Origin: an uncultured Bdellovibrionales bacterium
GTDB lineage: Bacteria > Patescibacteriota > Minisyncoccia > Moranbacterales > UBA9337
Direction: 5' to 3'
Assembly (NCBI GenBank): GCA_964605525.1
Contig: CAZSCV010000001.1
Location: forward strand, 82,424 to 146,423
DNA length: 64,000 bases
Positions 1 through 64,000 of the stretch are shown here, in pieces (the first letter of the stretch is position 1; each line of letters begins with the position of its first letter). A model generated the notes under the pieces. That model searched no databases. It saw only the letters and a program-made list of their open reading frames with translations, and was not told the origin of the DNA. A program made the position numbers and the translations under genes.

Positions 1-25
1 ATGGAAGTTTCATTTGTATTGCGAT

Positions 26-409
26 ATGAAGCGTGAGGAGATTTTGAATAAAAAAGGCTTTTATAAAATTTCGGGAGCGGAAGATTTTGCCAACTTGTCA
101 GCAAAGCTTCTGGAAGACGAAATTATATATGAGAAATACAATAATTGGGAAAAAGTGAAACATTACTTCAATAATCCACCGGAAATTGAGACCGGAATTG
201 GAGTTTCGAAAGAAACTTTTGAATTGTGGTATGCTCTCCTAGCTAATTATGCCAAAAGAAAACCGGATAGCCGTGCAATTCATATTTTTCTTTCCAAACA
301 GCCAAAGCTTGCCGAAAAGGCGGATTCTATTGTAGAATCAATAAATCGGCTTGGCGAAAACAAGCGAGCCGCAGAGATGCTGGGAAAAGTTTGGGAAGAA
401 ATAGTGTAG
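26..409 (+). CDS. hypothetical protein (ORF-track start 14 is TTG; first ATG at 26)
   Basis: 131-aa ORF with coding-like composition; no recognisable motifs. Confidence 0.35.
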   Translation: MKREEILNKKGFYKISGAEDFANLSAKLLEDEIIYEKYNNWEKVKHYFNNPPEIETGIGVSKETFELWYALLANYAKRKPDSRAIHIFLSKQPKLAEKADSIVESINRLGENKRAAEMLGKVWEEIV

Positions 410-421
410 GATATGAAAAAC

Positions 422-505
422 GCCTTGGTGGTGAAATTGGTATACACGCATGCTTCAGGTGCATGTGGCAGTGATGTCGTGCGAGTTCGAGTCTCGCCCA
501 AGGCA
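422..505 (+). tRNA. tRNA-Leu (anticodon CAG)
   Basis: Acceptor GCCTTGG/CCAAGGC plus discriminator A; anticodon stem CATGC/GCATG with loop TTCAGGT; long variable arm; T-arm GAGTTCGAGTCTC. Confidence 0.8.
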
Positions 506-529
506 CATAATTTTCAAAGATAGAAAGAT

Positions 530-823
530 ATGCAGATTAAAATCGATTCAATCAAAGAAAATCCGGTTAATATTCTCCGAAGAATGGGATATTCTTTTCA
601 GAGGCATGAAGGAGATCAAATGAGTTTTGTGCGTCCTTTGGCGCGGGCAGGCTTTCCGAGGTTTCATATTTATGCTAAAGTTGAAAACAGTGATTTGATT
701 ATCAATATTCATCTTGATCAGAAAAAAGAAACTTACGGACAAGACACGAGGCATCACGGGGAATACGATTTAAATAGCCGGGCATTGCAAGATGAAATGG
801 ATAGGATAAAAAGTATAATTTAA
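530..823 (+). CDS. hypothetical protein located between two tRNA-Leu genes
   Basis: 97-aa ORF, weak RBS, no motif. Confidence 0.3.
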   Translation: MQIKIDSIKENPVNILRRMGYSFQRHEGDQMSFVRPLARAGFPRFHIYAKVENSDLIINIHLDQKKETYGQDTRHHGEYDLNSRALQDEMDRIKSII

Positions 824-829
824 AAATAT

Positions 830-912
830 GCCTGGGTGGTGAAATTGGTATACACGTTAGTCTTAGGAACTAATGGGTTTATCCCGTGGAGGTTCGAGTC
901 CTCTCCCAGGCA
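830..912 (+). tRNA. tRNA-Leu (anticodon TAG)
   Basis: Acceptor GCCTGGG/CCCAGGC plus A; anticodon stem TTAGT/ACTAA with loop CTTAGGA; long variable arm; T-arm GGTTCGAGTCC. Confidence 0.8.
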
Positions 913-1050
913 CGTAAGAGTCCTTGCCCCTTTATCCCGCAGGGATTTTACGGGGTCTCCCGTGGCACCACGTAAAATAAAAATAGGAATTTTTATCACG
1001 TGGGCGTAGCCACGTAAAATCGCTACGCTTATACGTGGCACAGCCACAGA

Positions 1051-1080
1051 AAAAATCGAGTCTAAGCTCGATTTTTTTTG
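1051..1080. terminator. Rho-independent terminator hairpin flanked by A-run and T-run (bidirectional)
   Basis: aaaaaATCGAGtctaagCTCGATttttttt. Confidence 0.55.
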
Positions 1081-1098
1081 TGTTTCGTAGGGAATAAC

Positions 1099-1596
1099 TT
1101 ATATCAAAAATTTTTTCTTGTTTTCACTTAAGTTGGTGAAATCATCAGCTTTTTCAATAAGCTTGTTGCTGGTTGATTCAGCAAAGGCAATTACTTCCAC
1201 TCTGCATCCGGTAGTGCTTTGGATATATTCCATCATTGGGATATAATCCCCATCTCCACTAACCAAAACAATAACGTCCAAACTTTTTGACATCTTAATG
1301 GCATCAACTGCAATGCCCACATCCCAATCACCTTTCTTGGCACCGCCGGGAAATATCTGCAAATCTTTTGTTTTTACTTCAAAGCCGGAGGTTTTCAATG
1401 CATCAAGGAATTTTTCTTCCGAACCTTCCAGTGTGCGAATGCCATAAGCCATTGCGCGGATCAATTTTCTTCCGGCAGTCGCCTCTTCAAGAATTTTTTT
1501 GAAATTTACTTTTTTATTGTGAAGCACGCGGGCGCTGTAATACATATTCTGAATATCAATCAGAATGCCCACACGCTGTTCTTTGAATTTTGACAT
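1099..1596 (-). CDS. NYN/LabA-like (PIN-related) domain protein
   Basis: N-terminal VGILIDIQNMYY and central VLVSGDGDY resemble the NYN/DUF88 fold. Confidence 0.6.
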   Translation of the reverse strand: MSKFKEQRVGILIDIQNMYYSARVLHNKKVNFKKILEEATAGRKLIRAMAYGIRTLEGSEEKFLDALKTSGFEVKTKDLQIFPGGAKKGDWDVGIAVDAIKMSKSLDVIVLVSGDGDYIPMMEYIQSTTGCRVEVIAFAESTSNKLIEKADDFTNLSENKKKFLI

Positions 1597-1644
1597 ATTT
1601 TTGTTGTGTTATACAAAAGCCAGACAAGCTGGCTTTTGTTAGGT

Positions 1645-1914
1645 TTATCCTTTTAAACCAAGTTTCTTTATGATTTTTTTGTAGGCTTTTTCGTCAGTTT
1701 TTAATAAATAGGCCATCAATCTTCTTCTTTTTGAAACCATCTGCAAGAGTCCTCTTCGGGAATGAAAATCCTTCTTGTTTTTTTTGAGGTGGTTGGTAAG
1801 TTTTTTGATAGATTCAGTAAAAAGTGCGATCTGAAATTCAGGAGATCCAGTGTCTTTGTCGTGTCTTTTTACTTCCTTGGTTACTTTTTGCTTCTGCTTG
1901 GGCGTAAGTGCCAT
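1645..1914 (-). CDS. rpsO: 30S ribosomal protein S15
   Basis: [49 protein letters not shown] is the S15 signature; start taken at the internal Met MALTPKQ (ORF track extends to 1935). Confidence 0.9.
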
Positions 1915-2049
1915 AGTCTTTTTTCGGCTCAACAATCGTTCCGGTTCCGTTTTTTTCAGGCGGAGCGCAAACCATTGTCAGCTAATTAGAATTATTTAAC
2001 TAAATCAACCATAACATCGAATTTTAATTTTGGCAAGAGTTGTCACGAA

Positions 2050-2080
2050 AAAAGCAGACCACATAGTCTGCTTTTTTTAT
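2050..2080. terminator. Rho-independent terminator hairpin (GCAGAC cacata GTCTGC plus T7)
   Basis: aaaaaGCAGACcacataGTCTGCttttttt, downstream of minus-strand gyrA. Confidence 0.55.
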
Positions 2081-2082
2081 TT

Positions 2083-4587
2083 TTATATCACTGCACTGGC
2101 GACGACCTTGTCTCCTGATTTGAGGCGCATAATGCGGACTCCTTGAGTGGCACGACCGAGGACAGAGATACTGGTGAGGGGGATACGGATTATTTGTCCT
2201 TGAGATGAGGTAATAATCAAGTCGCTGTCAGCTATATCATCAACATTGACAATACTGGAACCGGTTAATTTTCCAGTCTTGGATGTTGTTTTGGCGGTTT
2301 TAATGCCCGATCCTCCACGTTTTTGAATTTTGTATGATTTTAGATCGCTGCGTTTTCCAAATCCGTTTTCGGAAAAAACCATCAGTTGATTTCCCTTTTG
2401 ACCCTTAAGAACAGCGCCCATTCCGATTGCATAATCCCCGGAGCGCAATTTGATTCCGCGCACTCCAGCGGCGGCGCGTCCCATGGCGCGAACATCTGTT
2501 TCCTTAAATCGGATAGCTTGTCCATTGGCGGTTGATATCACAATTTCATCTGTTCCGGTTGTCGGTTTTACCCAGCTTAATTTGTCATCTTTATCCAGAT
2601 TGATGGCGATTAATCCGCTGCGTCTGACATTGTCGAAATCTTCAATCTTTACTTTTTTAACCACACCTTTTTCTGTTGCCATAAAAAAGTATTTGTAGTT
2701 GTCGTTTTTGTTATAAGCAATCATTTCAGTGATTTTTTCTTCTTGGGAAAGTTGCAGGAAATTGACGATGGCTTGTCCTTTGGCAGTGCGGGAAGACTCC
2801 GGAATTTCATATGCCTTAGTCTGGAAAACTTTTCCGCTATTGGTGAAAAACATCAAATCATCATGAGTCATTACGGCATTAACACTGTCAATCACATCTC
2901 CTTCACGATTGGTCGCGCCGATAACTCCTTTACCTCCGCGTTTTTGAACGCGGTAAACAGTCGGACTCATACGCTTAATGTAGCCATCTTGCGAAACAGT
3001 AATGATCGCTTCTTCATCGGCAATTAAGTCTTCTTGCTTGAATTCTCCAATCCCTCCTTTGATGACTTTGGTTTTTCGTTCATCGCCGAATTTTTCCGTT
3101 AAATCAACTAGTTCCTTTTTAACAATAGCCAAAATTTTGATTTTACTGCCCAGGATTGATTCCAGCTCAGCAATTATTTTTTTGATTTCTTTCAGCTCAT
3201 CTTCGATTTTCTTTCTTTCAAGTCCTGCCAGAGTTTGTAGTCTCATTTCCAAAATGGCAGTAGCCTGAATGGCGGAAAATTTGAATTTTTTCATCAAGGC
3301 TTGATGGGCAATCTCTTTGGTTGAGGATTTTTTGATAGTTTCAATAACAGCATCAATATTGTCCAGGGCTTTTTTGAGTCCTTCCAAAATATGCGCTCGT
3401 TCTTTGGCTTTGCGCAAATCAAATTGGGTGCGACGGGTGACAATTTCCTGTCTGTGCTTGATATATTCTTCAAGAATTGATTTGAGAGTGAGAATTCTTG
3501 GTTCAATTCCGTCTACCAATGCCAACATATTGACATTGAAGTTTTTTTGCAAATCTGTCATTGAGTACAGTTTGTTGAGAACTTTCTGCGGAAAAGCGTC
3601 TTTTTTGAGGTCAACTACTATGCGAACTCCGTCTTTATCTGATTCATCTCGTAAATCTCTGATTCCTTGAATTTTTCCCTCCTTAACCAAATCGGCAATT
3701 TTGGTAATCAGAACCGATTTGTTGGTGGCATAAGTAATTTCAGTGACGATTATTTGGAAAGTTCCAGCCTTGGATTCAATGATAGACGCTTTGGCGCGGG
3801 TGATAATTTTTCCTTTTCCAGTGGAATAGGCTTCGCGGACATCCCTGGCGTTGTAAATGATTCCTCCGGTTGGAAAATCCGGACCTTTGACAAATTGCAT
3901 CAGTGCGTCAACATCGGCGTTCGGATCGTCAATCAAATGGCAAATGGCGCCTGACAATTCATGAAGATTGTGCGGGGGAATATTGGTTGCCATACCGACA
4001 GCAATTCCCATTGTTCCATTAAGGAGAAGTTGCGGGAGTTTAGCAGGAAGAACGGTTGGCTCTTGATGTGTTCCATCGAAATTGGGAATGAAGTTTACGG
4101 TTTCTTTTTCAATATCAAAAAGCATTTCTTCGGCAATGTGGGACAATTTGGCTTCAGTATAACGATAAGCGGCTGCTCCATCTCCGTCCATTGAGCCGAA
4201 GTTTCCTTGTCCCCAAACGAGAGGATAACGAAGGGAAAAATCTTGCGCCATTCGCACCATTGAGTCATACACCGCAGTGTCTCCGTGAGGATGATATTTT
4301 CCCAGCACTTCTCCGACGACTGTGGCAGATTTGCGGAATTTGGCGCTTGGCCTGAGTCCGGTTTTCCACATAGAATAGAGAATTCGGCGATGTACCGGTT
4401 TCATTCCGTCGCGAACATCCGGCAGGGCGCGGGAAACAATAACGCTCATCGCATAATCCAAATAGGATTGTTGAACCTCATCGGTTATTGCTCGATCGCG
4501 GATATTTTCCTTAAATTCCTCCTGTGCGGCAGGATTTTCCAGTGTATTTTTCATGGGATTGTATATAAAATAATGATTATTTTGCAA
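2083..4587 (-). CDS. gyrA: DNA gyrase subunit A
   Basis: 834 aa; [34 protein letters not shown], catalytic Tyr region, C-terminal beta-pinwheel repeats (QRGGKG). Confidence 0.95.
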
Positions 4588-4684
4588 AATTTGCTTTGCG
4601 GTATTCTTTGGGGTGAGGGATTTTAAAAAATCCTATTTCCAAACCAAAAAAGATTGGTCGGTGAAAAATTTTGTGAATTTTTTT

Positions 4685-4954
4685 TTATTCCCCTTGCATT
4701 AATTCGGTGGATTTTTGAAAAGAATTGCCAATAGAATCTTTGGTGTCGGAAAATTCTTCCCTGATTTGATTGGTAATTCCGGGTTGCGGTGAAGATTCTT
4801 GTTTGAATGCAGACAGATTTTCTTTCATAGAAAAGGTCCACAAAAATAATACAAAAAACATTGAAACAGCCAAGACTGCCCAAAAATAACGTACCCGGAT
4901 ATGTTCCGGTTTTTGGCGGATTTCTTCGATTTTTCTGGATATATCCATAGCCAT
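4685..4954 (-). CDS. hypothetical small membrane protein
   Basis: 89 aa with one hydrophobic helix (FWAVLAVSMFFVLFLW). Confidence 0.35.
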   Translation of the reverse strand: MAMDISRKIEEIRQKPEHIRVRYFWAVLAVSMFFVLFLWTFSMKENLSAFKQESSPQPGITNQIREEFSDTKDSIGNSFQKSTELMQGE

Positions 4955-4968
4955 GGTGAATTTATGAA

Positions 4969-5628
4969 TTATTCAATGTCCATCAATACTATTTCCAAAT
5001 TTTTTTCTTCCAAATCTTTCTTTTTGAGGGTAATTTTATTGACTTTATCTTTCGGGCAATTTCCCATTTCTGAGCAAAATGTTTTTTCATCAGAAAGATC
5101 CGCATTTGAACCTTTGATTTTGTAATGCATAGGAATAATCATTTTCGGTTCTATCTTGCGGGCAATTTCAGCGGCTTTTTTGCCATCGATCGTGTATTTT
5201 CCTCCAACGGGAATAAAAAGGATATCCAGTTCGCCGATTTTTGAAAGTTGCTCGGATGTCAAATCGGTTCCCAAATCCCCCAAATGGCAAAGGCGAAGTT
5301 CTTCTGTTTCAATGACGAAAACTGTATTTTTTCCTCTCTCTGCGCCTTCTTTGTCATCATGAAAAGTTTCAAATCCGATTACATTCATTCCTTTTACGGC
5401 AAATTCTCCCGCTGTTTCGAGAATAGTCGGATCGCCTTTAAGAATGCTTGCGTTGTTGTGGTCGCGGTGCTGATGGGAAACAAAGACGACATTGGCTTGT
5501 CCGAAAGGAGGTTTGAGTCCGACCGATTTGTTGAAAGGATCGAAGAAAAAAACCACATCTTCAGTAGCCCGTCCAGCCGGTTTGGTGGTTATTTTAAAAC
5601 AAGAATGCCCGTAGTATTGAATGTTCAT
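4969..5628 (-). CDS. MBL-fold metallo-hydrolase
   Basis: VSHQHRDHNN (HxHxDH metallo-beta-lactamase motif); 219 aa. Confidence 0.7.
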   Translation of the reverse strand: MNIQYYGHSCFKITTKPAGRATEDVVFFFDPFNKSVGLKPPFGQANVVFVSHQHRDHNNASILKGDPTILETAGEFAVKGMNVIGFETFHDDKEGAERGKNTVFVIETEELRLCHLGDLGTDLTSEQLSKIGELDILFIPVGGKYTIDGKKAAEIARKIEPKMIIPMHYKIKGSNADLSDEKTFCSEMGNCPKDKVNKITLKKKDLEEKNLEIVLMDIE

Positions 5629-5751
5629 TGATTTTATATTATAAGATATTTTTATTATTTCTATTACAGTTTAGCACTCAAAAAGGGTTTTGTCGAGGTT
5701 TGATAATATAGTCTATAAAATAGCAATTTGACAAAAACGGTAGTATTTTTG

Positions 5752-6492
5752 TTAATCAACTCGTTTTAATTCATCTTTGAGAAATAAGAGCGTTTCGTTT
5801 TTGATAATTTTTCGGATTTTATGAAATTTTTCAATTGGCAAAAGCATATTGATGTCTTGGTCGATTATTTCTTGAGTGACGTTTTTTTTAATAAAGTCTA
5901 TAAGTTTTTCAAAAAATAATCCTAGATTTTTTTCATTTCTTCTTTCTTCGATTACTTTGCGTTCGTATTCATATCCGTTTGAAAAGAAAAAATGTACATC
6001 ATAAACATCTCGTCCGGCAATGGAACCATTATTTTCAAATCTCTCAATCAAGGCTACCAGCTTATTGGCGAACATTGTTTCGATGGTTTGGCAATTTATA
6101 ATTCTGTCAATTTCAACAAGTCTTGCCGGCTCATACTCGTTGCTTTTCGGAGGCGGAAAGTTCATATCGATTTTGAGTGTATTTCTTTTGCCGGCAGGTG
6201 CATCATATCTGAGGAAATATTGTGGAATTTTTTGACTTTTATCCTTTATTTCCAAGCCAATTTCGTCGAAAATCTTTTCCATTTCTTTTTGCGCACTTTG
6301 CAATTCATTTTTGTTTCCGACAAAATCAAAATCCAAATCAACCGAAAAACGATCTAAAAATCCGCGCATTGCGGCGCAAGTTCCTCCTTTGAAGCAGAGT
6401 TTTCCGGATAATTTTTCATTGTCGCAAATAGCGGTGAGTGTGCGATAGAGCCATGCTCTGTGAGGCGCATCTTTTTTGTCAGGTAAAATCAT
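5752..6492 (-). CDS. abiEii: nucleotidyltransferase AbiEii/AbiGii toxin family protein
   Basis: LCFKGGTCAAMRGFLDRFSVDLDFDF matches the AbiEii/DUF1814 N-terminal signature; overlaps the upstream gene by 4 nt. Confidence 0.7.
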   Translation of the reverse strand: MILPDKKDAPHRAWLYRTLTAICDNEKLSGKLCFKGGTCAAMRGFLDRFSVDLDFDFVGNKNELQSAQKEMEKIFDEIGLEIKDKSQKIPQYFLRYDAPAGKRNTLKIDMNFPPPKSNEYEPARLVEIDRIINCQTIETMFANKLVALIERFENNGSIAGRDVYDVHFFFSNGYEYERKVIEERRNEKNLGLFFEKLIDFIKKNVTQEIIDQDINMLLPIEKFHKIRKIIKNETLLFLKDELKRVD

Positions 6493-7079
6493 ATTTTTTT
6501 ATTTGTTAATCTTTTAATTGTTGGATAGCCGATTTTTTTTTGGATTTCGTTTACTTTTTTCCAGTTGATGAAATTTGCTCCATCAAGATGGGCTTTCGGA
6601 TTGAAATATAAAAGATCAGCCACGGCGCGCTCCAGAGTTGCTATCATTATTCCATCTTTTTTGATTATTTCACAGTCGTTGTATAGGTAGTTTTCATTTA
6701 ATTGGCGGCTTTTGTAGTTATTTTCGCCTATGGAAAATTTGAGGGATTTTGAGCTTACAAAGGTAATGTAGTTCATTTTTTGCTGAATTATTCCCTCTTG
6801 TACCAGAATGGTTTCCGTACTTACATATGAATAGCTGTGGAGGGCTTTTTGTCCGAGTAAAAAAGCATCAATTTTGTTGACAGGTTTTATTGCATAGAAT
6901 CCTCGATATACACGGAAAAGTAGCCCCTGTTGAACATATCTTTTCAATGTTGTGTGAAGGGTGTTGGAATTTGATATTTGCCACAGATTAGCCAAATCAT
7001 CAATATGAAAAACAATTTCCCCTAACAAAGCCAATCTTGCAAATCGATGTTGAGTTATGTTTGTTTTTCCTGTACTCAT
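6489..7079 (-). CDS. abiEi: AbiEi antitoxin-like transcriptional regulator (type IV TA / abortive infection)
   Basis: Upstream partner of AbiEii in a 4-nt-overlap bicistron; N-terminal wHTH-like region; start taken at MSTGKTNIT (ORF track extends to 7145). Confidence 0.6.
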   Translation of the reverse strand: MSTGKTNITQHRFARLALLGEIVFHIDDLANLWQISNSNTLHTTLKRYVQQGLLFRVYRGFYAIKPVNKIDAFLLGQKALHSYSYVSTETILVQEGIIQQKMNYITFVSSKSLKFSIGENNYKSRQLNENYLYNDCEIIKKDGIMIATLERAVADLLYFNPKAHLDGANFINWKKVNEIQKKIGYPTIKRLTNKKI

Positions 7080-7118
7080 ATGTACAGTATAGCACAACGT
7101 AATGTTTGTGTCAATAAT

Positions 7119-7166
7119 AAAAAACCGGCTGGTGAAATTAATCACCTAGCCGGCACCTCTTTTTTC
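7119..7166. terminator. Rho-independent terminator, 11-bp stem hairpin plus T-run on both strands
   Basis: aaaaaCCGGCTGGTGAaattaaTCACCTAGCCGGcacctctttttt. Confidence 0.55.
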
Positions 7167-7168
7167 GG

Positions 7169-7363
7169 TTAATTTCGAGAAACTTTTACAAGAAGCAAAA
7201 CAAATCCCGCAAAAGTCGCCACAAAAGATCCAATAATTATGCTCCACCCAATGATTGGATGAATATGCATAAAATGTTGGAATGCCAGGATTTCCAGCTC
7301 ATAAGTGTTCATAATAATTCCCTGTATTTTAATTGAAAGAACTTGTTCTCTATAAGATTTCAA
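7169..7363 (-). CDS. small membrane protein (possibly starts at the internal MNTYEL)
   Basis: C-terminal TM helix; immediately followed by a terminator hairpin. Confidence 0.4.
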   Translation of the reverse strand: MKSYREQVLSIKIQGIIMNTYELEILAFQHFMHIHPIIGWSIIIGSFVATFAGFVLLLVKVSRN

Positions 7364-7463
7364 AAAATTAAAATCTTAATTGAGAGGGCAAGGAAAGCGC
7401 GATGGCTCCCTTGCCCGGGAGAAGTGTTTTTTAACCGGAACGCTTCAAAAAACCATGAGAGAG

Positions 7464-7892
7464 CTAGGATGAACAATGATTCTTTAGGTGTTGCAGTGTT
7501 GATAGACTATTTTTACAACAGCACCTTTCTTTAAGTTCCCAACCATGCACAATGGCAGTCGTAGTTTTCTCGAGCACGTTGCAATTGCAGTATATGCAGT
7601 TGAATATGCAGCTTTCCTTAGGCTCTCTGTCCTGAAGTGTTATCAGTATTGAAAACATCATAGATTTTTGCTCTTTTGAAGGCTCTAAACGTGGATACTG
7701 CCTTGGTATAGAACAAAGCGCAGTGTGAATGTTTTCCGTAATATAAAATGCGTGGGCAAAGTGACTTTCATCACCCTTTGAGTACCTTGAAATTTGATCT
7801 TTTAAGGTCTCGACGATATTTTCTTGCCATTTTTTCATTTCAGTTATTGTCATTTCTTTCATGGCATTTCTCCTTTTGAAGTTGTTTCCCAA
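7464..7892 (-). CDS. hypothetical Cys-rich protein (likely start at MKEMTITEM)
   Basis: 142-aa ORF with CIFNCIYCNC and CCCKN cysteine clusters; AAGGAG RBS upstream of the internal Met. Confidence 0.4.
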   Translation of the reverse strand: MGNNFKRRNAMKEMTITEMKKWQENIVETLKDQISRYSKGDESHFAHAFYITENIHTALCSIPRQYPRLEPSKEQKSMMFSILITLQDREPKESCIFNCIYCNCNVLEKTTTAIVHGWELKERCCCKNSLSTLQHLKNHCSS

Positions 7893-8184
7893 TGTTGGGC
7901 GAAGGTTGGTGACAAAGTTTTTAAGGTACTTTTTGTTAAGATTTATGTCCTTTTGGATTTCTTATCTTAACAGCCTAGTATACACCCAAAATGGGATATT
8001 GTCAATAATTATGCCCTGTAAAAATGGTTAAATTAGTTTAAAATAAGCCAAAGTAAAGACTTGTTGTCAGATTTATTGACTTTTTGTGCGGAGTGGAATA
8101 TAATGGAAATAGGGTAATTCTTAGCTCAAACCCCTCCTCATTCCTCCCCTTGTCCAAGGGGAGGAGGAACAGAAAAACAATTTG

Positions 8185-8955
8185 ATGGAAACGGAAAAAG
8201 TATTGGAATTATTAGGATTGAACGAAAAAGAAGCCAAGGTGTACTTGGCGCTTTTGCAGATGGGAAAAGGGACGGTTCCGGCGATTGCCACGCGGGCGGG
8301 GACAAAGCGGCCGACGACTTATCTCATTTTGGATGAACTTCGCAAAAAAGATCTAGTGACTTTATTGCCTCGGAAAATAAAAGCTATTTATACCGCCAAA
8401 TCTCCGGAAGTGCTTTTGGAAGAACAAAAAGAAAAAGAAGAACTCATCGCCCAAAAAATGCCGGAGCTTTTGGCGATATATAATTCCAAGAAAGAAAAGC
8501 CAAAAGTTACGTTTTATCAAGGAAAGAAACAGATTTTGGAATTGTACAACAAAGAAATTTTCAAAAGCGAAAGGCTGGATATTTTTTGTTCAATCAAATC
8601 CATCCATCCCGAAGTTTTGAGCGGAATCTGGTGGTTTTTGGAGGTTATTGAGAAGAAAAAAATTCCGACCAGAGAAATTCTGCAAGCCGATCAAGAATCA
8701 ATTGAATATGCGAAAAAATATTCATCCGAAATTCACTTGATAAGGCTTTTGCCAAAAGAATTCAAGATACCGACGGATAATATAATTTTTCAGGATAAGT
8801 TGGCGATTTTTTCCTATAAGGATGAGCCGATGGTGGTTGTCATTCAAAGTAGCGATGTGGCCCAGACATATCGCTCAATGTTTGAAATTGTGTGGAAGAG
8901 TATTGATAATAAAACAACAACACTAATGCCAGCCGATACAACAAAAATTGCTTAA
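8185..8955 (+). CDS. TrmB-family transcriptional regulator
   Basis: N-terminal LGLNEKEAKVYLALLQMGKGTVPAIATRAG is the TrmB HTH; ORF track start 8182 is TTG followed by ATG. Confidence 0.75.
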   Translation: METEKVLELLGLNEKEAKVYLALLQMGKGTVPAIATRAGTKRPTTYLILDELRKKDLVTLLPRKIKAIYTAKSPEVLLEEQKEKEELIAQKMPELLAIYNSKKEKPKVTFYQGKKQILELYNKEIFKSERLDIFCSIKSIHPEVLSGIWWFLEVIEKKKIPTREILQADQESIEYAKKYSSEIHLIRLLPKEFKIPTDNIIFQDKLAIFSYKDEPMVVVIQSSDVAQTYRSMFEIVWKSIDNKTTTLMPADTTKIA

Positions 8956-9068
8956 AAAATGCCACTTAGAAACGGTCTTATGTAAATGGCAAATTATTTT
9001 TAAGTTGATGGGGTAGCGATTGGTTAGATTGATTAAAATCGGGGTTTGAGATAAGATTGAGATAAGAA

Positions 9069-9158
9069 TAAATTTACAATTTTCAATTTACAATTTTTCC
9101 GCCTAAGGCGGACCAGCCTTGGGCTGGCAATCAATTTCCAATGATTTAATTTTCAATT
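9069..9158. repeat. GC-rich paired-hairpin mini-element, long form (copy A)
   Basis: CCGCCtaaGGCGG plus ACCAGCCttgGGCTGG, flanked by AT-rich aatttacaattttcaattt repeats; same element occurs at 12463-12550, 53490-53575 and 53765-53840. Confidence 0.7.
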
Positions 9159-9194
9159 GGGAAATGATTCGGGGTTGTGATTTTATAGAAGTTT

Positions 9195-10337
9195 ATGAAA
9201 AAAAGGATATTTTCAGGAATACAGCCGAGTGGAAGTTTGCATATTGGGAATTATTTGGGGGCGATCAAGAATTGGGTCGAGCTTCAAAATGAGTATGAGT
9301 CGATTTTTTGCATTGTGGATTTGCACGCAATAACGGTTTTGCAGAATCCGGAATTACTTCGGAAAAGGACTATTGATATCGCTAAGATTTATTTGGCGGC
9401 AGGGATAGACGCGAAAAAATCGGCAATGTTTGTGCAATCGCATGTTCATCAGCACAGTGAATTGGCTTGGATTTTGAATACGATTACGAAAAACTCGGAT
9501 TTAACAAAAATGACACAATTTAAAGATAAAACAAATATTCAATTTGATTTTGAAACCGTGGCTGAAGGCTTAACAGTATTAGAAAAAGATTTTAAAAAAA
9601 ACAAAGAAATAAAGGAGCTGATGAGAAAACATGGATCTTTGGAATTTGCTAAAAAATTAACATCTATAATACAAAAACAATTTAAGGAAAAAACCTTGAT
9701 TCCATTTAATATGGCAAGTGTAGGACTTTTTGATTATCCGGTCCTCATGGCGGCGGATATTTTGTTGTATGATACACAAGTTGTGCCAGTGGGACAAGAT
9801 CAAGTTCAACACATTGAACTTACCAGAACATTAGCGCGAAGATTTAATAAAAGGTTTGGGGATGTGCTTGTTGTTCCTGATTACTTTTTAAAGGAAGAAA
9901 CCAAAATGATTATGGGACTTGATGATCCGACAAAAAAGATGAGTAAATCAGCAAGCTCCGAATACAATTATATTGCGCTTTTGGATGATCCGAAGGTAAT
10001 TGAGAAAAAAATCAAAAAAGCCGTGACCGGAAGCGGAAGCGAGGTGAAATATTCTGATGACGAGCCGGCGTTGAAAAATTTGATCAACATATACAGCGCT
10101 TTTTCCGGAAAATCTGCCAGCGAAATAGTTTCAGAATACAAAGGAAAAGGATATGCCGATTTCAAAGAAGGATTGACAAAAGTAGTTTTGGATTTTATTA
10201 TTCCTTTTCAGGAAAAATTCAAGGCAATTGACGACAAACAAATTTTGGATATTCTTCAAAAAGGCGCTGAAAAAGTTCAGCCATTGGCGAAGAAAAAAAT
10301 CGAGGAGGTAAAGAAAAAGGTCGGTTTCGTTATTTAA
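9195..10337 (+). CDS. trpS: tryptophan--tRNA ligase
   Basis: SGIQPSGSLHIGNYLGAI (HIGH region) and KMSKS; class I Trp-type N-terminus; carries an insertion, 380 aa. Confidence 0.85.
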   Translation: MKKRIFSGIQPSGSLHIGNYLGAIKNWVELQNEYESIFCIVDLHAITVLQNPELLRKRTIDIAKIYLAAGIDAKKSAMFVQSHVHQHSELAWILNTITKNSDLTKMTQFKDKTNIQFDFETVAEGLTVLEKDFKKNKEIKELMRKHGSLEFAKKLTSIIQKQFKEKTLIPFNMASVGLFDYPVLMAADILLYDTQVVPVGQDQVQHIELTRTLARRFNKRFGDVLVVPDYFLKEETKMIMGLDDPTKKMSKSASSEYNYIALLDDPKVIEKKIKKAVTGSGSEVKYSDDEPALKNLINIYSAFSGKSASEIVSEYKGKGYADFKEGLTKVVLDFIIPFQEKFKAIDDKQILDILQKGAEKVQPLAKKKIEEVKKKVGFVI

Positions 10338-10642
10338 CAACCGAAAAAATGGGAGGAAAAGATGACGATACGACAAAAAGCAGTTATTCTTGCGGTTGTT
10401 ATGACGGCGACGGTTTTTTGGGCAATTAATCATGTGCTGTACGGATAAAGATAAAGGAGGAAAATAATATGATGATGGGAAATGATTGTCATGAAGCTGG
10501 TTTGAATAAGTGTCTCAATAATTGTCGACGGGCAATTTTCTTTCTTTGCTGGATTTTGTCGATTCCAGCGAAAACAATGGCTTTTTTTCATAAACCGAAA
10601 AAGACCTCAAAGTGAGGCACGGACAATGATTCAGTGTGTTGA

Positions 10643-10695
10643 CCCTGGGCTTTGAAGCTTGTAACTACAAGCTTGCTCAGGGCTTTTTTATTTTC
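10643..10695 (+). terminator. Long hairpin plus T-run downstream of trpS
   Basis: CCCTGGGCtttGAAGCTTGTaactACAAGCTTgctCAGGGCttttttatttt. Confidence 0.45.
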
Positions 10696-12058
10696 GAATC
10701 AAATCAAGAAGTTCGTCGCGTTTTTCTTCCATTAATTCCTTGTTGTCGGCTTCGAGGTTGAGGCGCAATACTGGTTCGGTGTTGGACGGGCGGACGTTGA
10801 GCCACCATCTTTTTCCTGGCTGGTTGTCCCAAAAACTAATTTTTATTCCATCCAGTTCTCCGAGTTTTCCGTCTTTATAAATTTCTTTGATTTTTTCAAG
10901 GACTGCATCTTTGTCGGCCACTTCGCTGTTGATTTCTCCACTGTGGTAATATTTTTTCAATTTTTTTGTGAGGGAAGAAATTTTTTCTCCAGTTTCCGCC
11001 ATTAAATTAAGAAGATAAATTGCCGGAAGGGAACCGGCTTCGGCGGTGAAGTTTTCCTCAAAATAATAATGCCCGGAAAGTTCACCGGCAAAAATAGCCC
11101 CTTCTTCGCGCATTTGTTTTTTGATCAGGGCATGACCCACGCGACACTCAATGGCTTTTCCTCCGTTTTCCTCAATGATTTCTTTGACTGCCATTGATGA
11201 ACGCAGGTCGTATAGTATTGTTGCGCCGGGATTTTTTTCCAGGACTATTTCCGCAATGAGTCCCGTAATCAAATCCATAGGAATTATTTCTCCTTTTTCA
11301 TCCACAAAACCGAGACGGTCGCCGTCGCCGTCATAGGAAATTCCCAGGTCGGCTTTTTCTTCGAGAACTTTTTTTTGCAAAGCTTGTAATGTTTCCAGTT
11401 TCAATGGGTTGGCTTCATGATTAGGGAAACTTCCGTCAAATTCTTCAAAAATAGTTACTAGTTCAATGTTTTCCGGAAATTTTTTGTACAGATCTAATTC
11501 CAAAGCGCCCATTGCATTGGCAGTGTCGACAACGATTTTGAATTTCTTGTCACCAAGACTGAAAAAGGAAGAAAGTTTTTTTAGATATTGATCGCGGATG
11601 TCTTTTTCAATAAATTCTCCTTTGATTTCAGTTTCCGAAAAAATATTTTCTGCGACAATGTCGCGAATTTCGTGAAGACCGCTGTTTTCTCCAATTGGAA
11701 CGGCATTGAAGCGACAAAATTTCATTCCATTGTACTCAGCCGGATTGTGCGAAGCGGTGAGTATGATAGCGCCCTCCACGTCCAGTGTTCCGCTGGCAAA
11801 ATATACCATCGGAGTAGTGCAAAGACCCATATCATATACATCTGCTCCTTCATCAATAATTCCTTTTTTTAATTCTTCAAAAAGTGCCGGGCTGGATTGG
11901 CGGATATCTCTTCCGACGGCAACTTTTTTGGCGCCAAGGAAACGAGCAAAAGCTCGTCCTATTTTGTAGGTTATTTCTTCATTGATTTGATCGGGATATG
12001 TTCCGCGTACGTCATAGGCCTTGAATATTTTCATTGTTTCATTGTCAGATTGGTTCAT
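10688..12058 (-). CDS. phosphomannomutase/phosphoglucomutase family protein
   Basis: TASHNPAEYNGMKF (phosphoserine loop), YDVRGTY, GDGDRLGFVDE; likely true start at MKIFKAYDVRG. Confidence 0.8.
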   Translation of the reverse strand: MNQSDNETMKIFKAYDVRGTYPDQINEEITYKIGRAFARFLGAKKVAVGRDIRQSSPALFEELKKGIIDEGADVYDMGLCTTPMVYFASGTLDVEGAIILTASHNPAEYNGMKFCRFNAVPIGENSGLHEIRDIVAENIFSETEIKGEFIEKDIRDQYLKKLSSFFSLGDKKFKIVVDTANAMGALELDLYKKFPENIELVTIFEEFDGSFPNHEANPLKLETLQALQKKVLEEKADLGISYDGDGDRLGFVDEKGEIIPMDLITGLIAEIVLEKNPGATILYDLRSSMAVKEIIEENGGKAIECRVGHALIKKQMREEGAIFAGELSGHYYFEENFTAEAGSLPAIYLLNLMAETGEKISSLTKKLKKYYHSGEINSEVADKDAVLEKIKEIYKDGKLGELDGIKISFWDNQPGKRWWLNVRPSNTEPVLRLNLEADNKELMEEKRDELLDLIRK

Positions 12059-12114
12059 TGTTTTTATTGTTAAAATTATTAGGATGACTGTATTTTAACA
12101 TATTTTGGATAAAT

Positions 12115-12164
12115 AAATAAACACAAAACCGCACAGGGTTGTGCGGCGGGTGTTTTTATTTTGG
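12115..12164. terminator. Bidirectional terminator hairpin CCGCACagggttGTGCGG
   Basis: Hairpin flanked by A-run and T-run, downstream of ybaB on the minus strand. Confidence 0.5.
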
Positions 12165-12200
12165 GTTTACATCTCAAAAGAGAGAAATGTTGCAGACGGA

Positions 12201-12458
12201 TTACATTGATGGCATACTTATGTTTCCGGCTTTCATTTCTTTTTGCATTTTCTTTTGAATGTTGAGCATAGCGGTGTTGATGGATTTGAGCATATTTTTT
12301 TCCAAATCTTTGGACTCTCTGGCTTGCGGGCTAATTTGAACACTCACGACTTGCATTGCGCCGTTGACGGTGATTTTGATTCCTTTATAATCTTCAGAGG
12401 AAGTCATTCCTTCCAAAAGTTTTTTCATTTGATACATCTGCTTCATTTTGTCGAACAT
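12201..12458 (-). CDS. ybaB: YbaB/EbfC family nucleoid-associated protein
   Basis: MFDKMKQMYQMKKLLEGM…ITVNGAMQVVSVQISP resembles YbaB ([20 protein letters not shown]…VTINGAHNC). Confidence 0.7.
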   Translation of the reverse strand: MFDKMKQMYQMKKLLEGMTSSEDYKGIKITVNGAMQVVSVQISPQARESKDLEKNMLKSINTAMLNIQKKMQKEMKAGNISMPSM

Positions 12459-12462
12459 ACGG

Positions 12463-12550
12463 GGTTAATTTTCAATGCTTAATTTTTAATTTTTCCGCCC
12501 AAGGCGGACCAGCCTTGGGCTGGCAAACAATTTACAATGAATAAATTTTT
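12463..12550. repeat. GC-rich paired-hairpin mini-element, long form (copy B)
   Basis: CCGCCcaaGGCGG plus ACCAGCCttgGGCTGG with AT-rich ttcaatg…tttacaatg flanks. Confidence 0.7.
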
Positions 12551-12912
12551 TAAATGAAAAAATAAAAAATGAGATTGAAATATGTATTAAGTGTTATGGT
12601 TATAATAATACATTGACAAGTTTTGATTTGCAAGGGAAAATCTATAAGTACTGTATATTTAATTTATTTTGACGAATTCAGCTGAAATTATTTGTATATT
12701 TGTAGCTGATTTGTAATTTTGTAAAAATATGAAAATTGGCATAAAGCAAGCACTACCAGACATTCTACTTGCAACACTTCTGAAAAAATCATACCTTTTG
12801 CCTTTACTATAAAACTGCCATCGCCTCAATATGAGAGGCTAATAACAGCTCGCAATTCGCAGGGGAGAATTATTCATTCTACCCCGATTTAATTATTAAA
12901 AAAAGTAAACAT

Positions 12913-13350
12913 ATGAGTTATAACTACACAAAAAAAGAAGATGGTAAAAATAATACTGGCAGACCAAAAAAGTTCCTTTATCCAAAGGAGCTAGAAAAGA
13001 AAGGGATGGAATACATTGAAGATTGTCGGACTAATAAGAAGCCCATCACTATTACAGGGCTTTGTTTGTGGCTTGGGACTACAAGAGATACGCTAATGGA
13101 TTATCAGAGAAAAGAAGAGTTTTCCGACACGATAAAAAGACTTAAACTTTATGCTGAAAATTATGCTGAGGAATACTTATACAATCCTAACGGGCGGGCG
13201 GTTGTTGGGGCTATTTTTGCCCTTAAAAACTTCGGGTGGAGCGACAAATTGGAACTTGAAACAAGCCAGAAAACATCTGGAGCAATGACAGCCGAAGAAA
13301 GAGCTGAGGCACAGGAAAGATTAAGAAATTTCAGCGAAAAGATTTGCTAG
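12913..13350 (+). CDS. phage terminase small subunit-like protein (HTH)
   Basis: PITITGLCLWLGTTRDTLMDYQRKE resembles the HTH of Terminase_2/P27-type small terminase subunits. Confidence 0.45.
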   Translation: MSYNYTKKEDGKNNTGRPKKFLYPKELEKKGMEYIEDCRTNKKPITITGLCLWLGTTRDTLMDYQRKEEFSDTIKRLKLYAENYAEEYLYNPNGRAVVGAIFALKNFGWSDKLELETSQKTSGAMTAEERAEAQERLRNFSEKIC

Positions 13351-13448
13351 GGGTATACCATGCCCCCATGGGGGCTTAACTGACATAATCAAGTAGTACC
13401 TTACTTGTATCACGCCAAAAACAAAAAGGCTTAAATTTTCACAGTCTG

Positions 13449-15005
13449 CTAGTTGATTAAAGAAAAAGTAGCTATGGATTTATCCACAAGAGATTTATCA
13501 TAATTAGTATTGTTTCCTTTTTCATAGCTTCCAATGATTGTGTAAATTTTCCCTTTATTAACAAAGTAATAAAAAGTCTGGCTAAGTCCACCCATCTTGC
13601 CATCGGTTTTTTGGACAGACGAAGCAACTGTATAATATGCAGATTTTTTATTTCCTATATAAGTTAATCCTTTTTCAATCAATGCGAAGCTGGTAAATTT
13701 TTTCAATCTTTCATCAATTGTTGCATTAAGAAACTTATTGGCATAATCATTGGATGGGTCACTTAAATTAAGTGATGAAAGCTCGCTTTTATCTTTTCCA
13801 AAGAAATATTCATCCACTGGATAACCTCCTAAATTTCTGCCTATTTGAACAGTCACGGCAGTCATGAGGTCTTTTTTTGCTGCTTTTCCAAAATACTGTT
13901 CCGAAGAAGCATCGCTCACTTGCCAATCTCTGGGGAATTTTATACTAAATCCATATTCATCATTGTTATATAATTCACCATCAAAGCCTTTCTTGAACAA
14001 CTTAGCTATGTCTTCCAGTGGCTGAATCAATCCTAAATTTTCAAAATTGCCTCTACTTACCCATGTTGGAATACCTGCAAGACAAATCTTATTATCAATT
14101 TTGGAAACAGCAAGACCACCAGAATTTCCAGAATCTATTTTGGCATCAGTATAGTAGTTGCCATTACCGTCAATCCCACTAACAATTCCAGATGTGACAA
14201 TTAAATTATGTTCTTCTTTGTATGTATCCATTTTAAGTGCGGATGCTGGGTATCCAAAAACATATACCTTACTACCGACCATTTTATCTTTGGAACAAAT
14301 TGGATAATTTTTTAATACCCTGTCTTTTAAATTTTCATCGCTAAAACTCGGTCGCCCCTCTTGTTTTTTACCTCCAATTTCTTCTGCGTATTTTAAAAGT
14401 GCAACATCAAATCTACCATCCAAAAATTGAGTACCTTGATTGTAAGAATATGTTCCTAGTGCTTCTTTACCACTAAACGAAACTACGCAACTGTTTAAAT
14501 CAATACCGCTAGAGGGCACCTCTTTTAATTCGGCAACATGTCCGTTAGTCAACACATTTGTTTTTTTATAACTGAAATTTTTTTCATCAAAGGGCTTTTC
14601 TTCAAAGATGGCCTCGTCAAAAAGAGTTCCAGAGCCAAAGAGTGCACCTGTTGGATTTGTTGCTGTTCTTTCTTTTCCGAAACAAAGCAATAATACTAAG
14701 GATTTAGATATTTCATTTATATCTTGACTGTTAAGTTCGCCACTTTGAATATTGGATGAATCATCGGATGTCTTCTTAATATCGGATTGATTTTTGATAA
14801 AATAAAGCATGCCCACTACAATTAAACTAAGCACAAAAAACATCACCAATAACCAAATTATTTTTTTCAAACCATTGTTGTTTTTTCGCAAAAGCTGTTC
14901 AGCTGAATAGTTGGATTTATTTGTAGAAATTAAATCACTTTTACAATGCTTGCATTTGTTTGCTTCGTCTTGAATTTCTTCAAAACAATATGGACATTTT
15001 TTCAT
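13449..15005 (-). CDS. membrane-anchored trypsin-like serine peptidase with N-terminal zinc ribbon
   Basis: CPYCFEE…CKHCKS zinc ribbon, TM helix, then VLTNGHVAE (His) and KIDSGNSGGLAV (GDSGG-like Ser); start set at MKKCPYC. Confidence 0.6.
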   Translation of the reverse strand: MKKCPYCFEEIQDEANKCKHCKSDLISTNKSNYSAEQLLRKNNNGLKKIIWLLVMFFVLSLIVVGMLYFIKNQSDIKKTSDDSSNIQSGELNSQDINEISKSLVLLLCFGKERTATNPTGALFGSGTLFDEAIFEEKPFDEKNFSYKKTNVLTNGHVAELKEVPSSGIDLNSCVVSFSGKEALGTYSYNQGTQFLDGRFDVALLKYAEEIGGKKQEGRPSFSDENLKDRVLKNYPICSKDKMVGSKVYVFGYPASALKMDTYKEEHNLIVTSGIVSGIDGNGNYYTDAKIDSGNSGGLAVSKIDNKICLAGIPTWVSRGNFENLGLIQPLEDIAKLFKKGFDGELYNNDEYGFSIKFPRDWQVSDASSEQYFGKAAKKDLMTAVTVQIGRNLGGYPVDEYFFGKDKSELSSLNLSDPSNDYANKFLNATIDERLKKFTSFALIEKGLTYIGNKKSAYYTVASSVQKTDGKMGGLSQTFYYFVNKGKIYTIIGSYEKGNNTNYDKSLVDKSIATFSLIN

Positions 15006-15036
15006 AATTTTATTTTGATTTATTAAAACGAATGCT

Positions 15037-16092
15037 TTACGGAATAAAAATCGTAATAGCTTTTGAGCCATCACCCTTATTCTTATCAAAAATAAGTTCA
15101 TTCCCTTTACTATCTGTCATTTTTCTAACCACAAAAGAATACACGGCCTCACCGTTTCTTTCTTGAAGAACCGCATCTTCTGCTACTGTTTCGCAATCAA
15201 AAGAATAATCAATAGTGCCATCCTTGTCGGTGGTTTTAGTTTTTAATATTTTATCTGAATCGTCTGAATGGCTAATTGCTCCACGCATTAACTCCCAATC
15301 AAGCTCTTCAATATCTCCATAAGGGCTGTATGTATTGGCACTTGCTTTTATTGTTTTTCCACAAGCATATTTATTTGCTTCAGCTTCTGGTGTGGTATCT
15401 AAAGAAATTAGTAATCTTGGTTCTCCAATATAATGTATAAAATATCCATTGGTTTTATCTTTTTTACCATTGCTACTAGTGACTGTTAGAATGACATTGA
15501 AATTACTGAATGAATTTGTATTGTAGGTGTTGGTTACTTTTTTTCCTGTTCCGACTTTGCCATCGCCAAAATCCCAATCATAAGAAATAATATCCCCACC
15601 TGAATTACTAGCATCAAAACTTACAGTGTCTCCCTTAAATACTTGTGTTGTGTAGGTATAGATTTTTGTATTTCTAAATCCAGTTGCTGTAAAATATGCA
15701 TTTGGCGAAGAATCATCAATAACTTCTTGCACGTCAGCATCTTCTTGGTTGTTTTGTGATGAATCGGAATTATCGGATGAATTATTATCTTCTGATTTTT
15801 TATCATCCTTCTTGTTATTAGTTTTCTTCTTTGATGATTTACTATCAGATTTGTTTTGAGTTTCTTCCTTATTTTCCACCACGGTATTTTCTTCAGTGGT
15901 TTGCTGTGTATTTTGAGGAGTTTCAATTGTTTGTGTGTTTTCCGTTTCAATGCCTGCCACTTCTTGCTCCGATGAATTATCTTCAGTTTGTGAATCTTTT
16001 TGAATGTCATTTTTTGAACAACCAGCTAAAACAAAAACAGCCAGAAAAAGCGTTGGGATTAAAATTAGATTTGGCCTTATCTTTAATTTCAT
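15037..16092 (-). CDS. PKD-domain lipoprotein
   Basis: Lipobox LAGCSK; low-complexity S/N/D/K linker; GDTVSFDASNSGGDIISYDWDFGDG PKD motif. Confidence 0.55.
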   Translation of the reverse strand: MKLKIRPNLILIPTLFLAVFVLAGCSKNDIQKDSQTEDNSSEQEVAGIETENTQTIETPQNTQQTTEENTVVENKEETQNKSDSKSSKKKTNNKKDDKKSEDNNSSDNSDSSQNNQEDADVQEVIDDSSPNAYFTATGFRNTKIYTYTTQVFKGDTVSFDASNSGGDIISYDWDFGDGKVGTGKKVTNTYNTNSFSNFNVILTVTSSNGKKDKTNGYFIHYIGEPRLLISLDTTPEAEANKYACGKTIKASANTYSPYGDIEELDWELMRGAISHSDDSDKILKTKTTDKDGTIDYSFDCETVAEDAVLQERNGEAVYSFVVRKMTDSKGNELIFDKNKGDGSKAITIFIP

Positions 16093-16349
16093 TTAGGTGA
16101 ATTTGAAATAATTTGGAAATAAAAAAGGCAACCCTACTGGTTGCAACGCCCAATTAGACAGGTTATGCCCAATTGTTTTAAGTAGGATTGCCCTTTTTAG
16201 GCACAACCCTACCTCCACCTTAAAGGCAGAGCCTATTTAATTGGACGTTGCATGTTTAATCTAGCATTAAATGCCCAAAAAAACAAGCTTTTGGCTTGAT
16301 TTTGGGCATTTTTTGAGATAAAATAAAGGAAATTAAGATTAAAATTACT

Positions 16350-17081
16350 ATGAACACATCAATATTTGACGACATGAGAGAGGAAGCAAGAAGAGAACTC
16401 AGAGAGAAGGAGGAAATGAGAGAAAATATAAGAATAAAGAAAATTCAGGCAGTTGGAGGAAATCAATTAAACTATGCCGTTCAGGAAATAATCAAAAAAA
16501 CAATTTTAAACAAAGAATCTTTTCAAATAGAGCTTCTTGATTTAGGTTTTTCTGAAACAATGGATGGCATAGGAGACGCAACAAAACTTCTGAACATATT
16601 AAAAGATAATAAGTGTATTGGAAACTTTAGCAACTTAAGCAATCGTGGATTTCAAATAGAAAAACCAGATAAGCATAGATTAGAAATCTATAATGAATAT
16701 TTAAATGGAACTAAAAAAAATCTAGGTCATGTTAAAGAAGGCATTAAGCCTAAATCATTGTTTGCAAAAGATTTAAGCTCCGAAATGGAAGTGGGAAATT
16801 TGACGGCTTATAGCGATGGAACAATACGATATAAAAAAGAAATTATCCCTTTAAGAAATCAACTAAAAGACCTTTGCAGGCTATTTATGCAAAATCCGAA
16901 GAGATTAATTACTGTTGATGATATAAAAGAAGCAATAATACATGCAGATAAAAGGAAAAGTACTTCACACACAACTATATCTAAATATGTTAGCGAGCTT
17001 CATAATTCATTGAAAATTCATTTTCAAAAAGATGTAATTTTCAATCAATACGAGGAAGGATGGTATTTTGATATAAAATAG
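16350..17081 (+). CDS. hypothetical protein with C-terminal OmpR/PhoB-type winged-helix domain
   Basis: LRNQLKDLCRLFMQNPKRLITVDDIKEAI…TTISKYVSELHNSLKIH…EEGWYFDI resembles trans_reg_C. Confidence 0.45.
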   Translation: MNTSIFDDMREEARRELREKEEMRENIRIKKIQAVGGNQLNYAVQEIIKKTILNKESFQIELLDLGFSETMDGIGDATKLLNILKDNKCIGNFSNLSNRGFQIEKPDKHRLEIYNEYLNGTKKNLGHVKEGIKPKSLFAKDLSSEMEVGNLTAYSDGTIRYKKEIIPLRNQLKDLCRLFMQNPKRLITVDDIKEAIIHADKRKSTSHTTISKYVSELHNSLKIHFQKDVIFNQYEEGWYFDIK

Positions 17082-17169
17082 AGAGCAAGAAATTGATTTA
17101 AAATTGAATATTGAATGAAAGCACCCATTTAAAATAAGGGTGCTTTTTGATTATTAAAATTTAAACTCC

Positions 17170-17391
17170 ATGAAGAAAATAAAAGATTTAAATCAGGCAA
17201 GTTTTCTGAAGCTTAGAAAACTTAAATTACACGGCCAACCAGAATGGATTGGCGATGTTGCCTATTTTGTTTTTGAAGACGATGGCCGAGCTAACCAGCT
17301 AATTGAAGCCTATATCAATGGCGAAGCTATTGGCAATCTAAAGGAATTTGCAGAAGCACAAAAAACTTTAAAGCAGATGTTATTTAAATAA
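17170..17391 (+). CDS. hypothetical protein
   Basis: 73-aa ORF within the phage-like element. Confidence 0.3.
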   Translation: MKKIKDLNQASFLKLRKLKLHGQPEWIGDVAYFVFEDDGRANQLIEAYINGEAIGNLKEFAEAQKTLKQMLFK

Positions 17392-17415
17392 TTCTTAAAA
17401 ATTTATATTAAAAAA

Positions 17416-17703
17416 ATGAGCAACAACACACTATCGGGCGAATTGTCCGAAAAAATTAGAAGCATGGCAAACAAAAGTTATGGCCTTGGCAGAATCTTCA
17501 ATCATTTGAGAAAACTAAAATCATGTGAGCAGATTAGCGATTTAGGGATTTTCAGACTTGCACTTTGCGAATTAAAAAATTCGGAAAGATTGCCATCTAA
17601 AAATAAAATCAGATACCACTTTAGAAATAAAGTTAGCAAGGCAGATTGGGAGGGAACGTCAAAAAATGAAGTTCTTGAGGACTTATATAATCCGACCCGT
17701 TAA
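17416..17703 (+). CDS. hypothetical protein
   Basis: 95-aa ORF. Confidence 0.3.
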   Translation: MSNNTLSGELSEKIRSMANKSYGLGRIFNHLRKLKSCEQISDLGIFRLALCELKNSERLPSKNKIRYHFRNKVSKADWEGTSKNEVLEDLYNPTR

Positions 17704-17813
17704 TATGTGAACTTTTTGAAACAATTATTGAGCCATGAAGGGCATTAGCCAATGAGCTACACATAGTTGCTCAACAAAGCAGAAAATCATTATTTATATT
17801 TAAATTTATCGGC

Positions 17814-18839
17814 ATGTCTACACTGGATGATTATAAAATCTATATTCACAGGGAACGTGGCTTTGTCTATCTCCCATTGTTCGCAAACATGAAATCTTCG
17901 GAAGTGCTTGACCTTAGAATTGAAGGCTTTTGTTTCATCCCAAACAAGCAACTAGGAACTGATAAATTTGGGCGAAAAATATCTATCTGTACAGCTGAAG
18001 GAGAAGTTTTTGCTGGCATAAATTTAACAAATGGAAAAGTGTTTTTTGATACGACAATGGGATTGCAAAAAATGCTCAATAAATTAATTGATTCGCTGAC
18101 AAAAGCTGGATACAAAATTAATAATCCAGAGGCTAAGCATGGATATGTTGAAATATGTGCCAGATTCCCACGAGAAATGGTTGGTAAATCCTACGTGTTA
18201 CTTAAAAAAATAAGTATTATATTCCGAACTAAAAAAACCAACACAATCAGAAAAAGGCATGATTCATTGGATTGTGATTGGCTTTATCTCGTCAAGAATA
18301 TTTTATTTGGAAAATACATTGTCAATGTAAAAGTATACCTTGCTGTTAAGTATGCCAAGAACAAATGCGACAACAATCGGATTATTGGATTTGATAATGC
18401 TCGTTTACCAAAAATAGAAGTGCAAATAACAAAACCAAAAAACATACACATTGCTAAAAATGAAGCAATCCCGATTATTATTGCATTTTTAAAAACGCTT
18501 GGTTGTTCAGGCAACGAAATGATTGAGGAAGATTATGAGAAAGTAAGGTTTGCGGAAAAAAATGCAGAAGGTTACCAGCAGATATTTCTTCAATTTAATA
18601 AATTTGAGAACAAGCAAGAAAGAGTTTTTGTAGACAAGAAAAATATCACTGAAAGAGGCATTAAAATTACGCAACTATTATATGAAAAACCACGCAGTGT
18701 AAAGGAAATTAAAAATATACTCAAGGTTAGTGAGAACACTATAAGAATAGAACTAAGCAAGCTAATAAAAGAAAAAATAATTTATTCCAGAGGCCGAAAA
18801 GGAGTGCAAATAATGTATGCGGTTAGATTGCAACCTTAA
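17814..18839 (+). CDS. hypothetical protein with C-terminal winged-helix-like region
   Basis: 341 aa; C-terminal SVKEIKNILKVSENTIRIELSKLIKEKIIYSRGRKG. Confidence 0.4.
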   Translation: MSTLDDYKIYIHRERGFVYLPLFANMKSSEVLDLRIEGFCFIPNKQLGTDKFGRKISICTAEGEVFAGINLTNGKVFFDTTMGLQKMLNKLIDSLTKAGYKINNPEAKHGYVEICARFPREMVGKSYVLLKKISIIFRTKKTNTIRKRHDSLDCDWLYLVKNILFGKYIVNVKVYLAVKYAKNKCDNNRIIGFDNARLPKIEVQITKPKNIHIAKNEAIPIIIAFLKTLGCSGNEMIEEDYEKVRFAEKNAEGYQQIFLQFNKFENKQERVFVDKKNITERGIKITQLLYEKPRSVKEIKNILKVSENTIRIELSKLIKEKIIYSRGRKGVQIMYAVRLQP

Positions 18840-18871
18840 TGGCATAACAGACCCCCATAAAGTTTACCAAG

Positions 18872-19057
18872 ATGATTAGCGAGGAAAAACTGGAAAATTT
18901 GAAAGGTATGACTTCAACCAAGACTAGAAAACGAAGTCAGCCTACGATAAGCTACCAGCTTGCCGAAAATGAAGGCGGGTCGCTTGGTAATGCTTTTGAT
19001 ATTTTGTTTGAAGAAACTTTAAGGCAAAATAATGATTTGACAACTAATGACAATTAG
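18872..19057 (+). CDS. hypothetical small protein
   Basis: 61-aa ORF. Confidence 0.25.
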   Translation: MISEEKLENLKGMTSTKTRKRSQPTISYQLAENEGGSLGNAFDILFEETLRQNNDLTTNDN

Positions 19058-19072
19058 GAATATAATAAATGT

Positions 19073-19242
19073 ATGGAATTTCTCACACTAGAACAAGTAG
19101 CTGAATACTTCGGAGTTCATCCCCGCACCGTGATGCGTTGGCTTAAACAAGGCATACTTAAAGGCTATAAATTGGGCAAAGGCAAAACGGCTTTGCTTCG
19201 TATTCCAAAATCCGAGGTCAAAAAATTTTTAGATAAACATAA
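19073..19242 (+). CDS. excisionase/Xis-like helix-turn-helix DNA-binding protein (56 aa, absent from the ORF track)
   Basis: Hand translation: MEFLTLEQVAEYFGVHPRTVMRWLKQGILKGYKLGKGKTALLRIPKSEVKKFLDKHKIK, a MerR/Xis-type HTH; lies immediately upstream of the serine recombinase. Confidence 0.55.
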
Positions 19243-19248
19243 AATCAA

Positions 19249-20886
19249 ATGAACACTTTAGCAGACAAACAAATAAAACTGATAGCTACTTATGCTCGTG
19301 TATCTGAAAATCCTGATGAAGAGGAGGGAACTATAAAAAATCAGACAATGACTTTTACTGAACTTGCTGAAAAGAATAATTGGCATATAGTGCAAGAATA
19401 TAAGGATGATGATTGGAGTGGCGACATTTTGGAACGACCTGAGCTTGATAGGCTTCGTCTTGATGCAAAAAACAAAAACAGGATTTGGGAAGCCGTGCTT
19501 ATTTATGACCCTAGCCGTTTGGCTCGCAGATATTCTTATCAAGAACTTGTGACAGACGAGTTGATAGAAGCAGGTGTTGAGGTTATTTTTGCTACAGTTC
19601 CAACTCCAAAAAACGCTGAGGATAAAATTTTACACGGCGTTAGAGGATTGTTTGCCGAATATGAAAGGGCAAAGATAACTGAAAGATTTCGTTTAGGCAA
19701 ACTTCGTAAAGCTAAAGAGGGTCATATCCTTACGACCAAACCCTTATATGGCTATAGTTACATTCCGAAAATTGGAAAGATACATGGTTATTATGAAATA
19801 AATCCGGAGGAAGCAAAAACTGTCAAAATGATATTTTCTTGGGTTGCTAATGATGGAATGACCTTGAGAGGTGTGGTAAAAAAATTGCATCAGCTGAATA
19901 TAAAACCCCGTCAAAGCAAAAGAGATGTGTGGAATACTGGCACATTAAGTACAATGCTTCGGCATAAGGCATACATTGGCGAGGCACACTGGGGCAGTTC
20001 TTATGCGGTTGTGCCTGAAAATCCGCTCAAAAACGAGAAATATAAAAAAGTAAAAAAGACCAGTCGCAGAATGAGACCCGAAGAGGAATGGATAATAATT
20101 CCTGTACCAGCAATCATTGAACCAGAGTTATTTGAAAAAGCTGGCAGACAACTCAAAGAAAATTTTAAATTGTGCAATCGAAATAAAAAGAACGAGTATC
20201 TCGTGGCTGGTAAAATTGAATGTGTATGTGGTAGAAAACGAGCTGGTGAAGGATACTACAATAAACCTAATCGTTATTATCGTTGCGAGGATAGAGTATT
20301 GAATTTCCCTTTACCGAAAAAATGCAAAGAAAGAGGTGTCAACGCCAAAATAGCTGACGAACTTGTTTGGGAAAAAATTTCAGGCCTGATGAGTTCTCCA
20401 GAATTATTAGCCGAGCAGGTCAATCGTTGGTTCAAGAATAAACAAAACAAAACGGAATCAGCCTTAGTTGATGTTGAATCCCTAAAAAAAGAAGTTGGAA
20501 AACTGGGCAAACAGGTTGAACGATATAATAAAGGCTATGGAGCAGGAGTATTTACTCTGGAAGAACTCAAGGAATACACCGACCCCCTACGAAATAGTAT
20601 TGGCCAGTTTCAAACGCAAATTTCAAGTGCCACAAGTGAAAGCAATAAAATGAGCTTAGAAACACCAACCAAACAAGACATGGAAGTATTTGCCGAAAAA
20701 GCCAGAAAGACCCTCCAGAACTTGAGTTTTGCTGTTAAGCGTGCAATAATACTGAATACAGTTGAAAAAATAATTGCTTCAAAAGAACATTTACAGGTAA
20801 ATGGTTATTTACCCCTAAATGTCTCATTATGTTATGAAGATAGGAATTGTGGGGTTGCCGAATGTGGGGAAATCAACCCTTTTTAA
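19249..20886 (+). CDS. large serine recombinase (phage-type integrase)
   Basis: N-terminal resolvase domain (YARVSENPDEEEG…, catalytic Ser region), recombinase domain, C-terminal zinc ribbon/coiled coil; 545 aa. Confidence 0.85.
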   Translation: MNTLADKQIKLIATYARVSENPDEEEGTIKNQTMTFTELAEKNNWHIVQEYKDDDWSGDILERPELDRLRLDAKNKNRIWEAVLIYDPSRLARRYSYQELVTDELIEAGVEVIFATVPTPKNAEDKILHGVRGLFAEYERAKITERFRLGKLRKAKEGHILTTKPLYGYSYIPKIGKIHGYYEINPEEAKTVKMIFSWVANDGMTLRGVVKKLHQLNIKPRQSKRDVWNTGTLSTMLRHKAYIGEAHWGSSYAVVPENPLKNEKYKKVKKTSRRMRPEEEWIIIPVPAIIEPELFEKAGRQLKENFKLCNRNKKNEYLVAGKIECVCGRKRAGEGYYNKPNRYYRCEDRVLNFPLPKKCKERGVNAKIADELVWEKISGLMSSPELLAEQVNRWFKNKQNKTESALVDVESLKKEVGKLGKQVERYNKGYGAGVFTLEELKEYTDPLRNSIGQFQTQISSATSESNKMSLETPTKQDMEVFAEKARKTLQNLSFAVKRAIILNTVEKIIASKEHLQVNGYLPLNVSLCYEDRNCGVAECGEINPF

Positions 20887-21889
20887 GGCATTAACGAAAA
20901 ATCCGGTGGATATAAACAACTATCCTTTTTGCACGATCGAGCCGAATATTGGAATCGTCAAGGTTCCGGATGAGCGTCTTTTGAAGTTGTCCGAAATGTC
21001 GCAAACGGAAAAAATAGTGCCGGCGATTGTGGAATTTGTGGATATCGCCGGGATTGTTAAGGGCGCTTCGGAAGGTGAGGGATTGGGGAATAAATTTTTG
21101 GCGAATATCCGTGAAGTGGATGCCATCGCCCAGGTGGTCCGCGTTTTTGAAAACGGAAACATCACACATGTGCACAATAGAATCGATCCCTTGGACGACA
21201 TAGAGGTTATAAACACCGAGCTCATTCTGGCTGATATCGAAACGGTGGTGAAAACTGAGGCGAGAATCGAGAAAGAGGCGAAGGGAAATAAGAAGGGCGC
21301 GGACAAACAGCTTGAAGTCATCAGGCAAATAAAGGTGGCATTGGAAAATGGAAAACTTGCCAATGAAACGGATGGTTTGGACGAATCAATGAAAGATGAA
21401 AATTGCAGGATAATCATCCGTGAAATGTCATTGCTTACCATGAAGCCGTTTTTGTACGTCTATAACGTGGCGGATATCGAGCGGAAATTGCCTGACGAGT
21501 TGGAAAAAAGAAAACATGTGAAGCTGGATGTGAAGATAGAAGAGGAGCTTATCGAGATGAGTACGGAGGAAAAAGATGAAATGGGATTGGTTTCCCATAT
21601 CGATGATTTGGTCGTAGTCGCATATGACCTGCTCGGATTGCAGACGTTTTTGACAACCGGAAAAATTGAAACCCGCGCTTGGACAATCAAGAAAGGCGCC
21701 ACCGCTCCCGAAGCCGGGGCGGCGATTCACACGGATTTTCAAGAAAGGTTTATCCGTGCAGATATCATCAATTGGAAAAAACTTTTGGAAATCGGCTCTT
21801 GGGGAAAAGCCAAGGAACTCGGCGCAGTCAAAACCGTCGGCAAAGACTATATTATGCAAGACGGGGACGTGGTGGAGTTTAAGGTGTAA
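20834..21889 (+). CDS. ychF: ribosome-binding ATPase YchF
   Basis: MKIGIVGLPNVGKSTLFKALT (P-loop), NYPFCTIEPN, C-terminal TGS domain; start at MKIG (ORF track 20819). Confidence 0.9.
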   Translation: MKIGIVGLPNVGKSTLFKALTKNPVDINNYPFCTIEPNIGIVKVPDERLLKLSEMSQTEKIVPAIVEFVDIAGIVKGASEGEGLGNKFLANIREVDAIAQVVRVFENGNITHVHNRIDPLDDIEVINTELILADIETVVKTEARIEKEAKGNKKGADKQLEVIRQIKVALENGKLANETDGLDESMKDENCRIIIREMSLLTMKPFLYVYNVADIERKLPDELEKRKHVKLDVKIEEELIEMSTEEKDEMGLVSHIDDLVVVAYDLLGLQTFLTTGKIETRAWTIKKGATAPEAGAAIHTDFQERFIRADIINWKKLLEIGSWGKAKELGAVKTVGKDYIMQDGDVVEFKV

Positions 21890-22000
21890 ACAAACTTTTT
21901 CGGAAAACCTAGTGCGTAAGGCTTGATATAGTAGGAATGGCTTGCATGATTCCAAAAAATATGATAAAATGGAATTACTAATTCCATAATCATAATAAAT

Positions 22001-23149
22001 ATGTATACTAGAATTTACAAGCCGAATAAAGACTTGAATCAAAGTTTTTTCTTGTTTGGTCCGCGTGGAACGGGAAAAACCACGTGGCTGAAGGCTAATT
22101 TTCCCAAAGCGGTTTATTTGGATTTGCTGGAATCTAAATTAAACAGAATATTGATGGCTTCGCCTGAAAAATTGGAAAATTATATTCCAAGTGGCTATTT
22201 TGGTTGGATTATTATTGACGAAGTGCAAAAAATTCCCGCCCTTTTGAATGAAGTCCATCGTTTGATTGAAAGCAAGAAGTATAAGTTCATATTAACCGGA
22301 TCAAGCGCGCGAAGCTTGCGAAAAAAAGGAGTGGATTTGCTGGCGGGGCGGGCGCTGACATATTATTTTCATCCACTAGTCAGAAAAGAGTTGGGAGAAA
22401 AATTTTCACTTTTATATTCATTGAAATATGGACAATTGCCGATGGCATATAATTCTTCAAATCCGGAAAAATTCCTGGATTCATATGTGCAGACTTATTT
22501 GCAAGAAGAAATTTTGCAAGAGGGTTTGACTCGTAATATCGGCAATTTTACCAGATTTTTGGAAATAGCTTCTTTTTCACAAGGACAGGTTTTGAATATT
22601 TCTCAAATTGCCCAGGAAACTCAGTTGGAAAGAAAAACAGTGGAAAATTATTTTGGAATTTTAGAAGATTTGTTGATAGGTTTGCGCCTGCCGGTTTTTA
22701 ACAAGCGCGCAAAAAGGAAGTTGATTGCTCACAGTAAATTCTATTTTTTTGACACTGGAGTGTTTCGATCGCTCCGTCCAACCGGTCCGCTTGATAGCGA
22801 GGCGGAAATTGACGGACCGGCTATTGAAACTCTTTTTTTGCAGGAAATACGGTCACTTAATGATTATTTGGAATTGAATTATGAAATTTTTTATTGGCGC
22901 TCGATAACAGGAGTGGAAGTTGACTTTGTGTTATATGGCGCGAAGGGCTTGTTGGCTTTTGAAATCAAGCGAAAAGCAAATATTAATAACAATGACTTGA
23001 AGGGATTGAAAGCTTTCAAGAAAGATTATCCGGAAGCGAGGTGTTTTTTGTTTTGTTCTACGGATAAGCAGGAATATCGCGGAGATATTACTATAATGCC
23101 GATTGAAAAAGCCTTGGATGATATGGATAAAATCTTGCAGGGAAAGTAA
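22001..23149 (+). CDS. AAA-family ATPase with DUF4143 domain
   Basis: FLFGPRGTGKTTWLK Walker A; architecture typical of AAA_14/DUF4143 proteins. Confidence 0.7.
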   Translation: MYTRIYKPNKDLNQSFFLFGPRGTGKTTWLKANFPKAVYLDLLESKLNRILMASPEKLENYIPSGYFGWIIIDEVQKIPALLNEVHRLIESKKYKFILTGSSARSLRKKGVDLLAGRALTYYFHPLVRKELGEKFSLLYSLKYGQLPMAYNSSNPEKFLDSYVQTYLQEEILQEGLTRNIGNFTRFLEIASFSQGQVLNISQIAQETQLERKTVENYFGILEDLLIGLRLPVFNKRAKRKLIAHSKFYFFDTGVFRSLRPTGPLDSEAEIDGPAIETLFLQEIRSLNDYLELNYEIFYWRSITGVEVDFVLYGAKGLLAFEIKRKANINNNDLKGLKAFKKDYPEARCFLFCSTDKQEYRGDITIMPIEKALDDMDKILQGK

Positions 23150-23335
23150 GAGTAATTAGAAATCAATGTTGGTCCGCTTCTTTGTGATGATAACTTGATA
23201 ATATCAAAAAAACGCTTAAAGTAAGGATTTTGGGATATTTTTTATCTTTTTTGCCGAAAACAAGGCGTTTTTCGGCTTTTTTCATATAGTGCAAGCCTAT
23301 TTTTGGCTTAAAATGGGTATTTTGATGAATTTGTG

Positions 23336-23364
23336 TTGACAAAACTTTGTTGATATGCTATACT
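23336..23364 (+). promoter_or_regulatory. near-consensus sigma70-type promoter (TTGACA, 17 nt, TATACT)
   Basis: ttgacaaaactttgttgatatgctatact. Confidence 0.5.
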
Positions 23365-23456
23365 CCAAAGTCAAATCAAAAAAGTAGGTTGAAAACTGAA
23401 TAGTGTTTATGAACAATGTTTGGAGAGAGGCATTGCAAATAAAATACCTAAAAAGG

Positions 23457-23514
23457 CATTAAATTGCGTGTTTTTCTCAAAATCAGTGAAAACAGCCAAT
23501 TTAATGCTTTTTTT
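23457..23514 (+). terminator. Long hairpin (11-bp stem) plus T7, about 95 nt downstream of the promoter
   Basis: GCATTAAATTG…31 nt…CAATTTAATGCttttttt. Confidence 0.45.
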
Positions 23515-23764
23515 GTTAATTTAGTGAAAATCGTGAAGAAGAGAGAGACTTTAATTTGTTTCCTATGCCAGTATATATGTATTGTTGGATAATAATTGAT
23601 TTTTGATCCGATTCAATCAATATACCGCTCATCTTCACAATTTTCTCCGAATTATCTAATTTTGGAGAAAAAGAAGCTCTTCGTAATAAACATATTAAAT
23701 TCCTGATTGCCGTGGTGGCGGTTGGGAGAAAAATTAGTCTCGGAAACGAGAAAAGGAGGACGTT

Positions 23765-24154
23765 ATGAGTATGAGTGAGGGAAGGTTTTGGAGTGAATTG
23801 GAGCGGTCTAATGACCGTGAAAAAATGGCTCAAATCGAGCATCACAACAAAATCGTTGCGAAACTGCTTGTTTCGCAAAACCCACACGATCGTTTGTGTG
23901 GAATCGTGGGGGCAGCATTGCCTCCGTTAGGGGAGGATTTTTTCCTAAATCATGAGTTGGGCCCGAGCTATCGGGCAGGACAGATCGTCGAGGCTTATCG
24001 TCTTTCTCCTGGGGAGACAATGATGGTCGGCCGATATGTGGTAACGGCGGGTCGTTTTTGCACTACTGGGCATTTTGCCCACGAGTGCGGAGGATATTTG
24101 TCTATTGCCCCTGAGGCAAAAGACAACCCGCCAAGAATGCATAAAGTTAAGTAG
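23765..24154 (+). CDS. hypothetical protein (cassette ORF1, GC-richer than surroundings)
   Basis: AGGAGG RBS 6 nt upstream; 129 aa; no known motif. Confidence 0.5.
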   Translation: MSMSEGRFWSELERSNDREKMAQIEHHNKIVAKLLVSQNPHDRLCGIVGAALPPLGEDFFLNHELGPSYRAGQIVEAYRLSPGETMMVGRYVVTAGRFCTTGHFAHECGGYLSIAPEAKDNPPRMHKVK

Positions 24155-24278
24155 TTTTGTTTGGCGAAACTCATAAAGTTTCAGTGAGTTTCGCCCTATT
24201 ATTGAAATTTTGATTTGCAATGATTTGAAAATTGAAGTTTCATGGTAGAAAAAAGTTCTTTACAATAAAATATTTCCT

Positions 24279-24332
24279 ATCCAACACTCAGTTTTTTCCG
24301 CCAGTGGGCGAATTGAAGATTGGGTGTTGGAT
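24279..24332 (+). repeat. integron attC-like inverted repeat (ATCCAAC … GTTGGAT) with nested GC hairpin
   Basis: ATCCAACactcag-tttttCCGCCagtGGGCGaattgaagatt-gggtGTTGGAT; ends match the RYYYAAC/GTTRRRY consensus. Confidence 0.45.
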
Positions 24333-24421
24333 TTGGAAGAAATATATTAAAATCCTGACTGCCATGGTGGCGGTTGGGAAAAATTTTATGCTTTGTCGAG
24401 AGATGGGGCGAGGAGGTATTT

Positions 24422-24691
24422 ATGAATTTTTTTAAAAAAAGTAAGGCAGAAACTTCTGACGAAAAGTTTGTCCGTCTTCTTCGGGAGGCGGTAGGGAACA
24501 CACAGCTGTGGGTTCCCGGTATCGGGAACGGAGGAATGAAGGGCGTTTTGAACGCCCTGAGTTCTCTGAATGATTCGGAAATCATCCGGATTATTCGAGA
24601 GTCAACCTGCGGAATCGACTGTGCAGGTTGCGAGGACTTCCGACCTATTCCTGGAGGCGGAGGCGATCATTTTTGTTGTCGCGGGATGTAA
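24422..24691 (+). CDS. hypothetical Cys-rich small protein (cassette ORF2)
   Basis: GAGGAGG RBS; 89 aa ending CGIDCAGCEDF…HFCCRGM. Confidence 0.45.
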   Translation: MNFFKKSKAETSDEKFVRLLREAVGNTQLWVPGIGNGGMKGVLNALSSLNDSEIIRIIRESTCGIDCAGCEDFRPIPGGGGDHFCCRGM

Positions 24692-24988
24692 TTTTTTAAA
24701 TTTAAATGAGTGGCCTAGTTAATCTAGGTGCGTCGCCAGGATCTTAACCCTGACCGAAAGGAGGGGATACAACGGACGTAAGGCCGTTTTCGGCGGCAAA
24801 ATAGGCGGTAAGACCCGAGAAAAATTTCATCGGGCAAAGGATCTGCCTTGAGAAGAAAGTGATTCAGCCGGTCCACTCCGGCAAAGTTCAAAAGGGCAAG
24901 GTCAGTTCAAAACTTGCCCCTTCAATAGAGTTTATAATATTGCAAAATATAAATTCTTAGAAGAAAAAGTTCTTTACAACATTTTCCT

Positions 24989-25044
24989 ATCCAACACTCA
25001 GTTTTTGCCCGCCTCTTTGGCGGATTGAGGATTGAGTGTTGGAT
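24989..25044 (+). repeat. integron attC-like inverted repeat (ATCCAACACTCAG … GAGTGTTGGAT, perfect 11-bp arms) with nested GC hairpin
   Basis: ATCCAACACTCAGtttttGCCCGCCtctttGGCGGattgaggattGAGTGTTGGAT. Confidence 0.5.
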
Positions 25045-25127
25045 TGGGAAAATCCAATATAACCCTGGATTAATTCCGGAAACTCAACTCAACGCCTTAA
25101 ATAAAGAGGCAACGAAAGGAGGCAGTT

Positions 25128-25595
25128 ATGGCAGAATACATTTTTTCAGCAGACGGTCGTTTTTTTGAGTTGTATCATGTAAAAAAAGAGGTTGCTGAAC
25201 AATCTATTTTCGGTATCCCTTATATTTTTCATGATGAATCCGACAATCGTCGGACCCAGGCAATTAATTGTCCGGGAAATTGGAGAATAAAAGAGCGTAT
25301 GTGCCATAGCGGTGACTACGATGCTGTCGATAAGACAGGGGAGTTGCGTTCTCTGAAAGAGTTCGGTTCGTTTTACAAGACATTCCCTGAACCTCTTCGG
25401 TTCTCTTCTTGGGCTGAGTATGATCATGCCCAGGAAAAAAAGAGAATGGAAAAATTAGAGGAGGAGAATGGGAAACTCCTCCAAAAAATAAAAAAAATGA
25501 CTGAGGCATTAGAAGAGATTGCCTTAATCAATAACAAAGGAGGTCCAGGGTCGCGGAGATTGGTCCGGGAGCTAGTTGATTCTTCCTTAAGATAA
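25128..25595 (+). CDS. hypothetical protein with C-terminal coiled coil (cassette ORF3)
   Basis: AAGGAGG RBS; 155 aa. Confidence 0.5.
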   Translation: MAEYIFSADGRFFELYHVKKEVAEQSIFGIPYIFHDESDNRRTQAINCPGNWRIKERMCHSGDYDAVDKTGELRSLKEFGSFYKTFPEPLRFSSWAEYDHAQEKKRMEKLEEENGKLLQKIKKMTEALEEIALINNKGGPGSRRLVRELVDSSLR

Positions 25596-25757
25596 ATTCT
25601 CACCTCCGCACAGGTGATACAAAGTTAGCTCTTTATTCGAAAAGTTCAAAGTTCAAGCGATGCGGCGCTTGAACTCTATTATTGAAACCTTGATTTCTAA
25701 TGATTTGAAAATCGAAGTTTCATTGTAGGAAAAGTTCTTTACAATAAAACATTTCCT

Positions 25758-25811
25758 ATCCAACGCTTAGTTTTTCCCGCCAGCGGGCGGATTGAAGATT
25801 GAGTGTTGGAT
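25758..25811 (+). repeat. integron attC-like inverted repeat with nested GC hairpin CCCGCCagcGGGCGG
   Basis: ATCCAACgcttagtttttCCCGCCagcGGGCGGattgaagattgagtGTTGGAT. Confidence 0.45.
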
Positions 25812-26201
25812 TGGGAGATGTCAATAAAGCTCAGTTGCCGTGGTGGTGGTCGAGAGAAAATTTATGCCTTGTTGAGAGATGAGGCGGGGAGATTAAAATG
25901 AACGTAAAAGATTATGAAAAAAGTCTCGAGAAAAATGCAGTAACATTTTCATTTTTCGAGTTAGCCACCCTCCTTGGAGAGTCTGGCTATACAAAGTTTC
26001 AGTGAGTCCTCCTACCTATTATTAAGATGTTAATTTTGTAAAAAATTGAAATCTTATAGTAGAGGTTCTTTGAGAAAAAAATAATTTGTTAATGTTGTGG
26101 TTTGTTTGATCAGGAAAGTAAATCGGCTAATTTTTCGGGGGTGGTCTCGGGAAATAGTCAAAATTAAAAAAGCTCCACTACAAAAGGAGCGAGGAGGAAC
26201 A

Positions 26202-26498
26202 ATGTTAAAAATCGACCTGAGTTTGAAAAATGCACCCCTGTATCATGGTTGCGAAATCGGCGAGGTCGGAGGGCGCGACACTCTCCTGACCGAACCCGTC
26301 GAGGCCAGCAATATCGTCGGGCGCAACGCCATAGCGATGATTGAGGCTACTCCCGCCGACCAGCGAGATGTGGTCGAGCTCACTGGCCCGATGGCCGTGT
26401 GGGCATACCTGGTGGTTTTCCACCAGGTCGTCCACAAATTCCGCCAGGTCGTCTATGACGACGGGCGAGGCGGGCGGGTAATAGTGGCTCAGCACTAA
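26202..26498 (+). CDS. hypothetical protein, markedly GC-rich (cassette ORF5)
   Basis: AGGAGCGAGGAGG RBS; 98 aa; by eye well above the GC of flanking DNA. Confidence 0.4.
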   Translation: MLKIDLSLKNAPLYHGCEIGEVGGRDTLLTEPVEASNIVGRNAIAMIEATPADQRDVVELTGPMAVWAYLVVFHQVVHKFRQVVYDDGRGGRVIVAQH

Positions 26499-26707
26499 CG
26501 AGTCACAAAGGTTTCTGGAGGGATGCCTAACAACAAAATCCTTCCACTGTTCACGGCGAAGCTCACAAAGTTTCAGTGAGTTTCGCCCTATTATTGAAAT
26601 CTTAAGCGAAAGTTTGAGGTTTTATAGTGGAAGTTCTTTAAAAGAAATGAAATATAAAAATGAGTGCCCTTGCTCTTAATGGCTGGTGTAAAAACTAGCA
26701 AGTGCCG

Positions 26708-29700
26708 ATGGCGCGCGAGCAGACAAGGGTTTTCGAGAAATCGGAAAGCTTGCTCGTGGAGAAGATAATGGAAGAGAAAAAATTCAGTCGTGTTATCGTT
26801 GTTGCTCCAACTCGGAGCACCTGCCTAAACATTTCTATGGTGCTGTCCAACGGTGCTATCCCTCAGACTCTGCTTATGCGGGAAAAGAGGAAGGAGATTT
26901 TTGAGGCGGTGGATTGTTTAGAGCTGGGAGGTTTCGGCGTTGTTGCCGGAACAGGTACTGGTAAAACCGTCGCAATTCGCGACATTGCTAATCGAGTGCT
27001 TGGCGAAAATCTAAGTGTGGATGTCATTACTCGTGAACATGAGGCGACAGATCGCACTTGGCAGTGCAACACCTTGGTTGTAACACCAGGGGTTGCGTTG
27101 AATTGGTTTAAGTCGCATATCCTAAGTTCGGAAGATTTGCTGGTTTTCGATGAGATTCATCAGACTAGCGAGCATTTGGAGCTTACACTGGCGTTGGCCA
27201 AACGAGTTAGCTGTACATTCATTTGGATGTCAGCCACGATTGACCCATCGTTGTATTCTGATTATTTGGGAGCGGCGACGGTGATTGAGTGTTCGGCATT
27301 TGATCCGTCCAAGCGGGCGGAAGTTGAGTGTCGGCGAGATAACCCCGAGGATTTTTTTAGCGATGAGCGTCTCGATGATTTTATCGCCGGAGAACGAGCA
27401 GTTGCCGTTTTTGTTCCGACTAGGGCGATGGCAGAAAAGTTGTCGCGAGAGTATGGAAAAAAAGATGGACTCTACTGCTGCGATTTCTATCACGGTGGGG
27501 AGAAGGCTGAAAAACTTCGCCAATTTCTGAAGGGAGATGTTCCCAAACCGTTTATGGTTTTTATGACTATCGCTGGGGCATCATCTCTTAATATTCTCGG
27601 TTTGGACACGGTGGTTATCGCGGACGAGATGTATAAGGGAGTTGTTCATTCGGGTGTTTCCGTTTTGGAAAAAATCCGACTGGGCAACAATGAGTTGCTT
27701 CAGATGGGCGGACGAGTCAATGGACGAATGGAGAATTCGCGAGTGTATATTTTAACTTCGCGAGAGATTGATTTTCATTCGCTTCAGCCGATGGTTCCCG
27801 AGTTTGTGCTCGGCGGAGATCTTCGGCGAGTAGCATTAACTTGTGCTAAGCTGGGGGTTAATGCCAGCGATCTTGATTTGATTTCCAAAATTGAGACCAC
27901 AGTTTACAACACTGAAGTTCAGCGTTTCCGTAATCGTGGAATCATTGAGGTGGAGAGCGAAAGCTTGACGCCTTATGGAAAGAAAGTTGAGCGTCTGCCA
28001 GTAGACCCTGGCTGGGCGGAGTTGATAGTTAACGCTGAGCAAGTTGGTGACGAGATGTTAAATGTCGTCGCGACTTGTTCGTGTGCCGAGTCTCTCTACT
28101 TAATTCTTCGAAAATTTCCGAAACTTGAGGGGTTGGGTGTTAGCGGCAGTGATCATCTTACTGCTTATAACATCGTTGTTTCAGCTCTACGACAATTTGG
28201 ATTTGTCCAGAAGTCGAATGGCGGAACAGAGTATGGTTTTCGAGGCGACTGGGTCAAGAAGCATTTTGACAAAAAAATCGGTCAGTCCGAAAAATCAATG
28301 GGTGAGTTTGCCCAATGGTGCGATTTTATGGGTTTTAACAGCAAAGCAATCAAGGAGGTTGCAATCGCAATGAAATCCGTGTTTCGCCAGTTGGGTCAGA
28401 GTTTGCCCGATCCGATGGAGATGCAAGTAGTTAGTAATAACGACCATTTACATCTAGGTTTTATTGGTTTATTGGCACGTGTTCAGTCGCTGGATTTCGT
28501 TCACGATCAACAAAATTCCAAAGCCATGTCGGCTTACGGAACTGTTTGGTCCGCGCAAACTTCCATGACGCAAGCGCGCCGAGTTCTCGGCAAGATTCGT
28601 TATTGGACGGATAAGCGCGGGACTCGGAGAGCGACAATTGAGGGGACTGAGATTCCTGAAGATTTGGTCCCTCGGTATGGGCAAAAAACACCCCAGTGCG
28701 TGACGCGAGTCACAAACGAAGGTGTCGAAATCCAATATAGGCTGAGTTTTGCCGAAGAGGATTTGGGAACCAAGAATATCGTTGTTTCTGACGATGAGGT
28801 TCCTGAGGGTTTGCTGGGGCAGGCTGAAATGAAGTTTGTTGAAGCTTTTGCAAACAAACAACTCTCGGGGGTTGAGGTGGTTGTTGATAAAAACACTGAT
28901 GCTCGCAAGGAACACAACCACCTCTGGATTCGTTCTGGGGGAAGTTACAAGCGAGCTACTCTTGAGGATGAGCGAGAGGGGTATGCTAACGAAATCCTTG
29001 GGAAGGGGATTATTTCGGCTCAGTCTTTTGAGCAGGCACTTCGCAACGGCAGTGTCGATGCGAAGAATTTGCTTCTTGTTTCTGTTTCTGACAGCGAGCG
29101 AGAGTGGTTTGAGCGGGAAAATCCTGAGAGTATTGAGGTCGATGGTAAAAATTGTCTTGTTGAGTATGGGCAGATTTACCACGATACCTTTTTTGCTCGT
29201 GTTCGTTTTGAGAAAGAGTTTCTATTCTCAACTCAGATAAAAGAGGTTTTTTTACCATCAGGTCGGCAACTTGAGATCGCTTGCTCGGGTTGGTACGCGA
29301 TGACGGTTTCCGAGCTTGTCGCTAAACTATTGACCTCTGACTGCTCGGAAGAACTTCGGGTTCCGCAGACGGAACCATGGCAGAAGAAGACGGGGTACTG
29401 GGGTTGGTCTCTGACCGATCTCGGCAAGCAACTGAAGTCGGGGCTTGAGAAGCTCATTTGCGAGCATGCAGAAAAACCCAAAGCCGATGGAATGGCTGGA
29501 CGGATTGAAGCGCTTAAACAGGCGGTTGCCCTTCTCTATAAGGAATTGGCGGGACAGCAGGAAATTGTTGCGCGCAAAATATCCGAAACAGAAACCGAAC
29601 TTTTTGGCTTGATTGCCGAGGTGGCGGATTCCGGATTGGATTATTCCTTGCGTCGGCAGGTTTCCGATGGTGTCGAGAAAGCTCACAAGAGCGAGTATGG

Positions 29701-30181
29701 TGCCATTGACGAAATTTGTAAAACCTTGACCGAGATCGTTAAGAACGAGATTAATTCTTGGCGGGAACGGGAGGAAGAAAGGAGAAAGCAGTCAGAAGCT
29801 GACCGAGAGTGGGCAATATCGCAAAATCTGCCCGAATCATTGGTTAGCGAGGTTGTTGAGAGAGGCGATTTCTCGGCTCTGAAAAAATTCATTCAGAATG
29901 TTGACACGCTAAATGCAGTCGATCTCGACGAGCACACTTGCTTGGGTTGTGGACGAGACCGTCGTCGAAGCCATCTAGAAGAAATTTCAGGCTTGGATAG
30001 TTACGACTTTTTTCAGGGCTTTGACCCAAATGATGTCACTGTCTGGATCTGGAATCGGTTAGAAGGCAAACGACCGAAAATTTCTGCCGGAAAACCAAAA
30101 GAGAAGCGGCCAGTGGCTTCTAGCAAAGGTGAGTTTTCTAATAATCCTTTTGCCGCTCTTGCCAATTTGAAAGTTCGTTAA
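26708..30181 (+). CDS. DEAH-box (HrpA/DHX-like) ATP-dependent helicase with long C-terminal extension
   Basis: Motif I GTGTGKT, motif II DEIH, motif III SAT, motif VI QMGGRVNGR; downstream LPVDPGWAELIV and GSDHLTAYNIV match the winged-helix/HA2 region of DEAH/RHA helicases; 1157 aa; GC-richer than the genome. Confidence 0.85.
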   Translation: MAREQTRVFEKSESLLVEKIMEEKKFSRVIVVAPTRSTCLNISMVLSNGAIPQTLLMREKRKEIFEAVDCLELGGFGVVAGTGTGKTVAIRDIANRVLGENLSVDVITREHEATDRTWQCNTLVVTPGVALNWFKSHILSSEDLLVFDEIHQTSEHLELTLALAKRVSCTFIWMSATIDPSLYSDYLGAATVIECSAFDPSKRAEVECRRDNPEDFFSDERLDDFIAGERAVAVFVPTRAMAEKLSREYGKKDGLYCCDFYHGGEKAEKLRQFLKGDVPKPFMVFMTIAGASSLNILGLDTVVIADEMYKGVVHSGVSVLEKIRLGNNELLQMGGRVNGRMENSRVYILTSREIDFHSLQPMVPEFVLGGDLRRVALTCAKLGVNASDLDLISKIETTVYNTEVQRFRNRGIIEVESESLTPYGKKVERLPVDPGWAELIVNAEQVGDEMLNVVATCSCAESLYLILRKFPKLEGLGVSGSDHLTAYNIVVSALRQFGFVQKSNGGTEYGFRGDWVKKHFDKKIGQSEKSMGEFAQWCDFMGFNSKAIKEVAIAMKSVFRQLGQSLPDPMEMQVVSNNDHLHLGFIGLLARVQSLDFVHDQQNSKAMSAYGTVWSAQTSMTQARRVLGKIRYWTDKRGTRRATIEGTEIPEDLVPRYGQKTPQCVTRVTNEGVEIQYRLSFAEEDLGTKNIVVSDDEVPEGLLGQAEMKFVEAFANKQLSGVEVVVDKNTDARKEHNHLWIRSGGSYKRATLEDEREGYANEILGKGIISAQSFEQALRNGSVDAKNLLLVSVSDSEREWFERENPESIEVDGKNCLVEYGQIYHDTFFARVRFEKEFLFSTQIKEVFLPSGRQLEIACSGWYAMTVSELVAKLLTSDCSEELRVPQTEPWQKKTGYWGWSLTDLGKQLKSGLEKLICEHAEKPKADGMAGRIEALKQAVALLYKELAGQQEIVARKISETETELFGLIAEVADSGLDYSLRRQVSDGVEKAHKSEYGAIDEICKTLTEIVKNEINSWREREEERRKQSEADREWAISQNLPESLVSEVVERGDFSALKKFIQNVDTLNAVDLDEHTCLGCGRDRRRSHLEEISGLDSYDFFQGFDPNDVTVWIWNRLEGKRPKISAGKPKEKRPVASSKGEFSNNPFAALANLKVR

Positions 30182-30351
30182 AATTCTTACCCCCGTACGG
30201 GTGATACAAATTTAGTTCTTTGTTTAAAAGTTCAAAACTGTGGTTCGAAATTGTGCGGAATTTCGGACCCTATTATTGAAACCTTGATTTCCGATTATTT
30301 GAAAATCGAAGTTTCATTGTAGAAAAAGTTCTTTGAAATAAAACATTTCCT

Positions 30352-30397
30352 ATCCAACGCTTAGTTTTTAAGTTTTTTTGAAAATTGGGTGTTGGAT
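30352..30397 (+). repeat. integron attC-like inverted repeat (nested hairpin replaced by T-rich spacer)
   Basis: ATCCAACgcttagtttttaagtttttttgaaaattgggtGTTGGAT. Confidence 0.4.
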
Positions 30398-30485
30398 TGG
30401 GAAAATATATCAAAGTTCTGACTGCCATGGTGGCGGTTGGGAGAAAAATTTGAGCCCTGTCGAGAGATGGGGCGAGGAGGAGAAA

Positions 30486-31532
30486 ATGGAGATGGAAATG
30501 TATGCAATCATTTTATGTGGAGGATCGGGAACGAGGCTTTGGCCGCTCAGCCGGGAAAAAACTCCGAAGCAATTTTTGAGCTTGTACAGTAAAATGTCCC
30601 TTCTGCAGGAAACTTTTTTGCGGATGCGGGAAATAATGCCGGCAGAGAATATTTTTTTCAGCACTTACGGAAAAGTGTCTGCCGAAAAGGTGTTTGAGCA
30701 AATAGTGCAGGTGGGAAAAAATATTGACAGGCGACAAATCATTCTTGAGCCGAAAAAACTCAATACTGCCCCGGCTATTGCTGCCGCTGTTCGTTACTTG
30801 AGACGGAAAATAAAGATAGACGACGCTCCAATCATTGCTACTCCCTCAGATTATTATATTGGCGATAAAGAGGAGTATTTAAGGGTGGTAAAAATGGCCG
30901 CGGAAAACGTGGGTGATAATATTGGAACTATTGGCATTGTTCCAACGGGACCGGAAACCGGGTATGGATATATAAAGAAGGGGAAAAAAGAAGGAGAGTA
31001 TTTTTATGCTGCGGAATTTAAAGAAAAACCTGATAAAAATACCGCATTAAAATATGTTCAGTCCGGCGAGTATGTTTGGAATTCTGGAATGTATATCTTC
31101 AATATCGGAACATTTTTCAATGAGTTGGAGAAATATGCTCCGGAAATTTACAAAGCGACTAAAATTGAAAAAAGCGAAGATTTTTCAATTGAATTCCAGA
31201 AACTTCCGTCGATTTCAATTGATTATACTATTTCAGAAAAATCCGACAAAGTTATCGTCTTTGAGGGCGAATTCGGCTGGAGCGATATTGGATCCTTCGA
31301 TAGCCTGTCAGAAATTTTGGCAGGAAATCAAAACAAAAATCGACGACATGTTGTCGTCGGCGGGGAGAACGTTTTCATTCACAGTAGTACCCAAGGGAAG
31401 ATTATTGCGGTGGTAGGAGTGAGTGATCTGATTGTGGTTGAAGCTGGCGATGCAATTTTGATCGCCAGAAAAGGCCACAGTGAGGATGTAAAGACCGTTG
31501 TGGAATTTTTGAAAAAGGAGAATATCTATTAA
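30486..31532 (+). CDS. manC: mannose-1-phosphate guanylyltransferase
   Basis: MYAIILCGGSGTRLWPLSREKTPKQF N-terminal nucleotidyltransferase signature; GAGGAGG RBS; start at MEMEMYAI (ORF track 30378). Confidence 0.8.
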   Translation: MEMEMYAIILCGGSGTRLWPLSREKTPKQFLSLYSKMSLLQETFLRMREIMPAENIFFSTYGKVSAEKVFEQIVQVGKNIDRRQIILEPKKLNTAPAIAAAVRYLRRKIKIDDAPIIATPSDYYIGDKEEYLRVVKMAAENVGDNIGTIGIVPTGPETGYGYIKKGKKEGEYFYAAEFKEKPDKNTALKYVQSGEYVWNSGMYIFNIGTFFNELEKYAPEIYKATKIEKSEDFSIEFQKLPSISIDYTISEKSDKVIVFEGEFGWSDIGSFDSLSEILAGNQNKNRRHVVVGGENVFIHSSTQGKIIAVVGVSDLIVVEAGDAILIARKGHSEDVKTVVEFLKKENIY

Positions 31533-31918
31533 GCGAAGATATTCTCACCTCCGCACGGGTGATACAAATTTAGTTCCTTGTTTAAAAGTTTAAAAACTGT
31601 GGTTCGAAATTGTGCGGAATTTCGGACCCTATTATTGAAACTTTGATTTCCAATGATTTGAAAATCGAAGTTTCATTGTAGGAGTTTTTTTTAAAATCAA
31701 TAAAGTTTCGCAAAGTGGGAAAAAGCGAAGATTTTTTCAGATCTCTCTCCTGAAATATTTTTTCTTTCCGCTAAATGCTTTGCGAAACTTTGTTGATTTT
31801 TTGTTTTTCTTTTTCTTTATGGTATAATTTTAACAATAAGAAAAAATATTTTTTTAAAAAATTGCACCTTTCTGTTTAATTGTGAGAAGTAAGAAAATAA
31901 ACAAAAATAAAAAATCAA

Positions 31919-32863
31919 ATGAAAATTGTTAATGATTTGAATATTAGAAAGCAGGCAGATGAGTTGGGCGTGAGTATTTGGCAGGCACCGAGCTTTCTTT
32001 TTTTGTTGATGGGCATTATCGTAATTGCCGCGATGACGATAGTTTATTTTGCTTCAATGAATTACGGTTCGCCGGAGATTTTGATTTTCAGCGAGTTTGC
32101 CGTGGTGGTTGTGATTTTTACTATCGGAACTTTTATTATTCGAAATGTCGAGTATATGGCGGCGGCCAACAAAACCAAATCCGAATTTATTTCAATGGCA
32201 TCCCACCAACTCAAAACTCCGATTGCCGAATTGAGTTGGGCATCTGAACTTCTAATATCGAAATATAACAAAGGATTGGGGAAAAAACAGCTTGATCTTA
32301 TCGGGGAAATTTCCAAAGCGAACGCGCACATGTCGCGTTTGGTCGGAGATTTGCTGGATGTTGCCAGGCTTGATCGAGGGGCGCTTCTTTTGGCACAGGA
32401 CAAAATTAATATCGCAAAAATTGTAAAAGAAGTTTATGAAGCCGATCTTCCTTTGGCGACAGCAATGGGAGTGAAAGTGGATGTGATAATTCCCGGAAGT
32501 TTGCCGGAAATCACTGCAGACAAAAGAAGGATAAAAGTGGCGATTGATAATCTTATTTCCAATGCAATCAAATATACGGCAGATGGAGGATATGTTGAGG
32601 TTCGCTTGGAGAAGGATGGTGATAAAATTAATTTTTGCGTAAAAGACAATGGAATCGGAATTCCGGAAAAACAGCAAGATAAGGTTTTTGAGAAATTTTT
32701 TCGCAGCGATAATTCCGCCAAATATAAAATTGAAGGAACTGGACTAGGGCTGTATATTGTGAAAAATTATGTTGAACAATCAGGCGGAAAAATCTGGTTC
32801 AAGTCAATTGAGAATGTGGGATCCAGTTTCTGTTTTTCTCTGCCAATAATAAATAAGAAATAA
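31919..32863 (+). CDS. sensor histidine kinase (2 TM, HisKA, HATPase_c)
   Basis: H-box MASHQLKTPI; N/G boxes NAIKYT…DNGIGIP…GTGLGLYIV. Confidence 0.85.
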   Translation: MKIVNDLNIRKQADELGVSIWQAPSFLFLLMGIIVIAAMTIVYFASMNYGSPEILIFSEFAVVVVIFTIGTFIIRNVEYMAAANKTKSEFISMASHQLKTPIAELSWASELLISKYNKGLGKKQLDLIGEISKANAHMSRLVGDLLDVARLDRGALLLAQDKINIAKIVKEVYEADLPLATAMGVKVDVIIPGSLPEITADKRRIKVAIDNLISNAIKYTADGGYVEVRLEKDGDKINFCVKDNGIGIPEKQQDKVFEKFFRSDNSAKYKIEGTGLGLYIVKNYVEQSGGKIWFKSIENVGSSFCFSLPIINKK

Positions 32864-33031
32864 ATTATTAAGTAAACAAGCTCAGGATTTGCGCGCTTGA
32901 AAAACATTCGTCCGGTTTTTCGAAAAAATATCATTTTCTCCGGTCCTTTCGAGGGACACGGACAGCTACGAAAATAATATTTTTTCGGAAAACCTAATAC
33001 TTTTTGTCGAAGCGCGTAAATCATAAAAAAT

Positions 33032-33409
33032 ATGGAAAAGAAAAAAAAGATTGTAATTATTGAAGATGAAGTTATTTTGCGGGAAACATTGCAGGATTTT
33101 CTTGAGAAAGAAGATTTTGAAGTTGATTCGGCGGCTGATGGAGAGGTTGGAGTGGAAATGGTTATGCGCAAAAATCCGGATTTGGTTCTTTTGGATATAA
33201 TTTTGCCTAAAAAAAACGGATATGATGTTATTTCTGAACTCCGTGAAAATCAATCGACAAAAGACGTTCCGATAATTTTGCTTACAAATTTGGGAAGCAT
33301 TAAGGATATCGAAAAAGCATTGGCGCTGGGAGCAACTACTTATTTGGTTAAGGCGGATTATCAATTAAAAGAAATTGTGGAAAAAATAAAAGGAATTTTG
33401 GGAATGTAA
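33032..33409 (+). CDS. response regulator, receiver domain only
   Basis: IIEDE … LVLLDIILPKKNGYDV … TYLVK (CheY-like Asp/Lys positions); 125 aa. Confidence 0.85.
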   Translation: MEKKKKIVIIEDEVILRETLQDFLEKEDFEVDSAADGEVGVEMVMRKNPDLVLLDIILPKKNGYDVISELRENQSTKDVPIILLTNLGSIKDIEKALALGATTYLVKADYQLKEIVEKIKGILGM

Positions 33410-33451
33410 TGTAGATGTTTTCGCGTTCGATTAGCGACCAGTAAAATAAAA

Positions 33452-35224
33452 ATGAAAATCGAAAACAAACAACTGAGGGATTTTCTGCTAGATACGGATA
33501 TTGTTAAAAAAGAATCCCTGGAAAAGCTTTTTGAAGAAGCTGAGAAAACCAGTAAACCGCTGGGGGATTTGTTGTTGGAAAAAAAAATGATTGATGAAAA
33601 TGAATTACGAAAACTTTTTTCGTATATTCTCGGAATACCTTTTGTGGATTTGTCAAAGGAGATGATCTCTTCAGATATTTTGCAAATTATTCCGGAGCCT
33701 ATTGCCAAAAAATATAACATTGTCGCCTTTGAAAAAAAAGGCAATGAGTTGAAAGTGGCAATGATCAATCCTGAAGATATCCAAACTATCGATTTTATTC
33801 GAAAAAAAACCGGATTGAAAATCGTACCCTGTTTGTCAACGCAAGAAAGTATCAAATCGGTTATTCGGCAATACGAGAAAAGTTTGAAAGCGGAATTTGG
33901 AGATATTATTGATAAAAATGCTGAGCGAATGACAACCGAAAGTCAAGGTGGAAATGAAGCGGAAAACGGAAAAGAAGATTTGGAGAAAATGGCGCAGGGT
34001 CTGCCGGTAATTCGCGTTGTTGATACTTTGCTTAAGCACGCGATTTTGCAGTCAGCCAGTGATATTCATATTGAGCCGGACGAGAAAGAAGTTATTGTCC
34101 GTTATCGGATTGATGGAATTTTGCATGATGCAATGATTTTGCCAAAACAGGTTTTACCCGGTATTGTGGCAAGAATAAAAGTATTGTCAAACTTAAAGCT
34201 TGATGAGCACCGATTGCCTCAAGACGGACGGTTTAAGATTGTTAAGGATGAATATAAAATTTCTTTTCGCGTAAGTATTTTACCTGTATTTGACGGAGAA
34301 AAAATAGTGATGCGTCTTTTGGATGAAACATCAAAAGGTTTAACGCTTGAAAAAATGGGCCTTCAGGGGCGGTCGCTGGAAATTATTCACAGAGAAATTA
34401 CAAAACCAAACGGAATGATTTTGGTTACCGGTCCGACCGGAAGCGGAAAAACTACAACATTGTATACTATAATGGATATTATCAATGTTCCGGGAGTTAA
34501 TATTAGTACTGTTGAGGATCCGGTTGAATATCGAATGCCGAGAGTAAATCAAACGCAAGTTAATCCGAAAATCGGACTTACTTTTGCAGCATGCTTGCGG
34601 GCCCTGCTTCGCCAAGATCCGGATATTATTATGGTTGGGGAAATTCGAGATGAAGAAACGATGGAAATCGCTTTGCACGCCGCAATGACTGGACATCTGG
34701 TTTTGTCAACGTTGCATACCAATAGCGCTGCCGGAGCTTTGCCTCGTCTTCTTGATATGGGAGCGGAACATTTCTTGGTTGCATCAACTGTTAATGTTGT
34801 TGCGGCTCAGCGCTTGGTTCGAAAATTGTGCAATGAGTGCAAAGTTGAATATAAGATTGATAAAAAAGGAATCAAGGTTTTGGATGAAAGTTTCAATACG
34901 AAAGAAGTTTTGGAATATTTGAAGGTTTGCGAACAAACAAAAGGATTGGTAAAAAAAGATGACCAATGGGATGATATTCGCTTGTATAAAGCAAAAGGAT
35001 GCGACCAATGCAATAACGAAGGATATCACGGAAGAGTCGGAATTTATGAAGTTTTGGATATTGATCCCGATATTGAAAAATTAATTACTCAGTCCGCATC
35101 AACTGAATCAATCGAAGCAAAAGCCAAAGAAAATGGAATGTCGACAATGATTGAGGACGGTTTATCTAAGGCGGTGCAAGGACTTACGACAATTGAAGAA
35201 GTTTTAAGGGTGACAAGAGAATAA
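33452..35224 (+). CDS. pilB: type IV pilus assembly ATPase PilB (GspE family)
   Basis: N-terminal T2SSE_N-like domain; Walker A VTGPTGSGKTTTLY; His box; C-terminal CxxC…CDQCN zinc motif. Confidence 0.9.
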   Translation: MKIENKQLRDFLLDTDIVKKESLEKLFEEAEKTSKPLGDLLLEKKMIDENELRKLFSYILGIPFVDLSKEMISSDILQIIPEPIAKKYNIVAFEKKGNELKVAMINPEDIQTIDFIRKKTGLKIVPCLSTQESIKSVIRQYEKSLKAEFGDIIDKNAERMTTESQGGNEAENGKEDLEKMAQGLPVIRVVDTLLKHAILQSASDIHIEPDEKEVIVRYRIDGILHDAMILPKQVLPGIVARIKVLSNLKLDEHRLPQDGRFKIVKDEYKISFRVSILPVFDGEKIVMRLLDETSKGLTLEKMGLQGRSLEIIHREITKPNGMILVTGPTGSGKTTTLYTIMDIINVPGVNISTVEDPVEYRMPRVNQTQVNPKIGLTFAACLRALLRQDPDIIMVGEIRDEETMEIALHAAMTGHLVLSTLHTNSAAGALPRLLDMGAEHFLVASTVNVVAAQRLVRKLCNECKVEYKIDKKGIKVLDESFNTKEVLEYLKVCEQTKGLVKKDDQWDDIRLYKAKGCDQCNNEGYHGRVGIYEVLDIDPDIEKLITQSASTESIEAKAKENGMSTMIEDGLSKAVQGLTTIEEVLRVTRE

Positions 35225-35264
35225 TTTTTTTGAGCAGATTAGAAATTTTTGTATTTAAAATAGT

Positions 35265-36485
35265 ATGTCAAAGTTTGCTTATACCGCCAAAAGCGCCGAT
35301 GGAAATTCAAAAGGAGGAGAGATTTCGGCAAAGGATGAAAAATCAGCCGCGCAACAGTTGCGAGCTGAAGGTTTTTTGATTACCTCGATTCGGCCGATGG
35401 AAGATGAAAAAAAGAGCGTCGAAGTGCGGTTCTTGGATCAATTTACGAATGTTTCATTGAAAGAGAAAATGATTTTTGCGAGAAATTTAAGCGTTATGAT
35501 TGCATCCGGGCTGACTGTTTCGCGGGCAATCAATAATCTGGCAGCCCAGGTCGAGAGTAAGAAATTCAAATCAATTTTGAAGGATATATTTAATGAGATT
35601 CAAGGAGGTGTCGGTCTTAGTGATTCTTTGGCAAAATATCCGCGAGTTTTCGATGATCTTTTTGTAAATATGGTGAGAGTTGGAGAAATTGGCGGAAATT
35701 TGGAGGAAGTTTTGGGAATAATTGCCACCCAATTAGAAAAAGAACATGACTTGCGGGGAAAAGTTATCGGAGCCTTGATTTATCCGGCGGTTATTTTGGT
35801 AGCAATGCTGGGTATTGGAGTTTTGATGCTTACATTTATTTTGCCAAAAATTTTGGGAGTATTTGCCGATATGAACGTGGTTCTTCCTCCCGCAACCAGA
35901 TTTGTCATCGCGCTTAGCGGATTTTTTACTAATCACTATGTGATTGTTTTTGGAATAACACTTTTTTTGATAGTTGGAACAAAAATTTTTCTGCAAACAG
36001 AACTTGGAAAAAAAACAATTGGTTTTCTGTTGATAAAAACTCCGGCAATAAGAAATATTGCCATAAAAGTAAATTGCGCAAGATTTTCCAGAATATACAG
36101 CTCGCTTCTTAAGAGTGGAGTTTCTTCAATTGACGGATTAAATATTGTTGCCAATACATTGGGAAATTTTTATTACAAAAGGGCTATCAGAGAAGGAATT
36201 GAGGAAATTCAAAGAGGTGTGGCTCTCAGCGTGGTTATTTCAAAAAATGGTATGATTTTTCCGGTGTTGGTTTCTCAAATGATGGAAGTTGGAGAAGAAA
36301 CAGGAAAAACTGATGAAATGCTTGTAAAAATAGCGGAATTTTATGAAGAAGAAGTTAATCAATTGACAAAAAATCTTTCATCTATTATTGAGCCGATATT
36401 GATGATTTTTATTGGAAGCGCCGTAGGGCTTTTCGCGGTTTCGATGCTTCAGCCGATGTATAGCCTGATGGATAATATTAAATAA
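35265..36485 (+). CDS. pilC: type IV pilus inner-membrane platform protein PilC (GspF family)
   Basis: Two T2SSF repeats, 3 TM segments, 406 aa. Confidence 0.85.
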   Translation: MSKFAYTAKSADGNSKGGEISAKDEKSAAQQLRAEGFLITSIRPMEDEKKSVEVRFLDQFTNVSLKEKMIFARNLSVMIASGLTVSRAINNLAAQVESKKFKSILKDIFNEIQGGVGLSDSLAKYPRVFDDLFVNMVRVGEIGGNLEEVLGIIATQLEKEHDLRGKVIGALIYPAVILVAMLGIGVLMLTFILPKILGVFADMNVVLPPATRFVIALSGFFTNHYVIVFGITLFLIVGTKIFLQTELGKKTIGFLLIKTPAIRNIAIKVNCARFSRIYSSLLKSGVSSIDGLNIVANTLGNFYYKRAIREGIEEIQRGVALSVVISKNGMIFPVLVSQMMEVGEETGKTDEMLVKIAEFYEEEVNQLTKNLSSIIEPILMIFIGSAVGLFAVSMLQPMYSLMDNIK

Positions 36486-36542
36486 TAAAAATAGTAGAAG
36501 CAAAGTTTTTTATTATACGCAAAGTTAATTTTTTTCGCAATA

Positions 36543-37949
36543 TTGATGAAAAATTTCAAATTTCAAATTTCAACTGCCTGCTTGAAAATAAGAAATTCCA
36601 GACCCAAGAGCGGATTCACACTTATTGAGGCTTTAGTGGTGCTGTTTATTGTCAGCATTATTTTGGCTACTTTTTATTCGGTTTTTTCTTCGGGAACTCG
36701 GCATATAATTAATTCAAAAAACCGGCTAGGCGCAATTTCTTTGGCTAACCAAAAAATGGAAATTATTCGAAATATTCCATATGCCGATATCGGAACAACT
36801 ACTGGAATTCCCCATGGAATTCTGGATGCGGATTATTGGGAAAATGTTAACACAGTTAATTATCACGTTAAAATTGATGTAAGTTATGTCGACGATTCTT
36901 TTGATAGCACTGTTGATATTTCCGATATTATTCCTACTGACTATAAAGTGGCGCGGGTAACTATTTTGTGGGGAGAAGAATTGGCAAGCCAGCAAGCATA
37001 TCTGGTTTCAAATTTTGTTCCTCCGGGAGTGGAAACAAGCGCCGGAGGGGGAACTTTGCGCGTAAATGTTATTGATACTCCCGCTGTCGGACTTTCAAAT
37101 GTTGCGGTAAATATTTCCAGTGCGGACAATGGAGTGAATATTTCTACTGTTACTGACTCAAGTGGAACGGTTTTGCGCCCGGGAATGCCAGCCGGAGATG
37201 ATTATGTGATAAGTGTTTCTAAGAATGATTATGAAAGTGTTACAACTCTTCCGGTAAGCCCTGATTCAAATTACGATCCAGTGGCAGATCAAAATGCTTT
37301 GGTGATAGAAGGAAGTTTGAATATAAAATCGATTATTATAGATCTTGTGTCTAATATAAAGATTGTAACCAAAGACCCTTTTGGAAATTTAATAGCGGAT
37401 ATTCCTTTCAATTTGAATGGAGGAAGATTGCTAGGCAATAATATTTCAGGCGGATTGCCGGGAGTCTTGGAATATAACTTTAATCAAAATTTAGTTACTG
37501 ATGGAAATGGGGAAGAAAGCATTGATGGCTTGAGCCCCGGAGCGTATATTTTCACGCCCGACGAAAGCATAACAGATTATACTTTTTATGAAATGGATCC
37601 CAATGATGACGTTAATTATAGTAAGTTTATTGTTGATCCTGGCGTTGATTCCGAAGTGAAGGCCATTTTTCTTGATAATTCGTTAGATTCTTTATGCGTT
37701 TCAATTTCAGACCAGAATACCGGGGCTTCAATTGAGGGGGCTGAAGTAAGATTAAAAAATGCTCTGCTCGGATACGAAGTTTCTTTGACTACTGATAAAT
37801 TCGGAAAAGTTTATTTTCCTGAAGACGGAGTTGCACTTGCGAAAGATAATTACGAACTGTCAATCGAGGCAGATGGATTTGATACCAACAATTCAACGGT
37901 GACCATTGACGGATTAGTGCTGTACCCAGTAGAACTTATTCCTCAATAA
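36543..37949 (+). CDS. prepilin-type N-terminal cleavage/methylation domain protein with large C-terminal domain (pilin-like)
   Basis: GFTLIEALVVLFIVSIIL class III signal after a long leader; 468 aa. Confidence 0.7.
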   Translation: MMKNFKFQISTACLKIRNSRPKSGFTLIEALVVLFIVSIILATFYSVFSSGTRHIINSKNRLGAISLANQKMEIIRNIPYADIGTTTGIPHGILDADYWENVNTVNYHVKIDVSYVDDSFDSTVDISDIIPTDYKVARVTILWGEELASQQAYLVSNFVPPGVETSAGGGTLRVNVIDTPAVGLSNVAVNISSADNGVNISTVTDSSGTVLRPGMPAGDDYVISVSKNDYESVTTLPVSPDSNYDPVADQNALVIEGSLNIKSIIIDLVSNIKIVTKDPFGNLIADIPFNLNGGRLLGNNISGGLPGVLEYNFNQNLVTDGNGEESIDGLSPGAYIFTPDESITDYTFYEMDPNDDVNYSKFIVDPGVDSEVKAIFLDNSLDSLCVSISDQNTGASIEGAEVRLKNALLGYEVSLTTDKFGKVYFPEDGVALAKDNYELSIEADGFDTNNSTVTIDGLVLYPVELIPQ

Positions 37950-37979
37950 AGATAATTTTTTGGAAAATGTAGTAAAAAA

Positions 37980-38609
37980 ATGAATTTAAGAAAAAACAAA
38001 TGCGGAATGACACTGATCGAGATGATGATGGCGATCGCAATCTTTTCAATTGGCGTCGAAGGTTTTACGTTGCTTTTTACGCGGGCTTGGAAAAATAACG
38101 CATTCGTTATTGAGTCGGGAGAGGCATCAATGACTGCTTCAAGAGGCGTGCAAAAAACAGTTGATGTTGTCAGGCGGGCAAGGCAGGCGGACAATGGTTC
38201 ATATTCTATTGTTTCTGCTGATGATAATGATTTTGTTTTTTATAGCGATATAGATAAAGATGGAGCGACAGAAAGAGTGCATTATTATAGAGAGGCGAAT
38301 ACCTTAAAAGTCGGAGTTACCGATCCGGCAGGAATTCCTCCCGCATATCCGGATGGCGATCAGAATATACAAATTATTGCTAATTATGTTGCCAATGATG
38401 CTTCCCATCCGATTTTTTCTTATTATGATGAAAATTATCCGGCTGATGAAATTAATAATCCGATGGAAACTCCTGCTTCCGTGAGTGATGTAAGAATGGC
38501 AAAGATACATTTGATGATAAATATTGATCCGGATAATGCTCCCGATTATATAAATATTCAATCATTTGTCGCACTACGAAATCTTAATGAGTATGATCGC
38601 GCGCATTAG
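37980..38609 (+). CDS. minor pilin / pseudopilin
   Basis: CGMTLIEMMMAIAIFSIG prepilin N-terminus. Confidence 0.7.
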   Translation: MNLRKNKCGMTLIEMMMAIAIFSIGVEGFTLLFTRAWKNNAFVIESGEASMTASRGVQKTVDVVRRARQADNGSYSIVSADDNDFVFYSDIDKDGATERVHYYREANTLKVGVTDPAGIPPAYPDGDQNIQIIANYVANDASHPIFSYYDENYPADEINNPMETPASVSDVRMAKIHLMINIDPDNAPDYINIQSFVALRNLNEYDRAH

Positions 38610-38648
38610 TAATAAAAAAGTTTAATTAAAAAATAAAAACATTATCTT

Positions 38649-40154
38649 ATGTTGAAAGGATATTTTAAAAAAGGCAGCGCATTGGTGTATATTTTAATCA
38701 TAATGTCGGCCGTTATGATTATTCTTACATCGATGATTCAGTTTGTAGTGTCCCAGTTGAAATACAGCCAGTATGAGGCAAGTCGCGAGGAATCATTGCA
38801 AATTGCCGAAGCAGGAATATATTTTTACCGCTGGTATCTTGCCCATGAAGTTGAAGGAAAAACAGCTTATCAAGTGGAAGATTTTTGGCAAAATCAAAGC
38901 CCGCTTGGAGTAGATTCTCCATATGAGCAGGATTTTAAAGATCCTCAAGGGGGAGTCATTGGAAGATATTCAATTGAAGTTACTCCTCCTGATCCAAATT
39001 CGACAATTGTAGTTGTGCAATCAACCGGTTGGACGATTAAGAATCCAAATTCAACGAGAACAGTAAGGGTGAGATTTCGGCGTCCATCATGGAGTGAATA
39101 TTTAGTGCTTAGCAACGCGAGTGTTCGATTTGGAGATGGGACGGAAACTTTCGGTTTATTACACTCAAACGGAGGAATAAGATTTGATGGAATTGCGCAT
39201 AATATTGTTTCCAGTTCCCAAGAAACTTATGTTGATCCAGATACCGGAATAACCCGTCCCGGAGTGTGGACGGCATGGACGAATGAATATAATACAAATA
39301 TGGACGGGGATGTTTTTCAGGCGGGAACTGAATTTCCTGTTTCAGAAGAAGATTTCACTGGAGTATCAGCCGATTTGGCTTTAATGAAATCGGCGGCTAA
39401 TTCCGGAATCAATGGAAGTATATATTTCGGTCATTCCGGCAAGGGTCAGCATATAATATTAAAAGATAATGGAACATTTGATTCAAGAACTGTGAGTCAA
39501 TATGATTCATTTACAAATGCAATAAAAACATATGCCAGCGGTTGGTCGACGCATAATATTCCCAATAACGGGGTTATTTTTGTTGAAAATAATGTTTGGC
39601 TTGAAGGGAAAATTGACAACAAAAGAGTGACTGTGGCAGCAGCTGATATTATTGGAGGAGGAGGCGCAAGTGTTTATATTGGCAACGATATTCGATATAC
39701 AAATTATGACGGAAGTGATATTTTGGGAATAATCGGACAGAATGATATTGAAATTATCAAAGATAGTGAAAATGATCTACAGATAGACGGAGCATTGATT
39801 GCTCAAACAGGAAGAGTAGGAAGGGATTATTATTCCGGTTATTACAGAAGTGGAAACGGAGGAGAAAAGGGATGGAAAATTTTAGGCGGAAATACTTACC
39901 AATGGGGAAATAGTGCGGGATGGTATCTTTGCTTATGTGGCGATCTTTCGTGCGTGGATCATAAGGACTCAATAACATTATTTGGAGCAATGGCAACTAA
40001 TGGTCGTTACGGATTTGCTTATACTGATAGCTGTCCGAGAGACTCAGGATATACGGATCGAAATTTAGTATATGACAATAATCTTTTATATTATCCTCCT
40101 CCCTACTTTCCAACCAGTCCGGAGTATTCCCTAGATATGTGGGATGAGCTATAA
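38649..40154 (+). CDS. PilX-like pilus-associated protein (N-terminal TM)
   Basis: GSALVYILIIMSAVMIILTSMIQFV hydrophobic N-terminus typical of PilX_N; 501 aa. Confidence 0.45.
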   Translation: MLKGYFKKGSALVYILIIMSAVMIILTSMIQFVVSQLKYSQYEASREESLQIAEAGIYFYRWYLAHEVEGKTAYQVEDFWQNQSPLGVDSPYEQDFKDPQGGVIGRYSIEVTPPDPNSTIVVVQSTGWTIKNPNSTRTVRVRFRRPSWSEYLVLSNASVRFGDGTETFGLLHSNGGIRFDGIAHNIVSSSQETYVDPDTGITRPGVWTAWTNEYNTNMDGDVFQAGTEFPVSEEDFTGVSADLALMKSAANSGINGSIYFGHSGKGQHIILKDNGTFDSRTVSQYDSFTNAIKTYASGWSTHNIPNNGVIFVENNVWLEGKIDNKRVTVAAADIIGGGGASVYIGNDIRYTNYDGSDILGIIGQNDIEIIKDSENDLQIDGALIAQTGRVGRDYYSGYYRSGNGGEKGWKILGGNTYQWGNSAGWYLCLCGDLSCVDHKDSITLFGAMATNGRYGFAYTDSCPRDSGYTDRNLVYDNNLLYYPPPYFPTSPEYSLDMWDEL

Positions 40155-41343
40155 TAAAAAAGCAGTAAGAATTGTTTTTGAAAATAATATAAAAATAAAA
40201 AATAAATATGGGTTTCCTTCAAGCAAGTTAGAAGGAAAACATGTTTTAATTCAGAAGATGTCTTTTCTAAATAAAAAAATTATTGATTTTTCCGATAATG
40301 CTTTCGGATTGGATTTGAGCGACTTGTCAGTTAAGGTTGTTCAGATGGAAGATTTCGGAAAAGATTTGCGCATACGCAGTTTTGGGAGTGAGAAGATATC
40401 TCTCGGCAGTGTTTCTGATGGAGAAATTATTGATCAGAAAAAAGTTGCAGATGCGATCAGGCGGGCAATAAAAAAATCAGGACCGAAAAAAATAAATACC
40501 AAAAAAGTTATTTGCTCTCTTCCTGAAACGAAAGCTTTTTTGCGTATTATCAATATTCCAAAAATAAATCCGGAAGAAGTAAAAGAGGCTATAAAATGGG
40601 AAATAGAGGCAAATATTCCGGTGGCTTTGGATCAAGTTTACTATGATTGGCAAGCCCTGGAAGAGAAGTTGGGAGTGGATATGGAAAATAAGATGAGTAT
40701 TTTAGTGGTGGCTGTTTCTCGTAAAACAATAAATCAATTCATTGATGTGTTGGAATTGGCCGGATTGGAAGTTATTGGATTGGAAATTGAATCAGTGGCT
40801 CAATCGCGCAGTCTTTTGGGAAAGGAAGAGCAAAAGGACACTATTTTGACCGTTGATTTGGGGGATAGACGAACGAGTATTTCAATAGCTTACAAGGGAG
40901 TGCCATGTTTTACTTCAAGTAATCCGGTTTCTGGTCAGTCGCTTTCCGGAGTTATTGCAAAAAGCCTGAATGTTTCTTTTGATGAGGCGGAAAAAATAAA
41001 AATCGCCAAAGGGATCGGATCTTTTGTGAAAGAAGACGCAATATTTTTAGCTGTTAAGCCTGTGATTGAAAATCTGATTTCTGAAATTGAAAAATCCTTT
41101 GATTTCTATCTTGCCGGATTGAAATATTCAAAAAGCATAGACCGGGTGATTATTTGCGGAGGAGGAGCCAATACCCGGGGACTAGTTCCATATTTGTCAA
41201 AAAGACTGGGCATGGAAGTGAAGATTGGAAGTCCATGGATTGCGGCAGAATTAAAAACCAAACTTCCCATAATAAATAAAGAAGAGTCAGTCCATTATAC
41301 TACTGCAATAGGCTTGGCTCTTACAAATTATATTACTCATTAA
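40144..41343 (+). CDS. pilM: type IV pilus assembly protein PilM (actin-like ATPase fold)
   Basis: GLDLSDLSVKVVQMED…; sits between pilins and pilN; likely start at the internal MSFLNKKI. Confidence 0.7.
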   Translation: MSYNKKAVRIVFENNIKIKNKYGFPSSKLEGKHVLIQKMSFLNKKIIDFSDNAFGLDLSDLSVKVVQMEDFGKDLRIRSFGSEKISLGSVSDGEIIDQKKVADAIRRAIKKSGPKKINTKKVICSLPETKAFLRIINIPKINPEEVKEAIKWEIEANIPVALDQVYYDWQALEEKLGVDMENKMSILVVAVSRKTINQFIDVLELAGLEVIGLEIESVAQSRSLLGKEEQKDTILTVDLGDRRTSISIAYKGVPCFTSSNPVSGQSLSGVIAKSLNVSFDEAEKIKIAKGIGSFVKEDAIFLAVKPVIENLISEIEKSFDFYLAGLKYSKSIDRVIICGGGANTRGLVPYLSKRLGMEVKIGSPWIAAELKTKLPIINKEESVHYTTAIGLALTNYITH

Positions 41344-41347
41344 GAAA

Positions 41348-41905
41348 ATGAATATTCACTTGAATCTCCTTCCGGAGGAAAGAAAAAGAGGATTGAAAAG
41401 AAAAAAAATTTCTTGGTTGATTATACGCCAAGAATTGCTTGTGTTTTTTTCCGTGGCTGTCTTTTTGATAATTTTGTTTTGCATTAATTTTATTTTGGAT
41501 TTGCAAGGGAAATCGCTGGAGAGTGAATATGCGGAAGAAGCGCTAAACGGAGAGTATAAAGAAATCGGAAAATATGAAAAAATTTTTGAAGATGAGAATC
41601 GTGAAATAGCGCTCTTATATTCGGTGCAAAAAAATCATTTTGATTGGACAAATGTTTTAACGCGTTTAAGTGAAAATGTTATTAATGATGTCAAGTTGAA
41701 GGGTATTGTTTCTGATGATTCCAGGTTTAGTATTTCCGGAATAGCGAATGATCGAGATACTCTTTTGAGGTTTAAGAGCCAAATTGAAAATTCCCAATGT
41801 TTTTCCGAAATGGAGATTCCTCTTTCTGATATTGTTTCGAAAAAAAATATCAATTTTGAGGCAGAATTAAAAATTGAGGAAGAATGCATTAAGACAAAAA
41901 AATAA
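41348..41905 (+). CDS. pilN: PilN-like pilus assembly protein
   Basis: INLLP-type N-terminus (HLNLLPEERK), single TM, coiled coil. Confidence 0.55.
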   Translation: MNIHLNLLPEERKRGLKRKKISWLIIRQELLVFFSVAVFLIILFCINFILDLQGKSLESEYAEEALNGEYKEIGKYEKIFEDENREIALLYSVQKNHFDWTNVLTRLSENVINDVKLKGIVSDDSRFSISGIANDRDTLLRFKSQIENSQCFSEMEIPLSDIVSKKNINFEAELKIEEECIKTKK

Positions 41906-42580
41906 ATGAATAAATTTTGGAAAAACAATAAGCAGAATATTTTTATTTTCGGATTGCCGTTAGTTATGGCGGTTTTTGTGTTTTTTTTGATAATTCCCCA
42001 AATGAAGAAGATTAATCAGAAGATAGAAGAGAATCAGAAAATAATTGCGGATCATGAATCCAAAGAAAAGAAAATTTCTGAAATTGAAACAATGAGGAAA
42101 CAATACGCGCTAATTAATGAGAATGAAAAAAACATTGGAATGATTTTTTCAGCGGATAAAATTGTGGAGGTTATTGAAAAAATTGAAAAAATTGCGCAAG
42201 AAACAAACAATGAGATTGTGATTGAAATTGATGATAAGAAAAACAATGCATCTGTAAAAAAAACAGAAAAAGAGGAGGATGCTAAAGTTTTGCAACCGGC
42301 ACTGGAAAACTATATTACCATACAGATAAAATTGACCGGAAGCTATCGAAATTTGGTTAATTTTGTGAATAAGGTGGAAAACTTTGATTATTACGCTGAT
42401 ATTTTTTCGATTCAGGCAACAACCGACGAACCGTCTAATGCTGTCCAGATTAATTCCAGAATTAATCCTTTTGTTGGCGGAGAAGCGAATAAAGAACAAT
42501 TGGAGGAAAAGAAAATAACAAATGACCAAGGGGAGAGAATCATATATTCCAGTCTGGAATTAGTTCTTTATGAAAACTAA
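41906..42580 (+). CDS. PilO-like pilus assembly protein
   Basis: Single N-terminal TM plus coiled coil; start abuts pilN stop. Confidence 0.45.
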   Translation: MNKFWKNNKQNIFIFGLPLVMAVFVFFLIIPQMKKINQKIEENQKIIADHESKEKKISEIETMRKQYALINENEKNIGMIFSADKIVEVIEKIEKIAQETNNEIVIEIDDKKNNASVKKTEKEEDAKVLQPALENYITIQIKLTGSYRNLVNFVNKVENFDYYADIFSIQATTDEPSNAVQINSRINPFVGGEANKEQLEEKKITNDQGERIIYSSLELVLYEN

Positions 42581-42594
42581 AAAGTAGAAAAAAT

Positions 42595-42936
42595 ATGAAT
42601 ATTTCAGAACAAATTAAGAAGATTGATTTAAAAAAAGCATTCAGCAAGGTTTTTTCAATGTGGATGAAATATAACAATTTTATTTTTGTTATTTTTTTTG
42701 TTTCTCTTTCTGCTTACGGAATTTTTCTTATGTACCAATCATTGTATAATTCAAATTGGGATGAAAATCAGAAAAACAGCTATATTGCATCTCAGCAGAA
42801 AAACGTTCAGTTTAAAGAAGATAAGTTTTTAGAAGTTGTCGGTGAAATGAAGAGGAGATACGAGGAATATAATAAAGAATACAGGATAAATAATGATATT
42901 TTTGTCCATGATCAAATTGATGCAGAGAAAAAATAA
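42595..42936 (+). CDS. hypothetical membrane protein
   Basis: 113 aa, one TM. Confidence 0.35.
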   Translation: MNISEQIKKIDLKKAFSKVFSMWMKYNNFIFVIFFVSLSAYGIFLMYQSLYNSNWDENQKNSYIASQQKNVQFKEDKFLEVVGEMKRRYEEYNKEYRINNDIFVHDQIDAEKK

Positions 42937-42961
42937 AAAAGGAAGTAACAGCATTAGATAA

Positions 42962-42991
42962 CAAAAAAACTTCACTAGTGAAGTTTTTTTG
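42962..42991. terminator. bidirectional terminator aaaaaaaCTTCACtaGTGAAGttttttt
   Basis: Perfect palindrome flanked by A7/T7. Confidence 0.6.
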
Positions 42992-42999
42992 TTATCTTG

Positions 43000-43071
43000 T
43001 GCCCTTGCCAGGACTCGAACCTGGAATGCTTGGTCCGAAGCCAAGCGTGATATCCATTTCACCACAAGGGC
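43000..43071 (-). tRNA. tRNA-Arg (anticodon TCG)
   Basis: Acceptor GCCCTTG/CAAGGGC; anticodon loop CTTCGGA; T-arm GGTTCGAGTCC. Confidence 0.7.
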
Positions 43072-43084
43072 ATTTTTTCTGCTA

Positions 43085-43158
43085 TGGGCGAGTAGAGGGA
43101 ATCGGACCCTCGTACCTGGTACCACAAACCAGTGTTCTACCATTGAACTATACCCGCC
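43085..43158 (-). tRNA. tRNA-His (anticodon GTG) with encoded G-1 and CCA
   Basis: GGCGGGTA…; anticodon loop TTGTGGT; G-1 opposite C73. Confidence 0.8.
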
Positions 43159-43296
43159 ATCATCCACGCTATGCGTGTAATTTCTAATTTTAAATTTCTA
43201 ATTTTTAAACAATTTTCAATTAATTTTAAATTTTAAAAATTTTATAATTTAAGTATTGTTTGAAAATTGATAATTATAAATTGAAAATTAATTCCG

Positions 43297-43368
43297 TACC
43301 CTCGCCAGGAATCGAACCTAGATAACCAGCTTAGAAGGCTGGTGTTCTATCCATTGAACTACGAGGGC
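43297..43368 (-). tRNA. tRNA-Arg (anticodon TCT)
   Basis: Anticodon stem CCAGC/GCTGG, loop CTTCTAA; T-arm GGTTCGATTCC; G1-U72 wobble. Confidence 0.65.
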
Positions 43369-43374
43369 ATCTGT

Positions 43375-43426
43375 GCGTCGTGGGGGAATCCCAGTCTGCT
43401 GGTCCGCCTGTGGTGGAGAACCTTTG
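43375..43426 (-). repeat. duplicated tRNA-Lys 3' half (T-arm plus acceptor) with a paired-hairpin insert in the T-loop
   Basis: Minus strand: AAGGTTC[TCCACCACAGGCGGACCAGCAGACTGG]GATTCCCCCACGACGCACA, identical to the tRNA-Lys 3' end except for the bracketed insert. Confidence 0.6.
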
Positions 43427-43500
43427 TGCGTCGTGGGGGAATCGAACCCTCGACCATTGGCTTAAGAGGCCACTGCTCTACCGACTGAGCTAACGACGCA
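43427..43500 (-). tRNA. tRNA-Lys (anticodon CTT)
   Basis: Acceptor GCGTCGT/ACGACGC; D-arm TAGCTCAGTCGGTAGAGCA; anticodon loop CTCTTAA; T-arm GGTTCGATTCC. Confidence 0.8.
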
Positions 43501-43712
43501 TACTTTCTTTGTGTGTTTTTCGATTATATTTTGCGAGCTGTTCTACCGAGTGCCTGTCCGCCTATGGAGGAAGCTAACGACGCATCCTTTCTTTGTGTGT
43601 TTTTCGATTATATTTTGCGAGCTGTTCTACCGAGTGCCTGTCCGCCTATGGAGGAAGCTAACGACGCATACTTTCTTTGTGTGTTTTTCGATTATTTTTA
43701 GTCCAGTACAAC
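43501..43712. repeat. tandem direct repeat (~90 bp, 2.3 copies), each with a tRNA-Lys 5'-end fragment and a TATAAT box
   Basis: Unit tactttctttgtgtgtttttcgattatattttgcgagctgttctaccgagtgcctgtccgcctatggaggaagctaacgacgca repeated at 43501, 43591 and partially at 43681. Confidence 0.75.
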
Positions 43713-43755
43713 ACTAAAGATGTTAGCAAAAACAAGGCAATTAGTCAATTAAAAT

Positions 43756-45012
43756 CTAGAGCCCATTTGTTTTTTTGTATTCATCCCATTGTTTTTTTGA
43801 CCAATCATCCGGCTTTTTTGTGATTTTTGTTTCTTGCCCGGGATGAGGGTATTTGTCCGGAGAATCATAGCTACTGCGAAAAATTTCATCCAGGATGATT
43901 TCTCCTTTTTCGGCAATAACTTTTTGAGTGAAATATGTTTTCATGGATCCGTCCGGGTTTTTTTCAGTAATGTGAGGTCCATCCACTTCAACGATTCTCT
44001 TATCATCAGTTCCATAAAACTGAAAAGTCAATTCAGTTCCTTCGATTCTTGTTTGAATTAAAATGTTTCCAGGAGTGTTATTGATAAAACGCAAGTCAGG
44101 GCGGGGAATATAAATAGTTGAGTCCATTCCTTGCGGGTTGTAATAAGAAACTGGATAAGCATGGTTGCGGCGCGCGGTTATTTCTAGTCCGCTGTAAATG
44201 GCGGCGCGGAAAGCAGTAGTTGAAACTTGGCAAATTCCCCCTCCGAATTCTGGTTCCGTTCTGTCATTTTTTATTACCAATTCAGGTAAATATCCATGCT
44301 CCCCGTCGACTTCTCCTAAAAGCTTAACAAAGGAAAATTCTTCTTCGGGAGCGATTATTATTCCGTCAAATTGATTTGTGGCAACTTTGATATTGTGAAT
44401 TCGATTAGTGGGAGATCCTCGAAAATTTGATTTTCCTTCCCCGATAAGCTTGTTTATACCAAGTTTTGATATCCCATCCTCCCTTATTTTTGGTTCCACT
44501 TTAATAGAAGGTAAGGATATAACTGCTGGAATATTTTTTTCGGATAACTTAGCGGAAAGTATTTGAATGCTTTTTGGAATGTCGAGTTTGAGACCATTTT
44601 TACTTGATTCTAATGTAGCGACTTCTCCGTCTTCAATTTTTAATTTTGCATTTATCGGGTTTTTGTCTGTTTTTTGAGCGAGGGTGGCCAAAAAAGACTC
44701 GATTTTTTCTTGGTCTATAGATTGGGAACTTATTTTTTTAGAGGTATATTTTTGGCGTATATCTTGGGAAAAGGAACAAAAAAAATCTTCCCAATGGCAA
44801 AAATTTATATTCTCGATTTCTGATCGATAGTTTTTTTCGTTCGTCAGTTCGGTGGATATTTTTATCCATTGGGAAAATTCACTACGGGATATTTTTTCCT
44901 CCGTGTCGTTTATTTTGAATATAATTTTATCAGTTTCAGCTTGTGCAAAAACTCCGCATAAAGGAGCGCCAAGTAAGAAAATAAAAATACAACTTTTTAT
45001 GATTTTATCCAT
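43756..45012 (-). CDS. VanW-family secreted protein
   Basis: Signal peptide; GGGICQVSTTAFRAAIYSGLEITARRNHAYPVSYY matches the VanW domain. Confidence 0.6.
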   Translation of the reverse strand: MDKIIKSCIFIFLLGAPLCGVFAQAETDKIIFKINDTEEKISRSEFSQWIKISTELTNEKNYRSEIENINFCHWEDFFCSFSQDIRQKYTSKKISSQSIDQEKIESFLATLAQKTDKNPINAKLKIEDGEVATLESSKNGLKLDIPKSIQILSAKLSEKNIPAVISLPSIKVEPKIREDGISKLGINKLIGEGKSNFRGSPTNRIHNIKVATNQFDGIIIAPEEEFSFVKLLGEVDGEHGYLPELVIKNDRTEPEFGGGICQVSTTAFRAAIYSGLEITARRNHAYPVSYYNPQGMDSTIYIPRPDLRFINNTPGNILIQTRIEGTELTFQFYGTDDKRIVEVDGPHITEKNPDGSMKTYFTQKVIAEKGEIILDEIFRSSYDSPDKYPHPGQETKITKKPDDWSKKQWDEYKKTNGL

Positions 45013-45131
45013 ATTATATAGAATAGGTTAAAACCCTTTTTTTAACAAGAAGAATTCCTCATGCAAGAAAAAATACCATTTTTGATGTGGTATTTTTTCT
45101 TGTATATTGCAAGCGGTTTATTTCTTTTATC

Positions 45132-45674
45132 TTAAAACCCGCGAACTTGGATTTTTTTTATTTGGTTAGTGGCTGCTTTTGGCAATTTTATTGTTAATAT
45201 TCCATTTTTTAAAGAAGCTTCGGATTTGTCAGGCAAAACGTCAACCGGAAGAACGACGGATCGGGAAAATGAACCCCAGTAGCACTCTTGATAATAATAG
45301 TTTTCTTCGGTAATTTCTTCTTCAGTTTTTCTCTCTCCTTTGATAGTCACCATATCATTGTTAATGGAAACTTCAAGGTCTTCCGGTTTTACTCCGGCGA
45401 TGGTGGATTTTATTACGATGTCAGAGTCGGTTTGATAAACATCAATAGTGAGTTGTCCTTCTCCGTCATTATTTCCGCTGTCTTCGTCGGCCGTCGCCCA
45501 TGATTCTTCTTCTTGGCGGATAGCTGGACGAAAAGGGTTGCTGCGCGGCATTGTAATTTCCGTTTCTTCTTCATCCTCAGTGAAAACGTTCATAGTGTCC
45601 ATTCTTTCGTTTTCATCTTCTATTCTCTTTGATCCGGTTAATCTTTCCAAAAATGATTTTTTTTCTTTAGTCAT
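45132..45674 (-). CDS. Hsp20/alpha-crystallin family small heat-shock protein
   Basis: ACD region: LTIDVYQTD…VSINNDMVTIKGE…GSFSRSVVLP…LKNGILTIKLPK. Confidence 0.85.
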   Translation of the reverse strand: MTKEKKSFLERLTGSKRIEDENERMDTMNVFTEDEEETEITMPRSNPFRPAIRQEEESWATADEDSGNNDGEGQLTIDVYQTDSDIVIKSTIAGVKPEDLEVSINNDMVTIKGERKTEEEITEENYYYQECYWGSFSRSVVLPVDVLPDKSEASLKNGILTIKLPKAATNQIKKIQVRGF

Positions 45675-45751
45675 ATGTTTTTGATTTTAGGTGTTAAATT
45701 TAAGTTATTTTTACTATCGATTTCTTCCTTTGTATTATAATTTGAAAAAAC

Positions 45752-46327
45752 CTATGACGCAAGCTTGCTTTTTATTGTGGATAAATTCCAGGCTGTAATC
45801 AGCACAAGAACTGCAAAAAATGAAAACAGATACAATGGAAAGACTTTTTCCGAATTTAAGATGAGAAAGTTATATAATGAGTGAATTGTGATGGTAAAAA
45901 TAAGAGGTTTGATGGTATATCTTTTTTTTTGAGCGAGGTAGTAGGCGATAATTCCAAAGGTGGTTATATGGAGTAAGGTTATTTGTATCATAATAGAAAG
46001 AGAGATATGAGTTGAAATTGTTGTAGTTATTTTCTGCCATATAAGAAAAAGTTCCAAAGCGGAAAATCCAATTCCGGCAATGAGGGAATGGATAATAGTT
46101 AATCTTCCGAAAGAGTAGGATTCTATTTTTCTGGAAACGATGAGGAATTTTATTGTCTCTTCAATGGCGACAAAAAGAACAATAAAAAGAGAAAATTTTT
46201 CAAATAGAGAGAAAGCGATGCTTTTTTCGATGGATAATATTTCAAGAATTATTCGTACAATCATTTCCAAAACAAGAGCCAAAGCGGCTGCAAAAATTCC
46301 CCAAAAAAAAGATTGAATTATTTTCAT
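45752..46327 (-). CDS. PrsW/CPBP-like intramembrane protease family protein
   Basis: Multi-TM; EExxK (AIEETIKF), FxxxE (FSALE), HxxxN (IHSLYN). Confidence 0.5.
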   Translation of the reverse strand: MKIIQSFFWGIFAAALALVLEMIVRIILEILSIEKSIAFSLFEKFSLFIVLFVAIEETIKFLIVSRKIESYSFGRLTIIHSLIAGIGFSALELFLIWQKITTTISTHISLSIMIQITLLHITTFGIIAYYLAQKKRYTIKPLIFTITIHSLYNFLILNSEKVFPLYLFSFFAVLVLITAWNLSTIKSKLAS

Positions 46328-46641
46328 AATATAATTTTAAAATTTAAATAAAAAGTAGCTCACTTTTGGAAAATTTATTCTGGGCTATTATTTATTGAAT
46401 AAGTGAAAATAGGTGTATAGAATAGGGTGTTTTGAAAGATTTTATATCAGATAATACTGACAATTTTTCATCGGATAAAACAATAAAATATTTTTCTTCC
46501 AAGTGTCCCTTTTGGATTTGTTGGAGGTATATTTTAAGCTCTTGGTTGATTCGTATAAGAAGAATTTATCCTGACTGCGCAAAGACAGTGTAAGAAAAAT
46601 ATTTTATTGTTTTATCCTTGGTACAATCTTTGGAGTATTAT

Positions 46642-49365
46642 TTATATTTTTTCCAGATATTTTTCTAATTCAGAAATTTTTGTTTTTGCCTCAGCTAGTT
46701 TTTTTTGTTCTTGCTTGATGATTTCGGCGGGTGCTTTTTGAACAAAAGTCTTGTTGTTCAATTTGTTTTCCAGTCCGGAGATATATTTTTTCAAATTATC
46801 AATTTCTTTTTGGGTGTTTTCTTTCTCTTTTTTACTGTCAATAAGCCCTTCTAGCGGGATGTAGATATTGATTCCGGCAATAACGGTGTGCGCAGAGTTT
46901 TTAATCTCAGCTCCGTTTTTAGTTATCTTAATGGTGTCAATTCCGGTGCGCAGGCTTTTAATAATGTTCTCTTGAGAGCTAATCAGGGATTCATATTCTG
47001 GATTATTTTTAACATCAAAAATAATGCGGATTTTTTTCATTGGTTCAATTTTGTTTTCACTGCGAAGATTTCGAATAGAGATTATGATTTCTTTGATTAT
47101 GCTGAAGTGTATTTCATCCGCTTGAGAAGCGCTAGTAATCTCCCAATATTTTTCTTTGATTGGAAATTTTTCAATCATAAGCAATTTTTCTTTTCCTAAA
47201 ATACTCCAAATATTTTCCGTGACAAAAGGGGAGTAAGGGTGAAGAATTTTCAAAATATCTTCCAGAAGCATGTTTAAGATGATATTTTTTTCCGTTTTAT
47301 TGTCTTCAAATTTACTTACTTCGACATACCAATCGGCGAAATCATTCCAAACAAATTCTCTTATTTTTTCTATTGCTAAAGAAAAATTATAATTTTCTAT
47401 TTCATTTGTTATTTCTTCAATCAGATTCGACATTTTCTGCAATATCCAAAAGTCCGCCAATGTCAGCTTGTTTTTTTCTAACTGCAATTTTAAGTCGATT
47501 TGTTCCTTGTTCCTTGTTCCTTGCTTCTTGTCGATAATATAGCGGCTGATATTCCAAAGCTTGTTGATGAAATTTCGAGAGCTTTCCACTTTTTCTTCGT
47601 AGAATTTGCTGTCTTGCCCCGGGGTGATTCCTGATATCAAGCTCAGGCGAAGAGCGTCGGTTCCGTATTTTCGGGAAACATCCAGCGGATCGAGATTGTT
47701 TCCGGCGGATTTGGAAAATTTGTTTCCTTTTTCATCGCGAAGCATTCCGTGGATGTAGACATTCCTGAAGGGGATTTCATTCAGGTAATAAGTGCTCATC
47801 AAAATCATCCTTGCCATCCAGAAAAACAAAAGCTCCGAACCCATTTGCATCCAGCTGGTCGGGTGAAATATTTTTCTTTCGTCTTCAGTGAGGGTGGAGA
47901 ATGTCCAAAGACCGCTGGAGAACCAAGTGTCGAGCGTGTCCGGATCTTGTTTTACAGCGCCTCCGCAGAGGGGACATTTTTCCATTTTGGATCCGCTCAC
48001 AAAAGGTTTTTGACAATCCGGATTTTGGCAATACCAAACAGGAATCCTGTGTCCCCACCAAACTTGACGCGAGATGCACCAGTCGCGCAGGTTGTCGATC
48101 CAGTTGAAGTATATTTTTTCAAATCTTTCCGGCGTGATTCTTACTTTTTGATCCGGGTCATTGTTCAGTCCTGTCTCGACGGATTCTTTCATCAATTCCT
48201 TGAGAGTTTTTTCTTTTCCGGGAATTTTCTTGTTGACTGCGACGAACCATTGGGTCATGGGCAAAACTTCGACGATATCTCCGAATCTGTCTGAGGTGCT
48301 GACATTTTGCGTGATTTCTTCCTCTTTTTCCAGCAGGTTGTTTTGTTCGAGGTAGTGCGCGATTTCTTCGCGCGCGGTATCCGTGGAGATTCCGGCATAC
48401 TTTCCTGAATTTTTATTCATCAATCCGTCCTGTCCGATTACCTGGATGAGTTTTATTTCATTCCCTTGCGTTTTTTGTTTTTCCAGCATTTCAAAATCAA
48501 CCATCGAATGGGCGGGAGTAACTCCGACGGCTCCGGTTCCAAAATTTGCGTCAACCGAATCGTCGGCGATTACCTTGATTTTCAAATCGATTCCGCTTCC
48601 GGCAAAATCAGGAACTTCAAATGTTTGCCCGATATATTTTACGTACCTTTCGTCTTTCGGATTGACTGCGATGGCGGTGTCGCCCAGTTTTGTTTCCGGG
48701 CGGGTGGTAGCGATGGCGATCGGGAAGTCTTCGGAATATCTGAAAGTGTATAATTTTCCAATTCTTTCTTTGTATTCAAGTTCGTCGTCCGAGCAGGTGG
48801 ATTGTCCTTTGACCGACCAATTGACCACGCGGTGTCCGCGGTAAATCAGCTCGTCTTTGTACATTTTTTCAAAAACCTCATTGACGATTTTGCTTCGGGT
48901 TTCGTCGAAGGTATATGCCAGGCGCGACCAATCGCAACTGGTTCCCATTTTTCGGATTTGTTTCAGGATAGTGGATTTGGAGTTTTCGGCAAAAGAGCGG
49001 ATTTCTTCCAAAAGTTTTTCTCGGCCCAGTTCTTTTCGCGGGTCTTTGATGCCTTTTTCAATGAGAATTTTTTCCACTTTGGCTTGGGTGGCGACAGCGG
49101 CGTGATCGGTTCCGGGAAGTAGAAGCACTTTTTTCCCTTGCATTCTTTGGTAGCGTGCCATGATGTCCATCAAGGTATTTTCCATCGCGTGTCCCAAATG
49201 CAAAACGCCAGTCACGTTGGGAGGTGGCATCATAATTGAATAAGGCTCTCTGTTTTCAGGATTATCAACCCATGGTTGACCAACCTCTGGCTGGAAAAAA
49301 CCGGATTGCTCCCATTTTCGATATATTTCATCCTCAATTTCCTGAGGATTATATTGTTTTTCCAT
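46642..49365 (-). CDS. valS: valine--tRNA ligase
   Basis: PPNVTGVLHLGHAMEN (HIGH), KFSKSAGN (KMSKS), editing domain, C-terminal coiled coil; 907 aa. Confidence 0.95.
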   Translation of the reverse strand: MEKQYNPQEIEDEIYRKWEQSGFFQPEVGQPWVDNPENREPYSIMMPPPNVTGVLHLGHAMENTLMDIMARYQRMQGKKVLLLPGTDHAAVATQAKVEKILIEKGIKDPRKELGREKLLEEIRSFAENSKSTILKQIRKMGTSCDWSRLAYTFDETRSKIVNEVFEKMYKDELIYRGHRVVNWSVKGQSTCSDDELEYKERIGKLYTFRYSEDFPIAIATTRPETKLGDTAIAVNPKDERYVKYIGQTFEVPDFAGSGIDLKIKVIADDSVDANFGTGAVGVTPAHSMVDFEMLEKQKTQGNEIKLIQVIGQDGLMNKNSGKYAGISTDTAREEIAHYLEQNNLLEKEEEITQNVSTSDRFGDIVEVLPMTQWFVAVNKKIPGKEKTLKELMKESVETGLNNDPDQKVRITPERFEKIYFNWIDNLRDWCISRQVWWGHRIPVWYCQNPDCQKPFVSGSKMEKCPLCGGAVKQDPDTLDTWFSSGLWTFSTLTEDERKIFHPTSWMQMGSELLFFWMARMILMSTYYLNEIPFRNVYIHGMLRDEKGNKFSKSAGNNLDPLDVSRKYGTDALRLSLISGITPGQDSKFYEEKVESSRNFINKLWNISRYIIDKKQGTRNKEQIDLKLQLEKNKLTLADFWILQKMSNLIEEITNEIENYNFSLAIEKIREFVWNDFADWYVEVSKFEDNKTEKNIILNMLLEDILKILHPYSPFVTENIWSILGKEKLLMIEKFPIKEKYWEITSASQADEIHFSIIKEIIISIRNLRSENKIEPMKKIRIIFDVKNNPEYESLISSQENIIKSLRTGIDTIKITKNGAEIKNSAHTVIAGINIYIPLEGLIDSKKEKENTQKEIDNLKKYISGLENKLNNKTFVQKAPAEIIKQEQKKLAEAKTKISELEKYLEKI

Positions 49366-49464
49366 GGTTTTCTTTATGAACTGCGAATAATATTTTCAAT
49401 ATTGTTATATTAGCAGTAAATAAAGGAAAATTCAAGGTTTTTTATGATTGCAGTTTCAGGTAAA

Positions 49465-50196
49465 TTATTTTGTGTGTTTCCAGATGAATTTCAAGAGATT
49501 TTTTTGCAGTTGGGCGATGCCTGGGTTTTCGATGATGACAGCGACCAAATTGTCGAAAGAAATCATCGCCACATTGTCTCCCGCAATCAAAAGATCGACG
49601 GAAAATTCGAAATCTTTCGGTAAAAGCTTGGAAACGGTTGAATTTCCGCCCCATTTTTCTTTCACGTATTGGATGCCAAGTTTGGAATTCTTAACCAGAT
49701 CTCGAAGTTGTCCTCCGTTTTGATAAATATTGTCCACAAATTCCAAGCTGTCTTTTTCGGAAAAAACTTGAAAGTATCTATCGGCGGAAAACATGCTCCA
49801 TAAGGTTTTGGATGTTTTTGTCATTTCTCGGTAAACCGAACGCATTCCTTCTTTTCCTTCATAAAATCTAATTGTTGGCTTACTGGAATAGTGTTGGTAC
49901 ATTTTTTCCAATTCGGGAAAGACTTCTTTCATTTTCTTTTCCTTGCGCTCGATGATGTCGATCAATTTTTTCGGATCTTCGGGATAATAAAAAATTCGTT
50001 TGCCTTTTACGGTTTTACGGACGATATCTTTGGCGGATAAGTCATCAATGTATTGATAGATGGTGGCTCTTTTGATTCCGGAATTTTTGGCAATATCGGA
50101 AATGACGCTTTGTCCGAAGCGGAGGAGCGTCAAATATATCTTGGCTTCATTTTTATTGAGGCCGGCGAAGCTGATAATTTTTTCAATATTTTCCAT
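49465..50196 (-). CDS. TrmB-family transcriptional regulator (second paralog)
   Basis: LNKNEAKIYLTLLRFGQSVISDIAKNSGIKRATIYQYIDDL. Confidence 0.7.
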   Translation of the reverse strand: MENIEKIISFAGLNKNEAKIYLTLLRFGQSVISDIAKNSGIKRATIYQYIDDLSAKDIVRKTVKGKRIFYYPEDPKKLIDIIERKEKKMKEVFPELEKMYQHYSSKPTIRFYEGKEGMRSVYREMTKTSKTLWSMFSADRYFQVFSEKDSLEFVDNIYQNGGQLRDLVKNSKLGIQYVKEKWGGNSTVSKLLPKDFEFSVDLLIAGDNVAMISFDNLVAVIIENPGIAQLQKNLLKFIWKHTK

Positions 50197-50391
50197 AATT
50201 CTATCGTAGTATAATTCTTACAAAACGTCAACTTTTCCGACACTTTTTTCAAAAACAAGAAAATATTTGGCTAAAAATAGGTATTTTAGCGAAAATTTTT
50301 AGAAAATATTTTGTAAAATTGTTAATAACTGATATTTTTTAACAAACAAAAAATTGGAAATCGTACCAAAGTTCTTTGATTTTGAAGGAGG

Positions 50392-50931
50392 TTGGAAATG
50401 CAGAAGCGAGAGATTGTTTTTTTGCGACACGGGGAAGCAGAGGCAAGGAAAAAGGAAGGGGATGATTTAGGTCGCAAACTTACCGTAGCCGGTCGCGATA
50501 AAATTGCCTTTCTCGGAGAGTTTGATCTGGTTGTATCATCTCTTGCGGAGAGAGCAATTGAGACAGTGGTGATTGCTGCTGGCCGTCAGCCGGATGCAAG
50601 GATTGTTCCCTTGTCAACCCATCATTGGGATGGGGATTGGAAGGGGGTTGAGGCTGTTTTTATTAATCCGGGAAATATTTCCTTGAGAAATGCTTACCTT
50701 CAGGCTGATGAATGTCAGCGACAGGCAGGCTATGCCATATCGCGTGACGCCAAATTGGCGGTTTTTTCTGAAATCGCCAAAAAGGGATCGCCCATACAAC
50801 GCATTTTAATTTGCGGTCACACTCTGTTTTTGCAGGCATTGGCTATGGAGATGATCACAGATAGCGGGGATCAGGATCGGATTCTTGATATTGTTCTCGG
50901 CGAAGGAGAGTATTTCTCGATTATCGCATAG
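50392..50931 (+). CDS. histidine phosphatase family protein (PGAM/SixA-like)
   Basis: VFLRHGEAE RHG motif; 179 aa. Confidence 0.6.
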   Translation: MEMQKREIVFLRHGEAEARKKEGDDLGRKLTVAGRDKIAFLGEFDLVVSSLAERAIETVVIAAGRQPDARIVPLSTHHWDGDWKGVEAVFINPGNISLRNAYLQADECQRQAGYAISRDAKLAVFSEIAKKGSPIQRILICGHTLFLQALAMEMITDSGDQDRILDIVLGEGEYFSIIA

Positions 50932-50942
50932 TCGCTCAGTGA

Positions 50943-50983
50943 CGCTCAGATACCCAAATTCGGGTATCTGAGCGTCTTCTTTT
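50943..50983 (+). terminator. Rho-independent terminator (13-bp stem plus T-run)
   Basis: CGCTCAGATACCCaaattCGGGTATCTGAGCGtcttctttt. Confidence 0.7.
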
Positions 50984-51018
50984 AAGGTTCCTGATTTGAT
51001 TTTTTTAAGAATATTATT

Positions 51019-53034
51019 ATGTTTACATTGTCGTTAGAAAAACTTTCAATAAAAGATTCCTATGTTGCCGGGAATAAGGCTGCCGTTTTGGGTGAGATAG
51101 GAAAGCTGGGAATAAATATTCCAAGAGGATTTGTGCTTTTTTCGTGCGCTTTTGATACTTTTTTAAATTATCATTCATTAACATTTGAAATATTTTCAAT
51201 CATCAGTTCGATTGATTTTGAAAGTGAACAAGACTTGAATTCAAAATCGGATAAAATAAGGAAATTGATAATGCGCAAAAATATTCCGGAAAAAATAGAA
51301 AATGAAATAATTGAAAAATACAATAATTTGAAAATTAAAACACTGGCAGTGAGGGCATCTTCTCTGGTTGAGGATTCTTTGAAAAATTCATGGGCTGGTC
51401 AATTCAAGAGTATTCTTGGATCAGCAGAGAAGACTCTTATGCGGGACATTAAAAAAGTGTGGGCATCATCTTTCTCGTCGCATATTTTGAAGTATCGCCA
51501 TGACAATAATCTTGAAAAATCCCCCTTTTCTTTGGCGGTAATAATTCAAGAGTTGCTGCATAGTGAGGTTTCCGGAGTAAGTTTTTCAATTGATCCTTTT
51601 TCGAATAATACCGAGGTGGTTCTGACGGAAGCCATAATCGGTCAAGGGGAGTCATTGGCATATGGAAAAATTATTCCCAATAAGTATATCGTTGAAAAGG
51701 AAAATGGCAAGCTGGTTGATTTTTATGCCGGAAGGCCAAACAAGATAAGTTCGTTGATGAAAAAGCAGGGTACGTTATTTGAATCGGAACAGATCCAGGA
51801 CATCCATCGGTTGTTGTCCCAAAAAGAAATCGAAACTCTTTCCCGATATGTAATTAAATTGGAAAATTTATTTAATTTCCCGGTTGACGTCGAGTGGTTG
51901 AAAACAGAAAAAGGGGAATTTTACGTAGTTCAAGCCAGATTCGTTACGACTGCAAATAGGATTAAGGATAAAACAAGTAAAAATTTCAATTCGCATATAA
52001 AGAAAGGTTCAAAATCTCTTTTGGCGCTTTCCGTTATGGATGTTTGGTATTACGGAGAGTATTTTTCCAGGGACAAGTTGGGTGGCGTTTTTATTGATCC
52101 GCTTTTTGTTTATCATCCAAAAAAAGGATTCGATATCTATTACCATAAGAAAAGCATCAAAAGCAATCCAATCGAACTTGTTGAATATTATCAAACAAAT
52201 TGGAATTTCGGATTACGCAAGGAAATCGACAAGTTTTTATGTACCTGTGACGAATTGAATAAATATCTGGAAAATTTTGAAGAAAAAAATATTTCAAAAA
52301 TCCTGGATATGTTACTCGTTATTTGGCCGGAAATAACCAATATAACCACCATTCTTGCCGCTGTTTCCAGGGGAGCGTGCATTGATCCTGAAATTAAAAA
52401 AATACTTGAAGAGGGCAGGATGAAAAGTGAAAAAATACCACACAATGCGTTTAAATTAATTTTCGAAGAGGCGGAGCGGTATTTGGATTCAAAAAATATC
52501 AGTAAGTTGCCATATCTTTCCGATTTTCTTACGCTTGAGGAAATTAGAAGCAAGAAATACAAAAAAGAATATCCGGCTATTTTGAAACAAATTGAGCATT
52601 ATGGGTCGTTTGCTTATTATTGCGGAAACGTTTATTTCGGAGAACAAATGAAACAATTGGTTCGGGAAAAAATAAAAAATAATTCCACTTCAAATCACGG
52701 CTCTGTTTTTAAAGATAATGTTTTTTTGGGAACATCCGTGTATCCGGGCAATGTTTCGGGAAAAGTGAGAAAGATTTTCAATTATTACGATATCTCAAAA
52801 ATTGAAGAAGGGGATGTCATTGTGGCTCTGGATATTTCTCCTGAATACTCAAAAATAATCAAAAAAGTCGCGGGCATAATTACGGAAGAAGGAAGTGAAT
52901 TATCCCACACTGCTATTTTAGCTCGAGAAAATAAAAAACCTTGCATAATTGGAGTGCAAGGAATAATGAAGGGACTAATCGACGGACAAAGAATTGAAAT
53001 GGACGGAAAAAAAGGATCGATAAAAATTATATAA
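51019..53034 (+). CDS. PEP-utilizing enzyme family protein (PPDK_N ATP-grasp plus mobile His domain; no C-terminal TIM barrel)
   Basis: N-terminal pyruvate-phosphate-dikinase-like nucleotide-binding region; C-terminal GIITEEGSELSHTAILARENKKPCIIG swivel-His motif. Confidence 0.65.
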   Translation: MFTLSLEKLSIKDSYVAGNKAAVLGEIGKLGINIPRGFVLFSCAFDTFLNYHSLTFEIFSIISSIDFESEQDLNSKSDKIRKLIMRKNIPEKIENEIIEKYNNLKIKTLAVRASSLVEDSLKNSWAGQFKSILGSAEKTLMRDIKKVWASSFSSHILKYRHDNNLEKSPFSLAVIIQELLHSEVSGVSFSIDPFSNNTEVVLTEAIIGQGESLAYGKIIPNKYIVEKENGKLVDFYAGRPNKISSLMKKQGTLFESEQIQDIHRLLSQKEIETLSRYVIKLENLFNFPVDVEWLKTEKGEFYVVQARFVTTANRIKDKTSKNFNSHIKKGSKSLLALSVMDVWYYGEYFSRDKLGGVFIDPLFVYHPKKGFDIYYHKKSIKSNPIELVEYYQTNWNFGLRKEIDKFLCTCDELNKYLENFEEKNISKILDMLLVIWPEITNITTILAAVSRGACIDPEIKKILEEGRMKSEKIPHNAFKLIFEEAERYLDSKNISKLPYLSDFLTLEEIRSKKYKKEYPAILKQIEHYGSFAYYCGNVYFGEQMKQLVREKIKNNSTSNHGSVFKDNVFLGTSVYPGNVSGKVRKIFNYYDISKIEEGDVIVALDISPEYSKIIKKVAGIITEEGSELSHTAILARENKKPCIIGVQGIMKGLIDGQRIEMDGKKGSIKII

Positions 53035-53036
53035 AT

Positions 53037-54233
53037 TTATCCCAGTTTCAAATTCGCGTTGGCTTCCAGGGTTTTCCAGTTTTGCAGGGCATCGCTTTTT
53101 TCTTTGCTGGTCATTTTTTGCCAGCGGAAAGCGGCGGCGCTGGCGATCATAGCGGCGTTGTCGCCGGTCAAAGCGATATCCGGCAAGCAATAATCAGTGT
53201 GCGGTAAATTTTTTTTAATCGCTTCGCCTAGCTGTTCGCGAAGCTCCTTGTTGGCACTCACACCGCCGGCGAGCATTATGGTTTTGGGTTGGAATTTTTC
53301 GGCGGCCCTCGCGGTTTTGTGGACAAGGACATCAATGGCGGCTTGCTGGAATTCGTGGGCGATTTCAGCTTTTAGTTTTTCTAGCTCGCTTGTTTCTATC
53401 TTTTTGACTTGATATAAAACCGCGGTTTTAAGCCCGGAAAAGGAAAAATTAAAATCTTTGGAATGCATCATTGGGCGGGGAAGATGGATGGAATTTTGAA
53501 TTTTGAATTTTGATTGCCAGCCCAGGGCTGGTCTCGCGCCTGAGGCGGACACGGCGCCTTGGGCGGAGAAATTTGCAGCAGCAGCTGCAATAGCTGGTCC
53601 TCCTGGGTACCCCAAATCCAAAATTCTCGCCACTTTGTCAAAAGCTTCTCCAGCGGCATCATCCAATGTTTGTCCGACGATTTCATACTGCAAATGATCT
53701 TTCATCAAAATCAATTGAGTGTGTCCCCCGGAAACGACTAAGCATAAAATGGGGAATTGTATTTTTGAATTTGAAAATTGTTTGGAAATTGCCAGCCCAA
53801 GGCTGGTCCGCCTTGGGCGGAGAAGTTGGTCATTGGTCATTGAGCTAATTTTATTTTCCGAAATAAAATTTGCGTAGATGTGTCCTTCAATATGATGGAT
53901 TCCAAGAAGCGGCTTTTTCCATTTGTATGCCAGAGTTTTGGCGGTGTTGGTTCCGACAAGTAATGCGGGAATAAGTCCGGGTCCGGCGGTAACAGCAATC
54001 AAATCAATTTTTTCGGGAGTAATTTTGGCAGTTTGCAAAGCCTCAGCAAGGACGGGAATTATATTTTTCAAATGTTCGCGCGCGGCAAGATTTGGTACGA
54101 CGCCTCCCCATTTGGCATGAAGTTTTACTTGGGAGGAAACAATGTTAGCAAGTATATTCAAATTACTGCCGTCAGATTTGAGGATAGCCACGGCAGTTTC
54201 ATCGCAAGATGTTTCAATTGATAAAATATTCAT
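53037..54233 (-). CDS. tsaD: tRNA N6-adenosine threonylcarbamoyltransferase TsaD, with two in-frame repeat-element insertions
   Basis: MNILSIETSCDETAVAI, HHIEGH, VSGGHTQL, GYPGGP, C-terminal GGVSAN…DNAAMIA; 398 aa against ~340 typical. Confidence 0.85.
   Translation of the reverse strand: MNILSIETSCDETAVAILKSDGSNLNILANIVSSQVKLHAKWGGVVPNLAAREHLKNIIPVLAEALQTAKITPEKIDLIAVTAGPGLIPALLVGTNTAKTLAYKWKKPLLGIHHIEGHIYANFISENKISSMTNDQLLRPRRTSLGLAISKQFSNSKIQFPILCLVVSGGHTQLILMKDHLQYEIVGQTLDDAAGEAFDKVARILDLGYPGGPAIAAAAANFSAQGAVSASGARPALGWQSKFKIQNSIHLPRPMMHSKDFNFSFSGLKTAVLYQVKKIETSELEKLKAEIAHEFQQAAIDVLVHKTARAAEKFQPKTIMLAGGVSANKELREQLGEAIKKNLPHTDYCLPDIALTGDNAAMIASAAAFRWQKMTSKEKSDALQNWKTLEANANLKLG
53490..53575. 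repeat. paired-hairpin mini-element inserted in-frame in tsaD (copy D)
   Basis: ttgaattttgattGCCAGCCcagGGCTGGtctcgCGCCtgagGCGGacacGGCGCCttgGGCGGAgaaattt; encodes FSAQGAVSASGARPALGWQSKFKIQN, absent from E. coli TsaD. Confidence 0.75.
53765..53840. repeat. paired-hairpin mini-element inserted in-frame in tsaD (copy E)
   Basis: tttgaatttgaaaattgtttggaaattGCCAGCCcaaGGCTGGTCCGCCttgGGCGGAgaagttgg; encodes ~SSMTNDQLLRPRRTSLGLAISKQFSNSKIQ between the HHxEGH and VSGGHTQL motifs. Confidence 0.75.
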
Positions 54234-54242
54234 ATAATCATT

Positions 54243-54266
54243 TTAGCATAAAACCGCCAGAAGGCG
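54243..54266. terminator. terminator hairpin AACCGCCagaaGGCGGTT plus T-run, terminating the minus-strand tRNA-Glu unit
   Basis: aaAACCGCCagaaGGCGGTTtgtttt. Confidence 0.6.
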
Positions 54267-54276
54267 GTTTGTTTTG

Positions 54277-54330
54277 TAGCGCTACGGAGAATCCCAGCTC
54301 AAAGCTGGTGCGCCCTGGGCGCAGAACTCC
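54277..54330 (-). repeat. duplicated tRNA-Glu 3' half with paired-hairpin insert in the T-loop
   Basis: Minus strand: CGGGAGTTC[TGCGCCCAGGGCGCACCAGCTTTGAGCTGG]GATTCTCCGTAGCGCTACAAAA. Confidence 0.6.
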
Positions 54331-54349
54331 CGTTGCTGTTGTATTTTTG

Positions 54350-54421
54350 TAGCGCTACGGAGAATCGAACTCCGGTTACCAGGATGAAAACCTGGTGTCC
54401 TAACCACTAGACGATAGCGCC
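54350..54421 (-). tRNA. tRNA-Glu (anticodon TTC)
   Basis: D-arm TCGTCTAGTGGTTAGGACA; anticodon stem CCAGG/CCTGG, loop TTTTCAT; T-arm CGGAGTTCGATTCTCCG. Confidence 0.8.
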
Positions 54422-54480
54422 TTGCATATTATGTTTATATCATCAAAAACCTAATTTTTAATAATATTTTTCTTATTTGA

Positions 54481-54574
54481 TAATCTCTCCTTTGAGCATC
54501 GAGGATGCCACTCTGGTGGGTGGTCACCCGTTAGGGTGAAAAACCTGGTGTCCTAACCACTAGACGATAGCGCC
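54481..54574 (-). pseudogene. partial tRNA-Glu copy (5' half, identical up to anticodon-loop position 37) fused to a paired-hairpin element
   Basis: Minus strand: GGCGCTATCGTCTAGTGGTTAGGACACCAGGTTTTCA then CCCTAACGGGTGACCACCCACCAGAGTGG…; no matching 3' half follows. Confidence 0.5.
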
Positions 54575-54668
54575 AAATTTGAAATTTAACTTTATCCAGC
54601 ATAACACAGATAAAAAATAAATCAAGGGTTGGTGGCAGATTTTTTATTTTGGGTGTAAAATTAGAATT

Positions 54669-55280
54669 ATGGAACAAACAGGACAACAAATTTTTCAATT
54701 TTTGGTGCATTACGGATATTGGGTAATGTTACCGCTTATGATTATTGAAGGACCGATAGCGACTATTTTTGCGGCGACTTTGGCGGCACTCGGCGCTTTT
54801 AATGTTTGGATTGTGCTCGTTTTTTCGATAGCCGGAGATACAATCGGAGATGTTTTGCTTTACGGAGCTGGATACAAATGGGGAATGGGATTTGTGCGTA
54901 ATTTTGGAAAATATATTGGTATCACAGAAAAACTGGTTCTCAAGATGGAAAAATATTTTGCCAGTCATGGCGGAAAAACTATTTTCGCAGTCAAGTCGAC
55001 CACGGGTCTTTGTTGGGCGACTTTCACGGCGGCGGGAATCGTGAAAATGGATTTTCGAAAGTTTTTGAAATATTCTATTTTAGGCGGGGTGGTATGGAGC
55101 GGATTTTTGGTGGCGATGGGATATTTCTACGGCTATCTGTGGAGGGAAATCAGTCAATATATCGATTGGATCGGCTGGGCGATCGGAGGAGTGGCAGTAG
55201 TTTCATTTTTCGGCATAACTTTGTACAAAAAATACGAATCCAAAAAACTTTTTAAGAATAATAACGGAAATAATATATAA
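54669..55280 (+). CDS. DedA/TVP38 family membrane protein
   Basis: Multi-TM with G-rich reentrant region GDTIGDVLLYGAGY…. Confidence 0.65.
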   Translation: MEQTGQQIFQFLVHYGYWVMLPLMIIEGPIATIFAATLAALGAFNVWIVLVFSIAGDTIGDVLLYGAGYKWGMGFVRNFGKYIGITEKLVLKMEKYFASHGGKTIFAVKSTTGLCWATFTAAGIVKMDFRKFLKYSILGGVVWSGFLVAMGYFYGYLWREISQYIDWIGWAIGGVAVVSFFGITLYKKYESKKLFKNNNGNNI

Positions 55281-55341
55281 CAAAAGGCGAGGATAAAAAC
55301 CTTTCTTTTTTCTTGTCCAAAATTGAAAAATGGCATAAGAT

Positions 55342-56181
55342 TTGAGTATGATTGAGAATGCGAAAAAAATATTTGGTAAAGTTAAGGGCGCGGCGTTTGC
55401 CGACCCTTATGTTTTATATAAAAAAGAAAAACATCTGTTGAATCAGCCATTTTTTTTTCAAGGAAACAACGATAAGTCAATACTTTTGACTCATGGATGG
55501 ACGACCACGCCGTATGAGTTGCGTCGGCTGGGAACATATTTGAATAAAAACGGATATACGGTTTATGCGCCGATGCTTTCCGGACATGGAACAACTTCAA
55601 ATGATTTGGAAGATGTGAGGTGGATGGACTGGGTTTATGATGTTGAAATAGCTTATGAAAAACTTGCCAAAGAAAATGAAAAAGTTTTTGTAGTGGGAAC
55701 TTCGATTGGGGCGAGCTTGGCTTTGATTTTAGCAAAAAAACATCCGGAATTGTCTGGTATTGTTTTGATGGCGACTCCGTATAAATTGCGTTTGGAAAAA
55801 ATAGTGGAATTTTTCATAACAATCGAAAGTAAATTTAGAAAATATCGAAAAAAGTTTTATCCGCCAACTTTTGGAAAAAGAGAAACGATTACGCGCTTAA
55901 TTTCCTATCAAACCTATCCGATTAAGAATGTCCTGGAGGCAGCGGAGGTTGTGCGGGAGGCGAGAAGAAATTTGAATTTGGTGAAGCAACCATGCTTATT
56001 GATGCAATCGACCAGTGATCATATTGTTTGTCGCAAAAGTATGGAAAAAATTTACATTCAAATCAGTTCAAAGATAAAAGATATGAAATATATCAAAAGA
56101 GCTTATCATACTTTTATTTCCGATATCAAAAATGAATATGTTTTTGACGATATTTTGGATTTTTTAAACCGATGCGCATAG
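55342..56181 (+). CDS. alpha/beta-hydrolase (esterase/lipase-like)
   Basis: HGWTTTP…MLSGHGT, nucleophile elbow GTSIGAS. Confidence 0.7.
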   Translation: MSMIENAKKIFGKVKGAAFADPYVLYKKEKHLLNQPFFFQGNNDKSILLTHGWTTTPYELRRLGTYLNKNGYTVYAPMLSGHGTTSNDLEDVRWMDWVYDVEIAYEKLAKENEKVFVVGTSIGASLALILAKKHPELSGIVLMATPYKLRLEKIVEFFITIESKFRKYRKKFYPPTFGKRETITRLISYQTYPIKNVLEAAEVVREARRNLNLVKQPCLLMQSTSDHIVCRKSMEKIYIQISSKIKDMKYIKRAYHTFISDIKNEYVFDDILDFLNRCA

Positions 56182-57323
56182 CTATATTTACCAACAATTA
56201 CCTTCCCAATCCATACGGCGTGTCCGGTTCGATTGAGAGTTTTCGGAGGGAATTTGAGAAGATGGGGCACACGGTATATATTTTTGCTCCCGCATGGAAA
56301 GGATATGAGGATGAAAATCCGAACGTTTTTCGGTATCCTTCTTTGGATATTGTCATAAAATTTCGTTTTCCGCTTCCGATTCCATATTCCCGCAAGATGG
56401 ACAAAATTATTGCGGAATTGGATTTGGATATTATCCACTGCCAGCATCCCAATCTTCTTGGATCGGCGGCGAGTAAATGGGCGCGTAAAAAAAATATTCC
56501 TTTGATTTTCACTTGGCACACTCTGTATGATCAATATACAAACTTTGTTCCTTTTGTGCCAAAGAAAATGGCGGCGAATTGGATAATCAAAAAAGCGGCA
56601 AAATATGCCAATCAGGCGGATGCGGTGGTTGTTCCTACTCTTTCAGTGAAAAATATTATTCAAAAATGGGGAGTTTCCAATGAAAATATTTTTCCGATTT
56701 CAACCGGGGTGGATGAAAAGGATTTTGAAGGTGCCGACGGAGAGAGTATTCGAAAAAAATACAATATTGGCAAGAATGAAATTTTATTGCTTTTGGTTTC
56801 TCGATTGACGGAGGAAAAAAATGTGCAATTTTTACTTGAAGCGATGTTTGAGGTTTTGAAAAAAAAGAGTAATGCGAAGTTTTTGATTGCCGGAGGCGGG
56901 TATTTGCAAAAAGTTTTGGAAGAAAAAAGCAGAGATGAAAAATTGAACAGTAGAATATTTTTTGCCGGAGAAGTCGGTCGCGATCAAGTGAAGAATTTTT
57001 ATGCCGGAGCGGATATTTTTGTGTATGCTTCCAAAAGCGAAACACAAGGAATGATTATTTCCGAGGCGATGTATTCCGGGCTTCCGGTGGTGGCGGTAAA
57101 CGCGACGGGTATTTGTGATTTGGTTATTGATGGAAAAACCGGGTTATTGGTATCGGAAAATAAGGATGAATTTGCAAACGCAGTGAGCCGTTTGATCGAT
57201 GATGAAAATAAAAGAAAATTGTTTGGTGAAAATTCCAAAAAAGTATCTATGGAAAATTATACTTCAAAAGTTTGCGCAAAAAAAATGATTGAGTTGTATG
57301 AAAGGATAAAGACAAAAAAATAA
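56172..57323 (+). CDS. glycosyltransferase family 4
   Basis: MRIAIFTNNYLPNPYGVSG N-terminus; EAMYSGLPVVAVNATG…DGKTG (E-X7-E region). Confidence 0.85.
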   Translation: MRIAIFTNNYLPNPYGVSGSIESFRREFEKMGHTVYIFAPAWKGYEDENPNVFRYPSLDIVIKFRFPLPIPYSRKMDKIIAELDLDIIHCQHPNLLGSAASKWARKKNIPLIFTWHTLYDQYTNFVPFVPKKMAANWIIKKAAKYANQADAVVVPTLSVKNIIQKWGVSNENIFPISTGVDEKDFEGADGESIRKKYNIGKNEILLLLVSRLTEEKNVQFLLEAMFEVLKKKSNAKFLIAGGGYLQKVLEEKSRDEKLNSRIFFAGEVGRDQVKNFYAGADIFVYASKSETQGMIISEAMYSGLPVVAVNATGICDLVIDGKTGLLVSENKDEFANAVSRLIDDENKRKLFGENSKKVSMENYTSKVCAKKMIELYERIKTKK

Positions 57324-57554
57324 TAAAATATTTTTCTTGCAAGTGTCCCTTTTGTGTCGCACGACACTTTTTTGTTAATATCCGGTTGGTTATGAAAAGA
57401 AGAATTTATTTTAACTACACAAAGACAGTGCAAGAAAAATATTTTATTATTTTTTTGTCTTTTTAAAAATTTCAAATAAAAAAAAGCGCCCCTTCACTTT
57501 ATTCGATGCGCTGTCGAACAAGATCAGGGGCTAGGGGCGGGGGAGGAGTTATGT

Positions 57555-57728
57555 TCAATGAGTTGTTTTTTCCAAAAATTTTTTAAAAGTATTTCCGATG
57601 GTACCATCGGAAAACTTTATTTTTACCCTTTTTTCCCCTTGGCAGTTACCAAGGGTATCGAGTATAATAACAACCTCTCCATGAAGGTTATCATTTGGAT
57701 GTTCTTCAGAAATTTCATATTTTTTCAT
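57555..57728 (-). CDS. hypothetical small protein (57 aa, absent from the ORF track)
   Basis: Hand translation MKKYEISEEHPNDNLHGEVVIILDTLGNCQGEKRVKIKFSDGTIGNTFKKFLEKTTH; AAGGGGAG RBS ~9 nt upstream. Confidence 0.35.
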   Translation of the reverse strand: MKKYEISEEHPNDNLHGEVVIILDTLGNCQGEKRVKIKFSDGTIGNTFKKFLEKTTH

Positions 57729-57828
57729 ATTTTTTTTCTCCCCTTACTTCTTTGTATATTTTTTCAAAAAACTCCCCTCGTTCCCATGCGTCGATTTTTA
57801 CGCAGAATTTGATTTTTGTCAAGGATTT

Positions 57829-59982
57829 TTACTCCAAATGTACGTTTTTCTTGAATTTTTCCAGTTCTTTTTGGAGGAGTGGATGGTTTTCCAACTTGGG
57901 ATCATTTTTGAGCAGATCGAGCGCTTCTTGGCGGGAAATTTCAATCAGTTTGATGTTTCCCAAGTTTTCCATCGTGATGTCGGGCAATCCCGATTGGCGC
58001 GAGCCCAGAAATTCTCCCGGACCGCGAAGTTTCAGATCCTTTTCTGCGATATCAAACCCGCTGGAATATTTTTCCATAGTTTTTAATCTAGCGTTAGACG
58101 ATGCGCCGAAAAGAAAGCAATATGATTGATATTCGCCACGTCCCACGCGTCCGCGAAATTGGTGAAGCTGAGAAAGTCCGAAACGGTCGGCATCCTCGAT
58201 AATCATAATCGTGGCATTGGAAATATCCACTCCAACTTCGACAACGGAAGTAGAAACCAAAATATCGTATTTTTTATTTTTGAAAGCTTGCATTGTTTCT
58301 TCTTTTTCTTTTGATTTCAATCTTCCGTGGAGCAAGCCCAATTTCAAATCGGGAAATATTTTTTCCGATAATCTTTGGTGTTCGCTCACGGCCGCTTTGA
58401 CTTCGCTCATGGCTTTGGACTGCTCTACGAGAGGCAAAATGACGAAGGCTTGTCGTCCTTGTTGGATTTGATCGCGGACAAAGTCATATATTTTTTTTCT
58501 TTCAATCGCCGGAACGACACGAGTAATGATTTCTTTTCTGTTTTTCGGCATCTCGTCTAAAAGGGAAATATCCAAATTTCCAAAAAGCGCCATAGTTAAT
58601 GTTCGAGGAATAGGCGTGGCGGTCATAGTTAACAGATGGGGTATTTTGTTCTTTACTCCATCAGATATTTCAGTTGTTTGCTGTTGGAGAAAAGCGCGCT
58701 GTCCGACACCGAACCGATGCTGTTCATCGACAATAACCAGTGCCAGTTTTCCAAATTTTACATCTTTTTGAATTAAAGCATGAGTACCTATTACTATACT
58801 CATCTTCATTTCTTTTATAAATCGAAGTAAATCATCGCGCTTTACTTTTGTAGTATTTCTGGAAAAATTTTCAATTTTCAATTTATAATTTTCAAACAAT
58901 TTTAAATTTTTAATGTCTGAATTTTTATTATGCGATATTAGTTGATAAGAGTTTGTTAATAAAGAAATATTTATATTATAATCTTTAAATATTTTGCAAA
59001 AACTTTCAAAGTGTTGGAGGGCGAGAACTTCGGTGGGCGCCATAATGGCGACCTGATGACCGGCGGAGGCAACTTTGAGGGAGGCGATGGCGGCGATGAT
59101 GGTTTTTCCGCTCCCCACATCTCCGTTAAGCAGACGATTCATCGGATGGGATTTTTCCAAATCGGCAAGAATTTTTTCGCTGGCTTTTTGCTGCGTGCCG
59201 GTAAGTTCAAATGGCAGTTCTTTAATGAATTCGCGACTGATGTTTTTTTTAGTTTTGATTGCAATCGCGCTTTCATTTTCCCATTGCGAGCGGATTTGCA
59301 ATGATTTCAATTGTAGGAGAAACATTTCAGAAAAAGCGAATCGTTTTCGAGCGATTTTGAAATGGTTTTCGGTTTTTGGGAAATGGGCAAAAATCAAAGA
59401 TTTTTTCAAGTCGTGCAGATTGAGTTTCTCCACGATTTTTTCAGGAAGTGGATCGTCAATTTCAAAATCATTTTGAAAAATATTTCCGATTTGCCAACGA
59501 ATCCATTTGGAGGTAATGCCTTCTGTTTCCGGATAAATTGGAACTAGCCGTCCGGTATGGGTAGCATCGCGCGAAGAAAATTCCCACGCCGGATTGGATA
59601 TGGACAAATTTTTTTTCCCGAGCATTATTTTTCCGCTTAGGCGTAGCTCCTTGCCTTCTTTCAATGCACTCGCCAAATAGCGCTGATTGAACCATACTGC
59701 CTGAATACTACCGCTGTCATCAGAGATGACCGCTTCAGTAAGTTGCATTTTTCTTTTTGTCCAGCTTCGACGGGCATTGACTGAAATAATTTTTCCAATA
59801 ATAGTGGCTTGTTCTCCAACGATGACTTCGGAAATTGGAACGACCTTGGAATAATCCTCATAGCGAAAAGGCAAATGAAAAACCAAATCTTTCAAAGTAA
59901 AAATGCCCAGTCTGTGAAGCGCTTTGATGTGAGAAACTCGAATCCCGGACATCTCTTCAATTTTTTGTTCCAAATCAACCAT
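57829..59982 (-). CDS. recG: ATP-dependent DNA helicase RecG
   Basis: N-terminal wedge/OB region; GDVGSGKT Walker A; DEQHRFGV; C-terminal helicase motifs; 717 aa. Confidence 0.9.
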   Translation of the reverse strand: MVDLEQKIEEMSGIRVSHIKALHRLGIFTLKDLVFHLPFRYEDYSKVVPISEVIVGEQATIIGKIISVNARRSWTKRKMQLTEAVISDDSGSIQAVWFNQRYLASALKEGKELRLSGKIMLGKKNLSISNPAWEFSSRDATHTGRLVPIYPETEGITSKWIRWQIGNIFQNDFEIDDPLPEKIVEKLNLHDLKKSLIFAHFPKTENHFKIARKRFAFSEMFLLQLKSLQIRSQWENESAIAIKTKKNISREFIKELPFELTGTQQKASEKILADLEKSHPMNRLLNGDVGSGKTIIAAIASLKVASAGHQVAIMAPTEVLALQHFESFCKIFKDYNINISLLTNSYQLISHNKNSDIKNLKLFENYKLKIENFSRNTTKVKRDDLLRFIKEMKMSIVIGTHALIQKDVKFGKLALVIVDEQHRFGVGQRAFLQQQTTEISDGVKNKIPHLLTMTATPIPRTLTMALFGNLDISLLDEMPKNRKEIITRVVPAIERKKIYDFVRDQIQQGRQAFVILPLVEQSKAMSEVKAAVSEHQRLSEKIFPDLKLGLLHGRLKSKEKEETMQAFKNKKYDILVSTSVVEVGVDISNATIMIIEDADRFGLSQLHQFRGRVGRGEYQSYCFLFGASSNARLKTMEKYSSGFDIAEKDLKLRGPGEFLGSRQSGLPDITMENLGNIKLIEISRQEALDLLKNDPKLENHPLLQKELEKFKKNVHLE

Positions 59983-60234
59983 AAATTCAGTATATAGTAT
60001 TTGGTATTTTGGATAAAGTATTTCCTGATTATTTCCCGACTATCTTTACTATTTTTTAATTTGATATTTTTAAGGATAAATAAATTTACAAAAAATTTAA
60101 TAAAATAAAATTGTCAATCAATCGCATATGCGTATATTTGACAATTTTTTTTGTTCAGATGAGTATATGTTCAATATTGCCAAGTATGGGTGGACGGGGT
60201 AGTATGAATGTAATTTAATTGATAACGGAAAAAT

Positions 60235-61020
60235 ATGATCGGAGTTTTTGATAGCGGGATTGGAGGGCTCACTGTAGTGAAAGAGATTAAAAAAGTGATG
60301 CCGGATTGTTCAATTATTTATTTTGGCGATACGGCGCGTTATCCTTGGGGAAATAAGAATGCCGAAACGGTGCAAAGATATTCTGAAGAAATTTGCATTT
60401 TTTTGATTGCGCAGGGAGTCGAGGATATTGTAATCGCTTGCAACACTGCTTCCACTTTTGCCGGAGATTATTTGCGGAAAAAATTTCCGGAAATTAATTT
60501 TTTTAATGTGATTGATCCGGTGGTGGATAGGATAAAATTGGAATTAAGCGCCAGGAAGAATAAAAATCGGGAAATCAAGGCAGGGGTTATCGGAACGCGG
60601 GGAACGATTGAAAGCGGAGTCTATGAAAAAAAAATCAAAAAGTCAAATCCGCGGACAAAAGTAATTTCACAATCTTGCCCGTTGTTTGTTTCTATTATTG
60701 AGGAAGGAATGGCAAATCATGGCGTGGCGGAAATAATTGCCAAAAATTATTTGGCAAAAATAAAAAAGGCAAAGGTTGATTTTTTAATTTTGGGATGCAC
60801 GCATTATCCGCTGTTGGAAAAAACAATCAAAAAAGTTTTGGGAAAAGTATCCCTTATCAGTTCTGCCAAAGAAGCAGCGAAAGAATTAGCAAGCAGAAAA
60901 ATTATCCATTCGAATATTCAAAGAGACGTTTTTTATTTTTCGGATACATCCAGCCATTATGACAGATTGACGCGGAAGATACTTGGAAAAAAAATAAAAG
61001 TCAATAGAAAGGTTTTGTAA
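60235..61020 (+). CDS. murI: glutamate racemase
   Basis: IGVFDSGIGGLTV, IACNTAS and LGCTHYP catalytic Cys regions. Confidence 0.9.
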   Translation: MIGVFDSGIGGLTVVKEIKKVMPDCSIIYFGDTARYPWGNKNAETVQRYSEEICIFLIAQGVEDIVIACNTASTFAGDYLRKKFPEINFFNVIDPVVDRIKLELSARKNKNREIKAGVIGTRGTIESGVYEKKIKKSNPRTKVISQSCPLFVSIIEEGMANHGVAEIIAKNYLAKIKKAKVDFLILGCTHYPLLEKTIKKVLGKVSLISSAKEAAKELASRKIIHSNIQRDVFYFSDTSSHYDRLTRKILGKKIKVNRKVL

Positions 61021-61026
61021 TTTGTG

Positions 61027-61080
61027 CGCTTGGCAGGAATCCCAGTCTGCTGGTCGCCCGCTAGGGTGAGAACCTGCTTA
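61027..61080 (-). repeat. duplicated tRNA-Arg 3' half with paired-hairpin insert in the T-loop
   Basis: Minus strand: GCAGGTTC[TCACCCTAGCGGGCGACCAGCAGACTGG]GATTCCTGCCAAGCGCAC, against tRNA GCAGGTTCGATTCCTGCTAAGCGCAC. Confidence 0.6.
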
Positions 61081-61096
61081 CACTTTATCATTTTAG

Positions 61097-61169
61097 TGCG
61101 CTTAGCAGGAATCGAACCTGCGACCTTCTGGACCGCAACCAGACGCTCTATCCACTGAGCTACAAGCGC
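61097..61169 (-). tRNA. tRNA-Arg (anticodon reads GCG)
   Basis: Acceptor GCGCTTG/TAAGCGC; D-arm TAGCTCAGTGGATAGAGCG; anticodon stem TCTGG/CCAGA, loop TTGCGGT. Confidence 0.65.
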
Positions 61170-61251
61170 TTTTAACATTTAAGCATACTAACATTTTAAC
61201 ATAAAAAAGCAATAGATCAGGCTATTGCTTTTTTTGGAGAATTTAGCGGAT

Positions 61252-61791
61252 TTAAATATGCAGAAGTCTTTCCAATGTGTCTACTATGCTCGGATGTTGC
61301 TTTTTTTCCGGAATAAATTGCAAAAGAACTTGTCTGGCGTCTTCGGAATCTATTTCATGAATGGGAATATGGACAAAAGGAATGAGCCATCCGTTGGTAT
61401 GCAGGCTGAGTATTCTTTGATGGGGTTCTTTGTAAAGAATCCAAAAGGATTGAATGTCATCAAATTCATAAAATTCTTTTTCTGCCATTATTCCCTCTCG
61501 AGTTATTGAATAAATACAAACGGAAGGGTCTTTTTCCAGATGGACAAATCCGACAATTCCAATCAAAATGAATGTTATTGCCATCAGCGGACTATTGGTT
61601 ATCAGGGCGTAAACAATGATTATTCCTAAAAATAAAGAAGCAAGCATGTACCATTTTCTGTCTTTTGGATAATTTTCATACTCAGGTCCTTGCCACTCAA
61701 GTAGTATTTGTTTTTTGGAATTTCCCAAATAGGAATCGTTTTCCAGCGAGGCTATTTTTTCTAATTGTTTTTTGTGTTTTAATAGATCCAT
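61252..61791 (-). CDS. hypothetical membrane protein
   Basis: 179 aa, two adjacent TM helices. Confidence 0.4.
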   Translation of the reverse strand: MDLLKHKKQLEKIASLENDSYLGNSKKQILLEWQGPEYENYPKDRKWYMLASLFLGIIIVYALITNSPLMAITFILIGIVGFVHLEKDPSVCIYSITREGIMAEKEFYEFDDIQSFWILYKEPHQRILSLHTNGWLIPFVHIPIHEIDSEDARQVLLQFIPEKKQHPSIVDTLERLLHI

Positions 61792-61884
61792 TTTTTTTAC
61801 GTTTTATTTTTATTGCTTTTATTATATCCTATTTACAAATACTTTTCCAGCTGGTAGCATATAGCAAGAAATACGGAATATTTT

Positions 61885-61974
61885 GGAGAGATGGCTGAGC
61901 GGTCGAAAGCGACAGTCTTGAAAACTGTAGACCCTTCACGGGGTCCGGGGGTTCGAATCCTCCTCTCTCCGCCA
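61885..61974 (+). tRNA. tRNA-Ser (anticodon TGA), CCA encoded
   Basis: GGAGAGATGGCTGAGCGGTCGAAAGC; anticodon stem ACAGT/ACTGT, loop CTTGAAA; long variable arm; T-arm GGGGGTTCGAATCCTCC. Confidence 0.85.
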
Positions 61975-62050
61975 AGTTTTACATTTCAAACGATTAAAAA
62001 CAATTTCCTCAAATAGTGTGTCAAGACAAAAGAAAACAAAAAGATAGGCA

Positions 62051-62090
62051 AAAAACCGCCCAGAATATTATTCTGAAGGCGGTTTTTTGT
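62051..62090. terminator. bidirectional terminator AACCGCC…GGCGGTT with palindromic loop
   Basis: aaaaAACCGCCcagaatattattctgaaGGCGGTTttttgtttt. Confidence 0.6.
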
Positions 62091-62169
62091 TTTTGGCGAA
62101 TCTCGCCTTCGCGACAATCTACGGACGGACTTCGTCACGCCGTAGCTCGCCGCTTCGGCGTAGCAAAGG

Positions 62170-62256
62170 CGGAGAGGGTGGGATTTGAACCCACGAGGGC
62201 GGTTAAACCCTGCCACGTTAGCAGTGTGGTGCTTTCGGCCACTCAGCCACCTCTCC
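62170..62256 (-). tRNA. tRNA-Ser (anticodon GCT)
   Basis: GGAGAGGTGGCTGAGTGGCCGAAAGC; anticodon stem CCACA/CGTGG, loop CTGCTAA; long variable arm; T-arm GTGGGTTCAAATCCCAC. Confidence 0.8.
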
Positions 62257-62350
62257 ATGGTATTTTTTTGACAAAATAAGTCTAACATCGATTACTTTAT
62301 ATTTCAAGTGTTTGCATAAATCCACTTTACTTTGCATTCCTGAACTCTTC

Positions 62351-63094
62351 TCAATCTCCTTTTTGCCGGGCAATCACAATTCCGAAGACTTTTTTGGCTC
62401 CGGATTTTTTGAGGGTTTTGGCGCATTCAAAGAGAGTTGATCCGGTAGTAGCAATGTCGTCAACCAGAAGAATGATTTTGCCTTTTATTTCTTCTTTGCG
62501 CAAAACGGCAAAAGCATTCTGAATATTTTTTTGTCTTTCCTTGAAATTTTTTATTTTCATTTGGGGTGAAGTGTAATATTTTCGAACCAAATTATTTTCC
62601 GAAATGGGGATATCAAATCCTGGAGCTAGTTTTTTCCCCAGGTATGCCGCCAATAATTGCGATTGATTGAATCCGCGCCAACGAAGGCGCCGAGAGTGGA
62701 GAGGGACCGGAATAATAACATCCGGAAGAGGTATTTCATATTTGAAAAAAGATTTTACCAGTAATTTTCCCAATGGAATGGAGAGATTTTTCACGAAGCG
62801 GTATTTGAAATAGCCAACTGCGCGGGAGATTATTTTTTCTTTGTATGAAGTGCAAACCAACAGTCCGTCCAAGATATTTTTTCGACGGCAATCAAAACAA
62901 GTTTGCCCTGCGGGCGTGGTTGCTTTTTCGCAAACCGGACAAACTTGCTGGTTTTGAAGCTGGATTTTTTCCAAACAACGCGCGCAAATCCATTCGTCTT
63001 CTTTTCCGCACCCAATGCAACTAATTGGAAAAAGAGTATCGAAAACGAATTTTTCAATTCTTTTCTTATATCGCAATAATCTTTTCATTCTCAA
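62351..63094 (-). CDS. comFC: ComF family protein (ComFC; zinc finger plus phosphoribosyltransferase fold)
   Basis: N-terminal CxxC…CxxC pairs; C-terminal ILLVDDIATTGSTL PRTase motif. Confidence 0.8.
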   Translation of the reverse strand: MRMKRLLRYKKRIEKFVFDTLFPISCIGCGKEDEWICARCLEKIQLQNQQVCPVCEKATTPAGQTCFDCRRKNILDGLLVCTSYKEKIISRAVGYFKYRFVKNLSIPLGKLLVKSFFKYEIPLPDVIIPVPLHSRRLRWRGFNQSQLLAAYLGKKLAPGFDIPISENNLVRKYYTSPQMKIKNFKERQKNIQNAFAVLRKEEIKGKIILLVDDIATTGSTLFECAKTLKKSGAKKVFGIVIARQKGD

Positions 63095-64000
63095 CTTTTA
63101 ATTGAATTTTTTTATCTTTTATTTTTTCATCAAGAATTGCCTTGGCGATTTCTGTTTCGACGAATTTTTGAATATTTTTGCGAACGAAACGGGCACCTTG
63201 GTCGAAAGCGACACTTTTTTGGGAGAGCAGGTGTAGTACTGCCGGAGAATAGGAAAGAGAAATACTTTTATTTTTCAGTCTTTCTTTGAGTTTGGCGAGT
63301 TCCAATTGGACGATTTTTTTAATTTCATTTTTTCCCAGAGCGTTAAAGGAAATAATATTATCCAAGCGATTAAGAAGCTCTGGTTTCATTTGCCGTTTCA
63401 ATTCCCTCAGAGAATTTTCTTTCAATCCTTCCCACTTTTGGGCGATTTCTTGGGTATTTTTTCCAAATCCAATAGCAGAATTTTCGGAAAATTCCGCCGT
63501 TCCAGTGTTGGAAGTAAGGATGATGATGGTATTTTTGAAATTTACACTGCGTCCCTCAGAATCCGCAAGAACGCCATCTTCCAGGATTTGCAATAAAATA
63601 TTGAAAATATCCGGGTGGGCTTTTTCGATTTCATCAAAAAGAATCAAGCTGTGTGGCTGGCGGCGAACTTTTTCCGTAAGTTTTCCTCCTTCTCCAAACC
63701 CAATATATCCTGCTGGCGCTCCGAGCAATTGGGAGGCCTGATGCCGTTCCATAAATTCACTCATATCAATTCGAATCAGTGATTTCTCGCTGTTAAACAA
63801 GTTTTTTGCTAATTCTTTGGCAGTCAAAGTCTTTCCTGCCCCGGTTGGTCCGAGAAAAAGAAATGACCCTAGCGGGCGGTTTGGATCATTGATTCCGCTG
63901 TACGCGCGATAAACAACTTCTGTTATTTTTTCAATAGCTTCCGGTTGTCCAATAATGGATGAATTCAACTTTTCTTGCAAATTTTTCAGTTTTGGCGTAA
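63066..64000 (-). CDS. Clp-type AAA+ ATPase (ClpC/ClpB-like), C-terminal D2 domain only; gene continues beyond the window end
   Basis: IIGQPEAIEKI, FLGPTGAGKT Walker A, DMSEFMERH, GAPAGYIGFGEGGKLTE, sensor-2 region; the listed ORF start is TTG and the frame stays open to position 64000. Confidence 0.8.
   Translation of the reverse strand, partial: TPKLKNLQEKLNSSIIGQPEAIEKITEVVYRAYSGINDPNRPLGSFLFLGPTGAGKTLTAKELAKNLFNSEKSLIRIDMSEFMERHQASQLLGAPAGYIGFGEGGKLTEKVRRQPHSLILFDEIEKAHPDIFNILLQILEDGVLADSEGRSVNFKNTIIILTSNTGTAEFSENSAIGFGKNTQEIAQKWEGLKENSLRELKRQMKPELLNRLDNIISFNALGKNEIKKIVQLELAKLKERLKNKSISLSYSPAVLHLLSQKSVAFDQGARFVRKNIQKFVETEIAKAILDEKIKDKKIQLKVENEKIIAI

What the first reader, a model, noticed from the sequence alone, without database searches (positions are those of the whole stretch)
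9069..9158. Family of GC-rich paired-hairpin mini-elements (REP/RPE-like) scattered through an AT-rich genome
A composite element recurs at 9069-9158, 12463-12550, 53490-53575 and 53765-53840. It is built from two adjacent perfect GC hairpins (CCGCC-NNN-GGCGG and CCAGCC-NNN-GGCTGG) flanked by AT-rich, internally repetitive arms (aatttacaattttcaattt / ttgaattttgaaaattg). Shorter derivatives (one CCGCC/CACCC-type hairpin plus one CCAGC-type hairpin, ~28-30 nt) occur at 43386-43420, 54287-54320, 54497-54535 and 61040-61070. The loops vary while the stems are preserved, which implies selection on structure or ongoing mobility of a MITE-like element.
Basis: seen in the sequence. Interest (0 to 1): 0.55.

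Follow-up and report, generated by a model that had tools for sequence, protein, structure and literature searches.

The report
Thirty-base double-hairpin insertion element family
The GC-rich hairpin pairs are copies of a 30-base insertion found in many bacterial phyla; it sits in frame inside essential genes and inside broken copies of tRNA genes, and elsewhere it accompanies a small tRNA-associated nuclease gene.

Summary
The window has 9 clear and 2 degenerate copies of one element: two abutting 15-nt GC-rich palindromes, CCAGCC-NNA-GGCTGG and TCCGCC-TNN-GGCGGA.

- **Mobile unit.** A syntenic relative shows the unit is exactly these 30 nt, inserted without target duplication. The AT-rich "arms" are pre-existing target sequence.
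- **Coding copies.** Two copies in tsaD and one in valS are in frame. In other genomes 33 of 51 coding copies use one of six orientation/frame combinations, giving S-A-x-G-G-P-A-x-G-W, so the insert is probably translated.
- **"Short derivatives".** These lie in the D, anticodon or T loops of partial tRNA duplicates that flank intact tRNA-Lys, -Glu and -Arg genes.
- **Distribution.** The exact stems occur in at least 120 stretches, from Patescibacteria, Omnitrophota, Planctomycetota, Verrucomicrobiota and others.
- **Partner gene.** In 80 loci chosen only by homology to an ~80-aa stand-alone GIY-YIG nuclease, 44 of 73 have the double hairpin just upstream. 49 of 65 have a tRNA gene just downstream, and 41 of 49 have a hairpin-split 5' copy of that tRNA.

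Best reading: the window holds ORF-less copies and scars of a tRNA-targeting GIY-YIG selfish element. No such gene lies in the window, and the mechanism is inferred. It is not a REP or a classical MITE. It behaves like RPEs, mitochondrial double-hairpin elements and phage SegB.

The parts
9098..9127 (-). Canonical 30-nt core (CCAGCC-CAA-GGCTGG TCCGCC-TTA-GGCGGA read on the minus strand). Intergenic, 68 nt upstream of trpS (9195-10337 +), embedded in AAATTG-type heptamer repeats.
   Evidence: 47.6 bits, E 3e-10
12494..12523 (-). Canonical 30-nt core. Intergenic, 36 nt upstream of the start of a small minus-strand ORF (12201-12458; it begins MFDKMKQMYQMKK, looked YbaB/EbfC-like by eye, not tested). 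Sits in AT-rich repeats.
   Evidence: 48.5 bits
43371..43425 (-). 3' partial copy of tRNA-Lys directly downstream of the intact gene. In tRNA sense it reads AA-GGTTC[core]GATTCCCCCACGACGCACA. The 27-nt core lies at 43391-43417, inserted in the T loop between C56 and G57. The relative L121 has no such copy.
   Evidence: 33.3 bits
43426..43499 (-). Intact tRNA-Lys(CTT), flanked on both sides by core-bearing partial copies.
43526..43693 (-). Two tandem 84-nt units. Each holds the upstream flank, tRNA-Lys nt 1-13, a degenerate core (TCCTCCATAGGCGGACAGGCAC at 43550-43571 and 43634-43655) in the D loop, and then tRNA nt ~17-31. L121 has one homologous unit whose tRNA-derived parts match its own, different, tRNA-Lys.
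49265..49294 (-). Diverged core inside valS (ORF 46642-49365, minus): CCAGCC-AGA-GGTTGG TCAACC-ATG-GGTTGA. It encodes QPEVGQPWVD. It is a clean 30-nt insertion relative to L121 valS, and the second hairpin carries two compensated pair changes.
53517..53567 (+). 51-nt expanded core in tsaD insertion site 2, encoding SAQGAVSASGARPALGW on the minus strand. L121 has the plain 30-nt core at the same place.
53792..53821 (+). Canonical core in tsaD insertion site 1, encoding RPRRTSLGL on the minus strand. L121 has the AT-rich repeats at this site but no core, so this is a clean 30-nt difference.
53037..54233 (-). tsaD ORF, 398 aa against about 335-345 aa for solved bacterial homologues. It hosts two in-frame core insertions at two sites absent from the solved homologues (aa ~126-152 and ~222-249).
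54275..54330 (-). 3' partial copy of tRNA-Glu downstream of the intact gene. In tRNA sense it reads GGAGTTC[core]GATTCTCCGTAGCGCTACA. The core lies at 54294-54323 with compensated stems (TGCGCC/GGCGCA, CCAGCT/AGCTGG). Absent in L121.
54349..54421 (-). Intact tRNA-Glu(TTC), lying between the two core-bearing partial copies.
54502..54574 (-). 5' partial copy of tRNA-Glu: nt 1-35, then the core in the anticodon loop (54508-54539), then CATCCT. Its upstream flank is 100% identical to the flank of the intact tRNA-Glu in L121, so this is the ancestral gene position.
61024..61077 (-). 3' partial copy of tRNA-Arg(GCG) downstream of the intact gene (61096-61169). In tRNA sense it reads GCAGGTTC[core]GATTCCTGCCAAGCGCAC. 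The core lies at 61042-61069 in the T loop.

Best explanation
The feature is a family of 30-nt insertion elements. Each is two abutting 15-nt GC-rich palindromic hairpin units with free loop sequence. They are inserted precisely and without target duplication at short sites of the form YB^RAA. Read on the other strand, the consensus empty site is GGATTT^GAATTT, which resembles the tRNA T-loop motif GGTTC^GAATCC.

Three kinds of copy survive:
1. In-frame copies at tolerant sites in housekeeping proteins, where they are translated as ten extra residues.
2. Copies in AT-rich repeat tracts.
3. Copies in the D, anticodon or T loops of non-functional partial tRNA gene copies lying next to an intact gene.

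They are the non-coding hallmark of a selfish element that targets tRNA genes. In other genomes its full form is: old tRNA 5' part - hairpins - ~80-aa stand-alone GIY-YIG (UPF0213/SLX1-like) nuclease gene - complete replacement tRNA - hairpins - old tRNA 3' part.

The likely cycle, which is inferred, runs as follows. The nuclease breaks DNA at tRNA-loop-like sites. The break is repaired by copying from an element-bearing template, either by homing or by microhomology-guided gene conversion. The hairpin pair ends up exactly at the break point and destroys that site. Homologous recombination between the duplicated tRNA segments then removes one side, including the ORF when the split is in the T loop.

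What remains is what the window shows: an intact tRNA, a hairpin-split partial copy, and solo 30-nt copies in genes. The window itself holds only ORF-less copies.
For: **Shown directly**
- Identity and number of copies.
- Clean 30-nt filled-versus-empty sites in tsaD and valS against the syntenic locus L121.
- No general target-site duplication: 109 of 116 copies have none.
- Flank consensus YB^AAA.
- Compensatory stem changes.
- In-frame position at two sites absent from solved TsaD homologues.
- Frame and orientation bias: 33 of 51 coding copies, p = 2e-14. This indicates selection on the translated insert.
- Removing cores never restores a complete tRNA.
- Partial copies always adjoin an intact gene for the same tRNA. 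D-loop and anticodon-loop splits lie upstream of it, T-loop splits downstream.
- L121 has an intact tRNA-Glu at the position of the window's split copy, and has no 3' copy after tRNA-Lys.

**Link to the nuclease**
- GIY-YIG ORFs (Pfam PF01541, E about 1e-15 to 1e-18) lie between a hairpin-split tRNA fragment and the intact tRNA in 7 core-selected loci.
- In 80 loci selected only by GIY-YIG homology, 44 of 73 have a double hairpin within 150 nt upstream (p about 1e-65).
- In the same set, 49 of 65 have a same-strand tRNA starting within 300 nt downstream (p about 1e-66).
- 41 of 49 have a hairpin-split 5' copy of that tRNA.
- Two-sided structures carry identical cores on both sides, and in L190 the two old tRNA halves pair with each other.
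- Split points next to an ORF are at tRNA nt 12-44 and never in the T loop. This is what collapse by recombination between the longer repeat predicts.
- The nearest solved relatives are UPF0213 proteins and the structure-specific nuclease SLX1.

**Precedent**
Phage T4/T6 SegB is a free-standing GIY-YIG homing endonuclease in a tRNA cluster. It recognises the T-psi-C stem-loop motif (PMC2330249). Its mapped cleavage motif is RAWTSGAAC, and it drives tandem amplification of the tRNA+segB region (PMC13096335). GAATC^GAAC is where the window's T-loop cores sit.
Against: - No GIY-YIG gene or detectable remnant lies in the window or in L121. The link rests on other genomes.
- Nuclease activity, its target and the repair route are untested.
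- The ~80-aa protein has no DNA-binding domain, so sequence-specific cutting of tRNA genes is not assured.
- The replacement tRNA inside the element keeps an intact copy of the presumed target, which a simple 'site-plug immunity' model does not explain.
- D-loop and anticodon-loop sites match the T-loop-like consensus only weakly. The flank information totals only about 4.5 bits.
- Compensatory changes in perfect palindromes could also arise mechanically, by template-switch correction, rather than by selection.
- Taxon labels of MAGs can be wrong, although several hits lie on contigs of 290-650 kb.
Confidence: 0.6

Rival explanations
1. A non-autonomous single-strand DNA transposon, mobilised in trans by a hairpin-binding HUH/Y1 transposase of the REP/RAYT or IS200/IS605 (PATE) type.
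For: There are two terminal hairpins, precise insertion without target duplication, and a short preferred target. Loops are free while stems are fixed, as expected for protein recognition of hairpins.
Against: - No GTAG/CGTC tag is present.
- Copies occur inside ORFs.
- No Y1/RAYT gene recurs in 120 core-bearing loci.
- Orientation shows no bias relative to GC skew (p = 0.07-0.24).
- Thirty nucleotides is well below what I recall as the minimal ends of IS608-type elements (memory, not tested here).
- The GIY-YIG/tRNA linkage is very strong.
Confidence: 0.1
2. Enzyme-independent spread. Stable hairpins stall replication, and the nascent strand copies a core from another locus by microhomology-mediated template switching. 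The same process makes the nearby tandem duplications.
For: All copies share short similar flanks that could serve as microhomology. Tandem duplications occur next to cores (84-nt units at tRNA-Lys; L018 and L071). Some cores sit between perfect 7-nt direct repeats.
Against: Near-invariant stem sequence across phyla is hard to keep without sequence-specific recognition. This model also does not explain the consistent nuclease-ORF/tRNA architecture.
Confidence: 0.12
3. The two 15-bp palindromes are double-stranded recognition sites of a dimeric GIY-YIG enzyme, restriction-enzyme-like with an unread N3 centre. Cutting at both flanking cores excises the ORF+tRNA cassette for cut-and-paste movement, and solo cores are rejoined footprints.
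For: The units are symmetric with unconstrained centres. Identical cores flank the cassette as direct repeats. Symmetric 'compensated' variants such as TCAGCC/GGCTGA and CCCGCC/GGCGGG occur. Some GIY-YIG enzymes are type II restriction enzymes (abstract of PMC3045582, listed).
Against: There is no evidence of excised forms. Solo cores occur at sites that are clean 30-nt insertions into intact genes, which a footprint model explains poorly. The closest solved relatives are structure-specific nucleases, not restriction enzymes.
Confidence: 0.1
4. A host-beneficial structured RNA or DNA signal, such as a terminator, a processing or stability element, or a protein-binding site, kept by selection at each locus.
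For: There is covariation. Copies at 9098 and 12494 lie in 5' regions of genes. Cores lie 10-50 nt upstream of the nuclease ORFs.
Against: - Copies occur in both orientations.
- Copies lie inside ORFs and in dead tRNA fragments.
- Presence differs between close relatives.
- No T-run follows the hairpins.
- No Rfam family matches.
Confidence: 0.05

Closest known systems
Rickettsia palindromic elements (RPE)
   Same: [quoted passage not shown] They also occur in intergenic DNA. The window's tsaD and valS copies behave this way.
   Different: From memory, RPEs are about 100-150 bp, have Rickettsia-specific consensus sequences, and have no known linked nuclease. Here the unit is 30 nt, occurs in many phyla, targets tRNA-loop-like sites and is linked to a GIY-YIG gene.
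Mitochondrial double-hairpin elements (DHEs) and GC clusters of fungi; repetitive hairpin elements of sponges
   Same: Short GC-rich double hairpins in AT-rich genomes, found in intergenic DNA, rRNA and protein genes. Stems are conserved and loops variable, identical copies occur across species, and the elements are not removed from transcripts (PMC10085805; PMC2800124).
   Different: Those are organellar and eukaryotic, and their mobilising agent is unknown. No tRNA-fragment architecture is reported in the texts read. Sequence homology to the present core was not tested.
Phage T4/T6 SegB, a free-standing GIY-YIG homing endonuclease in a tRNA gene cluster
   Same: A GIY-YIG gene sits next to tRNA genes. 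It recognises the T-psi-C stem-loop motif (RAWTSGAAC), the place where the window's T-loop cores sit. It promotes its own inheritance and tandem amplification of tRNA+nuclease segments (PMC2330249; PMC13096335).
   Different: From memory, SegB is a roughly 220-aa protein with a DNA-binding part. SegB is phage-borne and has no hairpin insert. Here the nuclease is the ~80-aa catalytic domain alone, closest to UPF0213/SLX1, is chromosomal, and comes with hairpin-split tRNA duplicates.
REP / BIME / REPIN elements with RAYT transposases
   Same: Short GC-rich palindromes, often in pairs, repeated many times in a genome.
   Different: REPs carry a GTAG or CGTC tag (PMC3733652 abstract), are extragenic, and flank a RAYT gene. 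None of these holds here.
Integrative elements that target tRNA genes and carry a replacement tRNA segment
   Same: Insertion into a tRNA gene is made harmless by a duplicated tRNA part, which leaves partial tRNA repeats at the junctions.
   Different: Those use tyrosine integrases and att sites and are kilobases long (from memory). Here there is no integrase, the cassette is about 0.4 kb, and a 30-nt hairpin pair sits exactly at the split.

Membership tests
REP/REPIN (RAYT-mobilised) | Conserved GTAG or CGTC tetranucleotide at one end of the palindrome | tested here: not met
   The flank consensus of 116-119 copies is YB^core^AAA, with no GTAG/CGTC.
REP/REPIN (RAYT-mobilised) | Extragenic location | tested here: not met
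   Copies lie inside tsaD and valS. About 51 of 119 copies elsewhere lie within long ORFs.
REP/REPIN (RAYT-mobilised) | Cognate Y1 (RAYT) transposase gene associated with the repeats | tested here: inconclusive
   No recurrent Y1/RAYT-like ORF cluster appeared in 120 core-bearing 8-kb loci. Whole genomes were not available.
Classical MITE | Terminal inverted repeats plus a fixed-length target-site duplication | tested here: not met
   Filled/empty pairs show clean 30-nt insertions. 109 of 116 copies have no flanking direct repeat.
IS200/IS605-derived miniature elements | Strand-specific insertion (orientation bias with replication) and a fixed 4-5-nt target on the left flank only | tested here: not met
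   There is no significant orientation bias against GC skew. Both flanks carry weak information.
Rickettsia palindromic elements | In-frame insertion in ORFs, with the insert retained in the product | tested here: inconclusive
   In-frame position is shown. Translation is inferred from the frame bias of 33/51. No transcript or protein data are available.
Rickettsia palindromic elements | About 100-150-bp family consensus sequences of Rickettsia | tested here: not met
   The unit is 30 nt and is found in Patescibacteria and other phyla. Sequence comparison with RPE consensus sequences was not run.
Mitochondrial double-hairpin elements | GC-rich sequence of about 26-79 bp folding into two hairpins, dispersed in an AT-rich genome, including genes | tested here: met
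   The window is 32-48% GC over 2-kb windows, mostly 34-42%. This is a resemblance of form only. Homology and organellar origin do not apply.
Free-standing GIY-YIG homing endonuclease elements at tRNA genes (SegB-like) | GIY-YIG ORF adjacent to tRNA genes | tested here: inconclusive
   Not met in the window, where there is no GIY-YIG ORF or remnant. Met in related loci: 49 of 65 have a tRNA within 300 nt downstream.
Free-standing GIY-YIG homing endonuclease elements at tRNA genes (SegB-like) | Endonuclease cleaves the tRNA gene allele that lacks the element, followed by gene conversion | not testable with these tools
   This needs enzyme assays or crosses. The only support is positional: the cores sit inside GAATC^GAAC, the SegB motif.
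Free-standing GIY-YIG homing endonuclease elements at tRNA genes (SegB-like) | Catalytic domain joined to a DNA-binding domain | tested here: not met
   The ORFs are about 76-85 aa, covering the catalytic domain only. The best solved relatives are UPF0213 and SLX1.
tRNA introns (group I or bulge-helix-bulge) | Removal of the insert restores a complete tRNA | tested here: not met
   Deleting the cores from the window and 120 loci created no new tRNA call.

The most novel reading that the evidence does not exclude
The hairpin pair and the nuclease cassette form a two-part selfish system of a kind not described before. The 30-nt 'plug' is written into tRNA-loop-like break sites, both in tRNA genes and in look-alike codon runs such as Gly-Phe-Asp-Phe. 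This makes those sites immune to further cutting. The cassette survives in essential tRNA genes by bringing its own replacement tRNA instead of a self-splicing intron. Because tRNA sequence is nearly universal, the system can cross phylum boundaries, and it leaves a fixed ten-residue insert in housekeeping proteins.
Probability: 0.25. Interest if true: 0.85.

Novelty: new variant of a known kind. Interest (0 to 1): 0.74.

Why it matters
If this holds, it identifies a very small mobile sequence shared by many uncultured bacterial phyla. It also offers a candidate explanation for two things:
- unexplained ten-residue inserts in conserved proteins (TsaD, ValRS, DnaJ, MiaA, HisRS, CCA-adding enzyme, Pol I);
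- partial tRNA gene copies in Patescibacteria genomes.

It would give a role to the widespread small UPF0213-type GIY-YIG proteins, for which I know of no established function and found none in the searches here. It would also show a route by which a homing-type element can live in an essential tRNA gene without an intron.

There are practical uses too:
- The 30-mer is a simple marker for annotation, flagging false frameshifts, pseudo-tRNAs and protein length variation.
- It may help trace gene flow among these lineages.

Tried and rejected
- **First pattern search.** I used a 4-nt loop and found nothing. The loops are 3 nt, and later searches corrected this.
- **Rfam.** No family matches the cores at the gathering threshold or at E up to 10.
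- **tRNA intron or split-tRNA idea.** Rejected: removing the cores restores no tRNA, and an intact gene is always adjacent.
- **Loop complementarity.** Complementary loops would allow one long hairpin. They occur no more often than chance: 10 observed, 13 expected.
- **General target-site duplication.** Absent. Only 7 of 116 copies have one, and those lie in tandem-repeat tracts.
- **Origin of the spacers.** BLAST of the spacers between each tRNA and its partial copy found no source in the window or loci.
- **Replication-strand bias.** Not significant.
- **Moanabacter copies.** Many identical-flank copies turned out to be a passenger core inside the end of an insertion sequence, not an autonomous form.
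- **GIY-YIG remnants in the window.** None found next to the cores, even with permissive settings.
- **Literature.** Searches by sequence string and by topic found no description of this element. Paquin et al. 2000 on Allomyces double-hairpin elements is not held. I recall GIY-YIG-associated gene-end duplication in Allomyces mtDNA, but that is memory only.

Full report

Yes. Every listed site carries two abutting GC-rich hairpins. I call the orientation CCAGCC-NNN-GGCTGG followed by TCCGCC-NNN-GGCGGA "F". Cores lie at these positions:

| Coordinates | Strand | Note |
|---|---|---|
| 53792-53821 | + | canonical |
| 53517-53567 | + | 51 nt |
| 54294-54323 | + | |
| 54508-54539 | + | |
| 61042-61069 | + | |
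| 43391-43417 | + | |
| 9098-9127 | - | canonical |
| 12494-12523 | - | canonical |

A covariance model built from the copies scores them at E = 2e-10 to 1e-4. It also finds a copy in valS at 49265-49294 (-) and two degenerate copies at 43550-43571 and 43634-43655. Abutting perfect hairpin pairs are about 20 times more frequent than in shuffled sequence, 173 against 9. That count includes loci chosen for the core. Rfam has no matching family.

**2. Anatomy**

The unit is 30 nt, made of two 15-nt palindromes with 6-bp stems and 3-nt loops. In 119 distinct copies from other genomes the first loop is NNA (A in 108 of 119) and the second is TNN (T in 111 of 119). The loops are not complementary to each other beyond chance.

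All six reading frames of the stems are open, and 30 nt is ten codons.

Diverged copies keep pairing through double changes, for example TGCGCC/GGCGCA, TCACCC/GGGTGA, TCAACC/GGTTGA and TCAGCC/GGCTGA. On 68 distinct sequences, 99.1% of cells pair and 8 of 12 pairs show changes on both sides, well above both controls. There are two caveats. The alignment was fitted to the model. And palindromes can be "corrected" mechanically by template switching, which I state from established knowledge.

**3. What exactly is inserted?**

A syntenic locus from a relative, L121 (TsaD 83% identical), gives filled and empty sites.

- **tsaD site 1.** The relative reads ...CCAATTTC|CAATTTCCAAAC..., while the window reads ...CCAACTTC[30 nt]CAATTTCCAAAC....
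- **valS.** The relative has GG-T7-AACCC, while the window has GG-T6-[30 nt]-TAATCC.

Both are clean 30-nt differences with unambiguous ends and no duplication. So the AT-rich heptamer "arms" are target context, since L121 has them without the core.

Across 116 copies there is no general target duplication. Flank information is short and weak: position -2 is Y, -1 is not A, +1 is A or G, and +2 is A. The consensus empty site, GGATTT^GAATTT on the other strand, resembles the T-arm sequence GGTTC^GAATCC.

**4. Coding copies**

tsaD (53037-54233, minus) is 398 aa. Solved bacterial TsaD proteins are about 335-345 aa and align in three blocks that skip aa ~126-152 and ~222-249. Both gaps contain a core.

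TsaD proteins of related Moranbacteria carry variable low-complexity inserts at the same two sites, and the shortest homologues have none.

In other genomes, about 51 of 119 copies lie in long ORFs. Of these, 33 use one orientation and frame, giving S-A-x-G-G-P-A-x-G-W, usually after a Phe codon (p = 2e-14). By reading the translations rather than running a family scan, the hosts look like DnaJ (G/F region, many independent sites), MiaA, HisRS, CCA-adding enzyme, Tgt, Pol I, RNase R, UvrC, EF-Ts, L15 and KsgA. A preference for one frame cannot come from an insertion mechanism. I therefore infer that the insert is translated and selected for tolerability. The inference is not proven.

**5. tRNA-linked copies**

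All the "short derivatives" lie in partial copies of the neighbouring tRNA gene.

- **tRNA-Lys** (43426-43499, minus) is preceded by two 84-nt tandem units, each holding nt 1-13, a degenerate core in the D loop, and nt ~17-31. It is followed by AA-GGTTC[core]GATTCC...ACA.
- **tRNA-Glu** (54349-54421) is preceded by nt 1-35[core]CATCCT and followed by GGAGTTC[core]GATTC...ACA.
- **tRNA-Arg(GCG)** (61096-61169) is followed by GCAGGTTC[core]GATTCC....

Removing the cores restores no tRNA anywhere.

The same rule holds in 16 loci from several phyla. D-loop and anticodon-loop splits give a 5' fragment upstream of the intact gene. T-loop splits give a 3' fragment downstream.

In L121 the tRNA-Glu is intact exactly where the window has the split 5' copy, with a 100% identical upstream flank. 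tRNA-Lys there has no 3' copy. The window's arrangement is therefore derived.

The D-loop fragment of tRNA-Lys is shared with L121, but its tRNA-derived parts match each genome's own tRNA. This suggests gene conversion between the fragment and the gene.

**6. Distribution**

The hits come from many Patescibacteria lineages, Omnitrophota, Planctomycetota, Verrucomicrobiota (Moanabacter), Lentisphaerales, Bdellovibrionales, gammaproteobacterial MAGs and a Leptospira MAG. Several lie on contigs of 290-650 kb. There was one hit in viral contigs. The many Moanabacter copies are a passenger core in the end of an insertion sequence.

**7. The linked protein**

Clustering ORFs from the core-bearing loci revealed a ~80-aa GIY-YIG protein (PF01541) in 7 loci. 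It starts 8-40 nt after a hairpin-split tRNA fragment and ends 0-25 nt before the intact tRNA.

As an independent test I fetched 80 metagenome loci using this protein alone.

| Feature near the GIY-YIG ORF | Loci |
|---|---|
| Double hairpin within 150 nt upstream (most 9-50 nt) | 44 of 73 |
| Same-strand tRNA starting within 300 nt downstream (most 6-37 nt) | 49 of 65 |
| Second double hairpin within 250 nt downstream (just past the tRNA in the loci inspected) | 17 of 65 |
| Upstream 5' copy of that same tRNA (the copies displayed are split by hairpins) | 41 of 49 |

The covariance model places cores just upstream of the ORFs as well. The first two fractions are far above background (p about 1e-65 and 1e-66).

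Two-sided cases read: old-5'-part[core]b' - ORF - new tRNA - a'[core]old-3'-part. The same core appears on both sides. In L190 the two old halves pair with each other and differ from the new tRNA.

Split points next to an ORF are at tRNA nt 12-44, never in the T loop.

The protein is closest to UPF0213 proteins and to the structure-specific nuclease SLX1, and less close to I-TevI. Neither the window nor L121 has such a gene or a detectable remnant.

**8. How it most likely works**

*Shown:*
- precise 30-nt insertions;
- the tRNA-fragment architecture;
- the statistical linkage of core, nuclease and tRNA;
- gain or loss between relatives.

*Inferred:*
- The nuclease breaks tRNA-loop-like DNA.
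- Repair copies the element from a template, whole cassette or core alone, using the conserved tRNA sequence or the short shared flanks.
- The core ends up at the break point and disrupts that site.
- Recombination between the longer duplicated tRNA segment then removes one side.

The last step explains two observations. T-loop events leave only "tRNA + 3' fragment" without an ORF, as at tRNA-Lys, -Glu and -Arg here. D-loop events keep "5' fragment - ORF - tRNA".

There is a direct precedent. Phage SegB is a free-standing GIY-YIG homing endonuclease in a tRNA cluster. It recognises the T-psi-C stem-loop motif (PMC2330249). Its mapped cleavage motif is RAWTSGAAC, and it drives tandem amplification of tRNA+segB (PMC13096335). 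The window's T-loop cores sit at GAATC^GAAC.

Open problems remain:
- The domain-only nuclease has no obvious means of sequence recognition.
- The replacement tRNA still carries the presumed target.
- How a core first reaches non-homologous coding sites is unknown.

**9. Rivals**

- A Y1/HUH-mobilised single-strand element fits the hairpins and the lack of duplication. It lacks the tag, the gene and the strand bias.
- Enzyme-free template switching fits the local duplications. It does not fit the cross-phylum invariance or the cassette.
- A restriction-like reading of the palindromes as double-stranded sites is not excluded.
- A host regulatory role is unlikely, given both orientations, positions inside ORFs and presence/absence polymorphism.

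**10. Comparison and novelty**

In behaviour the element resembles RPEs (in-frame inserts) and mitochondrial double-hairpin elements and GC clusters. In its partner it resembles SegB-type elements. It fails the defining tests for REP/REPIN, classical MITEs, IS200/IS605 derivatives and tRNA introns.

I found no description of it in the held literature, by sequence string or by topic. That is not proof of absence. I rate it a new variant of known kinds, with a fairly high chance of being a genuinely undescribed system.

Noticed in passing
window 53037-54233 (tsaD), aa ~126-152 and ~222-249; homologues P0002-P0120: TsaD of Moranbacteria-like genomes ranges from 351 to 479 aa. Two fixed sites carry hypervariable low-complexity inserts (NFQFSISKQ..., translations of AATTTTC-type heptamer repeats), with or without a GC core.
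   Followed up: partly
window 53480-53600 versus L121 10690-10800: About 75-90 nt around the tsaD site-2 core are 100% identical between the window and L121, while the rest of the gene is about 88% identical. This may reflect recent gene conversion or transfer of the core-bearing segment.
   Followed up: no
window 43526-43693 and L121 16820-16913: The D-loop-split 5' fragment of tRNA-Lys is shared by both genomes. In each genome its tRNA-derived parts match that genome's own tRNA-Lys (acceptor GCGTCGT versus GCATCCA). This points to concerted evolution of the fragment and the gene.
   Followed up: partly
window 530-823 (+): A 97-aa ORF lies between two tRNA-Leu genes (422-506 and 830-913). It has no Pfam match at E up to 1. 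Its position is like that of the tRNA-associated nuclease ORFs, but it is not GIY-YIG.
   Followed up: partly
window 915-1050: Downstream of tRNA-Leu(TAG) there is a cluster of repeated CCACGTAAAAT/ACGTGG motifs with small hairpins (ACGGGGTCTCCCGT, GTGGCACAGCCAC). Its nature is unknown.
   Followed up: no
window 42956-42997: A perfect 19-bp inverted repeat with a 4-nt loop (AGATAACAAAAAAACTTCAC-TAGT-GTGAAG...) lies just past the tRNA-Arg/His/Arg/Lys cluster. It is probably a bidirectional terminator.
   Followed up: no
L021 6150-7480; L142 1810-1960: Other hairpin-pair families occur next to tRNA genes in GIY-YIG loci, for example AGCCACGC-TCA-GCGTGGCT with CCCGCGC-TAA-GCGCGGG, and ACAACGC-TAA-GCGTTGT with GGGACGC-TCA-GCGTCCC. 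One pair sits at the acceptor 3' end. In L021 the tRNA also carries a large insert of roughly 470 nt (by my count of the displayed sequence) in the anticodon region, probably a group I intron.
   Followed up: no
L008, L012, L031, L040, L062 and others (Moanabacter MAG): A core sits about 80 nt from the right end of a multi-copy insertion sequence (a ~600-aa transposase-like ORF). It is therefore multiplied as a passenger.
   Followed up: partly
L052 6800-6850 and window 53517-53567: In two unrelated genomes the second hairpin of a core carries a nested 21-nt insertion, keeping the total a multiple of three.
   Followed up: no
L121 9546-9815: The relative has about 450 nt with an 89-aa ORF between tRNA-Glu and the tsaD terminator. 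The window lacks it. The region around the tRNA has been remodelled beyond the core events.
   Followed up: no

Follow-up and report, generated by a model that had tools for sequence, protein, structure and literature searches.

Composite intergenic cassettes have been described in T4-type phages. In these PeSLs, strong promoters and terminator stem-loops surround ORFans in hyperplastic regions of the genome, and recombination takes place between one PeSL and another (PMC2839356, PMC4122927). Integron cassettes carry a different element, the attC site, which is defined by extrahelical bases and an unpaired central spacer (PMC5027507). Here we describe an 8.4-kb chromosomal locus of a candidate-phylum (Parcubacteria/Moranbacteria-like) bacterium in which unrelated, mostly orphan genes are all framed by a common set of RNA hairpins. 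An earlier note on the 64-kb stretch of DNA that was analysed (the window) had presented the locus as an integron-like cassette array. We find that its likeness to an integron does not withstand the integron tests, and that the locus is better read as a series of standardised expression cassettes, whose modules have their closest analogues in T4 PeSLs and T7 RNase III sites.

A co-oriented array of repeated modules

Seven co-oriented open reading frames (ORFs) between 23.66 and 31.69 kb are separated by a module of about 270-300 bp (Table 1). An nhmmer profile made from three full copies matched at 24151-24418, 25596-25895, 30183-30483, 31541-31691, 24939-25068, 26554-26647 and 23688-23741, and a covariance model built on part B recovered an extra copy at 26010-26085. 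The module positions given earlier were thereby confirmed, as was the orientation of every copy along the ORFs. Diagnostic 16-mers (8 matches versus 0.8 expected) and 22-mers (4 versus 0.03 expected) occur exclusively inside the array.

An ordinary dispersed intergenic repeat (REP/BIME, BOX, Correia or MITE-like), clustered here by chance, would also be modular and rich in hairpins, and the single module-like match elsewhere in the window, a weak and partial B-like copy at 7322-7391 on the minus strand (39.9 bits), could be cited in its favour. However, every full copy in the 64 kb lies within one co-oriented array, terminal inverted repeats and target duplications are absent, and the module was found neither on L025, the other contig examined from the matching metagenome-assembled genome (MAG), Athens0714_25, nor in 185,579 representative genomes. 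We regard this explanation as very improbable.

Table 1. Features of the array, in window coordinates
Feature	Position	Strand	Details and evidence
Sigma-70 consensus promoter (TTGACA-17-TATACT + TG)	23336-23364	+	Scan 11/12, extended -10; precedes whole array
Leader	23365-23659	+	Long hairpin 23440-23523 (inverted repeat I1) and AAGAGAGAGAC motif ~23541-23552; fold z -3.5, -4.0
ORF1 5'-UTR unit, hairpin C absent	23660-23764	+	TTGGAGAAAAAG..TAATAAAC, P2, GAAA-loop P3 and SD kept; direct repeats D5/D7; nhmmer; fold
ORF1, 129 aa, near-orphan	23765-24154	+	GC 0.49; 3 relatives only in 1.8 billion representative proteins; no match in Pfam, PHROG, PADLOC or NCBIfam
Full module w1	24155-24421	+	A2 24163-24195, B 24196-24248, GTTCTTTACAA 24255-24265, C 24274-24338, P2 24353-24379, P3 24390-24409, SD
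ORF2, 89 aa	24422-24691	+	Cys-rich C-terminus; assigned to no known family
Spacer and variant module w2	24692-25127	+	GC-rich 190-nt stretch, then variant B 24914-24984, C 24981-25053, divergent D
ORF3, 155 aa, orphan	25128-25595	+	Database matches: none but itself (Parcubacteria group bacterium Athens0714_25)
Full module w3	25596-25897	+	A1 25600-25617, A2 25650-25675, B 25676-25728, GTTCTTTACAA 25734-25744, C 25749-25821, P2, P3, SD
Remnant ORF, 35 aa	25898-26005	+	3' end enters A-type hairpin (...ACAAAGTTTCAGTGAG) of next module; called as gene in public assemblies
Degenerate module	26006-26201	+	Diverged B 26010-26085, GTTCTTTGAG, without hairpin C
ORF5, 98 aa, Csx3-like	26202-26498	+	PADLOC Csx3 E 3.4e-7; weak matches to Csx3 structures 6yud, 6vjg
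Degenerate half module and helicase leader	26499-26767	+	Hairpin 26516-26546, A2 26555-26587, diverged B 26582-26653, then helicase's own conserved leader
ORF6, DEAH-box HrpA/HrpB-like helicase, 1137 aa	26768-30181	+	Pfam DEAD; NCBIfam HrpB/HrpA at low score
Full module w4	30182-30485	+	A1 30187-30204, A2 30242-30269, B 30270-30322, GTTCTTTGAAA 30328-30338, C (AT tip) 30346-30404, P2, P3, SD
manC, mannose-1-phosphate guanylyltransferase	30486-31532	+	Pfam; followed by half a module
Terminal 3'-UTR unit alone	31533-31685	+	A1 31545-31562, A2 31601-31628, B 31629-31681
Terminator candidate	31693-31825	+	108-nt hairpin, then U-rich run; inverted repeat I4, 96% complementary; -40.6 kcal/mol, z -5.8

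All-versus-all BLASTP shows no relationship among the small cargo ORFs, as had been claimed. The accompanying statement that the cargo is richer in GC than the host holds for ORF1, ORF2, ORF5 and ORF6 (0.47-0.58, compared with 0.374 outside the array) but not for ORF3, which like manC (both 0.41) lies inside the host range of 0.35-0.45. The composition of ORF5 is foreign (GC 0.58, GC3 0.70). Helicase homologues are common across Patescibacteria, and the helicase start is more likely at 26768, as in the public gene call P0001 (1137 aa). A further manC of the MAG resides in a conserved UvrA-UvrC-UvrA-x-manC context (L025) that is common to other Moranbacteria (L020-L024); the array manC is thus a second copy in the genome and also counts as cargo.

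Hairpin architecture and covariation

The module comprises six plus-strand hairpins, distributed between a 3'-UTR unit (A1, the terminator-like A2 of variable sequence, and a covarying, bulged B) and a 5'-UTR unit (single-stranded AAAAAGUUCUUUACAAU, hairpin C of 25-31 bp, P2, P3 with a GNRA loop, and a strong Shine-Dalgarno sequence). The terminal copies place the boundary between the units at ...TTGTAG|AAAAAGTTCTTT, and homology in the last copy ends just past the B hairpin (...TTGTAGGAG). Conservation extends from about 130 nt upstream of hairpin C to about 90 nt downstream, as far as the next Shine-Dalgarno sequence. A2 is a perfect hairpin of 10-12 bp that has four unrelated stem sequences and always ends just 5' of CUAUUAUUG, and P3 retains its GNRA loop on differing stems. 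The linker GTTCTTTRNAA occurs six times in the window (about one expected), five of them within the array.

Covariation of the B hairpin is real. Nine copies aligned with MAFFT are 100% paired, with four pairs changed on both sides (equalled in 3 of 500 shuffles) and a covariation score that none of 500 shuffles reached. An alignment of 14 copies to the model shows compensatory change in 13 of 20 pairs and pairing in 98.8% of cells (0/500 shuffles). Even the diverged B at 26010-26085 carries compensatory changes and scores 65 bits (E ~4e-12) with covariance model R1. Covariation in hairpins C, P2 and P3 does not exceed the shuffle control, their changes being one-sided and involving G.U, with two compensatory pairs (147/500 shuffles). 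These three are predicted hairpins, for which the evidence is thermodynamics and strand asymmetry.

The asymmetry is pronounced for hairpin C. As RNA, its predicted folding energy is -30.5 to -43.5 kcal/mol on the plus strand (z -7 to -8.9) and -11 to -35 on the minus strand. In nine copies, the plus strand pairs in 94.9% of pair cells and the minus strand in 70.4%, and sliding the register lowers pairing to 56% or less. Since about 27% of the cells are G.U, the element is predicted to fold well on the coding strand only; its substitutions are transitions between G.U and A.U or G.C. As single-stranded DNA, the fold is weak on both strands (-6 to -18).

Comparison with integron attC sites

The proposal that the locus is an integron-type array (a CALIN, or a sedentary array with a distant IntI) would make hairpin C an attC site whose bottom DNA strand folds and is recombined at G|TTGGAT. 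Its basis was an ATCCAAC...GTTGGAT inverted repeat that matches the R''/R' consensus and has a variable tip. The repeat is indeed present in four copies, with a nested GC hairpin or, in the pre-manC copy, an AT-rich tip. The co-oriented array behind a strong promoter and the unrelated, orphan-rich cargo fit the same proposal. However, hairpin C has neither extrahelical bases nor an unpaired central spacer, being a continuous stem on the plus strand with symmetric C.A mismatches on the minus strand. Integron integrases use the bottom strand as substrate, whereas the pairing asymmetry favours the top, coding strand. The box-to-box length of 46-56 nt is at or below the attC range, and the boxes are simply the base of the 25-31 bp hairpin. 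Nor does the consensus discriminate: shuffled windows contain about 14 RYYYAAC...GTTRRRY pairs at attC-compatible spacing, compared with eight observed, which are four sites counted on both strands.

The organisation of the array points the same way. The region of homology is about 300 bp long, and its breaks lie at ORF edges and at TTGTAG|AAAAAGTTCTTT rather than at the core. After manC, the final cassette, come A and B without hairpin C, which is wholly missing at three of the seven junctions. A lone GTTGGAT at 23584, once offered as an attI site, is a chance match: the window holds 14 copies versus 9.75 expected, eight of the 14 are module arms, and the site lies about 95 nt off the homologous position. 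Among ORFs of at least 150 aa in the window we found no tyrosine recombinase, in agreement with the earlier note. These structural features contradict an attC site, integron or CALIN, and we consider that identification extremely unlikely. What stands of the original interpretation is a cassette-like array with unrelated, partly foreign-looking genes, a conserved repeat and a consensus promoter, once details concerning the helicase start, manC, GC content and the lone GTTGGAT are corrected.

A second mobility model places the strand-specific hairpins at the ends of cassettes moved as top-strand single-stranded DNA by an IS200/IS605- or HUH-like transposase or recombinase encoded elsewhere, with C set some 20 nt in from the left end, B at the right end and a TAG|AAAAAGTTCTTT junction. 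The break in terminal copies does fall consistently beside the base of B and some 20 nt ahead of C, and the module is better conserved than the gene adjoining it. However, a quarter of the pairs would be G.T, which makes the single-stranded DNA folds weak. TAG and GTTCTTT are separated by anything from 1 to 8 nt, depending on the copy, no Y1/HUH transposase is present in the window, and neither dispersed copies nor target duplications were seen. This model is highly unlikely. A large serine recombinase gene (19249-20886) lies 2.9 kb upstream of the array.

Modules and arrays in other genomes

Beyond the window, only two contigs in the collections searched bear the module. L011, from an unrelated metagenome, carries five copies between five ORFs unrelated to those of the window, so that modules 80-97% identical to the window type frame entirely different orphan genes. 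This bears out the cassette-like nature of the array. Whole modules are 80-88% identical by blastn (segment B, 88-98%; hairpin C of the same type, 89-96%); the w2 region at 24866-25049 is 84% identical to L011 1222-1409, and w4 shares 88% identity over 299 nt with L011 2801-3099, located there between unrelated ORFs. On L010, the 5' unit precedes a different manC; the module is 84% identical to that of the window, whereas identity is 60% in the adjoining manC codons and 29% at their third positions. Module conservation in L010 and L011 could reflect strong purifying selection instead of transfer. Gene order is identical across four assemblies of the window population, and thus the strain comparison proposed earlier reveals no ongoing shuffling.

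Two further arrays, L012 and L013, contain a 67%-identical helicase, whose leaders resemble the helicase leader in the window when the sequences are read side by side. Their parts are ordered as in the window: consensus promoter, terminator-like hairpin, type III hammerhead ribozyme (E 1e-7), AGTTCTTTACAAT, a 130-nt hairpin (-52 kcal/mol, z -9.5), smaller hairpins and a Shine-Dalgarno sequence. The ribozyme occupies the place equivalent to B, and a self-cleaving RNA at this place argues for RNA processing. Perfect TTGACA promoters head the arrays of L011 (~558-590), L012 (~6647-6680) and L010 (~5634). Visual inspection of the L011 and L012 leaders showed a AAGAGAGAG(A/C)C motif similar to that of the window leader.

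Transcription of the array

Two arrangements of transcription can be envisaged. The 11/12 promoter match at the start of the array and the hairpin with U-run at its end, which is likely to be the terminator of the entire array, favour a single transcription unit divided by RNA-level cassettes. Conversely, A2 together with the CUAUUAUUG behind it has a terminator-like score, which would oppose read-through and favours separate units. A TACAAT or TATAAT within GTTCTTTACAAT, resembling a -10 element, also lies about 7-12 nt 5' of hairpin C in the majority of intact copies, as well as in L012 and L013.

These observations fit composite terminator-promoter cassettes like the T4-type PeSLs, with their promoters and terminators around ORFans. 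Every gene would then be transcribed as a separate unit: A2, alone or together with B, would terminate the upstream gene, GTTCTTTACAAT with the upstream TAGA would be a promoter served by the host polymerase or by a dedicated factor, hairpin C would stabilise the 5' terminus of each primary transcript, and ORFans would be shuffled by recombination between cassettes. The GTTCTTTACAAT motif is specific to the array. Yet no -35 match is found at 16-18 bp, the sigma-70 scan neither flagged GTTCTTTACAAT nor revealed a promoter conserved within modules, and the -10 is lost in the copies before manC (TGAAAT), ORF5 and ORF6. Moreover, B lies upstream of the putative promoter and covaries as a hairpin, which implies that B itself is transcribed. 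The locus is also chromosomal, and no phage signal was found there. We judge this alternative rather unlikely.

A proposed reading: tandem RNA-level expression cassettes

We give about even chances to the reading that the array consists of tandem, standardised RNA-level expression or processing cassettes whose modules also supply homology for cargo exchange. Transcription would proceed from the consensus promoter at 23336 to the large terminator at 31693-31825, and the modules would act in the RNA as intercistronic elements for processing, stability and translation. Cleavage might take place at the AU-rich GUUCUUU linker, within the long double-stranded hairpin C, which would be a suitable RNase III substrate, or at both. 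A2 and B could then shield the upstream message at its 3' end, while C, P2 and P3 could do the same for the downstream message at its 5' end, which they would also present. Because a module of about 300 bp is repeated five to seven times, it provides homology through which recombination may allow genes to be gained, lost or swapped between arrays and between genomes.

Anatomy of the repeated module

Between 23.6 and 31.7 kb, copies of one module lie between seven co-oriented ORFs. Direct repeats, a MAFFT alignment and an nhmmer profile made from the three full copies all point to one layout, in which five partial or decayed copies accompany the full ones (see the table below). Full copies occur in the window only within the array, and words diagnostic of the module are confined to it (8 matches versus 0.8 expected, and 4 versus 0.03 expected). 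The motif GTTCTTTRNAA is found six times in the window, versus about one expected, with five of the six in the array. The array opens with a near-consensus promoter and closes with a long hairpin followed by a U-run, and at one point a truncated ORF is fused to the module. A single partial copy resembling segment B lies outside the array, on the opposite strand.

The window belongs to the metagenome-assembled genome of Parcubacteria group bacterium Athens0714_25 (GCA_007376775.1). It is ordinary chromosome, with gyrA, aminoacyl-tRNA synthetase, type IV pilus and YchF genes, and the array resides between YchF/DUF4143 and HisK/type IV pilus genes. Other public copies of the locus (L014, L017-19 and L027-29) repeat its order of genes and modules; because these assemblies are independent, the array is not an assembly artefact. 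Four assemblies from one population carry it in identical form. When the exact helicase, manC and ORF3 proteins were looked up, only identical copies of the locus came back, so presence/absence variation was not observed.

Elements of the module and coordinates of the features discussed (elements of the module are listed in 5' to 3' order)
Feature	Sequence	Position	Strand	Description
A1	module	first after stop codon	+	small hairpin, C-G/U-A swap between copies
A2	module	after A1	+	perfect 10-12 bp hairpin, four unrelated stem sequences, end always just 5' of CUAUUAUUG
B	module	after A2	+	bulged hairpin, CUAU/GUAG closing
AAAAAGUUCUUUACAAUAAAAC	module	between B and hairpin C	+	single-stranded
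Hairpin C	module	after AAAAAGUUCUUUACAAUAAAAC	+	25-31 bp, ATCCAAC/GTTGGAT forming the lower stem
P2	module	after hairpin C	+	12 bp, UGG loop
P3	module	after P2	+	8 bp, GAGA loop, then GAGGAGG and ATG
Full module copies	window	24155-24421; 25596-25897; 30182-30485		
Partial or decayed module copies	window	23660-23764; ~24914-25127; 26006-26201; 26499-26660; 31533-31685		
Array promoter	window	23336-23364		11/12 consensus, extended -10
Array terminator	window	31693-31825		108-nt hairpin, then U-run
Truncated ORF fused to module	window	25898-26005		
GC-rich non-coding stretch	window	24692-24880	+	~190 nt, about 50% GC
Motif AAGAGAGAG(A/C)C	window; L011; L012	~23541-23552; ~645-660; ~6720-6735		located by eye
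ORF5	window	26202-26498	+	Csx3 profile match
Helicase leader	window; L012; L013	26660-26767; ~9800-9935; ~2290-2425		located by eye
Large serine recombinase	window	19249-20886	+	Resolvase and Recombinase domains
DUF4143 AAA ATPase	window	22001-23149	+	PADLOC candidate PDC-S01, E 1e-53
AbiEii toxin gene	window	5752-6492	-	
Mini-array promoter	window	~8003-7975	-	consensus TTGACA-17-TATACT
Mini-array first ORF	window	~7862-7465	-	Cys-rich, ~131 aa
B-like hairpin + GTTCTTTCAAT	window	7322-7391	-	covariance model 39.9 bits, E 5e-6
Mini-array second ORF	window	7312-7169	-	membrane-like, 47 aa
Type III hammerhead (RF00008, Rfam)	L012	6913-6967; 13505-13559		
Type III hammerhead (RF00008, Rfam)	L013	5992-6046		
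100%-identical repeat, 127 nt	L012	6982-7108; 13649-13775		
LOOT RNA (Rfam RF03000)	L015	21873-21990		79.5 bits
Large serine recombinase	L015	18577-20211		
Second manC	L025	6001-6927		called as only 308 aa
manC C-terminal beta-helix fragment	L025	7284-7452	opposite to manC	at contig end

From one stop codon to the next start codon, the module is read as six hairpins and a single-stranded linker. What the earlier note described as a nested GC hairpin is the tip of hairpin C; the copy 5' of manC has an AT-rich tip instead. The half module 3' of manC stops precisely at the base of hairpin B (...TTGTAGGAG), whereas the copies 5' of ORF1 and in the metagenome contig L010 start at the motif AAAAAG(TT)CTTT. 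Each gene is therefore most naturally seen as flanked by two units, GUUCUUU-C-P2-P3-SD in its 5'-UTR and A1-A2-B in its 3'-UTR. Segment B is the best-conserved part (85-98% identity between any two copies). Segment D, which runs from hairpin C through P2, P3 and the Shine-Dalgarno sequence to the start codon, is 67-91% identical between typical copies, but only about 50% for copy w2, which diverges. Segment C occurs in two types and segment A is variable.

Two other readings of the module were rejected. A conserved peptide is not encoded, as every frame is broken by indels, and a recombinase core of the form TTGTAGA-8-TTTACAA was dropped, its spacing ranging over 1-8 nt and its second arm being lost in several copies.

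Two further observations concern non-coding sequence near the modules. The GC-rich stretch between ORF2 and a variant module has no Rfam match and no counterpart in the metagenome contig L011, and its fold signal is modest (z -2.5). The motif AAGAGAGAG(A/C)C is common to the leaders 3' of the array promoters in the window, L011 and L012.

Folding, covariation and RNA family searches

As RNA, hairpin C folds on the + strand at -30.5 to -43.5 kcal/mol (z -7 to -8.9), compared with -11 to -35 kcal/mol on the - strand; as single-stranded DNA it is weak on both strands (-6 to -18). Across nine copies, standard pairs fill 94.9% of pair cells on the + strand versus 70.4% on the - strand, a gap that arises because 27% of the cells are G.U. 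In a shifted register, no more than 56% of cells pair.

Covariation in C, P2 and P3 does not exceed a shuffle control. Across nine MAFFT-aligned copies, hairpin B is 100% paired; four of its pairs have changed both partners, and none of 500 shuffles reached the covariation score of that alignment. With 14 copies that a covariance model located and aligned, compensatory changes appear in 13 of 20 pairs; this alignment is fitted to the model. The module fits no family in Rfam scans, at gathering and permissive thresholds, that covered the window, the array, a single module and related loci: tRNAs alone pass the gathering threshold in the window, and the permissive array and module scans gave chance-level matches only. 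The B+GUUCUUU hairpin is a structured motif, supported by covariation, that is absent from Rfam and apparently undescribed. B itself forms a plain bulged hairpin in which no catalytic core is recognisable. The folds, the covariation of B and the matches to promoter and terminator patterns were obtained by computation.

Comparison with integron attC sites

The earlier note had read the locus as an integron-like cassette array, with hairpin C as its attC site. This reading was judged by structural features, box statistics, homology boundaries and a search for an integrase in the window. Recognized attC traits are R boxes, extrahelical bases, an unpaired central spacer, a variable terminal structure and selectivity for the bottom strand (PMC5027507). 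Hairpin C shares with these only the R-box consensus and the variable tip. Its boxes do match RYYYAAC/GTTRRRY, as ATCCAAC/GTTGGAT in four copies. However, pairs of such boxes at attC spacing number 8 in the window (four sites, counted on both strands) versus a mean of 14.5 in shuffled windows; since shuffled sequence holds more of them than the real window, the pair is uninformative for attC.

The remaining structural predictions fail. Box to box, hairpin C spans 46-56 nt, and on the + strand it forms a continuous stem that lacks bulged bases as well as a central spacer. The - strand, which would have to be the attC substrate, is the poorer folder, and it presents symmetric C.A mismatches or large internal loops, again with no bulged bases. 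The proposed cassette boundary between G and TTRRRY is contradicted by homology that extends for ~300 bp, on both sides of the hairpin and up to the next Shine-Dalgarno sequence; terminal module copies break instead between TTGTAG and AAAAAGTTCTTT. Hairpin C is missing 3' of the last cassette (manC). The junctions before ORF5 and ORF6 lack it, as had been claimed, and so does the junction before ORF1, which makes three rather than two. The lone GTTGGAT at 23584, taken earlier for an attI-like site, is one of six copies outside the modules with 9.75 expected in all, a chance level, and it is not at a homologous distance from the P2 hairpin. The reported lack of IntI stands: no Phage_integrase-type domain was found among ORFs of at least 150 aa in the 64 kb.

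The locus therefore keeps part of its integron-like description. As in integrons and CALINs, co-oriented, unrelated and largely orphan genes follow one strong promoter, an imperfect palindrome carries outer RYYYAAC/GTTRRRY boxes and a variable tip, and, as in CALINs, no integrase adjoins the array. In contrast to attC, hairpin C folds only on the top strand and far better as RNA, and it is embedded in a conserved 300-bp block within the 5' leader of the next gene; in contrast to an integron, it is missing after the last cassette and at three junctions, and the window holds no IntI. Failing both the structural and the boundary tests, the locus is not a member of the integron arrays. The headline claim of an integron in the candidate phyla radiation thus falls, and a false positive is removed. 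Strand-specific G.U pairing, missing extrahelical bases and wrong homology boundaries are checks that can be reused against false attC sites.

Located 2.9 kb 5' of the array, a large serine recombinase gene overlaps the start of ychF; its best NCBIfam matches are CcrB/CcrC-like and far below cutoff. YchF and the DUF4143 ATPase separate it from the array, and the low-GC stretch beside it (14-19 kb) may be an integrated element.

Module-bearing loci elsewhere

A strict 24-mer from hairpin C has no match in 185,579 species genomes or in viral contigs, and is found in two metagenome contigs (L010 and L011) from one JGI metagenome. Likewise, a relaxed two-arm pattern gave no match in genomes or viral contigs, a B-segment pattern none in viral contigs, and a blastn search with the module none in phage and plasmid collections. 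Nine single viral matches to a degenerate P2 pattern were set aside as chance, other parts of the module being missing from them.

A second array is found on L011, where six ORFs follow a perfect TTGACA promoter with its leader and are separated by five module copies, four well kept and one decayed. Its ORFs are unrelated to the window genes and to each other; the two arrays have modules in common and not cargo. For example, L011 2801-3099 and window 30182-30474 are 88% identical over 299 nt, and the flanking genes differ on both sides. In L010, a promoter, leader and 5'-UTR unit stand 5' of a manC gene whose protein is 55% identical to that of the window. The leader is 84% identical between the two, compared with 60% for the adjoining codons and 29% for third positions. 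The casing that the module forms is better conserved than the protein-coding sequence beside it, and in another community it encloses different genes.

Sister arrays carry hammerhead ribozymes

The two closest homologues of the array helicase (67% identity) reside in arrays, L012 and L013, whose module sequence is unrelated to that of the window and whose grammar is the same. In order, these carry a perfect consensus promoter, a leader containing AGAGAGAG, a terminator-like hairpin, a type III hammerhead ribozyme, AGTTCTTTACAAT, a 130-nt hairpin (-52 kcal/mol, z -9.5), further hairpins and a Shine-Dalgarno sequence. At 42.7-47.5 bits (E 1e-7 to 2e-6), the hammerheads fall just short of the gathering score of 48.5. 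They lie between the terminator-like hairpin and GTTCTTTACAAT, the place held by B in the window, where the module itself matches no Rfam ribozyme or other family. The TAGR...GTTCTTTR motif recurs 5' of internal small ORFs in the sister arrays. The L012 helicase homologue belongs to a 6.6-kb block of five genes with the ribozyme and a perfect repeat at either end.

A self-cleaving RNA at the position of B is the strongest hint that the junctions are RNA processing sites, and it provides a concrete link to RNA cleavage. The flank of the L012 hammerhead has no match in viral contigs. Among the papers searched, none connects Parcubacteria or the candidate phyla radiation with integrons or hammerheads.

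Other loci of related interest were encountered. On the - strand of the window, a two-gene mini-array consists of a consensus promoter, a Cys-rich ORF, a GC hairpin, the B-like hairpin with GTTCTTTCAAT and a short membrane-like ORF. In L015, a distant Patescibacteria contig, a LOOT RNA lies near a rolling-circle Rep gene and a large serine recombinase gene; a tRNA gene adjoins the latter, and a stand-alone helicase homologue is located ~6 kb away.

Genes carried by the array

ORF3 is an orphan and ORF1 a near-orphan. None of ten small ORFs scanned in L011-L013 belongs to a Pfam family, and searches of the cargo with PHROGs, PADLOC, Pfam and NCBIfam gave no function beyond the Csx3-like ORF5 and the HrpA/B-like helicase. 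ORF5 matches the profile of Csx3, a CARF-type ring nuclease (E 3e-7), and has a GC content of 0.58 (GC3 0.70) in a genome of 0.37; it lies directly 5' of the DEAH helicase gene. The helicase is a distant HrpA/HrpB-type protein that is widespread in Patescibacteria. It serves only partly as a marker of such arrays, given that the 67%-identical homologues occur in analogous arrays and more distant ones are stand-alone chromosomal genes. The helicase gene has its own conserved leader (..CAAGTGCC..GGCGCGCGAG..GAAAGCTTGCTCGTG..) in the window, L012 and L013, distinct from the array module, which suggests a separate cis-element.

The relatives of the window manC are in named Moranbacteria. In other Moranbacteria, and for the second manC of the same metagenome-assembled genome, the gene is found in a tight UvrA-UvrC-UvrA-x-manC-GyrB context without the module. 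This rejects the module as the native manC leader, and because the second copy occupies that conserved context, the array manC is an extra copy, i.e. cargo. The second copy, on another contig (L025) of Athens0714_25, is called as a short protein, with a C-terminal fragment on the opposite strand at the contig end; it may be a disrupted native copy or reflect an assembly problem.

By a rough count, the small cargo proteins of the window and L011-L013 contain ~1.9% cysteine versus 0.76% in host proteins of the window (~2.5-fold), and several have C-terminal Cys clusters, for example ORF2 and the product of L011 1494-2000. Two genes of defence type occur in the vicinity: the DUF4143 ATPase gene immediately 5' of the array, which matches the PADLOC candidate system PDC-S01, and, further away, an AbiEii toxin gene.

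Proposed function of the module

No conserved sigma-70 promoter was found within the modules, and neither visual inspection nor a scan fitted a sigma-70, sigma-54, ECF or extended -10 promoter in B. Since the array as a whole is bracketed by a promoter and a terminator, we favour a model in which it would be read as one long transcript between the two and cut at each junction. Either of two sites may be cut, the AU-rich GUUCUUU linker or the long hairpin C duplex. After cutting, the upstream message would have its 3' end capped by A2 and B, and the downstream message its 5' end capped and presented by C, P2 and P3 with the strong Shine-Dalgarno sequence.

The main rival, less probable but plausible, is a terminator-promoter cassette like the PeSLs (promoter-bearing stem-loop cassettes) of T4-type phages, in which A2 would terminate transcription, a TACAAT -10 box would restart it, and hairpin C would form the 5' end of a primary transcript. 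The module contains terminator-like hairpins and a TACAAT-like -10 element that lacks a -35 box; no sigma-70 consensus is conserved in it.

In the processing model, the repeated 300-bp module would also offer a ready substrate for homologous recombination. Recombination at the module would explain the differing cargo, the fusion of an ORF to a module, the presence of decayed beside near-identical copies, and a module better conserved than the adjoining gene. From the computed features we infer read-through, cleavage, stabilization and this recombination route.

It is improbable, in our estimation, that candidate-phyla-radiation bacteria possess a dedicated and undescribed platform in which orphan genes are set between standard UTR units behind a consensus promoter and exchanged as units, with a boundary between TAG and AAAAAGTTCTTT next to B. 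Such a platform would leave room for B and the GUUCUUU linker as a new self-cleaving or nuclease-guiding RNA motif, a role kept in view because sister lineages bear a hammerhead at the boundary, or for cassettes that move via an RNA or single-strand intermediate in place of plain homologous recombination.

Relation to known systems

We rate the locus as a new form of a known kind of arrangement, repeated regulatory cassettes around variable genes. Functionally it resembles integron arrays, the PeSL cassettes of T4-type phages and the RNase III-punctuated early operon of T7.

The T7 early operon is transcribed from strong promoters as a polycistronic RNA, in which similar long intercistronic hairpins are cut and stabilizing hairpins are left. 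Hairpin C likewise lies between cistrons and, at 25-31 bp on the + strand, exceeds the about 20 bp of double-stranded RNA expected of an RNase III site, within a single promoter-terminator bracket. Unlike T7 RNase III sites, the window hairpins are near-perfect and without the typical internal loops, each junction holds five further hairpins, and cleavage is putative here.

REP/BIME and BOX elements are also intergenic mosaics of hairpin-forming sub-elements with likely effects on mRNA stability. However, REP and BOX are genome-wide and occur in both orientations, whereas the module is confined to one array with fixed order and orientation relative to genes; dispersal of REP, BOX or MITE type was not seen, either in the window, where full copies are limited to the array and neither terminal inverted repeats nor target duplications occur, or in the 185,579 species genomes.

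PeSLs are short regulatory stem-loop cassettes with a clear sigma-70 early promoter that surround ORFans in T4-type phage genomes; the genes differ between related genomes, and shuffling by homologous recombination between cassettes has been proposed (PMC2839356, PMC4122927). Orphan-rich cargo likewise differs between common modules in the window and L011. The window module differs in its size (~300 bp) and six hairpins, in its lack of a recognisable sigma-70 promoter, and in its setting, a candidate-phyla-radiation chromosome with no phage matches. With no clear promoter, no phage and a much larger multi-hairpin unit, the locus belongs to the PeSLs only loosely.

A chromosomal array of unrelated orphan genes in one six-hairpin RNA casing is unusual, in an ultra-small and poorly understood lineage. 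If the module does act in RNA processing and stability and also serves as a handle for recombination, bacterial chromosomes would have in it a counterpart of the phage PeSL cassettes, and these symbionts a route to sample new genes.

Follow-up and report, generated by a model that had tools for sequence, protein, structure and literature searches.

The trailers that follow three tRNA genes in the window, the 64-kb (64,000-nucleotide) stretch of DNA analyzed here, are likely to be the ORF-less ends, either miniatures or scars, of small mobile elements whose sole gene encodes a UPF0213/SLX1-like GIY-YIG nuclease of 80–85 residues. The architecture of these elements, a polarity that always leaves an intact tRNA, the link to the nuclease gene, the spread over several phyla, the growth of tandem arrays, turnover, and the import of foreign tRNA sequence are shown by the comparisons described here. 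The activity and target of the nuclease, and the mechanism of insertion, are inferred. The main uncertainty concerns mechanism, including whether the nuclease gene or the GC-rich hairpin module found at the junctions (designated X) is the primary mobile entity. Loci in other genomes are identified by L numbers.

Displaced tRNA fragments and the hairpin module in the window

The window contains 10 tRNA genes, on which ARAGORN and Rfam agree. When each tRNA was compared with the window by blastn, without any search pattern, three of them (Lys-CUU, Glu-UUC, and Arg-GCG) were found to be followed after a few bases, on the same strand, by a repeat of their final 18 bases, and no such 3' copy was returned for the remaining seven. 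The order in each of the three is an intact tRNA, a spacer of 4–19 nt, a piece of the 5' strand of the T-stem ending in GTTC (a'), the insert X, and GATTC followed by the rest of the tRNA (Table 1); the copies extend 1–5 bases beyond the discriminator. In all three, X lies exactly between C56 and G57 of the copied T-loop. It is a GC-rich double hairpin of 27–30 nt in these trailers, and the retained piece of T-stem differs between them, comprising 2, 4, or 5 nt of the stem. A pattern describing the arrangement has three matches in the window, as compared with none in 100 dinucleotide-preserving shuffles. The T-loop sequence TTCGATT is common to the three carriers and is also present in Arg-UCU, which has no trailer; the six other tRNAs in the window have other T-loops, and none of these has a trailer.

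Displaced 5' fragments are present upstream of two of the same tRNAs. At the Glu locus, the 5' half is separated by a 32-nt X from six further bases of the anticodon region, CATCCT (b'), and this X is nearly identical to those of the ORF-bearing elements L023 and L024. The 80-nt AT-rich spacer that leads from b' to the intact tRNA-Glu occupies the place that holds a GIY-YIG ORF in L007, L022–L024, and L104. It is identical at 80 of 80 positions in the relative L018, and no remnant of an ORF is detectable in it (best local protein score of 27 versus a shuffle mean of 28). The region upstream of tRNA-Lys is a tandem array of an 84-nt unit that includes the first 12 bases of the tRNA, and the 5' fragments in it are broken in the D arm; the same D-arm structure is found upstream of tRNA-Lys(UUU) in L003.

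Other metagenome assemblies (L109, L110, and L001), from two samples, reproduce both the Glu and the Arg locus, along with the repeats that flank the Lys locus upstream, with 99.98–100% identity, so the trailers are not an assembly artifact. One of these other contigs ends within the Lys repeats.

Table 1. Coordinates of tRNAs, displaced tRNA fragments, and copies of X in the window
Feature	Position	Strand	Remarks
X, intergenic (tttt / X / caatc)	9098–9127	+	Flanked by AT-rich heptad repeats; 49.5 bits; z = -3.8
X, intergenic (tttt / X / caaac)	12494–12523	+	50.5 bits
Lys displaced 3' end, GATTCCCCCACGACGCAC	43373–43390	-	tRNA-Lys positions 57–74; 18/18 identical
Lys X, 27 nt, TCCACCACAGGCGGACCAGCAGACTGG	43391–43417	-	TCCACCACAGGCGGA + CCAGCAGACTGG; covariance model R1, 21 bits
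Lys a', GGTTC	43418–43422	-	Copy of T-stem/T-loop positions 52–56; after 4-nt spacer caaa 3' of the tRNA
Intact tRNA-Lys(CUU)	43427–43499	-	Taken as the rebuilt live gene; CCA not encoded; ARAGORN, Rfam, blastn
Tandem repeat upstream of tRNA-Lys	43488–43699	-	84-nt unit, 2.5 copies
Lys repeat unit: tRNA-Lys positions 1–12, after a leader	43572–43583; 43656–43667	-	
Lys repeat unit: hairpin module TCCTCCATAGGCGGACAGGCAC	43550–43571; 43634–43655	-	
Lys repeat unit: TCGGTAGAaCAGc		-	Further D-arm piece
Lys 5' fragments	43537–43583; 43621–43667		Tandem; broken in D arm
X in ValRS ORF	49265–49294	+	Antisense to the gene; in frame (QPEVGQPWVD); 34 bits
Second X in TsaD ORF, degenerate	53517–53549	-	GARPALGWQ; 24.5 bits
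X in TsaD ORF, within AT-rich insertion	53792–53821	-	In frame (RPRRTSLGLA); 50.5 bits; absent from L018 TsaD
Terminator-like GC hairpin and T run	54251–54270	-	3' of the displaced Glu fragment, 5' of the TsaD start (54233)
Glu displaced 3' end, positions 56–73 and shared CAAAA	54272–54293	-	GATTCTCCGTAGCGCTAC at 54276–54293, 18/18 identical; blastn, reading
Glu X, 30 nt, TGCGCCCAGGGCGCA + CCAGCTTTGAGCTGG	54294–54323	-	In the copied T-loop; R1, 42.8 bits; DNA fold z = -3.4
Glu a', GGAGTTC	54324–54330	-	4/5 T-stem bases and TTC; after 18–19-nt spacer
Intact tRNA-Glu(UUC)	54350–54421	-	ARAGORN, Rfam
Glu b' (CATCCT) and 80-nt AT-rich spacer	54422–54507	-	b' at 54502–54507 (positions 36–41); then intact tRNA-Glu
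Glu upstream X, 32 nt, TCACCCTAACGGGTGA + CCACCCACCAGAGTGG	54508–54539	-	Anticodon loop, between positions 35 and 36
Displaced tRNA-Glu 5' half, positions 1–35	54540–54574	-	35/35 identical
Arg displaced 3' end, GATTCCTGCCAAGCGCAC	61024–61041	-	17/18 identical; C for T in acceptor strand
Arg X, 28 nt, TCACCCTAGCGGGCGA + CCAGCAGACTGG	61042–61069	-	28/28 identical to X behind tRNA-Arg(CCU) in L010
Arg a', GCAGGTTC	61070–61077	-	Entire 5' strand of T-stem and TTC; after 18-nt spacer taaaatgataaagtgtaa
Intact tRNA-Arg(GCG)	61097–61169	-	ARAGORN, Rfam

A covariance model (R1), built from fifteen 30-nt copies of X, was used to scan the window and identified nine full copies and two half copies in 64 kb of DNA with a GC content of 38%. 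Five copies lie away from tRNAs: two are intergenic, two are inside TsaD, and one is inside ValRS. L018 lacks the copy in its orthologue of ValRS, and its empty site has the sequence CCGGTTTTTTC^AATCCGG. The general form of X can be written as T-C-NNNN-loop-NNNN-G-A and then CCAGCC-loop-GGCTGG. The first stem covaries, with 98% of cells in the alignment paired, six pairs changed on both sides, and none of 500 shuffles as good; part of this alignment was chosen with a pattern that fixes the outer and inner pairs. When folded as DNA, the Glu and intergenic copies are the only ones with unusual stability (z = -3.4 and -3.8). The copies of X behind tRNA-Lys and tRNA-Arg are degenerate, with A.C mismatches and a second stem of 4 bp, and they fold no better than shuffled sequences (z = -0.1 and -0.5). 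By hand count, the mismatches on the tRNA strand comprise seven A.C and one T.G, a bias that hints at folding of the opposite strand and is not significant. No target-site duplications or terminal inverted repeats were seen around the copies of X that were read. The role of X is unsettled; it could signal to the nuclease through its structure, interrupt the displaced half-site, or be carried along as a selfish passenger.

An initial annotation of the window, made from sequence alone, had described three minus-strand tRNAs, each with a copy of its 3' half in which the T-loop is split by an insert. This description held, and the arrangement is wider than was noted, since the displaced 5' fragments at tRNA-Glu and tRNA-Lys and the five copies of X away from tRNAs had been missed. 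The characterization of the insert as a paired GC hairpin of about 28–30 nt held in part: the length is 27–30 nt, and of the three trailers only that of Glu has near-perfect pairing. That the Glu copy is co-transcribed with its tRNA, also claimed, is no more than plausible; it is inferred from the terminator-like hairpin that lies downstream of the copy.

Related junctions and the GIY-YIG nuclease gene

An exact scan of one genome per species for the T-loop junction (GTTC, a double hairpin, and GATTC with the 3' strand of the acceptor stem) identified 20 loci. They are distributed over the CPR groups Uhr-, Moran-, Falkow-, and Magasanikbacteria, four contigs of Gammaproteobacteria MAGs, Marivirga tractuosa, two Cytophagales MAGs, one Bacteroidetes MAG, and two contigs labeled Bdellovibrionales. 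One of the contigs with the Bdellovibrionales label, L015, is syntenic with the window at 73–79% identity and is therefore Moranbacteria-like. Nearly all of the junctions lie 4–330 nt downstream of a tRNA on the same strand (Arg, Lys, Glu, Thr, Trp, or Gly) whose 3' end they repeat. The same X is found in CPR, Bacteroidota, and Gammaproteobacteria. Neither T-loop nor anticodon-loop junctions were found in viral contigs.

Close relatives retain these loci and differ in the inserts. L018, which is 91.5% identical to the window over 6 kb, has kept the two-sided tRNA-Glu locus, the 80-nt spacer included, with a different X and a different spacer at the T-loop copy, and in L012 (82% identity) a different X follows Arg-GCG; the X of the Arg locus in L012 differs from that of the Lys locus in the window by three bases. 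Over orthologous Glu and Arg loci at 91, 82, and 73–79% identity, X and the spacers differ. Since orthologous tRNAs carry different inserts and non-orthologous tRNAs carry identical ones, X behaves as a mobile sequence, and the membership test of turnover or presence and absence among relatives, together with horizontal spread, is met. A defined target position is also met, with the break between positions 56 and 57 of the T-loop in all three trailers of the window and a T-loop break in 34 of 40 3' fragments collected overall; the break between positions 35 and 36 in the anticodon loop of tRNA-Glu is found in the window, L007, L011, L018, L023, L024, and L104. The displaced fragments have diverged in L002, L004, L008, L016, and L019, and L003 has at least three tandem 64-nt mini units behind tRNA-Lys(UUU).

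In related units (L006, L007, L009, L011, L013, L016, L022–L024, and L104), the element includes a nuclease gene. These full-length elements are of two types. (i) In the 3' type, represented by Marivirga (L006 and L021), L009, L011, and L016, the interval is a unit of 380–383 bp that is often in tandem, and its gene is an ORF of 82–84 aa that matches the Pfam GIY-YIG family with E = 1e-16. In Marivirga, a 383-bp unit that contains a terminator and a single 83-aa ORF lies between the 3' end of tRNA-Glu and the X-capped fragment and is repeated at least three times. (ii) In the 5' type (L007, L022–L024, and L104), a displaced 5' half of tRNA-Glu is followed by X, CATCCT, 9–31 nt, the ORF, and an intact tRNA-Glu. 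A homologue of the ORF lies upstream of the tRNA in L007 and L013. L007 has elements on both sides: a degraded 5' half of tRNA-Glu, X, CATCCT, 31 nt, the ORF, tRNA-Glu, 14 nt, GTTC, X, GATTC and the remaining 3' end, and a terminator. This is the layout of the tRNA-Glu locus in the window, with the ORF still in place. L104 is the context of protein P0023, whose source names a Parcubacteria (CPR) genome, and here the displaced Glu 5' half, X, CATCCT, 9 nt, and the ORF precede tRNA-Glu. The acceptor strand of the displaced half (GGTCCCT) differs from that of the live tRNA (GCCGCTA), and a foreign copy of the tRNA has thus been imported.

The closest relatives of the ORF with solved structures are the UPF0213 proteins BH0048 and EF2693, together with SLX1. 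The family comprises 5969 clusters at E ≤ 1e-8, all of about 80–90 aa, and public records give the proteins no name more specific than "GIY-YIG nuclease family protein" or "putative endonuclease." The Tyr, Tyr, Arg, and His positions are invariant in the nuclease alignment, and we take their spacing to match that in I-TevI. No GIY-YIG homologue was detected in the 64-kb window by tblastn, nor was one seen in 8-kb pieces from related Moranbacteria; the copies in the window are accordingly filed as ORF-less derivatives and not as autonomous members. Full-length and mini units share the string AATGATAAAG, which is present at the right end of full-length elements and is also included in the Arg spacer of the window, and the string RAAAG before a'. 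These common strings suggest that the minis were derived from full-length elements.

The association was also examined in reverse, with the protein as the query, in 80 metagenome loci that contain 84 homologous copies of the ORF. A tRNA lies within 180 nt of 35 of the 84 copies and in every case (35/35) on the same strand, the ORF being upstream of the tRNA in 24 and downstream in 11. In six further loci, the ORF adjoins a tmRNA gene on the same strand. Partial copies were found near 36 tRNAs in these loci, and some loci without a tRNA, such as L040, are tandem arrays with displaced tRNA fragments. A reading of the GGAGGAAAGTCCG string in L043 as RNase P RNA, which would make this RNA a further target, was not confirmed by Rfam and was rejected. 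X itself is present only in the three closest homologues among the 80 loci; other lineages of the nuclease are accompanied by other hairpins, mostly closed by TC...GA. In a census of all collected loci, 28 of 29 5' fragments lie upstream of the live tRNA and 39 of 40 3' fragments lie downstream of it, the two exceptions being paralogous tRNAs. The 5' fragments are broken in the D arm, in the anticodon loop, or on the 5' side of the anticodon stem. Wherever breaks were inspected, they adjoin a GC hairpin.

Proposed mechanism and alternative explanations

In the architecture seen here, the element sits in a loop of a tRNA gene and carries its own copy of the part of the tRNA that it displaces, so that an intact tRNA is rebuilt on one side. 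The original fragment of the tRNA is left on the other side, parted from the element by X and a few target bases. The 3' type has the order tRNA, spacer or ORF, RGTTC, X, and GATTC with the 3' end, with a break between positions 56 and 57, as at Lys, Glu, and Arg(GCG) in the window. The 5' type has the order 5' fragment, X, CATCCT, spacer or ORF, and tRNA, with a break between positions 35 and 36 of tRNA-Glu and, in a variant found upstream of tRNA-Lys, in the D arm. In the model that we favor, the nuclease would break the DNA of the tRNA gene in a loop at about TTY^SAT(Y)CC, possibly aided by DNA that forms hairpins. The insertion points include GTTC^GATTCC in the T-loop, TTTT^CATCC in the anticodon loop of tRNA-Glu, GTT^CATCT at position 7/8 of a Bacteroidota tRNA-Glu, and, outside tRNAs, TTTT^CAATC and CTTC^CAATT; the empty ValRS site of L018 resembles the anticodon stem-loop of tRNA-Glu. 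The motif shared by these points is suggestive of sequence recognition of roughly TTY^SAT(Y)CC. It rests on few independent sites, and the flanks of the T-loop sites were fixed by the search pattern.

An occupied locus would then serve as the template for repair of the break, with homology supplied by the tRNA sequence, in a form of homing or gene conversion. ORF-less units, in which the X end and the homology are preserved, could be copied in trans; for the genome considered here such mobilization is an assumption, as no GIY-YIG homologue was found in the window or in the Moranbacteria pieces. X may also land at look-alike sites such as those in ValRS, TsaD, and AT-rich spacers. Survival would be limited to products with an intact tRNA, and X is found only in redundant fragments because its insertion into a single live tRNA would be lethal.

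Several features count against this model. The rebuilt tRNA is again a perfect target, and simple homing does not explain why carriers remain intact; the tandem arrays could reflect repeated insertion. The model explains neither the function of X nor the few target bases (a' or b') that separate it from the element. Copies of X far outnumber ORFs and occur at sites other than tRNAs, and so it remains possible that X is primary and the ORF a secondary rider. A bolder reading, which we are inclined neither to adopt nor to dismiss, is that the 80-residue SLX1/UPF0213-like nuclease and its cognate hairpin constitute a new class of minimal elements that occupy tRNA and tmRNA loops across phyla and rebuild the gene with a carried fragment, and that in CPR these are mainly non-autonomous, hairpin-only miniatures that invade protein genes in frame.

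The strongest rival takes X as the mobile unit, an autonomous or host-mobilized palindromic miniature that inserts at TTY^SAT-like sites, including tRNA loops; the partial tRNA duplications would then result from rescue by host repair, and the GIY-YIG genes would be separate homing genes that settled beside X. REP, RPE, and mitochondrial double-hairpin elements form the natural comparison set for such a unit. This reading draws support from the number of copies of X in a window without an ORF, from its occurrence in intergenic DNA, TsaD, and ValRS, with an empty ValRS site in a relative, and from the ORF, which may be on either side of the tRNA yet is always within about 45 nt of X. We consider it unlikely, however, because the type of hairpin tracks the lineage of the nuclease, the 380-bp single-ORF units form tandem arrays as one piece, and no other candidate for a mobilizing enzyme is evident. 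The trailers might instead be co-transcribed structured RNAs retained by the host for 3' processing, stability, or as a decoy, and a functional tRNA-like 3' trailer was one of two explanations offered in the initial annotation. In favor of this are their orientation, which is that of the tRNA, the position before a terminator at the Glu locus, their retention at orthologous loci in several Moranbacteria, the strong covariation in the first hairpin, and the T-stem piece, which in the copies behind tRNA-Glu and tRNA-Arg can close a three-way junction. Against it, a' varies in length (2–5 stem bases), two of the three hairpin pairs (Lys and Arg) are degenerate and no more stable than shuffles, X has been swapped between orthologous loci and the displaced fragments have diverged at five loci, and the mismatches on the tRNA strand are mostly A.C. 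X is also present in anticodon-loop and D-arm fragments, in intergenic DNA, and in two protein genes, on either strand, and there is no Rfam match. A functional trailer is thus not supported and seems very improbable. The other explanation in the initial annotation, a site-specific process that targets the T-loop with duplication of the 3' end, is supported by the 20 loci, the nuclease gene in full-length versions, and the mobile behavior. Absence of the pattern at other tRNA loci, named there as a refutation, is not what was found, and comparison of orthologous tRNA loci in relatives, which it had proposed, showed trailers with different X and spacers.

Integrases that target tRNA genes classically leave a duplicate of the tRNA 3' end downstream of the gene, and the trailers could accordingly be remnants of the attL/attR type, left by the integration and excision of islands or phages that insert at the 3' ends of tRNAs. 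This can be all but discounted: the spacers in the window are only 4–19 nt and the full-length units are 380 bp with a GIY-YIG ORF alone, no integrase is located near any locus examined, there are no matches in viral contigs, upstream 5' fragments exist, and a hairpin module lies exactly at the break. A number of other candidates were rejected. Introns of tRNA, whether of the archaeal bulge-helix-bulge type or group I, do not fit copies that lack the other half of the tRNA and adjoin an intact intron-less tRNA, and there was no match to an Rfam intron. Rfam 15 returned only tRNA in a gathering-threshold scan of the window and an E-value scan of six element loci, and manual inspection gave no hammerhead core, which leaves no case for a ribozyme or known RNA family. 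A simple target-site duplication was discarded because the sequences after the two 3' copies agree for only 1–5 nt and a' is on the wrong side of X, a palindromic (P-nucleotide-like) addition because X is not the reverse complement of the flank, and carriage by phages because the junctions are absent from viral contigs.

Significance and relationship to known systems

If the nuclease-based explanation is correct, it gives a role to thousands of small genes annotated as GIY-YIG nuclease family (the 5969 clusters) and accounts for recurrent pseudo-tRNA fragments and assembly breaks beside tRNA genes. It would also mean that even in CPR genomes of about 1 Mb, essential genes for RNAs and proteins harbor active selfish DNA. 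A nuclease that consists of the catalytic domain only and finds tRNA loops raises the question of whether its target is chosen by a sequence motif or by DNA structure. The hairpin-capped junction would be a simple marker for surveying these elements in any genome. No description of them was found in the literature searched, which did not extend to subscription-only papers.

Tyrosine-integrase elements of tRNA genes are similar in that element-borne sequence restores the tRNA and the displaced 3' end lies downstream. They differ from the present elements, which have no recombinase, are tens of bases to 380 bp in size, include 5' versions, and have a hairpin at the junction. The X module itself resembles the mitochondrial GC-rich double-hairpin elements, repetitive hairpin elements, and yeast GC clusters (PMC2800124), which are short GC-rich modules of one or two hairpins in AT-rich genomes, located in spacers and, without removal, in genes, with stems kept by compensatory change. 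X qualifies as a dispersed GC-rich double-hairpin repeat, and the resemblance is in kind only; unlike the mitochondrial repeats, X is found in a bacterium and is tied to breakpoints in tRNA loops and to a nuclease gene. Rickettsia palindromic elements and REP/MITE-like repeats are small palindromes that can sit in frame in protein genes and in RNA genes. In contrast to these, X is only 27–32 nt in length, has a defined insertion motif, and is coupled to partial duplications of tRNAs.

The mobile endonuclease ORFs of mitochondria leave truncated duplicates of host genes (homing endonuclease gene-linked duplications, PMC6506933), and Allomyces atp6 is a case in which an endonuclease ORF has left a truncated gene duplicate. 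As in the present elements, the unit brings an endonuclease gene together with a replacement for part of the target, and the original part becomes a dead fragment. The mitochondrial targets, however, are organelle protein genes, the ORFs are larger, and there is no obligatory hairpin at the junction. The Seg proteins of phage T4 are encoded by free-standing GIY-YIG homing endonuclease genes, and SegB is located in the T4 tRNA gene cluster (PMC2330249). The elements described here share with them a GIY-YIG gene among or beside tRNA genes, a presumed mode of spread in which a break in the recipient leads to co-conversion of flanks, and the import of foreign flanking sequence, as seen in L104. 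They are unlike the Seg genes in encoding a protein of about 80 aa that comprises the catalytic domain alone without a DNA-binding domain, in having loops of tRNA and tmRNA genes as their apparent targets, in lying inside the tRNA gene and rebuilding it with a carried fragment while a hairpin caps the displaced one, and in being chromosomal in several bacterial phyla, with none in viral contigs. They appear to be an undescribed variant of homing-endonuclease elements, of which the copies in the window are ORF-less members.

Hairpins in displaced tRNA fragments

A second type of hairpin, CCCCGCCC...GGGCGGGG, is found around tRNA-Trp in locus L013 (positions 270–900), where it connects the left flank of the anticodon loop directly to the right flank of the T-loop; the arrangement comprises two repeats followed by a junction of the X type, X being the GC-rich double-hairpin module. 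Several hairpins build up in dead tRNA fragments, because the displaced 3' end of tRNA-Glu in locus L016 (4300–4345) carries a further hairpin, TCCGCTAGCTAGCGGA, in place of part of the T-stem and the acceptor strand.

At the tRNA-Glu locus, the 80-nt spacer between the displaced 5' half and the tRNA gene is identical at 80 of 80 positions in the window (54422–54501) and in its close relative L018 (2497–2576), whereas L018 is elsewhere only about 91.5% identical to the window, a difference that points either to selection (perhaps on a promoter) or to recent exchange. CCA is encoded by the tRNA-Glu gene of L018 (2420–2424) and not by that of the window (54349–54352), and in both the displaced copy has the CCA state of the live gene.

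X copies and AT-rich repeats in the window

X copies are located in frame within two essential protein genes, TsaD and ValRS. Those in TsaD are surrounded by AT-rich low-complexity insertions, which are also present in TsaD of L018 but without X; the ValRS copy is missing in L018. AATTTTC/AATTTAC heptads are in excess in the window (27 matches observed versus 9.5 expected). Such AT-rich repeats border X copies, fill the spacer between tRNA-Arg(UCU) and tRNA-His, and also occur in ORFs.

Window positions of X copies in protein genes and of AT-rich heptad repeats
Feature	Positions	Frame
X copy, TsaD ORF	53517–53549	in frame
X copy, TsaD ORF	53792–53821	in frame
X copy, ValRS ORF	49265–49294	in frame
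AT-rich heptad repeats	9071–9096, 9148–9159, 12481–12492, 43186–43289, 53492–53510, 58866–58909	

Assemblies and bin labels

Structures of the type formed by the tRNA-Lys 84-nt repeats break short-read assemblies; a public assembly of the window's population (L001, ENA contig k139_457016) terminates within these repeats. The label Bdellovibrionales on MAG CAZRJL01 is likely to be wrong, or the bin mixed, since one of its contigs (L015) is syntenic with the Moranbacteria-like window at 73–79% identity and the tRNA/X region is shared by another (L010).

Other settings of the GIY-YIG family

Transfer-messenger RNA genes appear to be additional targets, because homologous GIY-YIG ORFs adjoin them on the same strand in L029, L030, L042, L059, L093, and L096. 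In two loci without a tRNA, L025 (1470–1790) and L043 (1480–1780), a long inverted repeat between other genes holds the GIY-YIG ORF in its loop, a different architecture with the same protein family.
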